The notes below the pieces were generated by a model that had not been told where the DNA came from, ran no database searches, and was given only the letters and a program-made list of their open reading frames with translations. Position numbers and translations under genes: made by a program. Of a stretch of 64,000 nucleotides of DNA, positions 1 through 64,000 are shown piece after piece. The number at the start of each line of letters is the position of its first letter. Position 1 is the first letter of the stretch. The stretch is from NCBI RefSeq assembly GCF_001194135.2, contig NC_068999.1, forward strand, positions 48,717,653 through 48,781,652, in the 5' to 3' direction. The stretch is from Octopus bimaculoides. Its lineage: Eukaryota.

Positions 1-80
1 CAATATATCCAAGAGGAATATCAGTAAAAATAAAAGGAGTGGAGTGAAAAAATAAATATCAATAATCAGCATTTCGTAGG

Positions 81-238
81 CACAGGTATGGCTGTGTGCT
101 AAAACTTGCTTCCCAACCATGTGATCTTGAGTTCAGCCCCACTGCACAGCACCTTGGGAAAGAGTCTTCTACAACATCATTGGGCTGGCAAAAGTTTTGT
201 GAGTGAATTTGTTAGATGGAAACTAAAAGAAGCCCATC
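81..238 (+). mobile_element. tRNA-derived SINE (most abundant family in window), 5' part
   Basis: Shares ...cttgcttcccaaccatgtg...gttcagcccc...gcaccttggg...gaaactaaaagaagcccatc with many other copies in the window (e.g. 9856, 59742). Confidence 0.7.
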
Positions 239-362
239 ATGAATGAGTGGAGTGTATACACAATGAATGAAATCTCCCATCAAAGACAGCACAGGAGTTC
301 ACACACTAAGTTCACTCCCTTCATCATTCCATCAAATCGACATTTCATAAATATATATGAAT

Positions 363-575
363 GTACATGGTCTGATCAATAAGTATCCAGATTGTTGCTA
401 TAGTAACGAAGCTAAAGCTTGCAAACTGAAGTCGCTTGGCACAGATTGACCTTGAACTCTGTTGTGCATGCACACTAGGTTTTAACATTCTAGCTTACTT
501 CCGCTGTTTACAGCAGTGCTTGGAAGGAAGGTGTTTAGCATGTGATCATCGCACTGACATTATGAGTAAAAAAAA
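363..575 (+). mobile_element. mariner-like element left-end remnant
   Basis: TA followed by catggtctgatcaataagtatcc, resembling mariner terminal inverted repeats; no matching right end found. Confidence 0.4.
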
Positions 576-2733
576 AAATCACCTTTCCTTGGAAACAAAT
601 GAGAGTTGGTAACAGGAAGTACATCAGCCATGAATTTGCATGCAGAGAGACCTTGAATGCCAGATGCACCTTCTAACCAACATTCATTCACTCAACGTTG
701 GTGTTCCCAGGAGGCAATTCCTTGTAGTAGCACTGAGGTCATTGATGACCTCTATGCTACCACATCCAACAACACACACACTCTTATGCAGGCAACATAA
801 TCCACCATTCCTCCCTAAGTATGCATTATCCACATGCAACCTTAAATATAAACATTTATTCCATAAACAGAGACCTTGAGAGAATCCTTCAGACGGGCCA
901 CACCAACGTTGTCTCTTTTAACAGCAAAAAAACTCAAGGACTATTTATATGAAGAAAACACCACCACACCACATCCCCTCTAATTGTGAATGGTACTCGG
1001 CACCTTCACACTCCCTCCAAATGCTGGGCCTCGTTATCACTGAGTATCTCTACTGGTTCTTCTCTTTAGGACCAGAAGGTATAATCAGCCCCAAACAGCT
1101 GTTGACACTCTTCAAGACTTAAGTGAGGTCCACAATGGAGTACTGACAAAAGTAACGATAAAAGCTGTGAATGAGAAACTCAATGGAAGGATTTGGCTGA
1201 AATTGGTAGCATTACAGACCAGGTTTCTGTGGAGATGTGGAACTGTATGTCCGAAAGTATTTGCTATGTGTAAAACTAATACCACTTCACACAGGGGACA
1301 TGTGAAATTAGATTGAAAGAGATTAAAGCATGGATATCTGTATGTAAGGATCATGGATGTGCCAAGAATTATACAGCTCTTAAGAATTAAGAATCATTAT
1401 CATCATTATATGTCTATTTTCCATGCTAGCATGGGTTGGACAGTTTGACAGGAGCTGATAAGGCCAAGGGCTGCACCGGGTTCCATAGTCTGTTTTGGCT
1501 TGGTTTTTACAGCTTGATGCCCTTCTTTACACCAACCACTCATGCGCCAGAGCAAGTTGTTTTACACCTATTACACTATTTTTTTCTTTTTCTTTTTTTC
1601 AGCTCGGGTCAAACACTATAGTTTAAAGGCCATGGACTGACGATGTGGATTTTCCGAGCCCTCTTCCCCACCCCCCTTTCGCGAGCGCACATTTTTTTTT
1701 CATATTCGTTTAAGGCAAGTTGTTTTACACCAATTTACACTATTTTTCCTTTGTTTTTGTGCTCGGGTCAAACGCTTTAGTTTAACCTTAACGGTTAGTC
1801 TAACTGTTAATTCTATATAGAGAAGATGGTCCCAGCCGGAATGCTTTTGATAACAGGTTTGCTCGATACAGATTAAACAATAACATTTTAGTTTTACCAG
1901 CAAAACGTCAAAAGACTGCATCCAAATAAGTGATAAAATATGTTTTAGATAAATATAATATATTTATCAAAAGCTGTTGAAAAAAAATTATCAGAAATGT
2001 TAAACTTTTCGATACAACTCGTACTGCATATGCGAGGTTCTCTCAGTTTTAGGCACTAGCAGACAAAAACTTAATGTTTCACTCTACAGTGTGTTTAGAA
2101 CATCTTTCTGAAGCAAGTTTTGTCAAGACAATGAAATACCTTCGTAAGCTAATCATTAAAACATTGTGAAATATTGATCCAAACCAATTTCTTGAGAATT
2201 ATAGGCAGCAACTAGTTAATGGTCGATCAAAATCCGATAAGACATTTTGTTGCAGTAACTTCGCGAGAAAACATTAGTATCATTTCAAGCGTGTCTTCGA
2301 TGATGATGATTATGATCATAATGATAATAATATGGTAGGATTAATAACATAGTAGTTATCCATCTAATTTTTGGTTGTCCGTTGAAGGATTTCATATCAA
2401 ACTAGCGTGCGTGCTTTACAAACATGAAGCGCACCTCTTTGAGGAAGTAATTTTAAAGACCAATGGGTCACAAAATAATGAACTCTTAGATCAACACCCA
2501 AACAAATGAATTAATAGTGACTCTAATAAAGGAAAATCTGATTCGAATACAAAGAAAACTGGCCCCAAAAGTTGGCAGTTTCTCGGTAAACACAGGGCAA
2601 TGCAGCTTGCATATGTTTACGTGTATATACTTTAAAAAAAAAACAAGTTCCAAGAATTGGAATTATTAGATCTAAAGTAGAATTTTAAATCCAATATAAA
2701 TCGATGATAAAGAAAATAGTTTTCAGTTATTAC

Positions 2734-2844
2734 CTGACACTTTTTTCTGTTTTTCGTTTCGGCGGCCGGTGGTTTTATTCTTTTTATTACTTTTTTTTTT
2801 CCGAATTACATTCTCGTTCATATATTCTTCACGCCGTCCAAATT
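2734..2844 (-). CDS. Candidate coding exon of an unidentified minus-strand gene
   Basis: cag|...|gtaat boundaries, 111 nt, phase 1-1, open frame (E)FGRREEYMNENVIRKKKSNKKNKTTGRRNEKQKKVS; weak polypyrimidine tract; no recognisable homology. Confidence 0.25.
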
Positions 2845-5528
2845 CTGTGAATCGAATTTTTATATATATAGTTTCATGTTGTGCACATAAATACAACGAG
2901 GATACGTTCTTTATATAAGCTAGTCAAACAAGATTTAATCGTTGTATTATAAATTCGTATTGGGACGATGGAATAGCAGGAACTGAAAGGTGACTTGAAG
3001 TGCCTTCCGGTTATTAGTTACGTCCCTTTACGCTCCGAGTTCAGTTTCTGTTGAAGGGTCCACTTTACCTTTCACGATTCTGCCATCCATAAAATAAGTT
3101 CCAGCTTCATATATATATATGTATGTATATATATATATATGGATATTTATTTATATAAGGGCATTATATAAATAAATATATATTACGGGAATAAATGATG
3201 GATTTTTTCCCTTATGAGGCTTTTTTCACGCTAGCTACTTGATAAATTCTTGTAAAAGAATTCATCCTATTATTGAATTTATATATATGGATGGATATAT
3301 ATATATATATATATANNNNNNNNNNNNNNNNNNNNNNNNNNNNNNNNNNNNNNNNNNNNNNNNNNNNNNNNNNNNNNNNNNNNNNNNNNNNNNTATGTAT
3401 ATATTTTTTTTTCCGACTAAATAAGAAGATGCACTCGCTACAAATGTATTTGGCCAGTGATTCGAGTGTTACAAATTATGATAAATAACAAATAAATTAT
3501 TATAATTACTAATTATTATCTTACAATTGATATTCCCGATAATAAGATTTATTACTAAAAAGGGGGGGGGGACGAGAGTAAAATTTGAAAGATAAATAAA
3601 GGAATGAGTGAAATATATAAAGCATGTTGCTAATAAAGAAAAGCAACAACAATATGAAAATAAAAACGATCAAAAAAAATCAATAAATGCTATGGCTTCG
3701 AAGGAGATAAATTAATTACTGATCTTTATTCGTTAGAATAGAGGATGAAAACAATTGCAATTGCGAAATGCTTTTCAGCTAAATACTGTTTGGCAATTAT
3801 ATTTGATAACATTTTGTATGAAATTGAGTTTTTTGGGGTTTTTTTGTGAAATTATTTGTACTTCTTTTCCAAACGGTTGACAATGATGGTTCGTATATAT
3901 GAGTTGACAATGACGATTCGTGTATATAAGTCCCCAAAATCCTTGAGGTGACTGAAAACGATGTTACTAGAGAAAATAAGTGAAAAATTGTTTCTGCCTC
4001 ATCGTATATTTGAAATGTGAAAAGTTTCGAAACTAGAATTATAACAAGAGTGAAAAAATAAAATCAATGGAAAAAAAATTTTATGAATTAATTTGATAAG
4101 AAAATTTTAAGTTTTGCAGCAGCTGTAATTTTATTCTTGTTGATTGTATTTTTCAGCACTATTAAATTTTAATAGCGCGTGTTTAAAAAACTAAAGGAAA
4201 TTTAATGTGTGTGTAAGCAATTTCATCTAAATCACAGTAGTGGGTAGGTGTAGCCCTCCCTACGTTGATGGTATGACACGTTATATAGTAGCTTTTTAAA
4301 AGGCTCTCGTTCGTAGTAATTACATATTATCTAATAGATATTTATATTGAGTGTACCATAAGCTATTCACATTAATGTAAAAGAAAAAAAGACATCATTC
4401 ACTATAACTCTCATTTGATAAATACAATTATTTGTATTTGTTTTTCTTATTGAATTTTAGATTAATCAAAATGTTAAATTAAAAACCTGTTAATTATATT
4501 TTTATAGACGAATAATGATTTCATAATTATAATTATCGTTATTAATAATACAATGATGATGATGATCATTGTCTGTTTCGATAATAGAGATATGGGCCTA
4601 TAATAATACAAGGGACTTACTATAACACATGGAGATATTCTTAATGGATAAAGGGAGTAGTTCTTGATTAGAAGACAAATGTAATTTAGTTCCAGCCTTG
4701 ACGTTGATTGCTGTAGTTATTTCTATATCAGATATAATGCTTGGTCAAGACAATAGCGTCATTTTCGTTTAATATGAAGAAAGCTTAATTGCTTTTGACC
4801 AAGGATTAAACGACGTTAACCTAGTATACACTGGAGCTTACGGTTATAATTGTGGTCAGCTATTGAAAATAAATGCATGCTTTTCTTTACCGTTGTTTAA
4901 TAAGAAAGTGAATTATAAGCAAATATATAGAGAAAGAGATTTGAAAATTAAACTAAAATATAGCAATAACTGTTGTTAGTTGTAATTATACATATAAATA
5001 ATTTAATATATGGTTTAACTTCCGTAAATAGCCTTTCTGTCCACTACTACTATTACAATTGTAATAATAATCAGTAGACATTGATCAGGCCTTATGGTTT
5101 TTTCACTCCTGCCTATCGAATCCATGATCAGGTTTCAATTCCGGATGATAACCATCATGACGCTGATATCCTTGAGAAAAGCATGAACAATAATTATTAC
5201 CATGGTGTTCTTTCGATTTGACTCGAAAAAGCAAAACATTGAAATCGACTCTTTCCGTAAAAAGCACGTTGACTTGTCAACTGTCAGTTGACGAAATGGG
5301 AGGAGGAGAAAGCTAATGGGTTATACGTGCGTGTGTTCTTGTTCCTCTGTCTGTGTGTACATGCTAATGTTGGTGTATACATATCTGTTTATCTAAATTC
5401 CTATAATAAAAATGGAAAAAGAGGAACAAGGTATAGTGGAATGGAAGGTTTTATGATACCTGTGGAGTATCTCCTTCTCCCATTATAATTGTTTTGTAGT
5501 TTCAAGGAGCTGGAACAGGTCACCAATC

Positions 5529-6499
5529 TGTAACGTCCATGTGAAGCGAGGTGATGAGAATGGCTCCTTAGCACATCACACGGTCAATGCAATGAATATA
5601 AATAGTACAATGCATATATGTGCCAGAGGGAAATAAGAGACACAACAGGGTAGAATGTTTAAGAGAAGATTTATTGATATTGGTAACGTGTGATTGTGTG
5701 TGCATCATATATACAGAATAACAGACAGGCCATCACAAGAACAAGATGTATGCATATGTGGGCATAATATGTATGTTAAGAACATATAAGGATGGCGATG
5801 AAGAAGAGACAGTGAAAGCGTCTATAGCCATCAAAGTGAGGAGTAAGTTTATAGGCACAAGAATGATAAATAACAGTTTGTAGTCAATTGTACACGATAG
5901 TTGTAATACTGTATCAAGTAGCGGCGATGAGGCAGAGCCGGTTATGGTACATGTCGTATGTGAAGTTGTGGCTGTGATGCTGCTGCCTGGGTTACTTGGT
6001 ATAGGAGTTCTCGCAGGTTGTATATTCGCTGTTGATCTATGGTGAAGTAATTCATGAACAGTGGAGTGTTGTAACCAGGGCAAGTTGCTTGTTGAGGTGT
6101 GTACGTAGAGAGATGTTGGCGTTAGGATGAATGATGGTGACAGAGATGGAGGTCACCATATGATGTTGGACGAAGTTGGTGAGTCTCCCCGTGGCTGCTG
6201 TTGTGTTGTCGCTGGAACTGGCAGTGTCTTGTGTGGTCAATGGCTAGACCCTAAGGGTCTGGAACCGAAAGACATCGAGACAAGGAGAAGCTAGGGTTTT
6301 ATAAGAAGTTGTAGGCTCAAAGCAGGGTAGAAAACACATGTTACCTTATTTGAAGGCTGCGATTGGTTGGGTTTTGGATGTCAACTGGTGAAATAAATAC
6401 ATTCTCCTGACTTTGTCTTTATATTCTATATACTTCTCGTGAAATAATCTTCACTGATTGGATTAACTGGATATCAACTGCTTAAGATTCTACATTACA
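5529..6499 (-). mobile_element. Putative solo LTR
   Basis: Ends TGTAACGT...ACATTACA (TG..CA with 7/8 terminal inverted match); on - strand a TATAAAA-like box (~6300) precedes an AATAAA (~5660); higher GC than flanks; no clear TSD. Confidence 0.4.
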
Positions 6500-6606
6500 C
6501 TTCTCTGTGTTGGTTTGCTATGGGATTTGTAGCCTGGTCCACTGAAGGAGCTTTTTTTGTGATTACCTTCAGATTAGATAAATCCATATATTGTGCATTA
6601 AATATG

Positions 6607-6642
<36 letters not shown>

Positions 6643-7400
6643 CATATATATATAATGTATGATATAATAGATTCATGACATGAAAAACAGGCAATAGTTA
6701 GCAACAGTAGGCATCTAGCTCTATAATAATGCATAATATATTCATGTAAGCCAATCTAAATATAGGCAAGATTAAACACTAACATTCAAATTAAACAACA
6801 AAGAAACACATAAATCTATGTACATTTGTATCGGTATTAATAGTAAACCTATATGTATGTATGTATGTATGTGTTTGTGTTGTGTAAATATACGAGGGTC
6901 CAGAGTTGTAGAAACATTCTTGAATAGTTGACTTCATATCTCTTCCTTACTCATATTTATTTTTGTAATTAAAAGGATCTTGAAAAATATTTTATTATTT
7001 ACATGCAAGCGGCTGAGGACTCCACAGGCACATATACCCTTAATGTAGTTTTCAGAGAGATTCAGCATGACAAAGAATGCGACAAGGCCAGCACTTTGAA
7101 TTACAATTCTTGTTGGGGTAGAAGAGACAACATTCTACAAATCCTTTTGATTGAGGATACAATTCTATATTTCTATGGACATAGCTTAGTAGATGAGAAT
7201 GTTGGTTAATGCAGCGCAATCATTTAGAGGTTCTGAGTTCAATCCCAGGCAAGGCACTAAGGTAATTCACAAAAAAATCAAATGAAGTAAAAAAAAATGT
7301 CATGAAATACAGAGAGTGAAATCAGAACAGCGTACTCCTGTAGATCAAATAAAGTGTTAGGTTTGAAACTCCAATTCAACATCTGAGTTCAACACCACAA

Positions 7401-7446
7401 GACATCTGAAGAAGGCTGGAGAGTATAACAGCTGAAATGTAGTGAA
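7401..7446 (+). ncRNA. Minimal type I hammerhead ribozyme motif, partly degenerate (SINE family A)
   Basis: GACAT-CTGAAGA-A-GGCTG(gagagtataa)CAGCT-GAAA-T-GTA-GTG; core intact, stem I shortened. Confidence 0.5.
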
Positions 7447-8099
7447 AATAACAATCAAGATAAGAACACCAGCCTGACTAGTATAAACATGATTTCTTCC
7501 ATTAACCCTTTAGTATTTAAACTGACCAGACCTGGCTTCTTAAATCTACTCTACAATGTCATGCTAAAAATATACAATCACATCTTAGAAATCTCAAAGT
7601 CACAAGATAATATGTGATCAATAAGTATTGCATTTGGCAGAGGAATCTGAATCCTGAAAGGTTAAAAGAGAAGAGTTTTGTTGCTCAGTTTCAAAACTAT
7701 TATAAGTCACTTGAATCTTCGCCATATGGTCTTTCAATCATCCTACACTAGATTTTATTGTGTGGGGAACCATGTTGGTGAAAATTCGCTTCAGCTGAAT
7801 TATGTGGAAACATGTCACTGAATTAGAGGAGTAAGTCCATGTCAAAAATAACTTCTTGATAGCTTTTAGCAATTAAATATTCATTCATAATTTCAATACA
7901 GCCAAAATATCTCAACACATGGCTCCTCTAGTGACTGCAGATAGTACAAGGGAGATAATCCTTTCATAATATGAGGTGGGATTAGAAATATGAAATTGAA
8001 ATTAAGGAATTATTAGAAAAAAAATGCATAGAATTTACATATTTAATTTTGTTTGTTTGGTTTTGTTTACATATGTTTATGATGTTCATAAAATTTCTA

Positions 8100-8335
8100 G
8101 TCAGTGTAATCATATATATATTTCTTTATTGCCCACAGGGATGGGGCTAAACAAAAGACAAACAAGGACAGAGAAAGGGATTAAGTTGATTACATCGACC
8201 CCAGTGCATAACTGGTACTTATTTAATCAACCCTGAAAGGATGAAAGGTAAAGTTGACCTCGGCGGAATTTGAACTCAGAACGTTCAATACCGCTAAGCA
8301 TTTTGACCAGCATGCTAACGATTCTGCCAACCCAC
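8100..8335 (-). mobile_element. tRNA-derived SINE (second family)
   Basis: Reverse complement of the ggcagaatcgttagc...ctgagttcaaattccgcc...ggggtcgat family also at 45870-46080. Confidence 0.65.
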
Positions 8336-8644
8336 CATAGTCATATATATATATAATGCTGTTTCATTCTTTTCAAAAATTGTCAGCATGGGAGACTTAA
8401 AAAAAAATCCACAGCATAACCACGACAGGCTGCTTTATTATTATTGTTGAATACCCAGGTAACAAATCTTCCTCTGTCTCAGCTCCTTATGTATTTTGGC
8501 ATTCATCATCATCATCATTATAATTTAATGTCCATTTTTCCATGTTTGTATGGGTCAGACAGAATTTGTTGAGGCAGATTTTCTACGGCTGGATGCCCTT
8601 CCTGTAGTCAACACCCACTTACTTCCCACACTCTTAACCACTAT

Positions 8645-8948
8645 GCCATATGTCCATAGTGATTAAGAGCGCAGGCTACTAACCCCAAGATTCCAAGTTC
8701 GATTCCAAGCAGTGACCTGAATAATAATAACAATGATGATGATGATGATGATGATAACATTGTAAAATACCTTAGGAATGAGAACCCTGGTTCAAAATTT
8801 CCCCAAGACACCTGATGTAGGCTGGAGGGTATATCAGCCAAAACGTGTTAACAACAAACAAGATGAGGACAAATATCTGTCAAATGTAAATAATGTAGAT
8901 AATGTAAATAATGTACATAATTCCCCATCTCTTAAATATAGAACTGCT
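8645..8948 (+). mobile_element. tRNA-headed SINE carrying a degenerate hammerhead motif (family A)
   Basis: Near-identical to 27379-27616: B-box-like aagttcgattcc, (AAT/GAT)n linker, gacacCTGATGTaggctg...cagccAAAAcgtgtt with two core substitutions. Confidence 0.75.
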
Positions 8949-9199
8949 GAAGGAAAGGTTTGCAGCAAAATGTAAAATGAAATTATAAGGACAAAGTTGC
9001 CAAATCTTGCTGGAGAAATTGTTAAAATCCATATTGGTATAGGTTTTGAATGAACTGTTTTCACCACTACAGATAAAACTGTGAATGATATTCATGCACA
9101 AGGCACTCTCCTTAAAAATAATCCAGCAACAAGAGCCAATGACACAGACTCTACCTATGAATCGCCCCTATCTAAAAAGAAACTTATAAGAAACAAGGA

Positions 9200-9850
9200 T
9201 AACCCCAAGGACAAAGAAATAAGGACCCACATTCTGGTAGAAGCTATAGCCACTCATAATAAAAAGGAGTACTGGTGGAATGTCCCAGTGAAAACCTCAA
9301 TAAAATATATGCACACCTGACCTGATATAATGATTTGGGATAGAGAAGAGAAATTGTGTACAGTTGTGGAAATTAGCTGTCCAGTGGATGTGTTAACATA
9401 AAGCTGAAGATCAGTGGAAAAGAGAATACCTATGCTAGACTATTGAGAAATCTACAGTTACCCTATCCAGATTACTAATTCAGGTTTATACTTGTAATTA
9501 CTGAGGCACTGGGATATATAACACACTACCTAAATACCAATCTTGAGAAATTAGGCTTCTCAAAGCCAGAAAGGAGAAAGCTGATTCGAAGACTACAGAT
9601 TCAGTCCATTGCTGGAACTGTAAAAATCTGTAAAACTTTCCAGAAGTTTATCATTAAATGTATATGAGCATGTCTGTATATGCAAGTATATGCATAAGAT
9701 GACATACATGAAAACAAAACATGCAACTCTGCACATATACATACATACAAAAATACTCTGTTGTTGATGTTGAGATTCCAATGAAAGATCCTTGGATCGA
9801 GGTTAGAAGCTGACACTTTCTCTATTGGCAAGAAATCTTGAAATAATATT
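9200..9850 (+). mobile_element. 3' fragment of a non-LTR retrotransposon with restriction-like endonuclease (R4/NeSL-like), decayed
   Basis: Translation KEYWWNVPVKTSIKYMHT*PDIMIWDREEKLCTVVEISCP..., later ALGYIT...KLIRRLQIQSIAGTVKICKTF, fits the RLE PD..E signature; stops and frameshifts; structured 3' UTR at ~9778-9830. Confidence 0.7.
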
Positions 9851-9855
9851 GAATA

Positions 9856-10239
9856 GGTGCAGGAGTGGCTGTATGGTAAGTAGCTTGCTTACCAGCCACA
9901 TGGTTCTGGGTTCAGTCACACTGCGTGGCACCTTGGGCAAGTGTCTTCTACTATAGCCTAGGGCCGACCAAAGCTGTGGATTTGGTAGACGGAAACTGAA
10001 AGAAGCCCATCGTTTATATGTATATATATATGTATATATATATGTGTGTGTGTTTGTCCCTCCAACATCGCTTGACAACCGATGCCGGTGTGTTTACGTC
10101 CCCGTTACTTAGTGGTTCGGCAAAAGAGACCGATAGAATAAGTACTAGGCTTCCAAAGATTAGGTCCTGGGATCGATTTGCTCAACTAAAGGCGGTGCTC
10201 CAGCATGGCCACAGTCAAAAGACTGAAACAAGTAAAAGA
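9856..10239 (+). mobile_element. Full-length tRNA-derived SINE with internal (TA/TG)n
   Basis: ggagtggctgtatggtaag...gggttcagtcacactgcgtggcaccttgggcaag...gactgaaacaagtaaaagag; dispersed copies throughout window. Confidence 0.85.
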
Positions 10240-10405
10240 GTAATAATAATAACATACATACATACATAGGGATAGCTAGCTGGATGTATAGATGGCTTCA
10301 CAGACTGTGTGGACCTGTTCGATTATGCCAAACTATACAACTTATGCCAGCATGGAACAAGGTTATGATGAGGATAATGATGATGCTGATATGTGTGTGT
10401 ATGTT

Positions 10406-10441
<36 letters not shown>

Positions 10442-10620
10442 TACACATACCACTTTTACAAGGAAAAGGTCAACAATGATTTTTCTTGTACATTGAGTCA
10501 TAATTCAGATAATCTTCTCCTTTGTAGAAGTCAACATAAAGAATTCCANNNNNNNNNNNNNNNNNNNNNNNNNNNNNNNNNNNNNNNNNNNNNNNNNNNN
10601 NNNNNNNNNNNNNNNNNNNN

Positions 10621-10657
<37 letters not shown>

Positions 10658-10885
10658 TTGATAGATAGATAGATAGACAGGTATGCATGCAAGCATACAC
10701 ACTTAACTCTTATATACTCTCAGATATACCTGCATGTGTGTGTGTCTGTGTGTGTCTGTGTGCTTACGTGCATGTGGGTTCAGCAAGGGAGGTAAATAGG
10801 TATAACATATAATTTAGAAACTAACCAATCATTTTCTTCGTACGAAATGTGGCTGAATAGGTTTTTTTTCTATAGTAATACTTAC

Positions 10886-11215
10886 CTTGGATTGTCGGCA
10901 TGGACAACAATGGAAAGCGACTGAAGAAATTCTGGATTATTTACCAAAAATATAGTTAGTTGCTGTGATATATTTGGGCAGGTATTTCCTTATAGTCACT
11001 GTTTTCTTATTGCAAACTCATTTTACTTGTGCGATTTCATTTTTGTAAATTAATTCAAATTGGTCTGGGCTGGACATGATTTGATTACTAAGACCAACAT
11101 GTTCGTTAATTTCTGATAATTCTGTTTTTATTTTTATATTTCTTCATGTTTATATCGGTATATCGAACCATATTTTCATTCGGTACGAAATCATAATATA
11201 TTTGTTTAGTCTCTC
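10886..11215 (-). other. Candidate spliced exon (mostly 5' UTR) ending ATG CCG ACA ATC CAA G|gtaagt
   Basis: Strong acceptor ttgttttcttttgcag and strong donor gtaagt on - strand; phase 1 end is compatible with the 2734-2844 exon. Confidence 0.2.
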
Positions 11216-12416
11216 TGCAAAAGAAAACAATTTGAATGATCAGATTTCTGCTATCTGTTTGAAAACAAATATTAAGTCCATATAAATATTAGCTGGACTC
11301 TCTTGCTATTGGCTTTTTTTTGTTTTTTGTTTTTTTGTTAATTAACGCATCTGCATGCTACTGGGACTTAATCAGTTGTGAATAACAAATGGTTTGTTTT
11401 TCAATTGCCTTATTTTCGAATCCCCTTGTGGTGTTCCTTAGCAATATTCGTTCGATCGTCCAAATATTTTGATTTCTTCACTAAGTGAAAGTAGATAATG
11501 AGAAGTAAATATATACCAGTAGCTATTTTTAGTTAGAGGAGGGGGAATTCCCTTATCTACTTAAAGTGGTGGTGGTGGTAGTTAACAATAAATAAAAACA
11601 ATGATTACTTGAGCGGGTTATGTATGAAACCTTTTGAGAGAATCGTTTTTGTTGAAATCCTAGTTAGCACTGATCGAGTAGGCTTATGATGGGAGGTGTT
11701 CCAGCCGTGACCATCCCGTTTTTTCATATCCAGGTCTACACAATCCAACGTGTCCTTCGTTTTATTAAAGACCGTAGGGATTTGATTCAAGGGAGATTTG
11801 GCTGTTATTTCTTGCAGGTTGAGTGACAACAGAGATGTTCCCTCATTGGCTCGCCCTTAAACGAGAATGGATACAAAGTCTCAGGATATATTGGGGAGAA
11901 CGAATACAACGAAGTCTCGAATATATCGCATGAAATACAGGGGTCTTACATTCATACTTTATTTTTCCAAGGGCATTGATGAAGTGACAAATAAAATGAA
12001 TTTCCATCTGGAAATCGAAACCGGGCCTCTGGCTCGGATCAGCGAGAAATTACTTACAAACCCGTGTTTTTGCATCAATGATTTTACACATAGGCAACAA
12101 CTTTGAGATATTTAGAGAAAAAAATTGGTAATTTAATTGTTCGTGCCCATAAAAAATTCTTATTGCTTACCGATACCTGCATCTCCTATTATAATTCCAT
12201 TACCATGTTGGATACTTTAGAGAAATATTTTAGCCTTTTGTGCGCTACTTCAGCCAACTACTCAGGTTGGACTCCCTAGTTGTCAGACGTTTGTGGGAGG
12301 GATCATACCAAGTCGTATTCCATGAGTCCACAGTTGTTTCCAGTTAAACAACAAAAACTGCCATTTCAACATTTTTTTTTTGCTTCTTTTAGCCATCTCT
12401 TAAACGCCGCTAAAAG

Positions 12417-12458
<42 letters not shown>

Positions 12459-12636
12459 GTGTATGTTGTGTGTTAGGGAAATAGAGAATCGAATAATAAC
12501 AATATTCATTTTTCGAAAACTTCATGTAAAAAATAACAAGAGAAATGGTATTGATATTGAAAATGTATTAATTTTTTTCTGATATATATGTGTGTGTGTG
12601 TATACATATATTATATATATATGTATATTATGTGTG

Positions 12637-12700
<64 letters not shown>

Positions 12701-13476
12701 GAGAGAGATAGATATATATATATATACAAGCTTTTACTTGCATTTCACTCTTAGATTGTGGCCATGCTGGGGCTTCCAAAGAAATGTAGAATTAAACAAT
12801 ATTAATACACACTGAAAAACAATAGCATTATCATACACACAAGCACGTATGTATGTATATGTGTATATATNNNNNNNNNNNNNNNNNNNNNNNNNNNNNN
12901 NNNNNNNNNNNNNNNNNNNNNNNNNNNNNNNNNNNNNNNNNNNNNNNNNNNNNNNNNATATATATATATATATATATATAATATGCCCACACTCATACAT
13001 GATGGACTTCCATACAGTTTTCATCTACCAGCACCTTGGATGTTTTTTGCAGTATTTCCAGGCCAGCCAGCATCTTTTTACTAAATTGATACAGGGAAAC
13101 TACATTTATGTTTGTTTTATGTCCATTTTTTCCTTGTTAGCATGCACTTGTGGAATATATTATTGAGGCATTGTTTTACAGCTGGATGCCCTTTCTGTTG
13201 CTAACTCTTAACTTTCTTTCCAGTAATGAATCTCGTTTCACATATCTTTGAAGGCATGAAGCAAGTAGATAATTTGTCGACAGAAATTTTAATACCGCTA
13301 GTAACTCCTGACTTTCTTAGGATGCAAATGTAAACAAACAGACTGATACATGCACACCCACAGGCGTATACATACATACATACACACACACACTAGATTT
13401 TTTTATTAATGGATATAGGTCATTCAAATTGCCTATATTTGTAGAGTAACATCCTATTCTTCATCACAGGCAAATA

Positions 13477-14060
13477 ATGGGTTCCAAACAGAAGCAACAT
13501 GCTGTCACTGAGTTCTTGATAAAGGAAGGGTACAGGCTGTCTGGCAGTTACAGAAGGCTACAAGTTGTTTATGGAGGTGACACCATTGACAAGAGAAATG
13601 TGCATAAATCTTTGAAGAAATTTAAAGGAGGGGAAAACAGCTTTGAAGAAAAATCATGCTTTGGGAGCCTATCAATTACAATCACTGGCACAAATTGCCA
13701 GCTAGTGGACAAACCCATTCACATAGACTTGTTACACAACTGGACTGTTATCACAATGCATCACAGAAAATAGTGGAAAACTTTGGGCACTGGAAAATGA
13801 GTGTAAAGAGGGAACGTGGTTTGAAAGAGAGAAGGGTAGAATTCCTTTTAATCTACTGCAAGCATTTGAAGCCAATGAAAACCTGGGGGGGGGGGGTTCC
13901 AATCTGGTGATGGGATAAAACATGAACATTGTCTTTATGATCCAGAAACAAAGGCCCAGTCCAAAGAATGGCATCACAACTTTTCTCCAAAGTCTAAGAA
14001 GTTCAAGAGGCTATGATCACCACAGAAAATTGTGATGATTCTTTTCTTTAATGATTTTCT
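13477..14060 (+). mobile_element. mariner transposase pseudogene, N-terminal/central part
   Basis: MGSKQKQHAVTEFLIKEG...RRLQVVYGGDTID...KFKGGE (HTH region) and frameshifted YDPETKAQSKEWHH, typical of mariner D,D34D transposases. Confidence 0.8.
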
Positions 14061-14274
14061 GAGACACAGCTATACCATGAACAACAAACAACACATTGAG
14101 ATAGTAAAACAAGCTTAGAGAAGGTATTAGGAGGCAGAGACTGAATAACAATATAGTAACAATCCACATTAACCCTTTTGTTACCATATATGTGTTGAAA
14201 TACGCTATCTTCGTTTCAATTAATTTTGAAAATAATGACAGATTTAGTAAAATAACAGTCATTACTTAGCTGGT

Positions 14275-14690
14275 GTCATCATCGTCACCATCATCATCAG
14301 TTTCATTATAAGGTACAACCCATTTACTATGCTGGCATGGGTTTGACAGGAGCTGGCCAGCTGAAGATTTGCCCAGGTTCCATGTCTGATTTGGTGTGGT
14401 CTCTACAGCTGGATGCCCTTCCTAATGCCAACCACTTCACAGTGTGTAGTGGGTGCCTTTATGCAGCACTGGCATGGCTGTGTTTACATGGCACTGGTAC
14501 AAGTGCATTTTATTTGGCACCAGCACCGGCACCCATGAGCCCGCAAGATTAAGGATGCAAGGACAACCACATTTTTACTTGGCTTGGCATGTTTTCTCAA
14601 GTACAGTGAACTGCCAGGAGTCTCAGTCACCTGTCATCCCCTCTGTGAATCCCAACATCTGTAGATCCTTTCTCACCACTTCGTCCCACA
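14275..14690 (-). mobile_element. 5'-truncated RTE LINE 3' end with (GAT)n tail
   Basis: - strand encodes WDEVVRKDLQMLG...; followed by the common ggcattaggaagggcatccagctgtaga 3' UTR. Confidence 0.65.
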
Positions 14691-14803
14691 AAATATAAAT
14701 TAAGATGCAATTTTTGCTGGAAGATTTTAATTTAGATCACTTTAAAACAGGAAGTTTGTATCATAGAACCAAGGCCAGTTTCAGGCGGGTTGGTATCAAA
14801 AAG

Positions 14804-15189
14804 AGTGGAGGCGCAATGGCCCAGTGGTTAGGGCAGCGGACTCGCGGTCATAGGATCGCGGTTTCAATTCTCAGACCGGGCGTTGTGAGTGTTTATTGAG
14901 CAAAAACACCTAAAGCTCCACGAGGCTCTGGCAGAGAATGGTGGCGAACCCTGCTGTACTCTTTCACCACAACTTTCTCTCACTCTTTCTTCCTGTTTCT
15001 GTTGTGCCTGTAATTCAAAGGGTCAGCCTTGTTACACTGTGTCACGCTGAATATCCCCAAGAACTATGTTAAGGGTACACGTGTCTGTGGAGTGCTCAGC
15101 CACTTGCATGTTAATTTCACGAGCAGGCTGTTCTGTTGATCGGATCAACTGGAACCCTCGACGTCGTAAGCGACAGAGTGCCAACAACA
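14804..15189 (+). mobile_element. tRNA-derived SINE (third family) with target-site duplication
   Basis: A box TGGCCCAGTGG, B-box-like GGTTTCAATTC, CpGs retained, (CAA) tail; flanked by ggtatcaaaa(a)g at 14792 and 15190. Confidence 0.85.
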
Positions 15190-15249
15190 GGTATCAAAAG
15201 GATTAACCATGATAATACATAATCAATCACACATATGTGTGGCCACAAA

Positions 15250-15440
15250 TCAGGCTATTGGCAAATTGGGCTTGGCAAACAGTGGAGTGTCTGCCATCCA
15301 CTGTACAACCTGGATCTGGCACTCTCCAACTTCTCAACTTCTACCTGTTCAGTCCAGTGAAGAACAGTTTTCAGGGACAATGGTTTAATGACATGGATGA
15401 TGTCAAAATGGCTGCGAAGTGTGTAACCACCTGAACCTTT
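15250..15440 (+). mobile_element. mariner transposase pseudogene, C-terminal part
   Basis: Frameshifted remnants of the LPHPxYSPDLA motif (ctgccatccactgtacaacctggatctggc) and FYLFSPVKNSFQGQWFNDMDDVK. Confidence 0.7.
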
Positions 15441-16229
15441 TTCAAAGAGAATTTGAGAATTAAATTCAACTTTGCTAAAAATTTATCGCTTGTGATGAAG
15501 ACTATATTGCATTGTACCTTTGTATGGAGAGAGAGTTTCTCTACCAATATATGCACTTTGAATAACCTATGTCACTTAATGAAGAAGTTATGCTAACTTT
15601 CGCATTAATTTTACTATTATACTATGTATGTATGGATGGATGGATGGATGCATGCATGTATATCATCATCATCATCATTCAACATCCGTTTTTCATGCTG
15701 GCATAGGCTGAATGATTTCTATGGTTGGGTGCCCTTCCTAATGCCAACCACTCCACAATGTTCTGGGTGCTTTTTGTGACACTAGCACCACCCATACACA
15801 CACACACACACATTCTCTCTTTTATATATAAATTGACATAAACACAAGCACTAATGTTTGTGTGTGTGTGTGAATTTTTTTATTCTTTTATTTATTTCAG
15901 TAATTTGACTGCAGCCACACAAAAATATGTGTGTGATAACTGAAAGAAGCTCATTATATACGTATGTGTGCATGTGAGATGATGTGATGGGTTTCTTTCA
16001 ATTACCATCTTCCAAATCCATTCACAAGATTTTGGTTGGCCCAGAACTAGAGTAACATATGCCATTTAATAAGCAGAAACCATGTAGTTTGGAAGCAAAC
16101 TTCTTAACCTCACAGCAGGCCAGTCGTCATTTAACGTCCGCTTTCCATGCTAGCATGGGTTGGACGATTTGACTGAGGACTGGTGAAACCAGATGGCTAC
16201 ACCAGGCTCCAATCTGATACATATATATA

Positions 16230-16263
<34 letters not shown>

Positions 16264-16296
16264 CACACATATATATACACATATATATATACATAC

Positions 16297-16328
<32 letters not shown>

Positions 16329-16354
16329 GCATATNNNNNNNNNNNNNNNNNNNN

Positions 16355-16412
<58 letters not shown>

Positions 16413-19408
16413 TGTACACACACATATATGCATATACATACATACATACATAAAGAGAAATGTAAAGTATCCTGTCAGTTATCTTTCAATTATCATTTTT
16501 TTTCTTTACTATTCGATTTACCATTATTGGTAGTTTACACAAAATCCTATCGATTTCCTATTGATTCCTCTTGGAATTGTCTCAGTACTTTCTAAATTTA
16601 TGCTAGCAGAATGTTGTGCAGTAGAAAAAAATATATATATTTAATTGTTTCTATATATTCATCTCCTGCACGACAACCCCCGTCCACCACTACTGTCTCA
16701 CGTCTCCAATCATTCTTTTGAATTCAGAACTCGTGTATATGTGTGTATAAAATATGTATGTGTGTGTGTATGTATACATATATATGTATATATACACTCA
16801 CATATGCACACATGTATACATCAACACATTTGTGTTTGTATGTACATATGAAATACTTTATTCATATATTTATCTGATGGTGTGTGTGTACGTGTGTCAA
16901 TCGATAATGATGTGAGGTTGTGTCAGTACAGTGCACAGTCCCTTCTTCCATCCAAACATAATACTATCTCGCTGGACAGATTACTTGATAGAAAGATTTG
17001 AAGGAATGGATAGAGAGAGAGAAAAAAACGCAGCTCTAACGAGAGAGAGTGAGAGAGAATTGGCATCAGGTGCGACAACACAGAGATATAGATAGTGGTC
17101 GTTTGAATAATTAATCATGCTTCTAATAAGACAACCTCTTAAACTCTTGTTTCTGCACCATCTTCCATTAGAAATTATTCCGTCTTTTACTGGATATTAT
17201 AAACTTGAAGAGATATTTTGCTGTGTATTTTTGTGTTTTTGAGTTGCTTTTTCTTCCGATTTTTTTTTCGGTTTGTTGTTTTCTTTTGAAAACTTCAGTA
17301 AAGAAGTTTCTTAATATTTTTTAGCAAGAACTTTTTTTTCGAAAGTGTTGATTACACCCACCACCTCCTTTTAGACAATAGAAATTGAAATAAATATACC
17401 AAGTTTAAAAAACCGTCAATGGTTCTGAATTTAATTTATAGAGATAAAAAGAATTTTATCTTTTTTCTTTCGTGTCGGATTTATTATTTCTTGTCGTATC
17501 TCGTATTTTGTGGACAATTAAGTTTTGATATTGTTTTATATTTTATGGAAAATTGATTTAATTTTTTTTTCGAATAAAAATGGGGAGAATCAATAAAAAA
17601 TAGTAATAAAATCGCAATAAAACGATGATTAAAAAAAAAGCAATTTTCCCGCCTCTGTACTTGTTAACCTTTTCTTCTTCAGTTTGCCAACACTCGAATT
17701 CTGGCGTGTTAAGTAGCTAGATGTAACTACGATAGATCACGATCCTATTTGAGGTCGTTAAGAATTTATCTGGGGTTCGTCATGCCGCCCATATTTTAAT
17801 AATGGTGGCAACAGAACCTTCGTCTTAGACATAGTCGTTATTATGATCAATATTTTGTAATTTTTCGTTCAATAATTTGTCACAAAGAAGGTCTTGTATA
17901 TATGCAAGTAATGTCATATTAACTTCTGAAGAACTGAAAAAAGATTCATCAGAAATACATAATCGGGAATATTTTTGATTGAAGATAATTTTTTTTGTTA
18001 GGGTGATGTTACTAATGAATATTTCAATCACATTGATAATCAATATTATTAGTAGCTTGGCTTTTGAATGTTTTGACTAAATTCGACACCAATTAAAAGT
18101 TGTTTTTAATTGCAAACTGCTGTATCATATTGTGGTGTTAATTCATTTCTTGTGAGCATGATAATTTTAGTTGGTGTTACTTTGAAATGGGGTTCCTCTG
18201 AAGGATGTCTGGAGTAATGTAACATGATGTGGAACTCAGAGATCAGGGAGTCTCTCTAGCTCGAACTGCAACTTCTCCGCATTGAGATATCATAATGCCA
18301 GTACTAATGGACATGTGAGTAACATGTTGCAGGAAAGAATCACAAGATAGATTCTTCAAGAAGACACTTGCCCAAGGTGCCATAGTCTCAGTTGGTGAAG
18401 GCACATGGATTACTGGTTAGGACACAGCACTCATGATCATGAAATTGTGGTTTTGATTCAAAGACCAGGCGATGCATTGTGTTCTTGAGCAAAACCCTTC
18501 ATTTCACATTGCTTCAGTTCGCTCACTTGGCTAAAGTGAGTAATCTGGCATCCCATTCAATGCAGAATGTATGCTGCACCATGGAAACCACCAGTTCTAT
18601 GAGTCTATACAACTGATGAAGGATCTTTATCATATCTGATCTTGTAGTCTCAGTTGATCACGCCTGGGAATCTAGCTAGAAACTATAATGACAGTTGCTT
18701 CTGATATGACCTTATGGAGAAGGTGCCTGAGGACTCTATCGCCACAATCCTCCCAGGAATAGTGGGCAGAAGATAATACATGATTAACTCTAAACAACGT
18801 GAATAAATAAGCAGTACATTAGACAGAGTAACTTGAATGTTAAAGGGTTAAATATCAGAAGATAAACTGCAATATGCAAGCAGTAGATAAAACCCATATT
18901 TAAATCAATTGAACTTTAATTTAAAAGCAAAGTTTTAATTATCATACCTTCTATTTTGGACAGAGTTTACGCATGTAGACAAAAACCCTATTTAGACTCC
19001 ATGTGTTTTATCCTTAGCATAGAAAAATTAATACCTTCCCCTTCTACACTAATCTCAGTGAGGTAGCATGGGTTTTGGTTGCCCTCAGTAGTAGCCAAAT
19101 TGGTTGCCTCCTGCCTACTTAAATGTAACATACCTTCTACTATGGCAAACACACATATATAAAGTGGCTACCCTGTGCAGTCAGCACACTCTATGCCATA
19201 CCATTGATTAATCTGATGGTTCATTAAAGTATACGAATGGTTCTGCATTAAAATAGTTAATGGTTTGTCCTGTCATGTAATTAATTTAACTCACATGTAA
19301 TCAACTTAACACACGTTTTTGTATAAAATCATAAATAATTTTGAAATCACTTTTTCTTTTCAGACGAGAAAACTGATTTGAATTTCAAGGGGAAGATTAA
19401 AATTAAAA

Positions 19409-22400
19409 ATGGATGACAATACAAAAGTAATGTTGAAGCTGGCTACTTTCTTAGCTCAGCAGAACAACTCTCGGGTCAACAATACAGGAAACCAAAATCC
19501 TCTTACTGAATTGGCTACCCAACTATTGATGAATAGCACTAGTGAAACCCTTGCCATACCAACATCTCTGCAATCTCACCCAGCAAAACAACTGCCGTCT
19601 CATCAACCAGACAACAGCACCTCTAGCATGTTTCAAACACAAGCTGCACCAGTGCCTATCTCTCAGAACACTTCATCAAATCACATGAATAATACTTACA
19701 GTGTAAATGCTTCATCACTTCAAGGGAACATCACAAATACAAAGAGTTCAGTTCCTAGGGCTAATGAGATGATGTCACTGAACAATACTTCAAACAAAGA
19801 CATGATTCCAGTAGCATCCCCAATCAACAGAGATTCTTTTAATGTAATGTCCCCTGTTATGGATCAAGAAAACTTCTCTCCTATTAACAGAGACAATTTC
19901 CCCATCAGCAGGGATACATTTAACGTGACAACTGCCAACTCTTATCCTATCAACTCACCTATGAATCATGACACATTCACCACAGCTTCTTCTGTCAACC
20001 GAGATTCCTTTACAATGTCATCTGCAGTCAACAGGGACTCCTATCCTGCAACATCATCTGGAAATTCACTGTCATCATCCCCAGCGACTAACCGGGAAAT
20101 GTTAACTGTAATGCCGCCAGTAAATAGAGACACATTTTCTGCTGCTTCTCCTGTCAACCGAGAAACATATCCCAATAATCCTGCTATGAATAGAGACACC
20201 TTTAATGTCAACCGAGACAACATGAGTGGGAATTGTCCTGAGACAAGAGATTCATTTTCTTCAGATTGCTCTGCTACTAGAGTCTCCTTTAGTATAACAT
20301 CACCAAGAAATCGAGAAAATTACACAAATACTCCAGTTATTGGTCGAGACTCGTATTCTGTAACCTCCCCAGTTAATAGTGACTCTTATGGATCTGGGAT
20401 GCCAACAAGCCATGAGTCTTACCCAGTCAGTTCTCCTTCTAACCGAATTTCTGAAGATTCTGCTATGAACTCTTTGAATATGATGCGAGGAGATATCTCC
20501 AGAAATACAGCTTTAACAAGAGTTCCTGATGAGATGAATATGAACCAAATGGAGGATATGGTTGTCACTGGTGGGAGTAGTAACGGTAGTAGTATTAACA
20601 GCGGTTTGGGCTCAATCAACAGTTCAATGTCATGCAACATGTCTTCCATGAATTCTTCTTCCAATGAAGTGCATATAAACTCTTCAAATAATTGTGCCTA
20701 TTACAAGCGACCTATACAAGGAGAAAAGGGACGATCGTATCCTCAGCCAGTCATACTTCGATCGCGACCTCGTCCTGTTAAGGAGAGGTCTAAAAGAGGT
20801 CCCAAAGAGAAGGATTATTTCCGAACTGCTTTCTTTTGTCTACCAAATGTGACAGCTCGACTACCACGCTTTACGTCCTCTGATCCTCGTGAGCAAGACC
20901 TTGTCCTTGATTATCAGAAACAAGGTTATGGTAAGAAATGTTTTTCTTTCATATTCTTTTAATTAATGCATCCTCCCCTCTCAAAAAATTCCTTGTCTTG
21001 CAAGTTACTTGGTGACCCTGCCAGTGCTGGTGCCAAATAAAAAGCATCCAGTCCAGAGTGTGAAGTGGTTGGCATTCGGAAGGGCATCTGGATGTAAAAT
21101 CCATGCCAAAACAGATACAGTAGCTGAGGGTAGTTTTTCTAGTTTGGTGTAGTCTCCTACCTGTAGCATGGAAAATGAATGTTGTTGTTGTTGTTGATGA
21201 TGATGATGGTGATGGTGATCACTTGATCTAAATTAATTTTTCCTTTCACAGGTTTTCCAGCAAAAGACTACTTTGAAGGCAAACCTCAGAAGACTTATAT
21301 TCGTCTCAGTCATGATGAAGAAAGTTTCCGTTGCTTTCTGTTAAGTATTTATCCGAAACTTGAGGGAAAGTATTATGAACTTTATAGAATTGATCGGCAG
21401 AGAAATTTGGTTCGCATTGAAGCTAAGACCCCCCGTGGTATCAAGAATGCTAAATACCAAGGAACGATCATCATTTTGCCCTACGTAAGTCTGCAAAGTC
21501 AAACTATTTGTATTTGTATTTCATTTAACAGCATTAATACACTGGAGAAAGGTATGAACATCATGCAGTCTCTTTATGAAAGTGTTTTATTCTTCTCCAT
21601 GTTTCAGTCATTTGAGTGTGGCCATGCTGGAGCACCACGTTGAAGGGTTTTAGTCGAACGAATCAACCCTCAGGACTTATTTCTTAAGCCTAGTTACTTA
21701 TTCTATTGGTCTTTATTTGCCAAACCACTAAGCAATTTAATCTTTTTTTATAAACTAAATTATAAATTAAACTTTCTTACTCTTTAATTTAATTTCTTCT
21801 TTTGTGTTTTTCTTTTAATTTTTTTTATTTAGCCTGAAGCTTCAAATCCACCATCAGCTATTGTGCACAACCCAAGTAGTATTGGAGACTTACCTGTCCA
21901 GCTATGCAATGATTCCATGGAAAATATTAATGAAAACAATGAATGTGAAGAAGAAAACATGATACCATCACCAAGTGTCTGTGGTTCCACGCCCCAGCAA
22001 TCTCCTTTCATGCCACCAAACCATGAAGTAGCTACATATGATCATAAGGTAACTATCCTTAATATAAATTATCATTGATTGAATTGGCAGAATTGATTAA
22101 GTTTCAGATTGAGTTAGTAATATCCATTTACACTGTAAGTTGAAATCTCATCATGTTTGTCTTGCATTTCAACCTTGCAGAGCTTTTATCCTGTTAGTCC
22201 TCAATACCTAATCTTGTGGTGCTACTAACAGACTTTCTGTCTCCCTTTTCAGCCTTCCTTTCTGCAACCATGACTAAATGTCTCACTATTACTATTTTCT
22301 ACAATTATGTTTGAAAATCTGCTAAAGTTGGCTTTGCTTTTCATCCTTTCAAGATACAATAAGTACTGGTTGAGTGCTGGGGTTGACGTAAACAACTAAC

Positions 22401-22464
22401 TAGTGCCTTCTCTGCAAATTACAGTCCTTGTGCCTATCATAGAAAGGACTACTACTACTACTAC

Positions 22465-22499
<35 letters not shown>

Positions 22500-23606
22500 A
22501 AATAATAATAATCAGGCATAGGACCTGAAATTAGGGGGAGAGGGTAGTTGATTACATTGACCCCAGTACTCAACTGGTACTTAATTTATCGACCGCTGAA
22601 AGGATGAAAGGCAAAGTCAACCTCAGCGGAATACTACTACTACTACTACTACTACTAATAATAATAATAATAATAATTTCTACAACAAATACTAAATGAA
22701 ATAAGATAGCAAAATGGCAGCAAGTTTGAAGTCTGCTATTCCAAGAATACACAAGAAACAACAGAATCAACTGTATCCTGCTACTCCTATTAATTTGTGG
22801 CTCCCTGTCACATTATTAAGCAGAAAGAAAATCATGCCAAACTAAATATCTTGATAGTATTTAATTTTGTACATCTACATTCTGAGTTCAAATCCTGCCA
22901 TGTCAACTTTGTATTTGGGTTCATTCAATTGGTTATACTCCTCTACAAATTTATGGCTCTAAGTCAGTAACAGGAGTAGAGAGGAAGAGATGAATAAAGT
23001 ATTAATTTATTCCATGTTTTCTACTTCAAAGGAATCCTACGAGTTATCACCTCCATCTCCAGAACGTGATATTAAACCATTTCAAAGATTTGATTCTGGT
23101 ATGTATCTGTTAATCATCCTGACACCTTTTTTTTTGCCACTTTTGAAGACGATGAATTTCAGAATATCACATTATCTTTTTGAGAATTAGTCCTAAGCAG
23201 TACTTATCCTATCAATCTCTTTTGACAAACTAAGCTACTAGGACATAAACAAACCAACACCAGTTGTCAAGTGGTTGTGGGGAAAGACACACCGTTGGAT
23301 GTCATTCATATATGTATATGACACACATCATCATCGTTGTTAATGTTCATATTCCATACTGGCATGGGTTGGATGGTTTGACAGGAGTTCACAAGCTGCT
23401 GCAGAGCTGCACCAGGCTCCAGTTGTCTGTTTTGGTGCCACATAAAAAGCCCCATGTTGATGTCACATCTAAAGCACCCATGCTGGTGCCATATATAAAG
23501 AACTGGTTCTAGTTCCTCATAAAAAGCACCCAGTACACTTTGTAAAGTGGGTTGGCATTAGGAAAGGCATCCAGCTGTAGAAACCATGCCAAGACACACT
23601 CATATA

Positions 23607-23642
<36 letters not shown>

Positions 23643-25008
23643 GTGGGCTTCAACATAGTTTCTGCCAGCCAAATTCACTCACAAGGTTATAGTAGAAGAC
23701 ACTTGTTCAAGGTACCAGGCACTGGGACTGAACCTGAAACCACCCAGTCGGAAAGCAAGCTTCTTAACCACACAGCATACCTTTAAATTTTTTTTTTTTA
23801 TATCTTGGTTGTTATTGTCAGGCTTTTGCTTTATACTCTTGCACTAGTTCCATTTATTTTCCATTCTCTGATTGATTTAATATTTAGATGTTCCATTTGT
23901 ATCTAATATCAAATTTTAATTTCTCTTATTTTCTTTTTGCACAGAAAATTCTGAATTATTTCAAAGAATTTCCCTCATAAAGCAAACTCTTTCTGAAACG
24001 AGAAACTTGAAGATGGATAAAAGATCTATTGTTGGAAATCTGTTGGAGTTGTATCGTGCTGAGCATACCATCTGTAACTATGACATCCGAGTCACATTTA
24101 ATAATGACCCCAATCTCACTTTATCGAATGATCCATCATTTCAAACCCGTCACATGTTCTGCATATTCTGGAAGAAAATTTTCAACAATAATTTTGTCGG
24201 AAATGAAGAATACTATCCAGTCATAAGTCCCGAGGCTGAAGACGATATGTTTGAAATTCTCGGCCGCATTCTCGCTCATGGATTAATATTATGTAACTAT
24301 TGGCCTATCCAGTTTGCTGTAGCATCAGCCACCTACATGCTCTGTCAAGGCTGCTCTGATGAGCTCATTTTGAAATCATTCACCAATTGCCTCAGTGGAT
24401 TTGATCAGAGGATTGTCATGTCAGCCCTAAAGGAATCTCGTTCCCAAATTGGAGAACCAACTTTCTCTTCCACTCTAGAAACCAATTTATCAGCATTTCT
24501 ATGGACTAACGGTTGTCAAATAGACCGACCTGGTCAGCTTCCTGGTATTTTGTTAAGCATAGCCAGAAGTTTTCTTATATACCAACCATACTGGGCACTT
24601 GTGAAGCTGAAGAAAGGAATGGAACACTGCAGCAATAAAGTATTCAAAGATTGTTCTGAAAGTGATGTTGAAAACTTATACAAAACATTAACACCTGAAG
24701 CATCTCAAATTTGCAAATTAATCAAGTATGAGTTTAGTCAAGAAGAATCTCACCTGGAAATTGAGAAAACATTACAGACTTACTTAGAAAAATTACTTTG
24801 GGAAATGTCATTAGTTGAACTTGCAAACTTGTTACAATTGTGGACTGGTGTGAACTGCTTGTCACAACAAACATTGTTTGTGAAATTTGTGAACACTTCA
24901 GATCAGTTACTGTTTCAGAATTATAAATCTCTGCTTCGGATCCCTCGCAAAATACAGACATTTAAAGAATTTACAGATTCCATTCAATTACTTCTGGATG
25001 GAACATGA
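19409..25008 (+). CDS. Uncharacterised ~1033-aa protein: disordered repeat N-terminus, basic patch, putative Ubl-like domain, HECT-like (probably inactive) C-terminus. Exons 19409-20930, 21252-21484, 21833-22048, 23032-23098, 23945-25008
   Basis: All junctions GT-AG with matching phases (1,0,0,1); total 3102 nt, open to TGA. HECT-like motifs: FWKKIF..FVG...YPVISP, GRILAHG...YWP, LLQLWTG. ATG exon preceded by acceptor at 19363, implying an upstream non-coding exon. Confidence 0.8.
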
Positions 25009-26663
25009 TAAATTCTGTTTGAATGAGGGAGAAAAAGATTACCTATTCATTTATATACATACACACATACATATACATATATATATATATATACACATGT
25101 TTATTTTCTCCTTTCATAGATTTTTCTTTATTAGAAATGAAGATAAATCTCAGCTATTTTTGTTGTCTTCTTTTATTTAAAAAAGGTTGGTCTGATTGTT
25201 GTTATCAATATGAAAGTTGCCAGATGTAAACCGATAATTTAAATTACAATTATTTTTGAATTGTAACCTTTCAAATTCCCTTTGAATAATTCAAAAGGAA
25301 AGAGGTCCGTAAACTAGTTCCACACTAAGACATCAACTGAAAATGCATGTACTCCATCTACCACATTCACTATGACCTTATATGTATAAACCATTATCAC
25401 CACCATCATCATCATCATCATATATAAAACAGTAATAATCTGCAAAGAAACATTAGGTTGTCTCAAAATGCTTAAGGAACCAGCAACAGATTGGATGCTT
25501 TATAGGATCTAGTTTGGTACCCATCAAAGCTCAAATCGTTCCTTCCATCTATACTTAATAAAACAACCAATCAGTATTTATGTACTTCTTACTCACAAAG
25601 TCCTTATGCTTAATCAGAGGAGATCATAATTTTGATCATTCATAATTGTTTTAATTTCAATACTCTCTCTCTCTCATGTTTCTCTCCATCTACAGCAATC
25701 AAATCATTGCATCAACTGTACAGAGATGTAAGATGTCCACCAGCACAACAAACATCATACTCTGTAGCCAAGTGTATAACACATTTTCAAATTTCAGCTT
25801 TCTGTTTAAAAGCCATTTCACCAGATACAAAACCACTACTGAGCAATAATGCACAATTTTCATCATCTTTTTTTTTTTACTTTTCCTAAGAATATAGATT
25901 TTCTGAGTTTATTCATAATAAGCCAATATACATACATATACCAGGACACAATATTGGTTGTAATATAACCACTAAGTCAACATTGTTTGTAATACCACTG
26001 CTAGTTCAGTAATACAACTAATTTGTTCAATTTTTGCTAAAATTGACTCCACTTTCCATCCTTCTTGGGGAGGGTTTATAAAATAAGCACAAGTCATATA
26101 TTAAAATCAAATCAGTTTCCTCCTGTCTTTCTAAAAAGTATTGTGCCTTGTTGAAAGAAATTGATAATTCAGATAGAAGTGGATATAATCATCATCATCA
26201 TTTAATGTTCACTTTTCCATGCTTGCATAGGTCAGACGAAATTTCGCTGAGACAGACTTTCTATGTCAGATGCCCCTCCTGTCACCTGTTTCTAATCAAT
26301 AATATATACATGGAAATCCACGCCACCATCTCTTCAGTTATCTGGCCATTGAAAATTCCTATGAAAATGACCGTTAAACAAAGGGAAATTACTGTGTGGT
26401 TGACCGTTATTAAGACAAAAGAGCTATATACACACATTAAATTAATTATATATATGTATATTATTATATAAAGGGATCAAGGGTTAAACTCCTTTTCGCC
26501 TTGATCCCTTAATGTAATTACATACATATATAATTATTAATGTATAAATCACCTATAAATTTTTATTGTATGCTGACTACCTGATAAAAATTATTAACGT
26601 GATTTTATCCTTATATTCTATTCTAGTATGAACTAATATATATATATATATATACATACATAT

Positions 26664-26695
<32 letters not shown>

Positions 26696-26751
26696 TATTA
26701 TTATATGCATTTATTTTTCTCCTAGTTAATTAACTCGGACAAAATATATAT

Positions 26752-26797
<46 letters not shown>

Positions 26798-27090
26798 GAG
26801 TGGTCTTTAAGGTTTGATATCAAAAGAATAAAAGAAATTGATGGAATTTCAGATGAAAAATATTTTGGCACATTTTATTTTCAATACATTCTTGCAGCCA
26901 ACAGCATACACACATCTTTAGTCACTGATAAAACAAACAATAGTTTTATATATACATAAATTTGATGTGGATAAGGCTATATCACAATTCTGTGGTGATT
27001 CATGATTATAACAGACCATTAACTTTGTCAAACAATAAGATAATAAGATATCTGTTTGGCAGCTGAAGAAGACCTTTAATATACATATAC

Positions 27091-27123
<33 letters not shown>

Positions 27124-27378
27124 CACACACACGAATGCTGTACAGTGGCCAGATTATGATAGGGGATATTTGGGTGGTATAATTAAGAATTATTTTTTCC
27201 GTTTTGCTATTGTTGATTGATTCTGGGCTATATATTACCTCTGTGCAGCTGCTCAAGCTGGCTGTAATTGCAGTCAAATCTGCTAACAACCACACCTATC
27301 TTAAAGACCAACAAAAATTCTTATCGATCTGAGGTAATCACACACTCTAGACTTTAAGCAACTCAAAATGGGCCCACA

Positions 27379-27616
27379 GGCATATGGTGTAGTGGTTAAG
27401 AGCGCGGGCTACTAACCCCAAGATTCCGAGTTCGATTCCAAGCAGTGATTTGAATAATAATAATAATAACAACATCGAAAATACTTAAGGAATGAGAACT
27501 CAGGTTCAAAATTTCCTCAAGACACCTGATGAAGGCTGGAGAGTATAACAGCCGAAACGTTGTGTTAACAACAAACAAGCTGAGGACAAATATCCGTCAA
27601 ATGTAAATAATGTAAA
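27379..27616 (+). mobile_element. tRNA-headed SINE carrying an intact hammerhead motif (family A, best copy)
   Basis: A box TGGTGTAGTGG 27385-27395, B box GAGTTCGATTCC 27428-27439, (AAT)n linker, hammerhead, aatgtaaat tail. Confidence 0.85.
27521..27566 (+). ncRNA. Minimal type I hammerhead ribozyme
   Basis: Stem I GACAC/GTGTT; core CTGATGA; stem II GGCTG/CAGCC; GAAA; palindromic stem III AACGTT; GUU cleavage triplet 27559-27561. Confidence 0.75.
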
Positions 27617-28376
27617 GCAAAAACATTCAACAAAACAACACATATAAGAAGAAAAAAAATCATCCTTAATTACCTCCGAAATATTCCTTGTGACAATCAA
27701 GCTGATAGCAATATGACTTCTAAAAAAATTCCTTCATGAGACAAACGGATGGTTAACATGAATTTTACGACCGTGAAAATAAATTGTCTTAAAAATAATG
27801 AAAATAAATTGCGATGGAAACCAGAAGTGATGACACTGACTTCCCATAATTTCATGTAAACAATGTATGTATAACCAATGTTTAGAACATACATATATTT
27901 AGGTAATCTTTCTATGAGAAACATGTGAAGTGAAAATATTTCGGTAATCACTCGCTTTTAGTCTCAGAACTGTCAAACCGTAAATTTTTTTATTTCTTTA
28001 ATTATTTTTTTTCCAGCTGAATGGCTTATGTTTATATATTTTTGTGTATATATGTGTGTGTTTATGCGGAAGTATGTATGTATGTATATTTGTGTACCTA
28101 AGTATATGTATTAATATAACATGAAAACCGAACATATATCTAATATAAGATGAAAACAGTCATACTTCTGTGTTGTTCGCTGTTAGGTATAGTAAATCGG
28201 AACGGTGTAGCTCAGCTGCTATTTCTGAAATACTAGAAGGTACCATACATGTAGGTATCTGTTGACATAGTATATCACTTCCGGTTTGTATCACAATTTA
28301 CTTTCACGACCGCAAAATGTATGTTGACCCAAATTGATTATGAGCAAGTTTGACGAAGTGAAAGTAACACATTATA

Positions 28377-28583
28377 CAGGGTGTCCACAAAGTCTGGGTA
28401 CATGGGGATTAACACATACTTTAAGAAATTATTATTTTTTTATATTTAATCGTTTATGTTATTTTATTTACTCCATGTACACACATGGGGATTAACACAT
28501 ACTTGAAGAAATTATTTCTTATATTTAATTTTTTATATTATGATTTTATTTACACCATGTACCCAGACTTTGTGGACACCCTG
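28377..28583. mobile_element. Tc1/mariner-type MITE
   Basis: Perfect 29-bp TIR CAGGGTGTCCACAAAGTCTGGGTACATGG, TA on both sides; internal core duplicated. Confidence 0.9.
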
Positions 28584-30513
28584 TAGAAAAGGGTATGTTC
28601 AAGGTTTGAAAATCTACGGGTTTCATTCAATATCAGTCACACAATATACATAGCTCCCCTTTAATCACAGAGTATATTTTCCAATACCGACATGGATGAT
28701 AAACAACTTGTACGCTATCACAAGTTTACAGAAATATTTTTCCATATTCAGGCAGTATCTCGTCTCTACACAGCATACGAACATGCTCAAACTTGATTAA
28801 CTTATTTTGCTGATTGCAGAAAGACACACCGCAAGTTTCTTTTGAATATGGGTTATGTATTAATCTTACTCAACTTTAGTGTGGAGGTCATTGAAGAAAA
28901 TGGATCTGTGGCGAAGAGTAAGCTTTCTATTTAAATTCGGGAAAACTTCATTAGGTAATGGTAATGAAAGTGATTTTCGTCAGATTATTATTGTGTACGT
29001 GAACTATGAGAGTTATATAAATAAAAGATGGCGTAATTCTGGTTTAAGAACTTCAAATAAGACCTCATTTTTTTTTTAGAATTTTCAGAAAATGTTTGCA
29101 AATTTGTATTCTACACACGGGAATTTATACGATTATGAACGAAGATATATATTTTTTTTAGTTTTTTAAAATCTACTCCCACCTCCATAAATCCTAAAAT
29201 TTTCACTCTTTTTCGAATTTTTAAAAAAATCAGAGTTTAAAAATACGGACAGTCCGAATGTTTTTGCTTAAATCCCAGCAATAGACCATTAAATGTGTTT
29301 ATGGGGAGAAAAATATCTGTACATGTCAGAGGAACTAGGGAACGAGGAAGTTACCAGGTGGTCGTGAGATGTGTTAAAAGTAACTAATTCGCCCTAAGAT
29401 CATACGCAATTTTTTTGTTTTTTTCATAATCGCCTGAATTCCCGTGTGCAAAACACAGATTCGCAAAACTTCCTGAAAATTCCAAAAAATAAGTCACATA
29501 CCATCATCAACAGCTCGACCAAAGATTGAGCAAAGTGTCAATACCCAACAAAAGTTGGTGGAATTGCATAACCTAATATATTCTATAATCACAATCGACA
29601 CGTCAGTTTTTTTATTTAAGAGGTTTTGTTAATTACCATATTTACTCGCTTATAGGTCACACCCTAGTTTTTTTGTTTTTCATTTAAAAATCAAAATTCT
29701 GTTACTTATATACAAATAAAGGTTAATATCTAGATCCGCACGGTACGTTACTTTGGCGATCTAAAAATACAGAACAAAAATATACAAATAATGAAAGTTA
29801 AATAAATCATAAGAACCACTTCATAAAAGTGATCTTGACATTTAGAATCTTAAAAACAACTACATACATATTTTATTTACTTCTGCGTGAGTAAATCGAC
29901 GACTTAAATGGAATTAAGTATCCGAACAAAGCAAAAATTAGTATCTACAATTAACGATTTTGTTCACCAATTGCTAATTAATTAAATTACATTGTTTTAG
30001 AATTGTTAATTTTTAAAAAAATGAATAATTTAAATGCTTTTCCACCTTCGGATGTTTCAAATTGTTTACAAATGATATTAACTTAATGGCCGAAAAGAGA
30101 AAAAACTTGAGGAGAGTTATTTTTAAATCCAAATGTCAAGATCGCACAACACTATTCTTTTGTTCGGGTTGGATTAAAGCAAAAAAAAAAAAAAAGAAGC
30201 AAGAATGACAAAAAAATATAATATTCAAAATTTCTGTTTTAGAAAAAAAAAAAAGGAAAAAGGTAAGTTTTGTTTATCGGAATTAATTGTTGCTCAACAG
30301 GATGGTAAGAGGCGGGGGTACTGTGAAATTGGGGATAATAAAGTAAAATGTCACATCTATATAAACAATCTGATGGAATATTTTCAAATATAATTGTATA
30401 TTAAAGGTAAAACAAGATTGTTATGCCGTAATTGGTACACAGGTAAGGCAAAAAACAAACAAACAAAAAAACAAGGATAAATTTCAAATATTTCACAGTT
30501 TAAGACAGATCTT

Positions 30514-31395
30514 TTAACGGCGTTTAGTTCCACCAAATCCAGAGGCTGTTCGAGTTTCGGAGCTGCTGAAGCTACTCGTGGGACCAGAATGGTAACCTGT
30601 TGGTGACCCAAACCAATCTCTTTGATAGCCATCGCTGTAATAAGAGTTCGAGTGGTAACCACCTCTATTTCCAAAAAGGTAGCCGAGAAGTGCACCAGAA
30701 GCAAGACCACTGAAAAATCCTGGTTGCTGTCCATTATTACTGTGAGTTGAGGAGCTGTACGGGGGTGGGGCACTCTGGCCTGAGCAGTAATCGGATCTGA
30801 AACCGTATGGCGGTGGAGGACCACTTGGAGTTGGCCCGCTTTGTGCGCCTCCAGGAAAAGATGATGGATCGGTAGGTGTTGCAAAACAAGTACGATACAC
30901 GAAGAAGATAATCATAATAACAAAGAGGAAAGTGAAAATTGAGCCAAAACCCAAACCCGATTCGCGTTTCGACGAGTAATGATTGAAGTAACTGCCAGAG
31001 CTTTTCTGGTTTACGTAGTCAATGTCGTATTCCAGACCGCAAGAGCCAGCTAGGATGTAAGGGTCGTCAGCATAGTCGTAGCCTTCGCACGAAACAACAA
31101 TCTGTCCAAAGCGATACTTTTTGTCCATGTCCGTTTTACATTCCCACTGAATATCGTAGCCGTCCCAACCTCGGTTGTAACACTGGACAGTCTGTGGAAT
31201 GAAGGACCGACATCCTGCTGATCCACCAGTGCATTTTAACTGGGGAACCGGTGAAGATCTTTTCGCAGTTGTCATTTGTCCATGGTTTAAAGTGATCACA
31301 TTGACATCCTGCAACAGAACTTTTCTTCCTTCAATTTCATGGCCGTAAATCAAAAGCAGACAAATAAGTGTGGTCAGTGTCTTGATTGCCGTCAT
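30514..31395 (-). CDS. SARAF: Store-operated calcium entry-associated regulatory factor (SARAF/TMEM66), 293 aa, uninterrupted CDS
   Basis: Signal peptide; KVLLQDVNVITL..GQMTTAKRSSPVPQLKC.GGSAGC, VQCYNRGWDGYDIQWECK, VSCEGYDYADDPYILAGSCGLEY; one TM helix; Gly/Pro/Ser tail ending TASGFGGTKRR, as known for this family. Confidence 0.96.
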   Translation of the reverse strand: MTAIKTLTTLICLLLIYGHEIEGRKVLLQDVNVITLNHGQMTTAKRSSPVPQLKCTGGSAGCRSFIPQTVQCYNRGWDGYDIQWECKTDMDKKYRFGQIVVSCEGYDYADDPYILAGSCGLEYDIDYVNQKSSGSYFNHYSSKRESGLGFGSIFTFLFVIMIIFFVYRTCFATPTDPSSFPGGAQSGPTPSGPPPPYGFRSDYCSGQSAPPPYSSSTHSNNGQQPGFFSGLASGALLGYLFGNRGGYHSNSYYSDGYQRDWFGSPTGYHSGPTSSFSSSETRTASGFGGTKRR

Positions 31396-31644
31396 CTTGA
31401 CACGCTCGTAACGTCGACAAAGCGCTCACTAGATGTCGCTTTCCACCTGCGAAGGGAGATAATTTATCGTTTTTCTGAGCACTTGTAACTTATTAATTAC
31501 TTAGAATTTAATTAAGATCTCTGTAGAAATAAATATATTTAGTTAATCTTTCAAAGCTTTTATAAACGTCATGATATTTTGTGGGTGTGTATTTTTCCCA
31601 GTTATAAATAGATCAATACATTTTTTGCGAAATAGAGGTATTCA

Positions 31645-31658
31645 GAATGACGTCATTC
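31645..31658. promoter_or_regulatory. Perfect palindrome GAATGACGTCATTC containing a full CRE (TGACGTCA) upstream of SARAF
   Basis: Seen directly, ~250 bp 5' of the SARAF ATG; function inferred. Confidence 0.4.
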
Positions 31659-32007
31659 AACAGAATGTATGTGGACGTAGTTGGCAGAAAAACGCAGTTG
31701 TTATTGTCAAAACAAATTTCATCAGCTGTATCCACTAGACACGTAACGATAAGCTGTTGGCTAGTTTTATAGTGTTTCACTCCTTGTATTATTTACTCAG
31801 AAAGAAATATAAAAGATGATGAAATATGTTGTCACATTAATTCTATGTTGTTACATTAATCTATATTTATTCATTTATTTATTTTGAGAGTTTAAAAATT
31901 AGACGTTACAAATATCAAATAAAGATCAAAGATTGGTACTTTCAAAACAACATTTATTAAGAATGGGACGTATCTCGATATTTTTTAAACCGTTCCATAG
32001 AGACATA

Positions 32008-32450
32008 TTACTCTTTTACTTGTTTCAGTCATTTGATTGTGGCCATGCTGGAGCACCGCCTTTCGCCGAGCAAATCGACCCCAGGACTTATTCTTTGTAA
32101 GCCTAGTACTTATTCTATTGGTCTCTTTTGCTGAACCGCTAAGATACGAGGACGTAAACACACCAGCATCGGTTGTCAAGCGATGTTGGGGGGGACAAAT
32201 ACAGGCAACAAAAAACACACACATATATATATACTTATATACGACGGGCTTCTTTCAGTTTCCGTCTGCCAAATCCACTCACAAGGCTTTGGTCGGCCCG
32301 AGGCTATAGTAGAAGACACTTGCCCAAGGTNNNNNNNNNNCTTTGGTCGGCCCGAGGCTATAGTAGAAGACACTTGCCCAAGGTACCACGCAGTGGGACT
32401 GAACCCGGAACCATGTGATTGGTAGCAAGCTACTTACCATACAGCCACTC
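32008..32450 (-). mobile_element. tRNA-derived SINE (same family as 9856-10239)
   Basis: Reverse-complement match; contains a 10-N gap with a duplicated flank. Confidence 0.85.
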
Positions 32451-32519
32451 TTGCGCCTATACAGCCAAATTGACAAGATGTCTAATATTACAATAAAATG
32501 TAATATTACAACAAAATGA

Positions 32520-33035
32520 CTGGAAAAGACATTTACTAAGATTGATGTCAATGTTGTATTGCAGCAGGCATGTAAAACGTTGTTGCAGATGTTCTAAATA
32601 TTCTTCTTCTGTAGAACTAAATATCAATAAATTATCAGAATAGGTGAAAACGAAATCCAAACCACAAGTGGTTTCATCCATAAACCATTGAAAGGTACTA
32701 GCAGTGTTGCGTAGCCTGAAAAGCATTCAAACAAATTCAAATAACTCAAAAGGAGTAGTGGTGGCAGTTTTAGGACTGTCCACAAACTCGACAGGAATTT
32801 GGTTATATGCATGTACCAAATCGATTTTTGAGAAAATTGTGCAATCGTACTAAGAGGCAGAAAAATAGTGCATGTGAGGGATCGGATAATGGTCTGGCAC
32901 TGTTTTGGCATTCAAATGTCTGTAATCACCACACAGACACCAGTCTCCTGATGACATGTAATGGAGAGGACCAATTCAATTGGTGCTGGAAGGATGAATT
33001 ACATCAAGGTCTAGTATATGTCGAAATTGTTCTTT
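32520..33035 (-). mobile_element. Ty3/Gypsy reverse transcriptase fragment, decayed
   Basis: Frameshifted motifs [71 protein letters not shown] (YxDD degenerate), LEHL, INLSKCLF. Confidence 0.85.
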
Positions 33036-34309
33036 GATTGTTTAAATATAATTCAAAGTTTTAAAAATCTTATATGAATGGAGTACCTTGAAAAAGGTGT
33101 TATTCATAATTTTGCCACATACAATTATGAATAATAATGCAAGTCAAGTTATAATTTTAGTTTTTTTAATATTTCATGCACAACACAACGTGAATCAGAA
33201 GTAGTGAACTAACTATTAATTATATATATAGTTCTATGGTTCACTCTCGTGGCTAAGGTTGTCTTATATTTAAATTCATTTCAGGGTCTTTTGTTGTTTA
33301 TTTTAACACAAAGTGAACTAGTAATGTTTTTATTGATTTCCAAAGTACTACGAAGTTAGAAAGGTTCAGAACCACTACCCTAAAAATTTGACAAAATAAA
33401 GCACATTGGATAATGGAATCCTAGAAAGAATTAGGCATGCTTTTAATCCTAAATCTGCCTGATAAGGCTTGTGCTAGGGGAAAACAAGGGCCTCTGGGAC
33501 TTATTTTTTGCTTTGTCTTGTCTTTATAGAAGTGGCATCCATCAATAATAATGTGGATCTTTCACTCGAATAATATATCTCAATTTAACAACACGTGAAA
33601 TTTCTAGATATTTGATTTTTCTTCTAGTGTTTGTTGCGAACATTCTATGAATAGCAATAATAAATCTCTGAAATAACAGGGAGATAACTCTTTTGTGTAT
33701 AAGTGGAGCTAACTTAGTCCTACGCCTATCACTATAGTACCTCTGAAATTTTCAGCGGCATCAATTACTCGAAATAAAAAACACACACACACACACATAT
33801 ATATATATGTGTGTGTGTGTGTATTGTTTTGCGAGATTCTTCATGTGAAATAATGTGTTGGAACAGATATTATTATATTTAGTGATAGTCATCTTTTGCC
33901 AATTAAACACAAGCACTGTTTATCTTCACTTCAGCTTTATATTTATTATTTTAGTTGCTTTGGAATAAGCAGAACAAGAGGAAATACGTGGGATAAAGAA
34001 TCGTTGCTGAATTGATAATAATAATCCACCGACGTCGTCTTTGCCTTCCATCTTTTCGGGGTCAATAAATTAAGTACCAGTTGTGAACTGGGTTGATCTA
34101 ATCGACTGGCCCTCTCCTCAAAAATTTTGGGCCTTGTGCCTAGAGTAGAAAAGAATAATAAGGTTGAAGTGAAGACCAAATATGGAGTGCATGTATAGTG
34201 CATGCCTTCAGCACATCCTTCACTGCTCTAACCCTTTGTGAGATTTCAATAACCGTCTCTCACTTTATAGTCACTTTTTGACCAAGATACACATTCCAGT
34301 TTATGTTTG

Positions 34310-34630
34310 GAATCTTGCTATGAGATCACATCTGGAACGAGGAGATCAGGAATAGAACTGGAGTGAAGAAGGTCATCACAGAATACCATGAAACAATGCT
34401 ACAATGGGCTGGTCATGTTGCAAGGTTCACAGACAATCAGTGGACTCATGCAGTCGTCGAGTGGCACCCATCTAAATAGAAGACCTACAATGAGGTAAGA
34501 AGATGATTTAAGAAAGATATTTGGAACAATGTGGATGAGAATGGTGAGAGCACAAGGGAAATGGAACACATGTTGTGGCCAGTGGAGCCGACTTGGCATC
34601 AGACAGCCTGGCCTATGCAGGTGACATCGG
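34310..34630 (+). mobile_element. RTE-clade LINE C-terminal fragment
   Basis: DHIWNEEIRNRTGVKKVITEYHETMLQWAGHVARFTDNQWTHAVVEWHP, typical post-RT region of RTE elements. Confidence 0.75.
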
Positions 34631-35639
34631 TTAGTTCTACATTTCTGAGCCTAATCAATGAATTAGAATCCAATAGCAAATTAAAAATTCAATATTTTAT
34701 TTACAGTGTTATGAAATACAAAAAGAATGAAGAATAATAAAAATACATAATTTTTAAAAGAGATTAATACATCTATCCTTGTTTGTCTCAAATTCAATTA
34801 TCACTGATCCAGGACAACTCAGTATGTTCAATTATGAACTTGTTACGCTTATCAGAAATTGGTCTTTGATAACATGGGTTGGCAATCAGTCAAGAATTCT
34901 GCTTGAACCACAAAAGTGCACTCCCAATGTCCCGATGCTCAGGACAACTTGAAGCCTCAGAACAAAATTTATTCTTCCCCATATGTCCTATTGTCCATTT
35001 ATCACTCATTCATTTAGAACTGAGTATCCATGGTAAACGAGGATAGATGTGCCATTAAATTATTTTATACCTACTAGTTGTTAGTTTGTCTTTCTGGCAG
35101 AATCAGTTGGGCATCAGGTAGAATGTCTTACAGTATTTGCTCTGGCTTTTTATAGTTTGAGTTCAAATCCTACCAACATCAACTTTGCCTTTCACCCTTC
35201 TGGGGTCAATAAAATAAAGCACCAATCAATTACTGGGGATCAGTTTAATCAACTGACCAGTTTCCACAAAATTTCTGGCTTTGTGACTTTGTAAGAAATT
35301 ATTTATCTATTTCAAAGGAATTTCTCACAAATTTCCAATCAGTCAAAATAATCTTTAAAAATCAACATGAATTAGAAGGCATAAGTTGATTGATTGACAT
35401 GAGGTACAAAATATATAATCTCAGGGAAAGAAATGAAGGAATTTGTACATGGACGGAATGTTCTACATTGATAAATTCCAATTTACCAAATAATCTTACT
35501 CATCACAGAGTTTCTGTTTCTATGGCTGGAATTCAATATGGTGCAGCTCTGAAAGAAATCAAAAAGAAATTATGAGCACAATGGGTAACTCAAGTAAAAA
35601 GAAATGAAATTTACAAGGACACCCCTACCCCAATGATCA

Positions 35640-36010
35640 CCCAGAGGTCCAGTCCTTGTTGCAGTGTGATGGTTTGTGTGCCTTAATGACCCTGAAAGCT
35701 CTGCCAAGTGGAGTTCAAGCTCCAGGTAGAACCTCCCTTGCTGGACTTGTCAAAGGATAGAGGCCAGATTAATATGGACCACCTCTTCCCAGAAATAAAA
35801 ATTGGTTTGTGTAGAGCCAACACCCTCAAAAGGGCAAAATTACAGAAGCACCCAGCCTGGGAGACAACGGCCTTCCACCAGGGAAACATATGAGGCAGAG
35901 CTGAAAAAGAAGGGAGTCAAATGGAAAGAAGCATGAAAGATAGCCCAGAGTCGAGAACACTGGATAAAAAAAATCATCAATGGTTATGATTCATAGGGAC
36001 TGAAGAGTTT
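35640..36010 (+). mobile_element. Probable internally deleted RTE element (5' UTR-like part fused to 3' end)
   Basis: atgaccctgaaagct...ggacttgtcaaaggatagaggccagatt joined to remnants EAELKKKGVKWKE...RE.W and gggactgaagag terminus. Confidence 0.45.
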
Positions 36011-36671
36011 AGTTTGCGACCTTTCATTTATTTGTTTGGATTCTCTTTTGACTTAATAATGTTGCTCTCAATCGCTTTAGAGACAAATAGAGTTGAAGTT
36101 CTAGAAATACTTTCAATGAGTTGCACAAAAAATCACATTGTCAAACTCCCCACATTTGATAATGACTTAACAAATCTTTAGAATCATTACTTTCTTCACA
36201 TGCAGCTTCATCTATGTGTGTACAAAGAGCCAAAAATAGCTTTGATTTTTGTGAAGACAGAACCCATTTCAAAAACATAATATTTAAAGGCAGAACTAGT
36301 TGATTTTCACCACCACCTCCAGCAACACTAGCATTTAACATCCACGTTCCATTTTGGTATGGGTTGGGCAGTTTGACAGGATCTGATGGGTCCAAGGACT
36401 GCACTGAGCTCCATTGTCTCTGGTTTGGCATGGTTCATACAGCTGAATGCCAACCACTTCACACTGTATACTGGATGTTTTTCTCATACCAACACTAGTA
36501 AGGGTGCCACGCAGCTCATAAAACTACAAAACCTGAAGCTGGAGATGGGGTTTCATGTCAAGGAGATAAGTGGTTAAAGTATAAGAGAAGGGAGGGGAAC
36601 AAACAGCAGGAGGAGTAGTATGAGAGGAAAGGAGTAAGTCTCTTGAGTGTAATTCTGACAGTTAATGTTTC

Positions 36672-39600
36672 TTACCTTGCAAATGTAATAATGAAGAGAA
36701 GTCCAAATATAAATTCTGCACCAATAAATGTTATTTCAATTGCTGTCAAAATAACTTCCAGCTGCAGGACATAGGACTGCCAGAAAGTGAGATAAAGTGT
36801 TACACTCAATGAAGGTAGACTCAAGAAGATGCTCATTGCTACGCCATTGATGCGTTCAGTAAGGTTACCCTTTTTACCTACAATGAAACATGTTAAAACA
36901 AACTAGTCACATGCAGGTAGACACAAAGAAAGTGTTGAGAAGACAATACTGGTGAAAGACTAACACACAAAGTATGACTTCATAGTTTATATGTAAGTCA
37001 GTTGTTCCCAAACTTTTTCAGGCTAGTGCCCCCTTGGCCCCAGGGTCATATTCCTAGCGCCCCCACAAACCACTTTCTGCAACAAATACAAAACAAATGT
37101 ATTTCACAAATAAAAAGCTTTACCTAATTGACCTATTTTTTAGTGAGGGTTTACATCCAACTTCAACCCTACACATAGGTGACCATAGGGTGACGGTCAT
37201 TTTTGTGTCTTGCTGGACCTTCAATCATCGATGGCAGCAGAGGATTCTCTCATTGTTTCGATGAAAGAGAGTCCAGCAAGACACAGAGCCTCGATAGTAA
37301 AGTAAAAGTTACATTCTAGAGTCATGCCGACTCACAAGGGCCGTTTTCCCAGTTTCATGGCATATATATTCTCCACCTGAACGGGATGCCAGTTTGTCAC
37401 AGGATTACTCATTTTTGCTGGCTGAGTGGACTGGAGCAATGTGAAATCAAGTGTTTTGCTCAAGAACACAAAGCGTTGCCTGGTCCAGGAATTGAAATCA
37501 CAATCTTATGATCATGAGTCCAACACCCTAACCACCACAATGATTCATAGATGATTATTTATGGTGCTTATTTTTCAACTTGCCCGGCTGAGCTATTGAA
37601 AATTAAAGGTCAACCATACAACTAATTTCAAGCTGTTATGTCAACATTTTAGGGTCTTGGATTACTGAGGCTTTCAACAATTTACTTAAATGGTTTACAA
37701 GATGAAGCCATTCCAGCTTTGATTTCAGAGATTCAGGCACAAATTAAGCACGAGAAAATATTTCTTAGACCTTACCAAAGAAAATCCGGAATTGCTCAAT
37801 GATCAACAAGATGAAGAGCAGCAGCACTTCAAGACTCAAAACTCCTGGAGCATAGGGTAGCGTTTCACCTGTATTATAAAGAAATATATATGTATATGCT
37901 TGCATGACTTTAATGAGCAGCACCAAACAGAAAGATAAGAGATAATACAAATATGCATATATATACATATATATATATATAAATTATTATGTATACATAC
38001 AGGGTGCGAGGTGAATTAAAATGATTTAAATATATATGAGGATATTATTGTTTATAATAATATCAGTGGTTTAGCATGCATAAAAAAAACCTGTAACGCT
38101 ATGAATTATCAATTAATAATTAAGGGTACTAATTAATTAATAATTAAGGGTATCGGCATGCTTAGTTCAATACACCTTCAAAGTATTTAANNNNNNNNNN
38201 ATATATACATATATATATTTCATCTTTGAACTTCTCTGCATTAAGATCTGAAATGCAAGATCTTCTTTACCCTGATGATGGAGGCTCATCTTATCCAATG
38301 TTGATTGCATCCATCATAGCCACATATTGTGATGAACCACATCTACCAAGAAATTGCTGGCTTTGTGCTAAAATTTGAAATTAATTTTTTCTTTGTGCTC
38401 TAATTCTCCAGAAGATTTAACACCATGGCACTAAATTAGTAGGAAAGTATAATTTCACAATTCTTAGCAAAATTTTATGGAAGTAATTCTACTCACCTTT
38501 GAATATAAAGATAAATATTTCAAGAATAAAAAATAATCCAAAGTACCACTGGTTAAGAAAGAGTAGAATCTGGTAAGACAACGATGATCTCTGGTGATGT
38601 AATCAAGAAGAATAACGATAGGGTTTCATGAATATAAAAGTAGTAATTATTTTGTAATTATCATTAAAACCTTTATACCCTCAAGTTTTGCTTTGTACTT
38701 TTAGTTTCCATGAGATATCTTATAACGAGGGCTTGAAGAGTTATCTATACTTAATTCCTTAGAATAAGACAAGACAGTGCTTTGTAGGAAAGCAAGATAT
38801 CCTCTTTCTCCTCCTCATCATTGTTTTAATGCCCACTTTTCCTTGCCTGCATGGGTCAAACGGAATTCATGGAGGCAGGTTTTGTACAGCTTGGCATACT
38901 TTCTTTCACCAACCCTCACCTGTTTCTGAATAGGGTAATATTTCCCCAAGTCTATACATATGGAAACAAAAGACATCACTTTTACAATGGTGATGCAATT
39001 CTGTGCCCTTAATCACATTACGTAGCCCTTTTACTCTTCAACTTCGATGAAATTAGTACTGATTCAGTTTGATCGACCATGTTTGTCATCTGAACGGACA
39101 AAAATTACAAGGGAATTTCAAGACAAGGAGACATGAACGCAAGCATGCATACATACATGTGTATATATTTTGGAGTTTCAACATAAATTGTCATATCTGT
39201 GGTGGAACACTGATGAGGTGAATGCATGGTTGCTTAATGTTTCTACTAGTTATGTAATTATTTCAGTATTTTAATGAAACATGTGTATGTCCTATAAAAC
39301 CTTGAATACTACACCTGTTTTCTGCTTACTATTTTAAATATACAACATAAAGGAATAAAACTATTAAACACAGAGCTGTTCAATTTGCTTCAAAAACCAT
39401 TAGTGGTAACACCTTAAATAACACTGCATACATACATATACTCTGGATGATCTTATAATGCAACTGGATGCCACATATTAAGATATCAATACAGTAGAAA
39501 CACATGACAGAAATCAGTTTCATAATTAAAAACAAGGAGAAAGTTCCAAGGAATGAGATTCAAATTTGAAAAGGATACAATAGTAGTGCTACAGCCTAAA

Positions 39601-40897
39601 AAATAAAAGAGAAAAAAATTAAAATCTTTTGTTAAAAACATTAATGGAATTCTGGTTTATGCACCCCATATAACCCCTCATAACTTTTTTTATTTTTTGG
39701 AATTTTTACAGTATTTCTTAGGTTGGAGGCAGAAGCGTAGTTGGAGAGGGTGTGCCATGGAATGGGAGCAGTCAGCTCTGGGCAATGCGTAGTTGGAGAG
39801 GGTGTGCCATGGAATGGGAGCAGTCAGCTCTGGGCAACGCTATTATGTGGGTCAACACCTTTGGGTTTGCTGTATAAGCCTGTATAGGAGACAAAACAGT
39901 ACAGGGGTGGGGGACAGATTCAAGGGCTGCCCCAGGTAGCACACGTTCTAGCTATGCTACTGGTTGGAGGACCATTATTCAATCACAGGTTTACTCAAAA
40001 ACATTGTTTGTTTGTGGTTAAACACAGACGACCGAGTCTACTTAGACAAATCTTACTGGGATTAAGACTTTTGGTTACATGTTGAACTCAAAACTATAAT
40101 TGGCCAAGTTTATTACGAAGTCAATTTGCAATATAAAATTATATTATCCTGTGACTCTAGCAAAGACATTTAACTCTCAGAGAAGTTGTTTACTTAGAAA
40201 TGATGCTGGGGATAGTCGCTGTCAAATATTTTATTAAACTCCATCCGACAGGCTTCCACACAGGTTCAATCAACCCCATTTCAGTCACAAGGATTGGGGG
40301 TTGACTAGAGGATGCAATAAAAAAAAAATACTTGCTTGAGATGCCCCACAGTGAGATTGAACCTGTGATTGCGAAGTGAATCGAGCCTTGTCATGGACAG
40401 TATCACATCGATTACATCTGAGAACTAATGAGGATACATGTGTTTGTGGAATATTCAGCCACTTATATACTAATTCAATGAGTAAGTTGTTCAGTTGATT
40501 GAACAACTGAAAATCCCTCATCGAAACTGACGGAGATCCGTTGCAAAATTGCAGCCATAGCATCACATCCCTCATCCCAAAGTGTAAAAACAAACTTTTT
40601 TGTTTTTGTTCTGGAAGAGAATGATATAAGCTATCCTCTACCCTAATATATCACTGGTACTTACTCAATCCGTTTACTGTCACAATGTTATGTATTATAC
40701 CGATAATTCTCGTACTGCTTCATGCCGCAGTGGTATCTAAGAGGAAAAAAATCGGGTGAATGCACACTTATGTAGGTAAGCCAAAATTAGAACTATTTGA
40801 GAAAGAAAACGTATTAATGTATCAAATGCATAAATATACCCTGATGAGGAGCTGGGCTCATCGCTATCACTGGATGTTGCGGACTGTCAAGCGCCAT
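36672..40897 (-). CDS. TMEM216: TMEM216-family (TMEM17/80/216) ciliary transition-zone membrane protein, ~154 aa. Exons 40897-40840, [39328-39315 micro-exon, tentative], 38590-38497, 37868-37776, 36877-36672
   Basis: Joined translation ...RSSLSYQILLFLNQWYFGLFFILEIFIFIFKGETLPYAPGVLSLEVLLLFILLIIEQFRIFFGKKGNLTE...FWQSYVLQLEVIL...ITFAR* matches family motifs (LxxLNxWY, KG..LPYP, RLFFGxKGNL, QxYVLxLE). Last three exons are firm; the 5' exons are less certain; could be called TMEM80-like. Confidence 0.85.
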
Positions 40898-40914
40898 TTT
40901 CTATTGTATCTGAT

Positions 40915-40927
40915 GTTGCCATAACAG
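40915..40927. promoter_or_regulatory. RFX/X-box-like site GTTGCCATAACAG just upstream of the proposed TMEM216 ATG
   Basis: Perfect GTTGCC half-site with imperfect partner, 18 nt from the proposed start; ciliary genes are commonly RFX targets. Confidence 0.35.
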
Positions 40928-42397
40928 ACGGCTTCAAATAATAGATCTGCACTTAAACTAATTTCCGGTTATAAAAAAAATTAGCAAAAGAGGTTTTTCT
41001 TTCGGAAAAGCTTATTTGGAATTATTCTATCGATTTCAATTGGAAAAAAAAACTTATTATTTTATAAGTATGTAAATATAATTTTTAACTGATAAAAAAT
41101 ATCTATATTGTTTGTTCTCTTTCTTTTACCTCATTTTACGAAGAGATAGTTGCCACATCATCATTATATTCTTTAATGCATTCACTGACTTAATAAACAT
41201 TTTATTGAGGTTTTGCTTTAAAGTAATTTATTTTGTTGTTATATATCCTTAGGTACAACCCTGATAGAGTAGATCTACGATCAAAAGCATTCCAAATATG
41301 ACCACCCCCGTGTTTTTATAGGGTCTAGGACCACCCACTTTATTCAACCTGATCCTAGAAGACGATGTGCAATTTGGAGAAGATTTTGTTGCTATTTCTA
41401 GCTGGTTAAGCAACTAGGTAGAAATTAACATCGTAATTTCAATCCGTTCGGACGACAAACGTGGCCGATCAAACCAAATGAATAATAATTTTGTCGAAGT
41501 TGAAGAGTGAAAGGGCTACGCAACGTGATTAGGGCATAGAATTAACTATCGTTGGCTTTGGGTTTTTATTCGGCAGCATCGTTTAAAAAGGGTTGGAAAC
41601 ATTTTAGACTATTTTCGAAATAAATGCTACTAATTCCATACTTAATTCTAATTTTGTTTAATTTCATATCTACTTTTTAAAGTAGTATTTTTGACATTAA
41701 GGATATTTTTTTACGTAGGTACAAGATAGATTCACAGATGAATTGAACTGAAATTATGTAACGGTCAAAGCTTCCTTGGGTCGTCTAACACTGAGAATCA
41801 AACCTGTACCAATGATCATGCAGTTGCACGATCTGTTAGAAATAGCATTCAAATTTTTCTCTAATTACGCCTCACTGCATTGGACATTATAGTTTTATTT
41901 CGTAAAAAAAAAAAAGAGAAAAAAAACAGGTTGATCAGTTAGAACGCTTTTGATTACAGTTCTGCTGGATTAGGGCTGCCCTTGGGCTAAATAAACAACA
42001 CTACAACACACCGAAGTTTCCTTCTTTTTTAGAACTTTTTTGTTTTGTTTCTTATCTTGAATTTATTCTGGATGGAAAATAAGATAATCTGACAGACACA
42101 TTTTTTTTCTCAGGGTCATTAATAATATTAGTGAAGGTGAATGGCTTCAGTAGAAAAAAAACGCATTATTTATGGAATGACCCAATATGTATGTATATAT
42201 ATATATATATATATNNNNNNNNNNNNNNNNNNNNNNNNNNNNNNNNNNNNNNNNNNNNNNNNNNNNNNNNNNNNNNNNNNNNNNNNNNNNNNNNNNNNNN
42301 NNNNNNNNNNNNNNNNNNNNNNNNNNNNNNNNNNNNNNNNNNNNNNNNNNNNNNNNNNNNNNNNNNNNNNNNNNNNNNNNNNNNNNNNNNNNNNNNN

Positions 42398-42960
42398 GCA
42401 TGGCACCTTAGGTAAGTGTCTCTTCTATAGCCTTGGGCCGACCAAAGCCTTGAGAGTGGATTTGGTAGACAGAAACTGAAAGAAGCCCATCATGTATGAC
42501 GTGCATGTGTGTGTGTGTGTGTGTGTATTTTTGTGTGTCTGTGTTTGCGTCCCCCTCCCCCAACATCGCTTGACAACCAATGCTGATGTGTTTACGTCCC
42601 CGTAACTTAGTAGTTCAGCAAAAGAGACCGATAGAATAAGTACTAGGCTTACAAAGAATAAATCCTGGGGTTGATTTGCTCGACTAAAAGGTGGTGCTGC
42701 AGCATGGCCACTACCAAATGACTGAAACAAATAAAAGAATATGTCTATATGTATGTGCGTTTGTTCACCTCCCACTTGAAAACAGGTGTTGGTTTCTTTG
42801 TGTCCCCATAACTTAGCAGTTTGGAAAAAGAGACTGATAGAATAAGTACCAAACTTAAAAAATAAGTACTGGGGTTGACTTGTTTGACTAAAAATTCTGC
42901 AAGGTTGTGCTCCAGCATGACCACATTCCACTGGCTGAAACAAGAGGTAAAAGAAGAACA
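42398..42960 (+). mobile_element. Two tandem SINE copies of the abundant family
   Basis: Repeated ttggtagacagaaactgaaagaagcc...cttgacaacc...gaataagtac...cagcatg(g/a)cca...gactgaaacaa blocks. Confidence 0.75.
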
Positions 42961-43803
42961 ATTGATTGACAGCTGTCCTAAAAATTGTCATTAAAGTATA
43001 ACCTTTCACTGTAGCATGATGTTGCTGCCTCAGTATTATTGAATGCCATCTGTAGGAAACACTATCGTGGGATAAATAACTGAAATATTTGAGATGCTGA
43101 ATAAATTTTTAACATTTTGACATGGTGGAACAGTTTTATGGAAACTTCTGTCAAATACAAACTTAACAGCTGAGTGTGGGATTAAAAAAACAAAAACAAA
43201 AAGCAAAAATGTCTGGAAAGAAAAAAACAGAATATGGTGCTTAAGAGCAGTCTAGACAACTTTTTAGTGTTCTACAGTATCGTTTAAAAAGCATCTGTTA
43301 AATGGCTGTGGAAGCAAGAAAAAGATGCAAAGATAAAGAAAAAGAAAATTCTAAAAAAAAAGAAAGAAAAGAGAGAGAGAGAGAGAGAAGAGACATCAAC
43401 CACATACAGAGGTCAGCTGCTCTGCAGATGTGAAAATATTTCATAATCAGGAAAAAAAGAGAATATTTATAGACATGAACACGGGTGTGGTTAAGAAGCA
43501 CATTTTTGCAACCATGTAGTTAGTCTTGGGATCAGTTCCACCGCATGGCATCTTGCTTGAGCAAGTATCTTCTTCTATAGCTTCAGGCTGACAAAGGCTT
43601 GTACATAAATTTGGTAGACAGAAACTGTGTGAAAGCTGAAGTAGTTGTATGCTGTCAGCATAATGTGACAGTCACATGAAGGGAATAATACTACTGTTGG
43701 TTAGACCTAGGAAGCTGCACCGCTTCCTGTCGGCTCTGACACATTTCCTGTGTCCTTATGTTTACAAGGGGGAGACAAGCACCTCCACTTAGCTAAGCCT
43801 GCA

Positions 43804-43846
43804 TCCAGAGACATGTTTCTGAGTCTTTGCTTGTCACCAGTCTGGA
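43804..43846 (-). ncRNA. Hammerhead motif, degenerate copy (CUGGUGA core, one stem II mismatch)
   Basis: TCCAGA-CTGGTGA-C-AAG(caaaga)CTC-A-GAAA-CAT-GTC-TCTGGA. Confidence 0.55.
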
Positions 43847-44152
43847 GTAGCATGACCTGCTAGTCGAAGATACCTGTCAAGCTCTTGTAAACATAATAAT
43901 TCTAGTGAAATACATTCACTGATTTCAAATTTAGAAATAATACATTTCTAAATCTCTCAGAGGGATTTATGCAGTAGCGATACGTTGAAGTAGTTGTATG
44001 CTGTCAACTTAATGTGACAGTCCCATGAAGGGAATAATACTACTGTTGCTTAGACCTAGGAAGCTGCACCGCTTCTTGTCGACTTTGGCACATTTCCTGT
44101 GTCCTTATGTTTACAAGGGGGAGACAAGCACCTCCACCCAGCTAAGCCTGCA

Positions 44153-44195
44153 TCCAGAGACATGTTTCTGAGTCTTTGCTCGTCATCAGTCTGGA
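44153..44195 (-). ncRNA. Minimal type I hammerhead ribozyme with GUC cleavage site
   Basis: Stem I TCCAGA/TCTGGA; CTGATGA; stem II GAG/CTC closed by a C.A mismatch; GAAA; palindromic stem III ACATGT; GTC at 44161-44159. Confidence 0.75.
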
Positions 44196-44853
44196 ATAGC
44201 ATGACTGGTGAAAGTTGTTGCGATTCTGATTTCCAGATCAGGCAGTGTATTGCATTCCTGAGCAAAACATTTAATTTCATGTTGCTCTGTGATCACTTCA
44301 ACATCTGATGCATTGCAACACTGTACGTGTAATGTCAGTGTGATGTAAGGAGTGAGCTTTTGTACAGCACAAGCATCTTATCATTATAACCAAATCATGT
44401 ATGCAAGTTGTTCAGTAGAAAATTGCGAAGCCCTCATGTATCATTTATGACAGGAGAGGCCATCATATACAATATATATCATTGTTGTCATCATCATCAC
44501 TATCATCATGATCATCATTATCATTTAATGTCCGTTTTCATTGCTGGCATAAGTTGGATGACTTCCCAGGAACGGGAAGCTGTATTTTATTTTTATTCAG
44601 ATGTCCTGCGGTGATGGAAAGGCGGCAAAGCATACAGACCTGACAGGTTGGAAGCATGTAGTTAGCGACCTGCACATAGTCATTTCCTTGTCGCCCAAGA
44701 CAGCGATAGGATTCGGTTGCTGCATGGGTGTCTGAACAGCTCCAATAGTGGTTGATATATATATATATATATATCTATATATATATATATATATACATAC
44801 ATAAAACCATTACTAAGGGAACCTATTATCAATGTGTAAAAATGAGGTAAGAT

Positions 44854-45275
44854 GGCCTATAGTAGAAGATACTTGCCCAAGGTACCACACAGAGGAACTG
44901 AACTCGGGACCATGTGGTTGGTAAGAAGCTTGCTTCCCAACCACATGGTCCCGAGTTCAGTCCCTCTTTGTGGTACCTTGGGCAAGTATCTTCTACTATA
45001 GGCCACCCAAAACCTTGTGAATGGGTTTGGTAGACAGAAACTCAAAGAAGCCCACCAAGTGTGTGTGCGCGCGCGCACGCGTGTATGTTTGTGTCTGTCT
45101 TTGTCCCTCCCTCACCACTTGACAACTAGTGTAACTTAGTGGTTCGACAAAAGAACCAATATAATAAGTATTACGCTTAAAAATAAAGAAAATAAGTACA
45201 ATTTGTTCAATTAAAATCCTTCAAGGCAGTGCCCCAGCATGGCCGCAGTCTAATGACTGAAACAAGTAAAAGATA
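44854..45275 (+). mobile_element. SINE whose 5' part is duplicated as a 68-bp inverted repeat
   Basis: Arms 44854-44921 and 44937-45004 with 2 mismatches; normal SINE body follows. Confidence 0.85.
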
Positions 45276-45869
45276 AAATCTAAAGACAAACTTTTCTTCA
45301 GGGAATACTTACCAAAAAGAGAGTAATAGTGGCCCAAGCTATAAGTACTGCAGTATAGTCCCAGTTCAAACACTATGGAGTAGGATTGTATCCAAAGACA
45401 TTCCGACCATGACTATCTCACCTTGTTTTCAGGCACAGGGAATATAGCACAATAATCCTGCTCAAGGTGCCATGCAGCAGGATCGAACCCAGGACAATAT
45501 AGTTGGGAGCCAAACTTCTTTCCTCACAGCCACATAGGCACCTATACACACACACACACACACACACACACGATGGTGTAAAGTGGGCTACCAGCAAGTA
45601 TTGCAGGGAGAGCATATTTATTTATCATTATTTTTGGTTTTGAAATTTTGCGCCTACGGTAACTGCCCTTGTGGCCCCGCCCACATTATTCCCCAGCATA
45701 CACACATATATATGTATCATGATAAGAATGAAAAAAAATATATAGTCCTGTTGTCACAATGAACCTAAACAAGTGAACAAGTATTTCTTTTAAATGCTGA
45801 CGATTATTTTAAGAAGAAAACATAATTATTAAAACAAATAATAATGCCAGCGACAACAGCAAAAATTAT

Positions 45870-46080
45870 TATATAATGTGGCGAGCTGGCAGAATCGTTA
45901 GCAGGTTGAACGAAATACTTAGCGGTATTTCGTCCGTCTTCTTGTTCTGAGTTCAAATTCCGCCACCCTTTCGGGGTCGATGAAATAAGTACTTGTTGAA
46001 TACTGGAGTCGATGCAATCGACTAGTCCCTTCCCCAAAAATTTCAGGTCTTGTGCTTTTAGTAGAAAGGATTATTATTAT
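45870..46080 (+). mobile_element. tRNA-derived SINE (second family) with (ATT)n tail
   Basis: gtggcgagctggcagaatcgttagc...ctgagttcaaattccgcc...agaaaggattattatt. Confidence 0.7.
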
Positions 46081-46117
46081 TACTAAGTATCCGAATTAAT
46101 AACGAACTATGTCGAGC

Positions 46118-46482
46118 AGTGTTTCTCAACCGGGGTTCATATGACCCCTAGGGGATCCATATAAGATTTTTGGGGGTCCACGTAAAGAAAATAGTAAATT
46201 GGGTACACACGGTGGTATGTTAAGGAGTGTGGATCTATATAATAACCGTTAAGGATCTATGAAAAAAATTTGATTTAGATGTATTTATTGGGTAAACAGC
46301 TAAGTATCTTTCTCTAACGTTTTACATAGTTCAACCTACACAAGTTAAATGTTTGAAAAACAAAATAGGTATTTCGAAAGAAGTATCTATAAAACTAATT
46401 TTAAAATATTGAGAGGGGTTCATCAGAGTAAAATTTTAAAAATCATAGAGGTCCGTAGGTGAAAAAATGGTTGAGAAGCATA
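46118..46482. mobile_element. hAT-like MITE immediately upstream of SND1
   Basis: Termini cagtgtttctcaacc ... ggttgagaagca, an imperfect TIR of Charlie/MER type. Confidence 0.55.
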
Positions 46483-46576
46483 GGTTGTAGCGAGTAAACT
46501 GTTATTGAGGTGGTTCGGGGCAAGTCGCGGCAGTTGAATATGATATTCTAGTTAAGACCCGAAACGAAGTGTGTAG

Positions 46577-46586
46577 GTCACGTGAT
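46577..46586. promoter_or_regulatory. E-box GTCACGTGAT (USF/MiT-TFE CLEAR-like) in the CpG-retaining SND1 promoter
   Basis: Seen ~45 nt upstream of the ATG at 46631. Confidence 0.35.
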
Positions 46587-46630
46587 CGGCTGTCTCTTTT
46601 TCGACCATCGCTGAACGTCGCCTTGCAAGC

Positions 46631-48420
46631 ATGACTTCCCAACCTCCAGTCTTTCATTCCGGAATTGTGAAACAGGTAGGCTTCCTAAATCCGAAAAAAG
46701 ACCCCTATATTTTGGATAACTAAACCAATAAGGATCCCCATATATCCTCAAGCTGTTTCTCTGCTCTTTTGGAACAAAATACAAAGAATGTTTTAGACAG
46801 AGATTCTATGGGGCGGAGAAGAACCTACACATATGTTCTAATTTTCTCCATCGTTTCTCTCAGGATTTAATCCCTTTTTTCTTTTTGTTACTTAATAACT
46901 TGCTCTGGTATTTTATTATTACTATTATTTCTATAAGACCTTTGTAATTTTACTTACTGAAACTCCAAAACTATCTGTGGTTGAAGTAACAGAAAAAAAA
47001 AATTCATTCCTCAGATTTGATTTATTACTTTTTCTCCTTCTATATCTGATCTGGACCTTGAAAAAAATATACTCTTACGAAATAATAATCAGGGCTGGAA
47101 GCGAAAAAGCCCTTTAGTTTATGTGCATTCTTTTTATTTATTTCGTCACCTTTTATTCCCTGAATAAACAGATGTTTAGGTCGCTTTCTTTTGGAATAAT
47201 GTATATATATTTGATAATCTTTCTCCTCCAGCGTGTGCGCACCTGTATATGCGATTTATTTATTAGTCTTACTAATACTATTATCAGCAATAAGTATTTA
47301 TTATTATTTCACTAGATCAAATAAACAGGCATTAACTACTAAAACGAAAAACACACTCCTCCAACAGTCGCTGGCTACTAAATTCTGTTTGTTAAATATG
47401 TTTGGTCTGTCCAATATGACTAACGCCTTTAGTTGAACGGATTCATAACTGGAACTTTTCACATTAGTTTATACATCAATAAATGTAGTGATACGCACAT
47501 ATGTTCATATATATGTATGTATGTATATGTGTATATATGTATATATATATATGTATATAAGTATGTATATGTATATAAGTATGTATATGTATATAAGTAT
47601 GTATATGTATATAAGTATATATATGTATATAAGTATATATATGTGTGTGTGTGTGTATATATATATGTATGTGTGTATATATATATGTATGTGTGTATAT
47701 ATATATGTATGTGTGTATATATATATGTATGTGTGTATATATGTGTATATATATGTGTGTATATATATATGTGTATATATATATGTGTATGTGTATATAT
47801 ATATGTATATATATATATGTGTATGTGTATATATATATANNNNNNNNNNNNNNNNNNNNNNNNNNNNNNNNNNNNNNNNNNNNNNNNNNNNNNNNNNNNN
47901 NNNNNNNNNNNNNNNNNNNNNNNNNNNNNNNNNNNNNNNNNNNNNNNNNNNNNNNNNNNNNNNNNNNNNNNNNNNNNNNNNNNNNNNNNNNNNNNNNNNN
48001 NNNNNNNNNNNNNNNNNNNNNNNNNNNNNNNNNNNNNNNNNNNNNNNNNNNNNNNNNNNNNNNNNNNNNNNNNNNNNNNNNNNNNNNNNNNNNNNNNNNN
48101 NNNNNNNNNNNNNNNNNNNNNNNNNNNNNNNNNNNNNNNNNNNNNNNNNNNNNNNNNNNNNNNNNNNNNNNNNNNNNNNNNNNNNNNNNNNNNNNNNNNN
48201 NNNNNNNNNNNNNNNNNNNNNNNNNNNNNNNNNNNNNNNNNNNNNNNNNNNNNNNNNNNNNNNNNNNNNNNNNNNNNNNNNNNNNNNNNNNNNNNNNNNN
48301 NNNNNNNNNNNNNNNNNNNNNNNNNNNNNNNNNNNNNNNNNNNNNNNNNNNNNNNNNNNNNNNNNNNNNNNNNNNNNNNNNNNNNNNNNNNNNNNATATG
48401 TATGTGTATATATGTATGTG

Positions 48421-48451
<31 letters not shown>

Positions 48452-48542
48452 GTATGTGTATATATATATATGTATATATATATGTATGTGTATATATATA
48501 TATGTATGTGTATATATATATATGTATATATATATGTATGTG

Positions 48543-48573
<31 letters not shown>

Positions 48574-51500
48574 GTATGTGTATATATATATATGTATGTG
48601 TATATGTGTGTGTGTGTGTATATATATATATGTATGTATATATATATATAATTTTCTATAAGACGTTCATCAATTAAGTTAAACTACGAATGTTTTAATT
48701 AACCTTTTTTTTTTTTTTTTTTTTTTTTCGTTTGTTCAGAAAGTGGGGTCCTCTTATTCCGCAGGAAGACTGTTGCTATTTTTACACCATTCTTCCCTGT
48801 TACAGGCTGCTCTAAAAAAAAATACTATCCTGCTGTTATGCATGTACTCAACGAAAGAGAAATGAAAGATTTTTTTAGCTATTTAGGGGAAATACTTTAT
48901 GTTTTAAATGGTTTTTTTGTTCATTGAATCCTCGCAATTTATAGATAAGCTTTTTGTTACTTCAATAATCAAGTCTCAATGGAGTTTGTTTGCTATTAAA
49001 CCCCCGTTTTGACGTTTGTGTCCCTACCAAATCTGACTCCTAAATCTGTCGATGTGGCTTGCTAACAAGTAGAAAACTGCTATGATTATTTTTAACAGCT
49101 GCAATTTATTTACGGCAATATTTTGAGGGATCTGATTCGCGATCGTTTTTCATCTACAGCTGCTTAATATATTTTTGTTCCCCCACATTGGTATTTCAGT
49201 TTAAAATACCTCTTTCTCGTCATAATTGTTATTTCACCCTTCACATATTGCATATAACATTATTTAAAGTGTAGAAACCAGGCGTATAAAGTAATAATTG
49301 ACCGCAACATCCTGTATGCCTGCCTACTCATCTCGACTGTTTGCCTGACTAATGAGAACGTGTCGCTCCAAATATGTCTTACACGTGGATATTTTTCTAT
49401 TATCGTGAACGTTCTCGCTTTTTACGTTTCTGTTTCCTTCGTAATTTACATAAAATTGCTCTCATTTATATTCACTGATTATGTAATTTATCAACTTAGC
49501 TTTTTGGAAATAATCTTCAATAGAATATTCGTGTACGGAATCGTTGATTTAGCCTTCAACAGTTCGAGTTACTCAAGATTTTATAACGAAGATCCTGTAA
49601 CTGTTCTTTCACTGATACAATGTGTAATAAAACAATGTACATAATCCCCACAACTTTGATATATTTCAACTTCAATTAAATATGGATATTTTATCCATGA
49701 TATAAATTCCGCGGCGGCTAAAAATGGTTCGCCAGTTATAAACATATTGATTCGTTTTAAGGCGAACGATTTTTGATTGTTTGCTTTCTATAAACAACAT
49801 AGTTTTTTATCACAATAGTTGTTATGAATTAGTTTAAAATTGTTTATCCCCATATTTGTTCTTATTCCTAAAAAAAAATACGATTGGGTGAGTGTATTAC
49901 TGACGGCGAAGAAATAGTCTTCTAGTTTTATATCAACGTGTCGCTTGTTCAGTAACACTAAAATTTAGGCAAAGTTACCCAATTCGTGTGTGTTGCAATA
50001 ATCTGTTCTTTTCTGACTCTTAAAAAGGAAGATTGGCAAAAATAACATTTATTACTCGATAGAATTTGTTCTTTTTCCTTTTTGTGATTTTTTTTCTTCT
50101 ATTCATCTCAATATCATTCTCGGGTAGCTGGGCAACTGGTAATAAATACACCTAGCTTGCAAAGATTTAAATCCAGTAATTTTGTATTATATATTTTTTT
50201 CTTCCCGTCGGCGGCCCTTTTAAGCTCCTAATCTCTCCAACTCTTCTTGAACTCCAATATTCTTCCTAATCCACCGAACCTTTATTTAATACCAATGTTT
50301 CCACCGAAAACTGGCTTATTTAAACTTTAAAATTAATAATAATAATAATAATAATAAAAGTTGAGTGCATTTCCCCTATTATTCAGAGCCCTTCTGAGCG
50401 TAGGGACCATTAAATCTGAGTTTAATTTACCTGGGAAAAATATTTGAAGACCTAAATATTCATAACTATTTGGGCGTAGTATAAATATTTCCTGTCAGAA
50501 TTCATCAAAAATGACGTGCTGTCGGTTCCACTGATCACTAAGCCATGTTTACAGCATAAAAGATGAAGCATGCATTGCTTTGAGATGAAAGAATTCCATT
50601 GTTTGATGGACTATTATCGAGGCATTTGTGATATTGCACATGAATATGCCTCTTCGAATTCTTGCCTTTGCGATTGTATTGCAGTTGCAACAACAACAAT
50701 TTCTATTCGTTTTTGCGCTTGGAATTTTCGGTATATTATCATCACTGTTTTAGCGTCCACTTATCCGAGCTTGCATGGGTTGGATGAAATTGGTTGAGGC
50801 AGATATCCTACAGCCATATGCCCTTTCTGTCAGCATACATCACCTGTTTCCAAGCAAGGTGTTTTCTCCGCCCATGGCACGACATGTTTCCACGAAAGAT
50901 TGGAAACTAACATGATTGCTTTGTATGATGGTGATGCTCATTTGCAAACTATACGGTGATGTCAAGACAAGGAGAAACAAAGACATCACCGGTTTCTTTC
51001 AAATTCTATCTACCAAATTCACTCACATGGCTCTGGTCACTCGTGGGCTATATTAGAAGAGGTTTGCACAAGGTGCCACATAGTGAACGCGAAACCGTGT
51101 GTTTTGGAAGCAAATTTCTTAACCACAGAGCCTTGTCTGCACTTATATGGCTTTTCAAAAATTCACACAAATACACTTATGCACGCACATATACGATGGT
51201 ATTCTTTCAGATTCTATCGACCAAATCCTCTTACAGGGCTCTGGTTTCTTCATGGTTGTATTAGTAAACACTTGCCTAAGATGCCATGTGGTTGGGATGC
51301 AAACTTTTTAACCACACAGCCAGGCATGCACTTCAAGTTCATAAATTTTAGTATTTTAGTTGCATTCAATTTCTTTGTATAATATTCTACTGACAGTCAT
51401 GTTCTATTTTGACGTCAATGTTGCTTCAAGGTCAGTTGTACCAAAATGTTTTTTTTTGTGGATTTCGCTTAATTTTTATTTTTTTATTTTATCCCTTTTT

Positions 51501-53046
51501 CCATGACAGGTTATTTAAGAAATTTCAATTTCTAAAATCTTCCTTGCAGTGCTTTTTATAAACAACCATATGTAACACTTTTGAAAAAACATCCCTCATT
51601 GTTGTTCTCCCCTCAATTTCCAGTTTTACTCTTGGTGGATGACACCTTTGCATCACCCAAGGGACACCCCTTCAATGCATGTGTGTGCATGTGAACCTCC
51701 CTTACCCACTGAAATTTTTCAATTTTTTTCTGGTATTGCAAAAGTTCTTTTAAGCCCCACTTCAGGTCTCTTCAAACAGACATTCCTAATGTGATCATCT
51801 TCTGTATCTGGGACTACCTTATCAAATGTGTCTTCCCCTTTTCTTTAAATTCAGCAGGATGTAATCTGGGAGGGGCTTAATTGCTATGTCTAACTGGTTG
51901 GACAACTGTACAATAGTTGTCTTGTTGATTTGAATGAATAGACCAATATGTGTATAGTGAGATGGGGGAATTCCATAACCTATTGGATTGTAGTGAGACC
52001 ATAGATTTTTGCCTTAATGTAATATATCTTGTACAAGTCAACCTGGTTGACCCACCCTTTCTGCGGCTATGTAGACACATCCACAGAAAGAGTCACTGCA
52101 AGCTGAAGTTCATATGTTTTTTGTCTACCACTGATTACAGTGATTTGTTCCTAATTTCCATTTAGTTATAACAAAATGGACTAAGACCACATGAGAAAAA
52201 AAACTTTTGGCCATAGACACAATGCAAAGCTGACAACAGGATACAAAGTCCTGACTGCAGTATTTCTCTCAATACAGACACATGTAGCTTCCTTATGAGC
52301 ATATATACGTATTGTATGTAATTTTAATGTGAAGGTACATAGTTCAGTAGTTAGTGTCAAGCTCACAATCATGAGGTAGTGAGTTCGATTCCTGGTAAGT
52401 TTTAACGAAATATTGGAAGTGAACAACATTACTTGTATGATAATCGCAATCATTTACAACTATCCTGTAATGTCAAGGATGGACACACACACTGTCTACT
52501 TCCAGTTTCTGCGTCCCAAATCCACTCACAAGGCTTTTGGTTGGCTTAAGCCTATAGTAGAACCATTTAACCACACAGCCACACCTGTTATTTATTTCTA
52601 TTTATAAGTCTTAACATCATAATTTGTGAACGATAGTCTCATTGGTTATGTTCTTCTAATGAACACTGGCTCGTGTTTCTAATTGTGAAAATAACCTAGG
52701 AGTGCCATTAACTTCAGTTTCATATCAGTTCACAGACATATAATCACCCCCCCCCNNNNNNNNNNNNNNNNNNNNNNNNNNNNNNNNNNNNNNNNNNNNN
52801 NNNNNNNNNNNNNNNNNNNNNNNNNNNNNNNNNNNNNNNNNNNNNNNNNNNNNNNNNNNNNNNNNNNNNNNNNNNNNNNNNNNNNNNNNNNNNNNNNNNN
52901 NNNNNNNNNNNNNNNNNNNNNNNNNNNNNNNNNNNNNNNNNNNNNNNNNNNNNNNNNNNNNNNNNNNNNNNNNNNNNNNNNNNNNNNNNNNNNNNNNNNN
53001 NNNNNNNNNNNNNNNNNNNNNNNNNNNNNNNNNNNNNNNNNNNNNN

Positions 53047-53084
<38 letters not shown>

Positions 53085-56000
53085 GGAGAGAGAGAGACGC
53101 ATCTGTGGGGTAGCAATTCTGCTTTCCAATCACATGGTTCCAGGTTAAGTCCCTCTGTGTGGCACCTTAGGCAAGTGTCTTCTATAGTCATGGGTCAATC
53201 AAAGCCTTGTGAGTGGCTCTTGTAGACAGAAACTGAAAGAAGCCCGCCATGTGTATATGTGTTTATATATATATATTTATGTGTATGTGTCTTTGTGCCT
53301 TTGTTTGCCCCCCCCCCATCACTTGACAACTGGTGTATTTACATCCCCATAACTTAGCAGTCGGCTAAAGAGACCAATAGAATAAGTACTAGGCTTAAAA
53401 AAGAATAAGTCCTGGGGTTGATTTCTTTGACTAAAAAACTCTTAAAGGTGGCGCTCCAGCATGGCTGCAGGTAAATGACTGAAACGAGTAAAAAAAGAAT
53501 ATGCGTGAATATTTACACATACAGTGCAGGCGTGGTGGGTGTGTAGTCAAGAAGTGCAAGCATGGCTGTGCGATTGGAAGCTTGCGTTGCAACCACGTGG
53601 TTTTGGGTTCAGTCCCACAACATAGCACTTTGAGCAAGTGCTTTCTCCTTTTTTGCTTTAGGCTTGGGCCAACCAATGCCCTGTGAGTGAATCCGATAGA
53701 TGGTAACTGTGTCGAAGCCCATTATGTGTGAGTGTGTACGTCTTTGTGTTTGCACCCCACTCCATCATTTCTTGGTAACTGGTGTTGGTTTATTTTTGTC
53801 TCTGTAACTTAGTTGTCCAGCAAAAGAGATCAGTAGGATTAGTAGCAGACTAAAAAAAAAATATATGTACTGGGACTGATTTCAACATCATTCAATGTCC
53901 GTTGTCCATGCTAGCATGGTTTGGTTGCTGTGACCATAACTGGCAAGCTGGAGGCCTGCACCAGGTTCCAGCTTGATTTGGCATGGTTTCTACAGCTGGG
54001 TGCCCTTCCTAATGCCAACCACTTTACAGAGTGTGATGGGCACTTTTATGTGGTGCCTGTTCAATTACAACCCCCAAGGCGGTAACTCTACCATGACTGC
54101 TGTCCAATGACAGAAACAAGTACAAAAAAATGGTAAAAGTTATATATTTGAAGAGCTGCAATATAGCTTCTGTCTGTTAATTCTCATCAAGTATTGTTTA
54201 GTCAGGCTGAAGATAGTTGCCCAAGATCTTGTTTGTTAGGAAGTGATTCAAAATCACATAATTGCAAAGGAAACTTAACCACAACCCACCCTGTCTTTCT
54301 TTATATGGTGTAGCTGTGTGGTGGATTGTAAAAACGTTGCTGCTATTTCCAGCAGGTTGGACAGCCATGTAGCAGTTCTTTCTTTAGCTCATGTTTTTAA
54401 ACTAAATTGCTCTAATCTTTGCCAGTCTGTTACATGAGAAGATAGAAAAACAATTACCATACTTGCATGTGGATGTGTTGCACCCTTGGTACCAAATTTT
54501 TTTCCCCTTATAGTTTTAGCTTTGCCCCGTGTATGTTGCACTTCAGTTATTTCAGATAAAATCAACAAGTAATTATGGTAATTCAATATCCATGTTTTCA
54601 TTCTTCCAACCCATTTGATATTAACCCACTTAGAATGAATGCTGTTTTTATGATACAAAGTCTTTTATTTTATCGTTCATACCGAGCCCTTTAGCATTCA
54701 GATTACCCTGTCAAGTGTAATACTTATTTATTTGACAAAAAAAAAAAGGAAAAATCTTTGGCATTTTGAATCTATGCTTTTCAATAGCAAGGAATAAGGA
54801 AAGAAAGAAAATGGAGAGAGAAAAAAAAAAACATTGTCTGGATTAATGGTGCCATGTGTCAAAATATTGTTTTATATTCAAACTGGCCCCTCACACTTAC
54901 CCTACAATATTACTCCAAAAATAAACACTCACGTCATTGGAATCTTAAAGCTACAAAGACAATGGATGATTAATTCAAACTGATCTAAATAAATAAGAAG
55001 TTTGCTTTGCAACTACATGATTTCGTGTTCAATCTCACTGTATAGCATCAAGGGTGAATGTTTTCCTATGTAGCCCTGGGCCAACTAATTCGTTCTCAGT
55101 GAACTGTACGGAAGCCAGTTGTATGTGTGTGTATGTATCTTCACATTGGCACCACTATGGCAGTTTGATGTGTGAAGGCCAGTGGAATATTTATCTTAGT
55201 TGTTTTCTGAAAAGAGTGTTTTCTCACTTGAAAACAAGCATGGTTTGGCACCTGGCCATTGAATTCTGTCTCGAACAACCTTGTCTGACATGTGCCAGCA
55301 TAGAAAAAGCGGCTGTGAAAATACTGATGATGTGATACATGAGAATTTGTTGAAAAGCCATTATCATATTATATATTATTTTCCTTTGTTTTGCAAGGAC
55401 AATATGGATATTTTCATTATTTCATTAGCACTTTTGCCATTATTGGAAAATATTGGAGTGAACGTCTTTTGAATCCTCACCAGGTCGGCTGTAACAAGGG
55501 AAGAAGGGACAGTTTTCATTTTCTCTTGGACTGCCTGAAATTATATCTTTGGTCCCAGGATATCAAACTGCTTAAAATAACTCAAATGTTCATATTTAAA
55601 TTACAATTCTTTTCTGAATTATAACTAAGCAAATGGTTTTGGTAAAGTTATGTTCAAAACATTAATGTATCGTTAAATACAAGGGTTAGTTATTTCAGCA
55701 AACCACTTCAGATTTCTGATTCATTTGTAAATAAATTTAAACACAGCAGCAGCGACAGCCTATGTTGTTTAGGGAAAACTGATCACACAAGACATTTGAC
55801 TTCTGCATTTGTTTAGTTGATTTGTACTACCTCAATCACTTTAACAGTTTGGTTTTAAGAATGGATTTATAATGGTTGAATACTGATTAACCTTCATTTA
55901 TTTTATCATTACAGATTTTGTCAGGTGATGCTGTTGTTATTCGGGGTCAACCACGTGGTGGACCTCCCAAAGAACGAACTATATGTCTGTCAAATATTAC

Positions 56001-59000
56001 AGCTCCCAGGTTAGCTCGTAGGGCTAATCCGAAAGAAACAAAAGATGAGGTAAACTGTTTTTTGATTTTCTATGTTTGTTATAGCACAGGTGTGGCTGAG
56101 TGGTTAATAAACTTGCTTCCCAACCATGTGTTCACTGTGCAACACCTTGGGCGAGTGTCTTCTATACAACCCTAGGTTCACCAAACCCATGAGTGGATTT
56201 GGTTGACAAACTGAAAAAGAGCCCGGTTTATAATTACAAACATACATATATGTATGTTTATGTATGTACCTATACCAGACTTAAAAAATATAAGTACCGT
56301 GGTTGATTTGTTTGACTACACCATTCAAGAGGGTGCCCCAGCATAGATGCCATCTATGTAAAAGTAAGTTTGTGTGTATTTTTGTCTAGACATCACATGG
56401 TGGTTTGTAAATGAGCATCAGGGTAAAGGGTATAAGATCCCTTTCAGTCATGAATGGCCATGGGATTGCATCTAGAATGTTCCCCTCTGAGGTACAAGTC
56501 TGGGCAAGGTTGTTTATGGAAGACCAGCAATCACCCATGCATATCAGCCTCTCCTCTCCATGCCACTGATGTTATCCAAGGGAAAGGCAAAAGGGGATGA
56601 TACAGCTTGGCGCCAATTACGATGCAACTCCTTTCTATAGCTGAGTGATCTAGAGCAATATGAAATAAAGTGTCTTGCTCAAGAACACAACACACAGCCT
56701 GGTCCGGCAATTGAACTATTTTATGATTGTGAATCTGACACTCCATGCATCATAGTGATACAAATGAGGTCGTTTCCGGTCTTCTGTCAAGTCTGCTAAC
56801 AACTATATAGTTCTCTTAATGTTGTGTTCCTCTAAATATTGGAAATTTGAAAATTTGTTTCTTCTGTTCAGTTAACTTTTGGTGTACCATCATGATTTTG
56901 TGTTGTTATTTCTTTAAAGCCTTATGCTTGGGAAGCCAGAGAATATCTTCGTAAGAGGTTAATAGGCCTTGAAGTGACTTTCACTGTGGAATATACTGTT
57001 CCAGGTACAAATAGAGAATATGGATGTATCTACATTGGATCTGGTGAGTGTGCAATTGTTTCTTAAGAGAAATGAAAATATTGTCATCAAATATTACACA
57101 TCATATTTTGATCTAAACATTTTTTATTATCTTGTTTTCTAAATTAGGCATGGAAGGAGGGGAAGTATATCTATGGCTTTTGCAGGTCTTTCTGCACTGG
57201 TGGGATTGATGGGGCTAATATCCAGTAAATTAATTTCTTCAGGAAAAAAAACATAGCTATTCAAAAGAAAGACTTAATCTAAAGATCAAAATTTAACAAA
57301 TTCAATGCAATTTTAATATCATTTGTATTCAAAATTTATAAGTTTTAGTAAAGGACATGAAATGGAGATGAGAATTAAATAAATGATGGATATTTATATT
57401 TTGTGTATTATTATGCTAAGCAATCACTTATCTTGATAAATTCGTTTTCTGTTGTGTTCTGAGAAAACTATTATCTGAATTACATCTCTTATGATATAGT
57501 GTAGCCAACACCATTTGTTCAAATAATCTATTAGGACTCTTCAATTATCTGGACTGAGCAGTTCAATTAATGCAGTTCCCATCTAGGTTCATTTAGCTAT
57601 TTGTATTACCACAGTCAGTGAAACAAGTACCAGATTAAAAGTGTTAAAGTAAGTTTGATGTAGGATGTCTTGACTTTGGTGGATGTTAGCTTTTAACTCA
57701 GATCCTTCTGGCAGTGTTTTTTTTTTTTTTCTTTTTTTCTCATCTTGCAGTCGCTTAACCATTAATCTCATATATCTCAATGGTTGCTCATCTTCTTGGC
57801 TAAAAAAAAAAAAAAACTGAACGGATATCTTACGATTTTGAAGCAACCAATGTAGTAAAAATGAATATTTTACAGGCTTAGTGGTGTTGGTAGATAGATC
57901 ATTAAATATTGTATGTAATTGCTAAGATTAATTTTCTTAGTATTTTTCACTAACAATATATTTGAATTGTAATTAGATTGCTAATGTCCTTGAGAAAGGT
58001 GAGAGGTATGTTCATCTCTATAATATTCATTATAGAGATGAACATTACTTGTCTCATCTCTTGTGATATTAGGAAAATGTAAAAGTTCAGTTCTACAGAT
58101 CTTCAACTGTTTCTTGATTTTCTTTTAGGTGGGAAGAATGGCTAATGCTGTTCCTACTCTGTGTCCAATATCTTAAATGCCATTGTTTCAAAAGCTATAG
58201 TGTTTGTACAAGATATGGTTTGTAAGGGAAATCAACATTGAAATTATTATTAAAAATATCATTTAATTTGATCTAGGTTGTTCAGACATAATGACGTAAC
58301 TGTAATTGACTTGATTGTATCTTAATTTGAATGTTCCAGATAATTCTCGGGAGAATATGACTGAATCATTGATATCTGAAGGTCTAGTAGAAGTAAGGCG
58401 AGGCGGTTTGAAACCATCTGAGTATGTATACTGTATTTGTTTGGCTTTTTTGTGATTATACCCAGCAAGTAAACTGCTTAAGTGTTTCAGTTAATTTTCA
58501 TTTAGAAAGGAAGACTATCCTTTCAATACCATATTGCTATTGAAACAGTTTTCGTTTCAGTTAATTTTAAAAATAACAAAGAGTTTAATAAAACAGTTTA
58601 GTCATTTTTAAGTTCGTGTTTGGAACTGAAATTAACATGAAATTTTGATTCAATTTTTAATTTAGATCATTTTGAAACAGGGCGTTTGTATAATATAATC
58701 AAGGGCTTGGTGTTAAAAGGGTTAAATTACCTCAAACTTTATATATATTGGTATAAATTACAGAAACTTTAGCTTATCTATCATTAATGTTTTGGAGATT
58801 TTAATCAAGATTTTAGTGTAGGCTGTCTCAATCAGGTTAACAAAGATTAAAAGGGTTAACAAAGTGTTATTTACTTAAAAGGTAATTTATAACTTTTGAA
58901 ATTTGAAGAGCTGATCTGACACTTGTGATGAATAAAGATGCGTTTCAGCTTGGAACCAAATGGATAGGATTTATTTATTGTAATTCAAGTAGATTATGTG

Positions 59001-62000
59001 GGTTTGTAATATGAATACATTTAATAATTCTATTTGAAATTTTCATCATTCTACTGAATTTTTAGCATTCTGGACCAAAATGTTACAAGTTCAAATTCTA
59101 CTGCTTTGCCATGCTTACTTCATCAGTGCAGCTGAAAATAGGTGCCAAGCTATTTTTCTAATGTTAACCCTTTCGTTACCGTATTTATTTTGAGATGCTC
59201 TGTGTTTCTTTCAATTAATTTTAAATATAACAAAAAATTTAGTAAAATGACTTCGTTATCATTAAGCTAGTATTAGGAACATAAATTGTGACTAAGGTGG
59301 AAGATTTTAATTCAAAACTTATGGAAACAAGTCATTTGTACTACAGAGCCAGAGCCGGTTTCAGCCGGGTTGGTATCAAAAGGGTTAAGTGGGAGAGTAG
59401 TTTCAGCTGGACTAGTCAATAGGCTGCTGACTGATGAGTCCAAAGTACATTTACTACATTGTGTCCACAGTAACTTAATTATAGAATAATCCATCTGGTT
59501 ATAAATAGGTATAGTGGATGTGCATGGCTTAGTAACGAATGGCCTCTGCTTTGTTGATTTATCCCAGATACACTCACTGCACATTGATGTAATTTTTGTT
59601 TGTTAAAAATTCAGAATTATGAAATTATAACTTAATGAATTAAATAGAGGAACACATTAGAGCTCTATCCGGTTTATAAATTGACAGCTTTTAAAATGTT
59701 TTTTTATCATTATCAAAATAGCCTAACAATAACACATACTTACAGGTGAAGGTGTGGCTGTGTAGTAAGCAGTTTACTTCCCAACCACATCGTTCTGAGT
59801 TCAGTTCCACTGTGTGGCACCTTGGGCAAGTATCTTCTACGATAGCCTTGGGCCAACCAAAGCCTTGTGAATGGATTTGGTAGGCAGAAACTGAAAGAAG
59901 TTTGTTGTGTGTGTGTGTCTGTCTGTCCCCCACCATCACTTGACAACCAGTGACTTAATGGTTCAGCAAAATACACCAATCGAATAAATACTAGGCTTAA
60001 AAAAGTAAGTCCTGGGGTCGATTCATCCGACTAAAATTCTTCAAGGTGGTGCTCCAGCATGATCATGCTCTAATGACTGAAACAAAAGCTAAAAGATACA
60101 AAATGCTGTTCAAAGATGTGTAAAAGTTGGGTTTTTCTTTCTCTTTTTCTTTCTTTTTCTTTTTTTCTCCCCTAGTAATTTTTTCCCCCCTTTTGTTTGA
60201 TGCAGTGAAAGTCAACAAAAACTGATACAATTAGAAGAAAATGCCAAGTCTGCAGGGAAAGGAAAGTGGGCCACTGGTACAGCCAATGACCACATTCGAA
60301 ACATTAAGTGGACATGTGAAAATCCACGCAATTTTGTTGAATCTCATCATTATAAACCAGTTGAAGGTAAGCTATAGGTCTCAATGTTTACATCATCATC
60401 ATCATTTAACATTTCACTGTTCCATGCTTATATGGGTCAAATGGAATTTATTGAGGCAGATTTTCTATGGCCAGATGCCCTTTTTGTTTCTAAGTGAGTT
60501 AATAGATTGCCACAGCAAGACATGGTTTTCATAGAAGACTGGAAATAAGAAATCCCACTTGTATGACCGATGGTCTTTTACAACCATCGCATGATGTCAA
60601 GACAAGGGCCCACACAAACATAAGCGCATATCTCTATGTAGCAGTGTCCATTGTTTCCAATTTTTCTGTGAATTCATCATATTTGACCATGGGGAATGGG
60701 TGAGGGTTTGGTGACAGGAAGGGCATCTGGATTTAGAAAATCTGGTTTAAATTCCATCTGATGCAAGGATGGAAAAGTAGACATTAAAGAATGGTAAATT
60801 TATGGCACACACACATGCATGCAAGCAAGCAAGAAATACATATGGCTTAATTTCTGTATTTTTAAAATCAATCTTATATTGATATTTTTGAAGATGTTTG
60901 CTTATTTTTTAATCTTTTGTTTTAAATTTCAGCTGTGATTGAGCATGTGCGTGATGGTTGCACTGTACGTGCATTTTTGTTGCCCAACTTTGATTACGTC
61001 ACAGTTATGCTGTCAGGAATCAAAGTAAGTTTGAATGTTTGTCTTTGCACATGCATACACACATATCTCTCTCTGACTATTTTTTTTTTTTTTTGCTTTA
61101 CTTGTTTCGGTCATTGGACTGCAAACTGTAGTCTAATGACCGAAACAAATGACTATTTGTTCAGTTAAGCCTTTAAAATTTAGTCAAACAAATCAATCCC
61201 AATAGGTTTTTTTAAAAAAAAATTTGGTACTTATTCCTTTGGTCTCTTTTGCAGAACTGTTAAGTAACAGGAACATAAATAAACCAACACTGGTTGTCAA
61301 ACAGTGGTGGGCAACAAACATAAACATAGNNNNNNNNNNNNNNNNNNNNNNNNNNNNNNNNNNNNNNNNNNNNNNNNNNNNNNNNNNNNNNNNNNNNNNN
61401 NNNNNNNNNNNNNNNNNNNNNNNNNNNNNNNNNNNNNNNNNNNNNNNNNNNNNNNNNNNNNNNNNNNNNNNNNNNNNNNNNNNNNNNNNNNNNNNNNNNN
61501 NNNNNNNNNNNNNNNNNNNNNNNNNNNNNNNNNNNNNNNNNNNNNNNNNNNNNNNNNNNNNNNNNNNNNNNNNNNNNNNNNNNNNNNNNNNNNNCATCTT
61601 GTGTCTGAGTCATAGTGCCCTTTTAATCTTCAGCTAGCTCTGGTTAATAGAGAAATCTAATAAATTAATATTTTTTCCCTGCAACAGTTATCGTGAATTT
61701 GAAAGTATGTTAGCACAGTCTTTTATGTATTTATTCTCTCCTTTTTTTTATTATTATTATTATTATTTATATCTAATTTTATTACTTTCATGCCATTGTT
61801 TCCCTGAAACAAAAGTATAGTTGTCGCATGTCGATATTTATAAAATTTCACTAGCCCCTACCTCACCGCACTCTATTGTGTCACTTTGTGCTGTTACAAA
61901 TTAAAATGTTGTTATACTTCTAACCACTAATAATAAGAAAAATAAAAAAACCCAGTTTAAAGTATTGATTTATGATGCCCTTTACTACTACAAACCAGGC

Positions 62001-63376
62001 ATGAGCAGCATATATTATCAGTCAAACAAACTAAAGTATATATGGCCTTTATATACATCTTGTTCAGTGGCATAATACAATGGGTGTAGTTGTAGCAAGG
62101 TTTCAAATCTGCATATGGTCACTAGTCAAATACTTCAGCATCTTAAATTTATGTATATAGTATTAGCAACAGAAGCAATATTAATAACAAAAGGTAATCT
62201 TTATATCCAACTTAACATGATGCCTTGGTAGAACACCAAATACTGTGTTATTAGCTTTGAGAAATTCTCTCCTATAGGCACTTGGTGCATAAGAGCCCAC
62301 ACAGACTGTGCAAGCAAAAATGAAAAAATCGGAATTAAAACACATGGAAATATGTTCTCTTGCAGACATGCCCAGCTCCTGCCAGTGAATGAAAATAAGT
62401 GTAAAATATAACAATGATACAAAAACATAAATCCATTTGTTGTAAAATAAAAACTTTTTTTTGTTTTTTCTTCAAGGCACCAATGTTCAAAATGGAAGGT
62501 GTTCAACAAGTAGCAGAAGAATTTGCAGAAGAAGCCAAATATTTCACTGAATCACGGTTGCTGCAAAGAGATGTGAAAATCATTCTGGAAGGAACCTCCA
62601 ACCAAAACTTCCTTGGAACAGTCATACATCCGGTAAGGTTTACTTTTCCACTTCATATTTATTCTTCCTCATTCTTATATGAAGCAGGGCAGAGGTAGCT
62701 TAAGCTCTTATGCAGTTTTCTAATTTCCAGCTGGTCTTTTTCAATAAAAGTTCTGTTATAAAGTGATTGGCATTCAGAAGAGCAACCAGCCGTAGAATCC
62801 AAGCCATGCCAAACAAACACAGGTGCATGCTGTGTTTCTTGGGCCCATCGGATCCTGTCAAACCGTCCAACTATGCCAGCATTTGAACACACGTTAAATG
62901 ATGCTGCTCAATACTGTGGTTGTTTCATGGATGTAGGTCAGTGTGTGAAAGCTTTTTCAATAAAGCTGTATTATTGATTTCTGAAGACACAGATGGCTTT
63001 CATCTCCCATTATCATCATATTTTCATGATTTAGTATTATAGAATTTTTAATACGGTTCAGTTCCTATCAATGAAACATCATCTAATTAGTCATTTAACC
63101 CATTTCCATTCAGCCCTATCAGTAGCATGTTTGAAAATTTAACTCTTTTGGCATTTAAACTGGCCATATCCAGCTCAAACATCCTACTTGTTTGATGTTC
63201 AAAATAGACATTTCTGAAATGCAAATGATTCTAATAATTTTAAATGAAATTTTTGTTTCCTACTTACAGAGAGGCAACATTACAGAATTTTTATTAAGTG
63301 AAGGTTTTGCACGATGTGTTGACTGGAGCATGGGAGTTGTTACAAGTGGGACTGAAAAGTACCGTGCAGCTGAAAG
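46631..63376 (+). CDS. SND1: Staphylococcal nuclease domain-containing protein 1 (Tudor-SN), 5' part. Exons 46631-46675, 55915-56049, 56920-57043, 58340-58421, 60206-60366, 60933-61024, 62477-62632, 63270-63376; continues past window
   Basis: All GT-AG, phases consistent (0,0,1,2,1,0,0,2). Translation [43 protein letters not shown]..., [81 protein letters not shown] matches SN1/SN2 of SND1. Confidence 0.97.
47500..48650. repeat. Compound (TA)n/(TG)n/(TATG)n microsatellite with large assembly gap
   Basis: Directly visible; similar tracts at ~3110-3400, 10400-10650, 12420-12980, 16220-16450, 26640-26800. Confidence 0.95.
59164..59388. mobile_element. piggyBac-like MITE in SND1 intron 4
   Basis: TTAA|CCCTTTCGTTACC ... 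GGTATCAAAAGGG|TTAA. Confidence 0.75.
59742..60090 (+). mobile_element. SINE (abundant family) in SND1 intron 4
   Basis: ggtgtggctgtgtagtaag...gactgaaacaaaag. Confidence 0.85.
61090..61325 (-). mobile_element. SINE 3' part (abundant family), antisense, in SND1 intron 6
   Basis: Reverse complement of ttgacaaccagtg...gcaaaagagacc...gaataagtacc...gactaaa block. Confidence 0.7.
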
Positions 63377-63740
63377 GTAATTAGAGTGATTTAATGTTTT
63401 TTTCAATTACTTTTATCAGCATCTAACCCTTTTATCTTTCTGTATCCCTCTCTCTACTCATTCTCCTAGCCTAACTTTGTCTCCTGCATTCTTGCCCCCG
63501 AGGTCCATAGTTTTGCAAGCTGCATAGTGATCTCACTAGTGTGGTGGCACATGAAAAAAGCACCCAGGCGACACCATAGTGGCTGGTGTTATGAAGGGCA
63601 TCCAGCTGTAGAAACCGTGTCAAAGGTGAGGCAGAAGCATGATACAGTCCTTGAACCCACTGGGTCCTGTGAAACCATCCAACCAATTACAGCATGGAAC
63701 ATGGGACATTAAATGATGTTGATGGAATTGATATAATAAG

Positions 63741-64000
63741 AGATGCAGTTTGGGTTCGTGCCAGGTAAAAGCACTACTGATGCCTTATTTCTAGTGAGAC
63801 AGTTGCAAGAGAAATACCTAGCCAAGGATAAACCTCTGTACCTGGCTTTCGTTGACATGGAGAAAGCCTTTGACAGGGTCCCCCGATCCCTTATCTGGTG
63901 GTCAATGAGGAAACTTGGGATAGAAGAATGGCTAGTGAGAGCTGTGCGAGCCATGTACAGAGATGCGGCCAGTAAGGTGAGGGTTGGAAATGAGTACAGC
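63741..64000 (+). mobile_element. RTE LINE reverse-transcriptase segment, open frame, runs off window
   Basis: EMQFGFVPGKSTTDALFLVRQLQEKYLAKDKPLYLAFVDMEKAFDRVPRSLIWWSMRKLGIEEWLVRAVRAMYRDAASKVRVGNEYS with no stop. Confidence 0.92.

Follow-up and report, generated by a model that had tools for sequence, protein, structure and literature searches.

A probable retrozyme-type insertion, partly decayed, with dimer-type hammerhead motifs between TMEM216 and SND1 in octopus

Results

An insert in the intergenic region between TMEM216 and SND1 of Octopus bimaculoides is probably a lineage-specific, partly decayed insertion in which ~1.6 units of a non-coding 349-nt element of the metazoan non-LTR retrozyme type stand head to tail. 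This reading is supported by the size, GC content, absence of an ORF, rod-like fold and ribozyme architecture of the element, all of which match published retrozymes. Retrozymes are a known kind of mobile element, of which the octopus element is a further example; that it belongs to a family, and that it is mobile, we infer from the one locus seen.

Repeat structure and limits of the insert

The following parts were delimited in the window, i.e. the whole 64-kb stretch of DNA that was analysed (all on the minus strand):

43636..44207, minus: whole inserted element, ~1.63 units of the 349-nt repeat, ends placed to within +/-2-3 nt
43986..44205, minus: repeat copy A, upstream on the minus strand, hammerhead core intact
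43637..43856, minus: repeat copy B, downstream on the minus strand, hammerhead mutated
43857..43985, minus: single-copy part of the unit, 129 nt, AU-rich, with inverted repeats
43810..44158, minus: predicted monomer of 349 nt, bounded by the two cleavage sites

A first-pass annotation of this DNA had described two similar 220-nt repeats 349 nt apart within 43637-44205, and we recovered both as direct repeats at 43637-43856 and 43986-44205, with 94.1% identity and starts 349 nt apart. Copies A and B differ at 13 positions (10 transitions and 3 transversions; 5.9%). The AU-rich 129 nt between them form internal hairpins and part of the rod pairing with the repeat. No third copy of the repeat was found in the 64-kb window, and no further copies of the element were found in 61 kb from two related species (O. 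sinensis and O. vulgaris). TRF called neither a 349-nt period nor a tandem array, which is explained by the presence of only ~1.6 units. On the minus strand, the start of the element lies 46 nt before cleavage site A, and 173 nt follow cleavage site B up to its end, so that the start and end of the insert are in arbitrary phase with the cleavage sites; a circular or multimeric template would be expected to give this. Published metazoan non-LTR retrozymes consist of at least two head-to-tail repeats of ~150-450 nt, each with a type I hammerhead. Held against this rule, the locus has a 349-nt period and two hammerhead positions, yet it comprises 1.63 units and one of its cores is mutated.

Hammerhead motifs on the minus strand

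The two motifs were resolved as follows (all on the minus strand):

44153..44195, minus: hammerhead A, from the sequence and the descriptor parse
44195-44190 and 44158-44153, minus: helix I of hammerhead A, 5' strand UCCAGA and 3' strand UCUGGA
44189-44183, minus: core CUGAUGA of hammerhead A, followed by C at 44182
44181-44179, 44178-44173 and 44172-44170, minus: helix II of hammerhead A, GAG, loop 2 CAAAGA and CUC
44169, 44168-44165 and 44165-44160, minus: A, GAAA and the palindrome ACAUGU of hammerhead A
44159, minus: C17 of hammerhead A, with predicted cleavage 3' of C17
43804..43846, minus: hammerhead B, C17 at 43810, motif as in A, 349 nt downstream
44161-44159 (A) and 43812-43810 (B), minus: GUC triplets
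Predicted cleavage bond, minus: ...ACAUGUC/UCUGGAUGC..., the slash marking the bond

We confirmed in the sequence the minus-strand type I hammerheads proposed earlier, with their 6-bp stem I, GUC positions and palindromic ACAUGU, as well as the earlier observation that the copy at 44153 has an intact core while the copy at 43804 carries A6G and a change in helix II. Copy A has all conserved core bases (C3-U4-G5-A6-N7-G8-A9, G12-A13-A14, A15.1-U16.1 and H17). Copy B reads CUGGUGA, that is A6G (43837), with a further G->A at the first pair of helix II (43832); because of A6G it departs from the conserved hammerhead core, and it is not recovered by the descriptor given below. The descriptor parses copy A into a 6-bp helix I, a 3-bp helix II that has an unpaired base on either side, and ACATGT as helix III.

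The arrangement is that of a three-helix type I hammerhead whose 6-bp helix I runs on into the rod. A helix III is available to copy A only in the dimer, where ACAUGU pairs intermolecularly over 6 bp; the corresponding hairpin would consist of 2 bp closing a 2-nt loop and cannot form. The pair G10.1-C11.1, reported as highly conserved in hammerheads, was not found in its usual place: GAG/CUC is flanked by an unpaired C (44182) and A (44169), so that helix II has only three Watson-Crick pairs and G10.1-C11.1 is offset or mismatched. Overall, the layout fits the published canonical metazoan type I layout, which has a helix I of 6 bp, a helix II of ~4 positions and a helix III of 1-2 bp with a palindromic loop of 2-4 nt.

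Background expectation and profile searches

The relaxed descriptor comprised the core, a helix II of at least 3 bp with at most one unpaired base per side, a palindromic helix III and a helix I of at least 5 bp. Its background was 0.0033 matches per 64 kb (first-order Markov sequence, both strands, 300 simulations), a figure that is approximate because the descriptor was written after the motif had been seen. The same descriptor recovers four experimentally characterised retrozyme hammerheads (coral, mussel and two from axolotl). Rfam hammerhead models gave no match at the gathering score in the whole window and none at E<=10 in 43.4-44.5 kb, a search that is uninformative for hammerheads with a short helix III. 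Pattern scans of a metagenome collection that probably holds no octopus DNA gave no match, either with stem I, core, variable helix II, helix III and stem I or with a 23-mer.

Elsewhere in the window, at 27520-27567, lies a motif of exactly the min-HHR type of Penelope-like elements (PLEs), and a tRNA-like SINE in the window carries a PLE-type min-HHR. Rfam at E<=10 gave neither a hammerhead nor a tRNA match at 27.3-27.7 kb, and the two other Rfam scans gave no tRNA match either.

Composition, fold and coding capacity of the unit

The 349-nt monomer (43810..44158, minus strand) has a GC content of 41.5%, compared to 34.5% for the window, and a minimum free energy of -115.9 kcal/mol, with a folding z of -6.4 or -6.15 as a linear molecule and -4.8 as a circle. 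It folds as a quasi-rod in which helix I extends into a long closing helix, interrupted right after the 6-bp helix I by a loop 1 of 3 nt opposite 1 nt. Published metazoan non-LTR retrozymes have a GC content below 45-50%, and their monomer RNA pairs extensively with itself; the octopus element likewise combines low GC with a highly self-paired monomer and lacks coding capacity, LTR, PBS and PPT. The absence of an ORF noted previously held up, as the longest ORF touching the element encodes 74 aa and no protein homologue was found in any frame (419 aa of concatenated stop-free frames against 5.8 billion proteins). Pfam domains, including RT and GIY-YIG, were absent from all frames of 41-49 kb.

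Locus context and insertion history

TMEM216 occupies ~35.5-40.9 kb on the minus strand and the exons of SND1 begin at ~55.9 kb on the plus strand, in agreement with the divergent gene pair named in the first-pass annotation; the element lies between them, 2.7 kb upstream of TMEM216. A protein search for octopus SND1 did not return it, only a snail protein and one other. The TMEM216-SND1 region is repeat-rich and prone to rearrangement.

Neither O. sinensis nor O. vulgaris has the element at the orthologous site, and their homology (84-86%) resumes at 43638, exactly at the 3' end of the element. Divergence of the flanks between species (9-16%) exceeds that between the repeat copies (5.9%), which fits an insertion after the species split. 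A candidate target-site duplication was found at the two ends:

44208..44214, minus: candidate target-site duplication, upstream copy CTTTCAC
43629..43635, minus: candidate target-site duplication, downstream copy CTTTCAC

The chance of such a 7-nt duplication within 3 nt of both ends is ~0.002. CTTTCAC is single at the orthologous site of O. vulgaris and reads CTTTCCC in O. sinensis; retrozyme target-site duplications, when present, are longer than 4 bp. In both species a SINE abuts the same junction nucleotide on the upstream side. The left flank of the element had no match in 1.1 kb and 0.18 kb upstream of the O. sinensis and O. vulgaris junctions, and showed no similarity above shuffled controls to the octopus SINE at the orthologous junction. 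As no clean empty site was recovered from either species, the duplication is given as a candidate only. The pattern of presence and absence suggests that elements of this type were mobile after the Octopus lineages split.

Discussion

Proposed cycle and fate of the copy

According to the published retrozyme model, tandem copies would be transcribed, and neighbouring hammerheads would pair via ACAUGU through a 6-bp helix III to give a double hammerhead in which each core cuts 3' of the other's GUC. The resulting 349-nt monomer, with a 5'-OH and a 2',3'-cyclic phosphate, would be closed by a host RtcB-type ligase to a rod-like circRNA. A reverse transcriptase acting in trans, most likely from a PLE, would then copy the circle or multimer for more than one lap, and target-primed reverse transcription would leave an insert of more than unit length, in arbitrary phase and flanked by a short target duplication. 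No candidate for the autonomous partner was found in the sequence examined (41-49 kb by Pfam; 145 kb with the weak PLE query described below).

In the octopus copy the ribozyme must work as a double hammerhead, because the hairpin form of helix III cannot form. Owing to strand topology core B would cleave site A and core A would cleave site B. As core B carries A6G, no more than one cut (site B, by core A) is expected. Core B is, judging by its sequence, dead, and this copy probably no longer works. The first-pass annotation had expected transcription through the locus to release a 349-nt monomer or circRNA; with one core dead and a helix III that pairs only in the dimer, such release is unlikely. 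Its retrozyme reading thus stands as regards the non-coding 349-nt unit, the ~1.6 units and the dimer-type hammerheads, but not as regards monomer release from this locus. A 2026 pipeline takes two or more successive units whose hammerheads are complete as its criterion for an active retrozyme, and the locus would not be counted as such because it lacks two complete hammerheads. The locus is best seen as a fossil and not as a working circRNA gene.

Alternative explanations

The pseudo-LTR (pLTR) of a PLE had been named earlier as the main alternative. The insert would then be the remnant of an autonomous PLE, either its tandem 3' ends or an internally deleted element, and the hammerhead would be its terminal ribozyme. 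PLEs are known from published work to insert as partial tandems and to carry type I hammerheads in their pLTRs, a 2026 preprint places vertebrate retrozyme families as sisters of PLE pLTRs so that the categories overlap, the C that stays unpaired after A9 may be taken as the extra base that PLEs typically have between 9 and 10.1, and a PLE-type min-HHR family occurs elsewhere in the same window. However, only 129 nt separate the repeats, which adjoin no ORF for RT and GIY-YIG, and no signal of either domain was seen in any frame of 41-49 kb. A PLE-like RT/EN query found no match by tblastn in 145 kb of octopus sequence (the window and three loci), which is a weak test. The ribozyme combines a helix I of 6 bp with a helix II of only 3 bp and a palindromic loop 3 of 2 nt, and is of the canonical kind and unlike the PLE min-HHR. 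PLE termini are not expected to fold as a rod, as the closed 349-nt unit does. Taken together, the absence from two Octopus species, the candidate duplication, the canonical ribozyme and the lack of a coding remnant argue against a pLTR at this locus, and we consider a PLE remnant unlikely.

Two further explanations leave out either the circular RNA or the ribozyme. A hammerhead repeat of the SINE or satellite kind (as Schistosoma Sm-alpha or newt satellite 2), transcribed by pol III and spread by LINE-type machinery or unequal exchange without a circRNA intermediate, appears highly improbable. It draws on the sequence TAGCTAAGTGG, which fits the A-box consensus TRGCNNAGTGG at every position and lies ~15 nt past cleavage site B (copy A has one mismatch), on the absence of any run of four or more T from the ribozyme strand of the element and on the published view that metazoan retrozymes can count as a kind of SINE. 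Yet the A-box match was spotted post hoc, a B box is absent, the 3' end bears neither poly(A) nor a simple-repeat tail, and more-than-unit length in arbitrary phase is atypical for SINE insertions. A tRNA-like origin of the unit was set aside, as ARAGORN gave no match to a tRNA-like structure and the B box is missing; the A-box is a lead and not a finding. Least probable of all is that a segment of ordinary intergenic DNA, holding a hammerhead-like string by chance, was duplicated locally, with neither ribozyme nor mobility. The presence of only two copies at a single locus, the silence of Rfam, the non-canonical base of helix II and the repeat-rich, rearrangement-prone region would agree with it. 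Against it stand the descriptor background of 0.003 per 64 kb, the fit of features outside the descriptor (a CAAANA loop 2, an internal loop after helix I and rod closure with z ~ -6), and the break of homology exactly at the element end in two species together with the flanking 7-nt candidate duplication. A chance motif was rejected as the main reading on account of the descriptor background and these independent features.

Possible wider significance

With the retrozyme-type insertion as the preferred reading, it is conceivable, although we hold it only tentatively, that cephalopods harbour a live, unreported retrozyme family of ~349-nt rod-like circRNAs with an amphibian-style, dimer-only hammerhead, of which the copy seen here is a fossil. 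A full-text literature search for octopus yielded no article on either hammerheads or retrozymes. Such a family, if it exists, would be an invertebrate example of a dimer-dependent ribozyme and would go against a published generalisation, by which the retrozyme ribozymes of invertebrates are efficient in cleaving as monomers. Together with the SINE-borne min-HHR in the window, it would also imply that octopus has an active PLE partner bearing a hammerhead; the only PLEs so far described there are ancient Naiad remnants that lack hammerheads, and a published PLE survey gives the Naiad PLEs of cephalopods as ancient remnants with no canonical hammerhead. It would further be an abundant source of non-back-spliced circRNA in a group with unusual RNA biology. 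Retrozymes are widespread in animals, and an extra host lineage leaves the overall picture unchanged; the specific locus is a decaying repeat with no sign of present function.

Comparison with known hammerhead systems

Similar to the octopus element, Schistosoma Sm-alpha/Sm1 and newt satellite 2 are short non-coding repeats in whose hammerheads an internal loop comes after the 6-bp helix I and loop 2 has 6 nt of the form CAAANA. Loop 2 reads CAAAUA in the Sm1-derived N79 and CAAAGA in octopus, and helix II of Sm1 is a regular GUCC/GGAC, whereas that of octopus has the 3 bp GAG/CUC. In Sm1 a 4x4 internal loop 1 makes a known tertiary contact; a Schistosoma-type contact between loop 1 and loop 2 was dropped for octopus, as the loop is 4x4 in N79/Sm1 and 3x1 in octopus.

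The PLE min-HHR shares with the octopus motif the type I topology, a palindromic 15.2-16.2, an expected dimeric action and possibly an extra base after A9 (PMC4209133). It differs in its helix II of 6-8 bp with a conserved G10.1-C11.1, its helix I of 4-5 bp and the usual lack of a loop 3 (PMC4209133), and it flanks an RT/GIY-YIG ORF, unlike the octopus element.

Among molluscs, the retrozymes of the mussel Mytilus galloprovincialis have 350-390-nt repeats and ~5000 hammerheads (PMC7229834); their units and that of octopus are of nearly equal length. Mussel and octopus ribozymes are both of type I and share a helix I of 6 bp, loops that lack most of the canonical tertiary-contact bases, and a helix III that is palindromic and has no true loop (ACGCGCGU in mussel, ACAUGU in octopus). 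The mussel palindrome is, however, 8 nt long and GC-rich, compared to ACAUGU in octopus, and helix II of the mussel, unlike that of octopus, is a regular stem of 4 bp that includes G10.1-C11.1. The mussel ribozyme cleaves as a monomer at ~0.1 per min (PMC7229834), and the units of the two animals have no sequence similarity.

The retrozymes of the axolotl (Ambystoma mexicanum; Rtz330 and Rtz353, with HHR_Amex1 and HHR_Amex2) have units of 330-353 nt, compared to 349 nt in octopus, and are likewise tandem, non-coding and rod-like (PMC7229834). The 3' half of the octopus ribozyme, GAAACAUGUC, is identical to that of Rtz330 (PMC7229834), loop 2 reads CAAAGA in octopus and CAAAAA in axolotl, and the 3-bp helix II with a flanking mismatch is as in Rtz353 (U-GCC...GGC-U). 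Beyond the ribozyme, the axolotl and octopus units have no sequence similarity, and the axolotl has ~10^5 copies and demonstrated circRNAs, whereas the octopus element is one decayed 1.6-unit copy known from DNA alone. The Rtz353 ribozyme self-cleaves, and does so better as a dimer (PMC7229834). In the axolotl helix III lacks the strength that a monomer needs for activity, and the same is predicted for octopus, whose ribozyme would be dimer-dependent; the motif of this invertebrate resembles the amphibian dimer type.

Repeat structure and hammerhead motif

The repeat finder and blastn concurred on two direct repeats of 220 nt, 94.1% identical and with starts 349 nt apart, which bears out the coordinates, spacing and high identity proposed in the first-pass annotation. 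The copies differ at 13 positions (10 transitions and 3 transversions). Neither program found a third copy within the 64-kb window, and TRF did not report the 349-nt period because only ~1.6 units exist.

Features of the element
43636-44207, minus strand: element, ~1.63 units of the 349-nt repeat, ends accurate to 2-3 nt
43986-44205, minus strand: copy A, C17 of the cleavage site at 44159
43637-43856, minus strand: copy B, C17 at 43810

The type I hammerhead that had been read on the minus strand of both repeats was correct in sequence and cleavage positions. Copy A reads UCCAGA-CUGAUGA-C-GAG-CAAAGA-CUC-A-GAAA-CAUG-U-C/UCUGGA (slash, cleavage), while copy B carries A6G (43837) and, in the first helix II pair, A instead of G (43832). 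Helix II consists of only three Watson-Crick pairs, because the flanking C and A are unable to pair. The palindromic stem III of the annotation is present as ACAUGU; as a hairpin, however, it would amount to 2 bp with a 2-nt loop and cannot form, so that an intermolecular ACAUGU duplex is its only realistic form.

A relaxed descriptor (CUGANGA; helix II of at least 3 bp with at most one unpaired base per end; GAAA; palindromic helix III ending in U16.1; H17; helix I of at least 5 bp) found the coral, mussel and two axolotl retrozyme hammerheads used as positive controls, with constructs as given in the Cervera & de la Pena 2020 supplement. It accepted copy A and rejected copy B, in line with the annotated contrast between a full core at 44153 and one altered by A6G and a stem II change at 43804. 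In first-order Markov sequence, with both strands counted, its background was 0.0033 hits per 64 kb, a figure that is indicative only, as the descriptor was made post hoc. The Rfam hammerhead models, run without a positive control from known retrozyme ribozymes, scored neither copy even at E ≤ 10. Independently of the descriptor, GAAACAUGUC, the helix II layout, loop 2 and the continuation of helix I also fit hammerhead retrozymes: in the predicted fold of the unit, the 6-bp helix I leads through a small internal loop into a further helix, as published for canonical metazoan type I hammerheads. The repeats and the hammerhead motif are real.

Genomic setting

The element lies in the divergent TMEM216-SND1 intergenic region (~15 kb), as had been annotated, 2.7 kb upstream of TMEM216 and on the same strand. 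The window has a GC content of 34.5% and contains assembly gaps; it was placed at ~48.72-48.78 Mb of CM046619.1 (O. bimaculoides GCA_001194135.2), to which the SARAF ORF matches exactly. The real distance to TMEM216 may be larger than the window shows, because an N run at ~42157-42398 corresponds to ~5.3 kb of the O. sinensis TMEM216 locus (L002 3428-8733).

Neighbouring genes
19409-25008, plus strand: annotated 1033-aa gene beside SARAF, no Pfam hit on record
30514-31395, minus strand: SARAF, one uninterrupted ORF of 293 aa
~35.5-40.9 kb, minus strand: TMEM216 (Pfam Transmemb_17, XP_014782685.1)
55915-63377, plus strand: SND1 exons, clearly present, from ~55.9 kb onwards

In the 1033-aa gene, a 333-aa terminal ORF accompanies a 517-aa low-complexity Asn/Ser-rich ORF with NRD(S/T)F-like repeats. 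The protein collection searched with the translated SND1 exons seems to lack octopus SND1 or not to index it; the matches there were a snail protein (71% identity) and an unnamed one.

The 349-nt unit as RNA

Bounded by the two cleavage sites (43810-44158, minus strand), the predicted monomer has 349 nt and a GC content of 41.5%. Its minimum free energy is -115.9 kcal/mol, whereas dinucleotide shuffles give -84.7 ± 5 (z = -6.4 or -6.15 linear; -4.8 circular). The predicted fold pairs the cleavage-made 5′ end (UCUGGAUGCAGGCUUAGCUGG...) with the stretch directly upstream of the next hammerhead core, so that helix I would be the tip of a long quasi-rod closing the entire monomer. Retrozyme circRNAs have been portrayed in this way in the literature, as “small and highly self-paired”.

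The reported lack of an ORF was confirmed: the longest ORF touching the element encodes 74 aa, its concatenated stop-free frames had no homologue among 5.8 billion proteins, and no Pfam domain was found in any frame at 41-49 kb. A PLE-like (Penelope-like element) query, a weak test, found no such sequence in the window and three loci. At this locus the element is unattached to an RT/GIY-YIG ORF. The pol III A-box consensus TRGCNNAGTGG is matched perfectly (TAGCTAAGTGG) ~15 nt past the cleavage site of copy B (43785-43795, minus strand) and with one mismatch in copy A (44134-44144, minus strand). The element has no B box and its ribozyme strand no run of at least 4 T; the A-box match may be due to chance.

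Insertion history

The window was compared to the TMEM216 loci, each with 10-kb flanks, of two other species, O. sinensis (L002) and O. vulgaris (L003). Their upstream regions align to it at 84-91% identity. Window 43218-43638 aligns with L002 1094-1520 and L003 184-600, the alignment beginning exactly at the 3′ end of the element, which itself has no match in either locus. Assuming that both copies were identical when they integrated, the insertion would postdate the species split, because their divergence (5.9%) is below that of the interspecies flanks (9-16%).

Repeats at the insertion site
44214-44208 and 43635-43629, minus strand: candidate target-site duplication CTTTCAC bracketing the element
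42398-42960, 43528-43636 and 44853-45278; L002 1536-3457: full and partial copies of a ~360-nt repeat family

By chance, such a heptamer pair would lie within 3 nt of the two element ends with a probability of ~0.002. At the orthologous site the heptamer occurs once in O. vulgaris, and in O. sinensis once as CTTTCCC. No clean empty site was recovered from these two loci, and the duplication stays a candidate. The element starts 46 nt before the cleavage site of copy A and ends 173 nt after that of copy B; the insert thus exceeds one unit and is in arbitrary phase, which suggests as its source a reverse-transcribed circle or uncleaved multimer rather than a linear, fully processed monomer.

Different insertions abut one and the same nucleotide: the element in O. 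bimaculoides (43636-43638) and, in O. sinensis (L002 1089-1094) and O. vulgaris (L003 ~180-184), an octopus SINE, whose 3′ end supplies the base just upstream of the junction. The left flank (44206-44750) had no match in the short upstream L002 and L003 sequence and no similarity to this SINE. Such double use may reflect either a hotspot or a rearrangement. The right flank (43528-43636) is a 5′-truncated copy of the ~360-nt family, whose tail is AGTTTCYGTCTACCAAATCC...; because full copies carry a TA/CA microsatellite directly upstream of the junction point, insertion or instability may share a hotspot here. The family also includes a 73-nt inverted repeat of 96% complementarity (44853-44925/44933-45005), and in O. 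sinensis additional copies separate the orthologues of window 43218 and 43215.

Capacity of this copy

By the published retrozyme model, tandem copies of the family would be transcribed, a double hammerhead would assemble and cleave, the monomer would be circularised by the host tRNA ligase, and a PLE-type enzyme would carry out rolling reverse transcription and target-primed integration. Owing to the strand topology of the double hammerhead, the core of one unit joins the GUC and 3′ helix I strand of the other. The rod-compatible active site therefore combines core B, which has A6G, with site A, while the pairing of core A with site B leaves only a short helix I, since the helix I extension falls outside the insert. 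No more than one cut is expected at the locus. The first-pass annotation had proposed that transcription through it would free a 349-nt monomer or circRNA, which is unlikely given these two defects; the O. bimaculoides copy is a fossil.

A second hammerhead motif in the window

27520-27567, plus strand, within 27370-27620: hammerhead motif of the PLE type (min-HHR); related copies at 8657-8897 and 7395-7468

This motif (AGACAC-CUGAUGA-A-GGCUG-GAGAGUAUAA-CAGCC-GAAA-CG-U-U/GUGUUA) combines an A bulged out after A9, a G10.1-C11.1 pair, 5-bp helices I and II and a palindromic ACGU helix III without loop 3, a textbook match to the PLE min-HHR. A tRNA-like head (GGTGTAGTGGTTAAGAGCGCGGGCTACTAACCCCAAGATTCCGAGTTCGATTCC) and an (AAT)n run precede it by ~80 nt, so that 27370-27620 looks like a tRNA-derived SINE bearing a PLE-type ribozyme. 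ARAGORN and Rfam recognised neither head nor ribozyme. The cores of the related copies have decayed. The motif hints at an octopus PLE partner bearing a hammerhead.

Comparison with known retrozymes

Metazoan non-LTR retrozymes are defined structurally by a type I hammerhead, a ~150-450-nt unit, low GC, no ORF, LTR, PBS or PPT, and a highly paired monomer, and on sequence grounds the element appears to fit this definition. The ribozyme of the element is of the canonical retrozyme kind. It is unlike the PLE min-HHR, in which helix II is long and includes G10.1-C11.1, helix I is short and loop 3 is absent (Cervera & de la Pena 2014, PMC4209133). Retrozyme-type identity, as first annotated, is the best-supported reading, and we consider it probable: hammerhead, unit size, GC, lack of an ORF and paired monomer all fit. 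The choice between a retrozyme and a PLE remnant is partly definitional, because PLE pLTRs (pseudo-LTRs) are argued in a 2026 preprint to be the source of animal retrozymes. In a published survey, cephalopod Naiad PLEs were ancient remnants without canonical hammerheads, and beyond this survey no paper in the literature searched tied hammerheads or retrozymes to octopus. Under the criterion of a 2026 vertebrate survey, “two complete hammerheads”, the locus would fail.

The closest likenesses are to axolotl retrozymes (Cervera & de la Pena 2020, PMC7229834). Rtz330 shares GAAACAUGUC identically with copy A, and Rtz353 (CUGAUGA-U-GCC-CACUA-GGC-U-GAAAC) has the same layout, a 3-bp helix II between two unpaired bases. 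Loop 2 is CAAAGA in the element; the axolotl loop is CAAAAA, and that of the Schistosoma Sm1-derived N79 ribozyme is CAAAUA. Self-cleavage of the Rtz353 ribozyme is weak in the monomer and much stronger in the dimer, whereas efficient monomeric cleavage was published for invertebrate retrozyme ribozymes (Cervera & de la Pena 2020); the ribozyme of the element is closer to the dimer-dependent amphibian ones. The element is probably a further example of the known retrozyme class.
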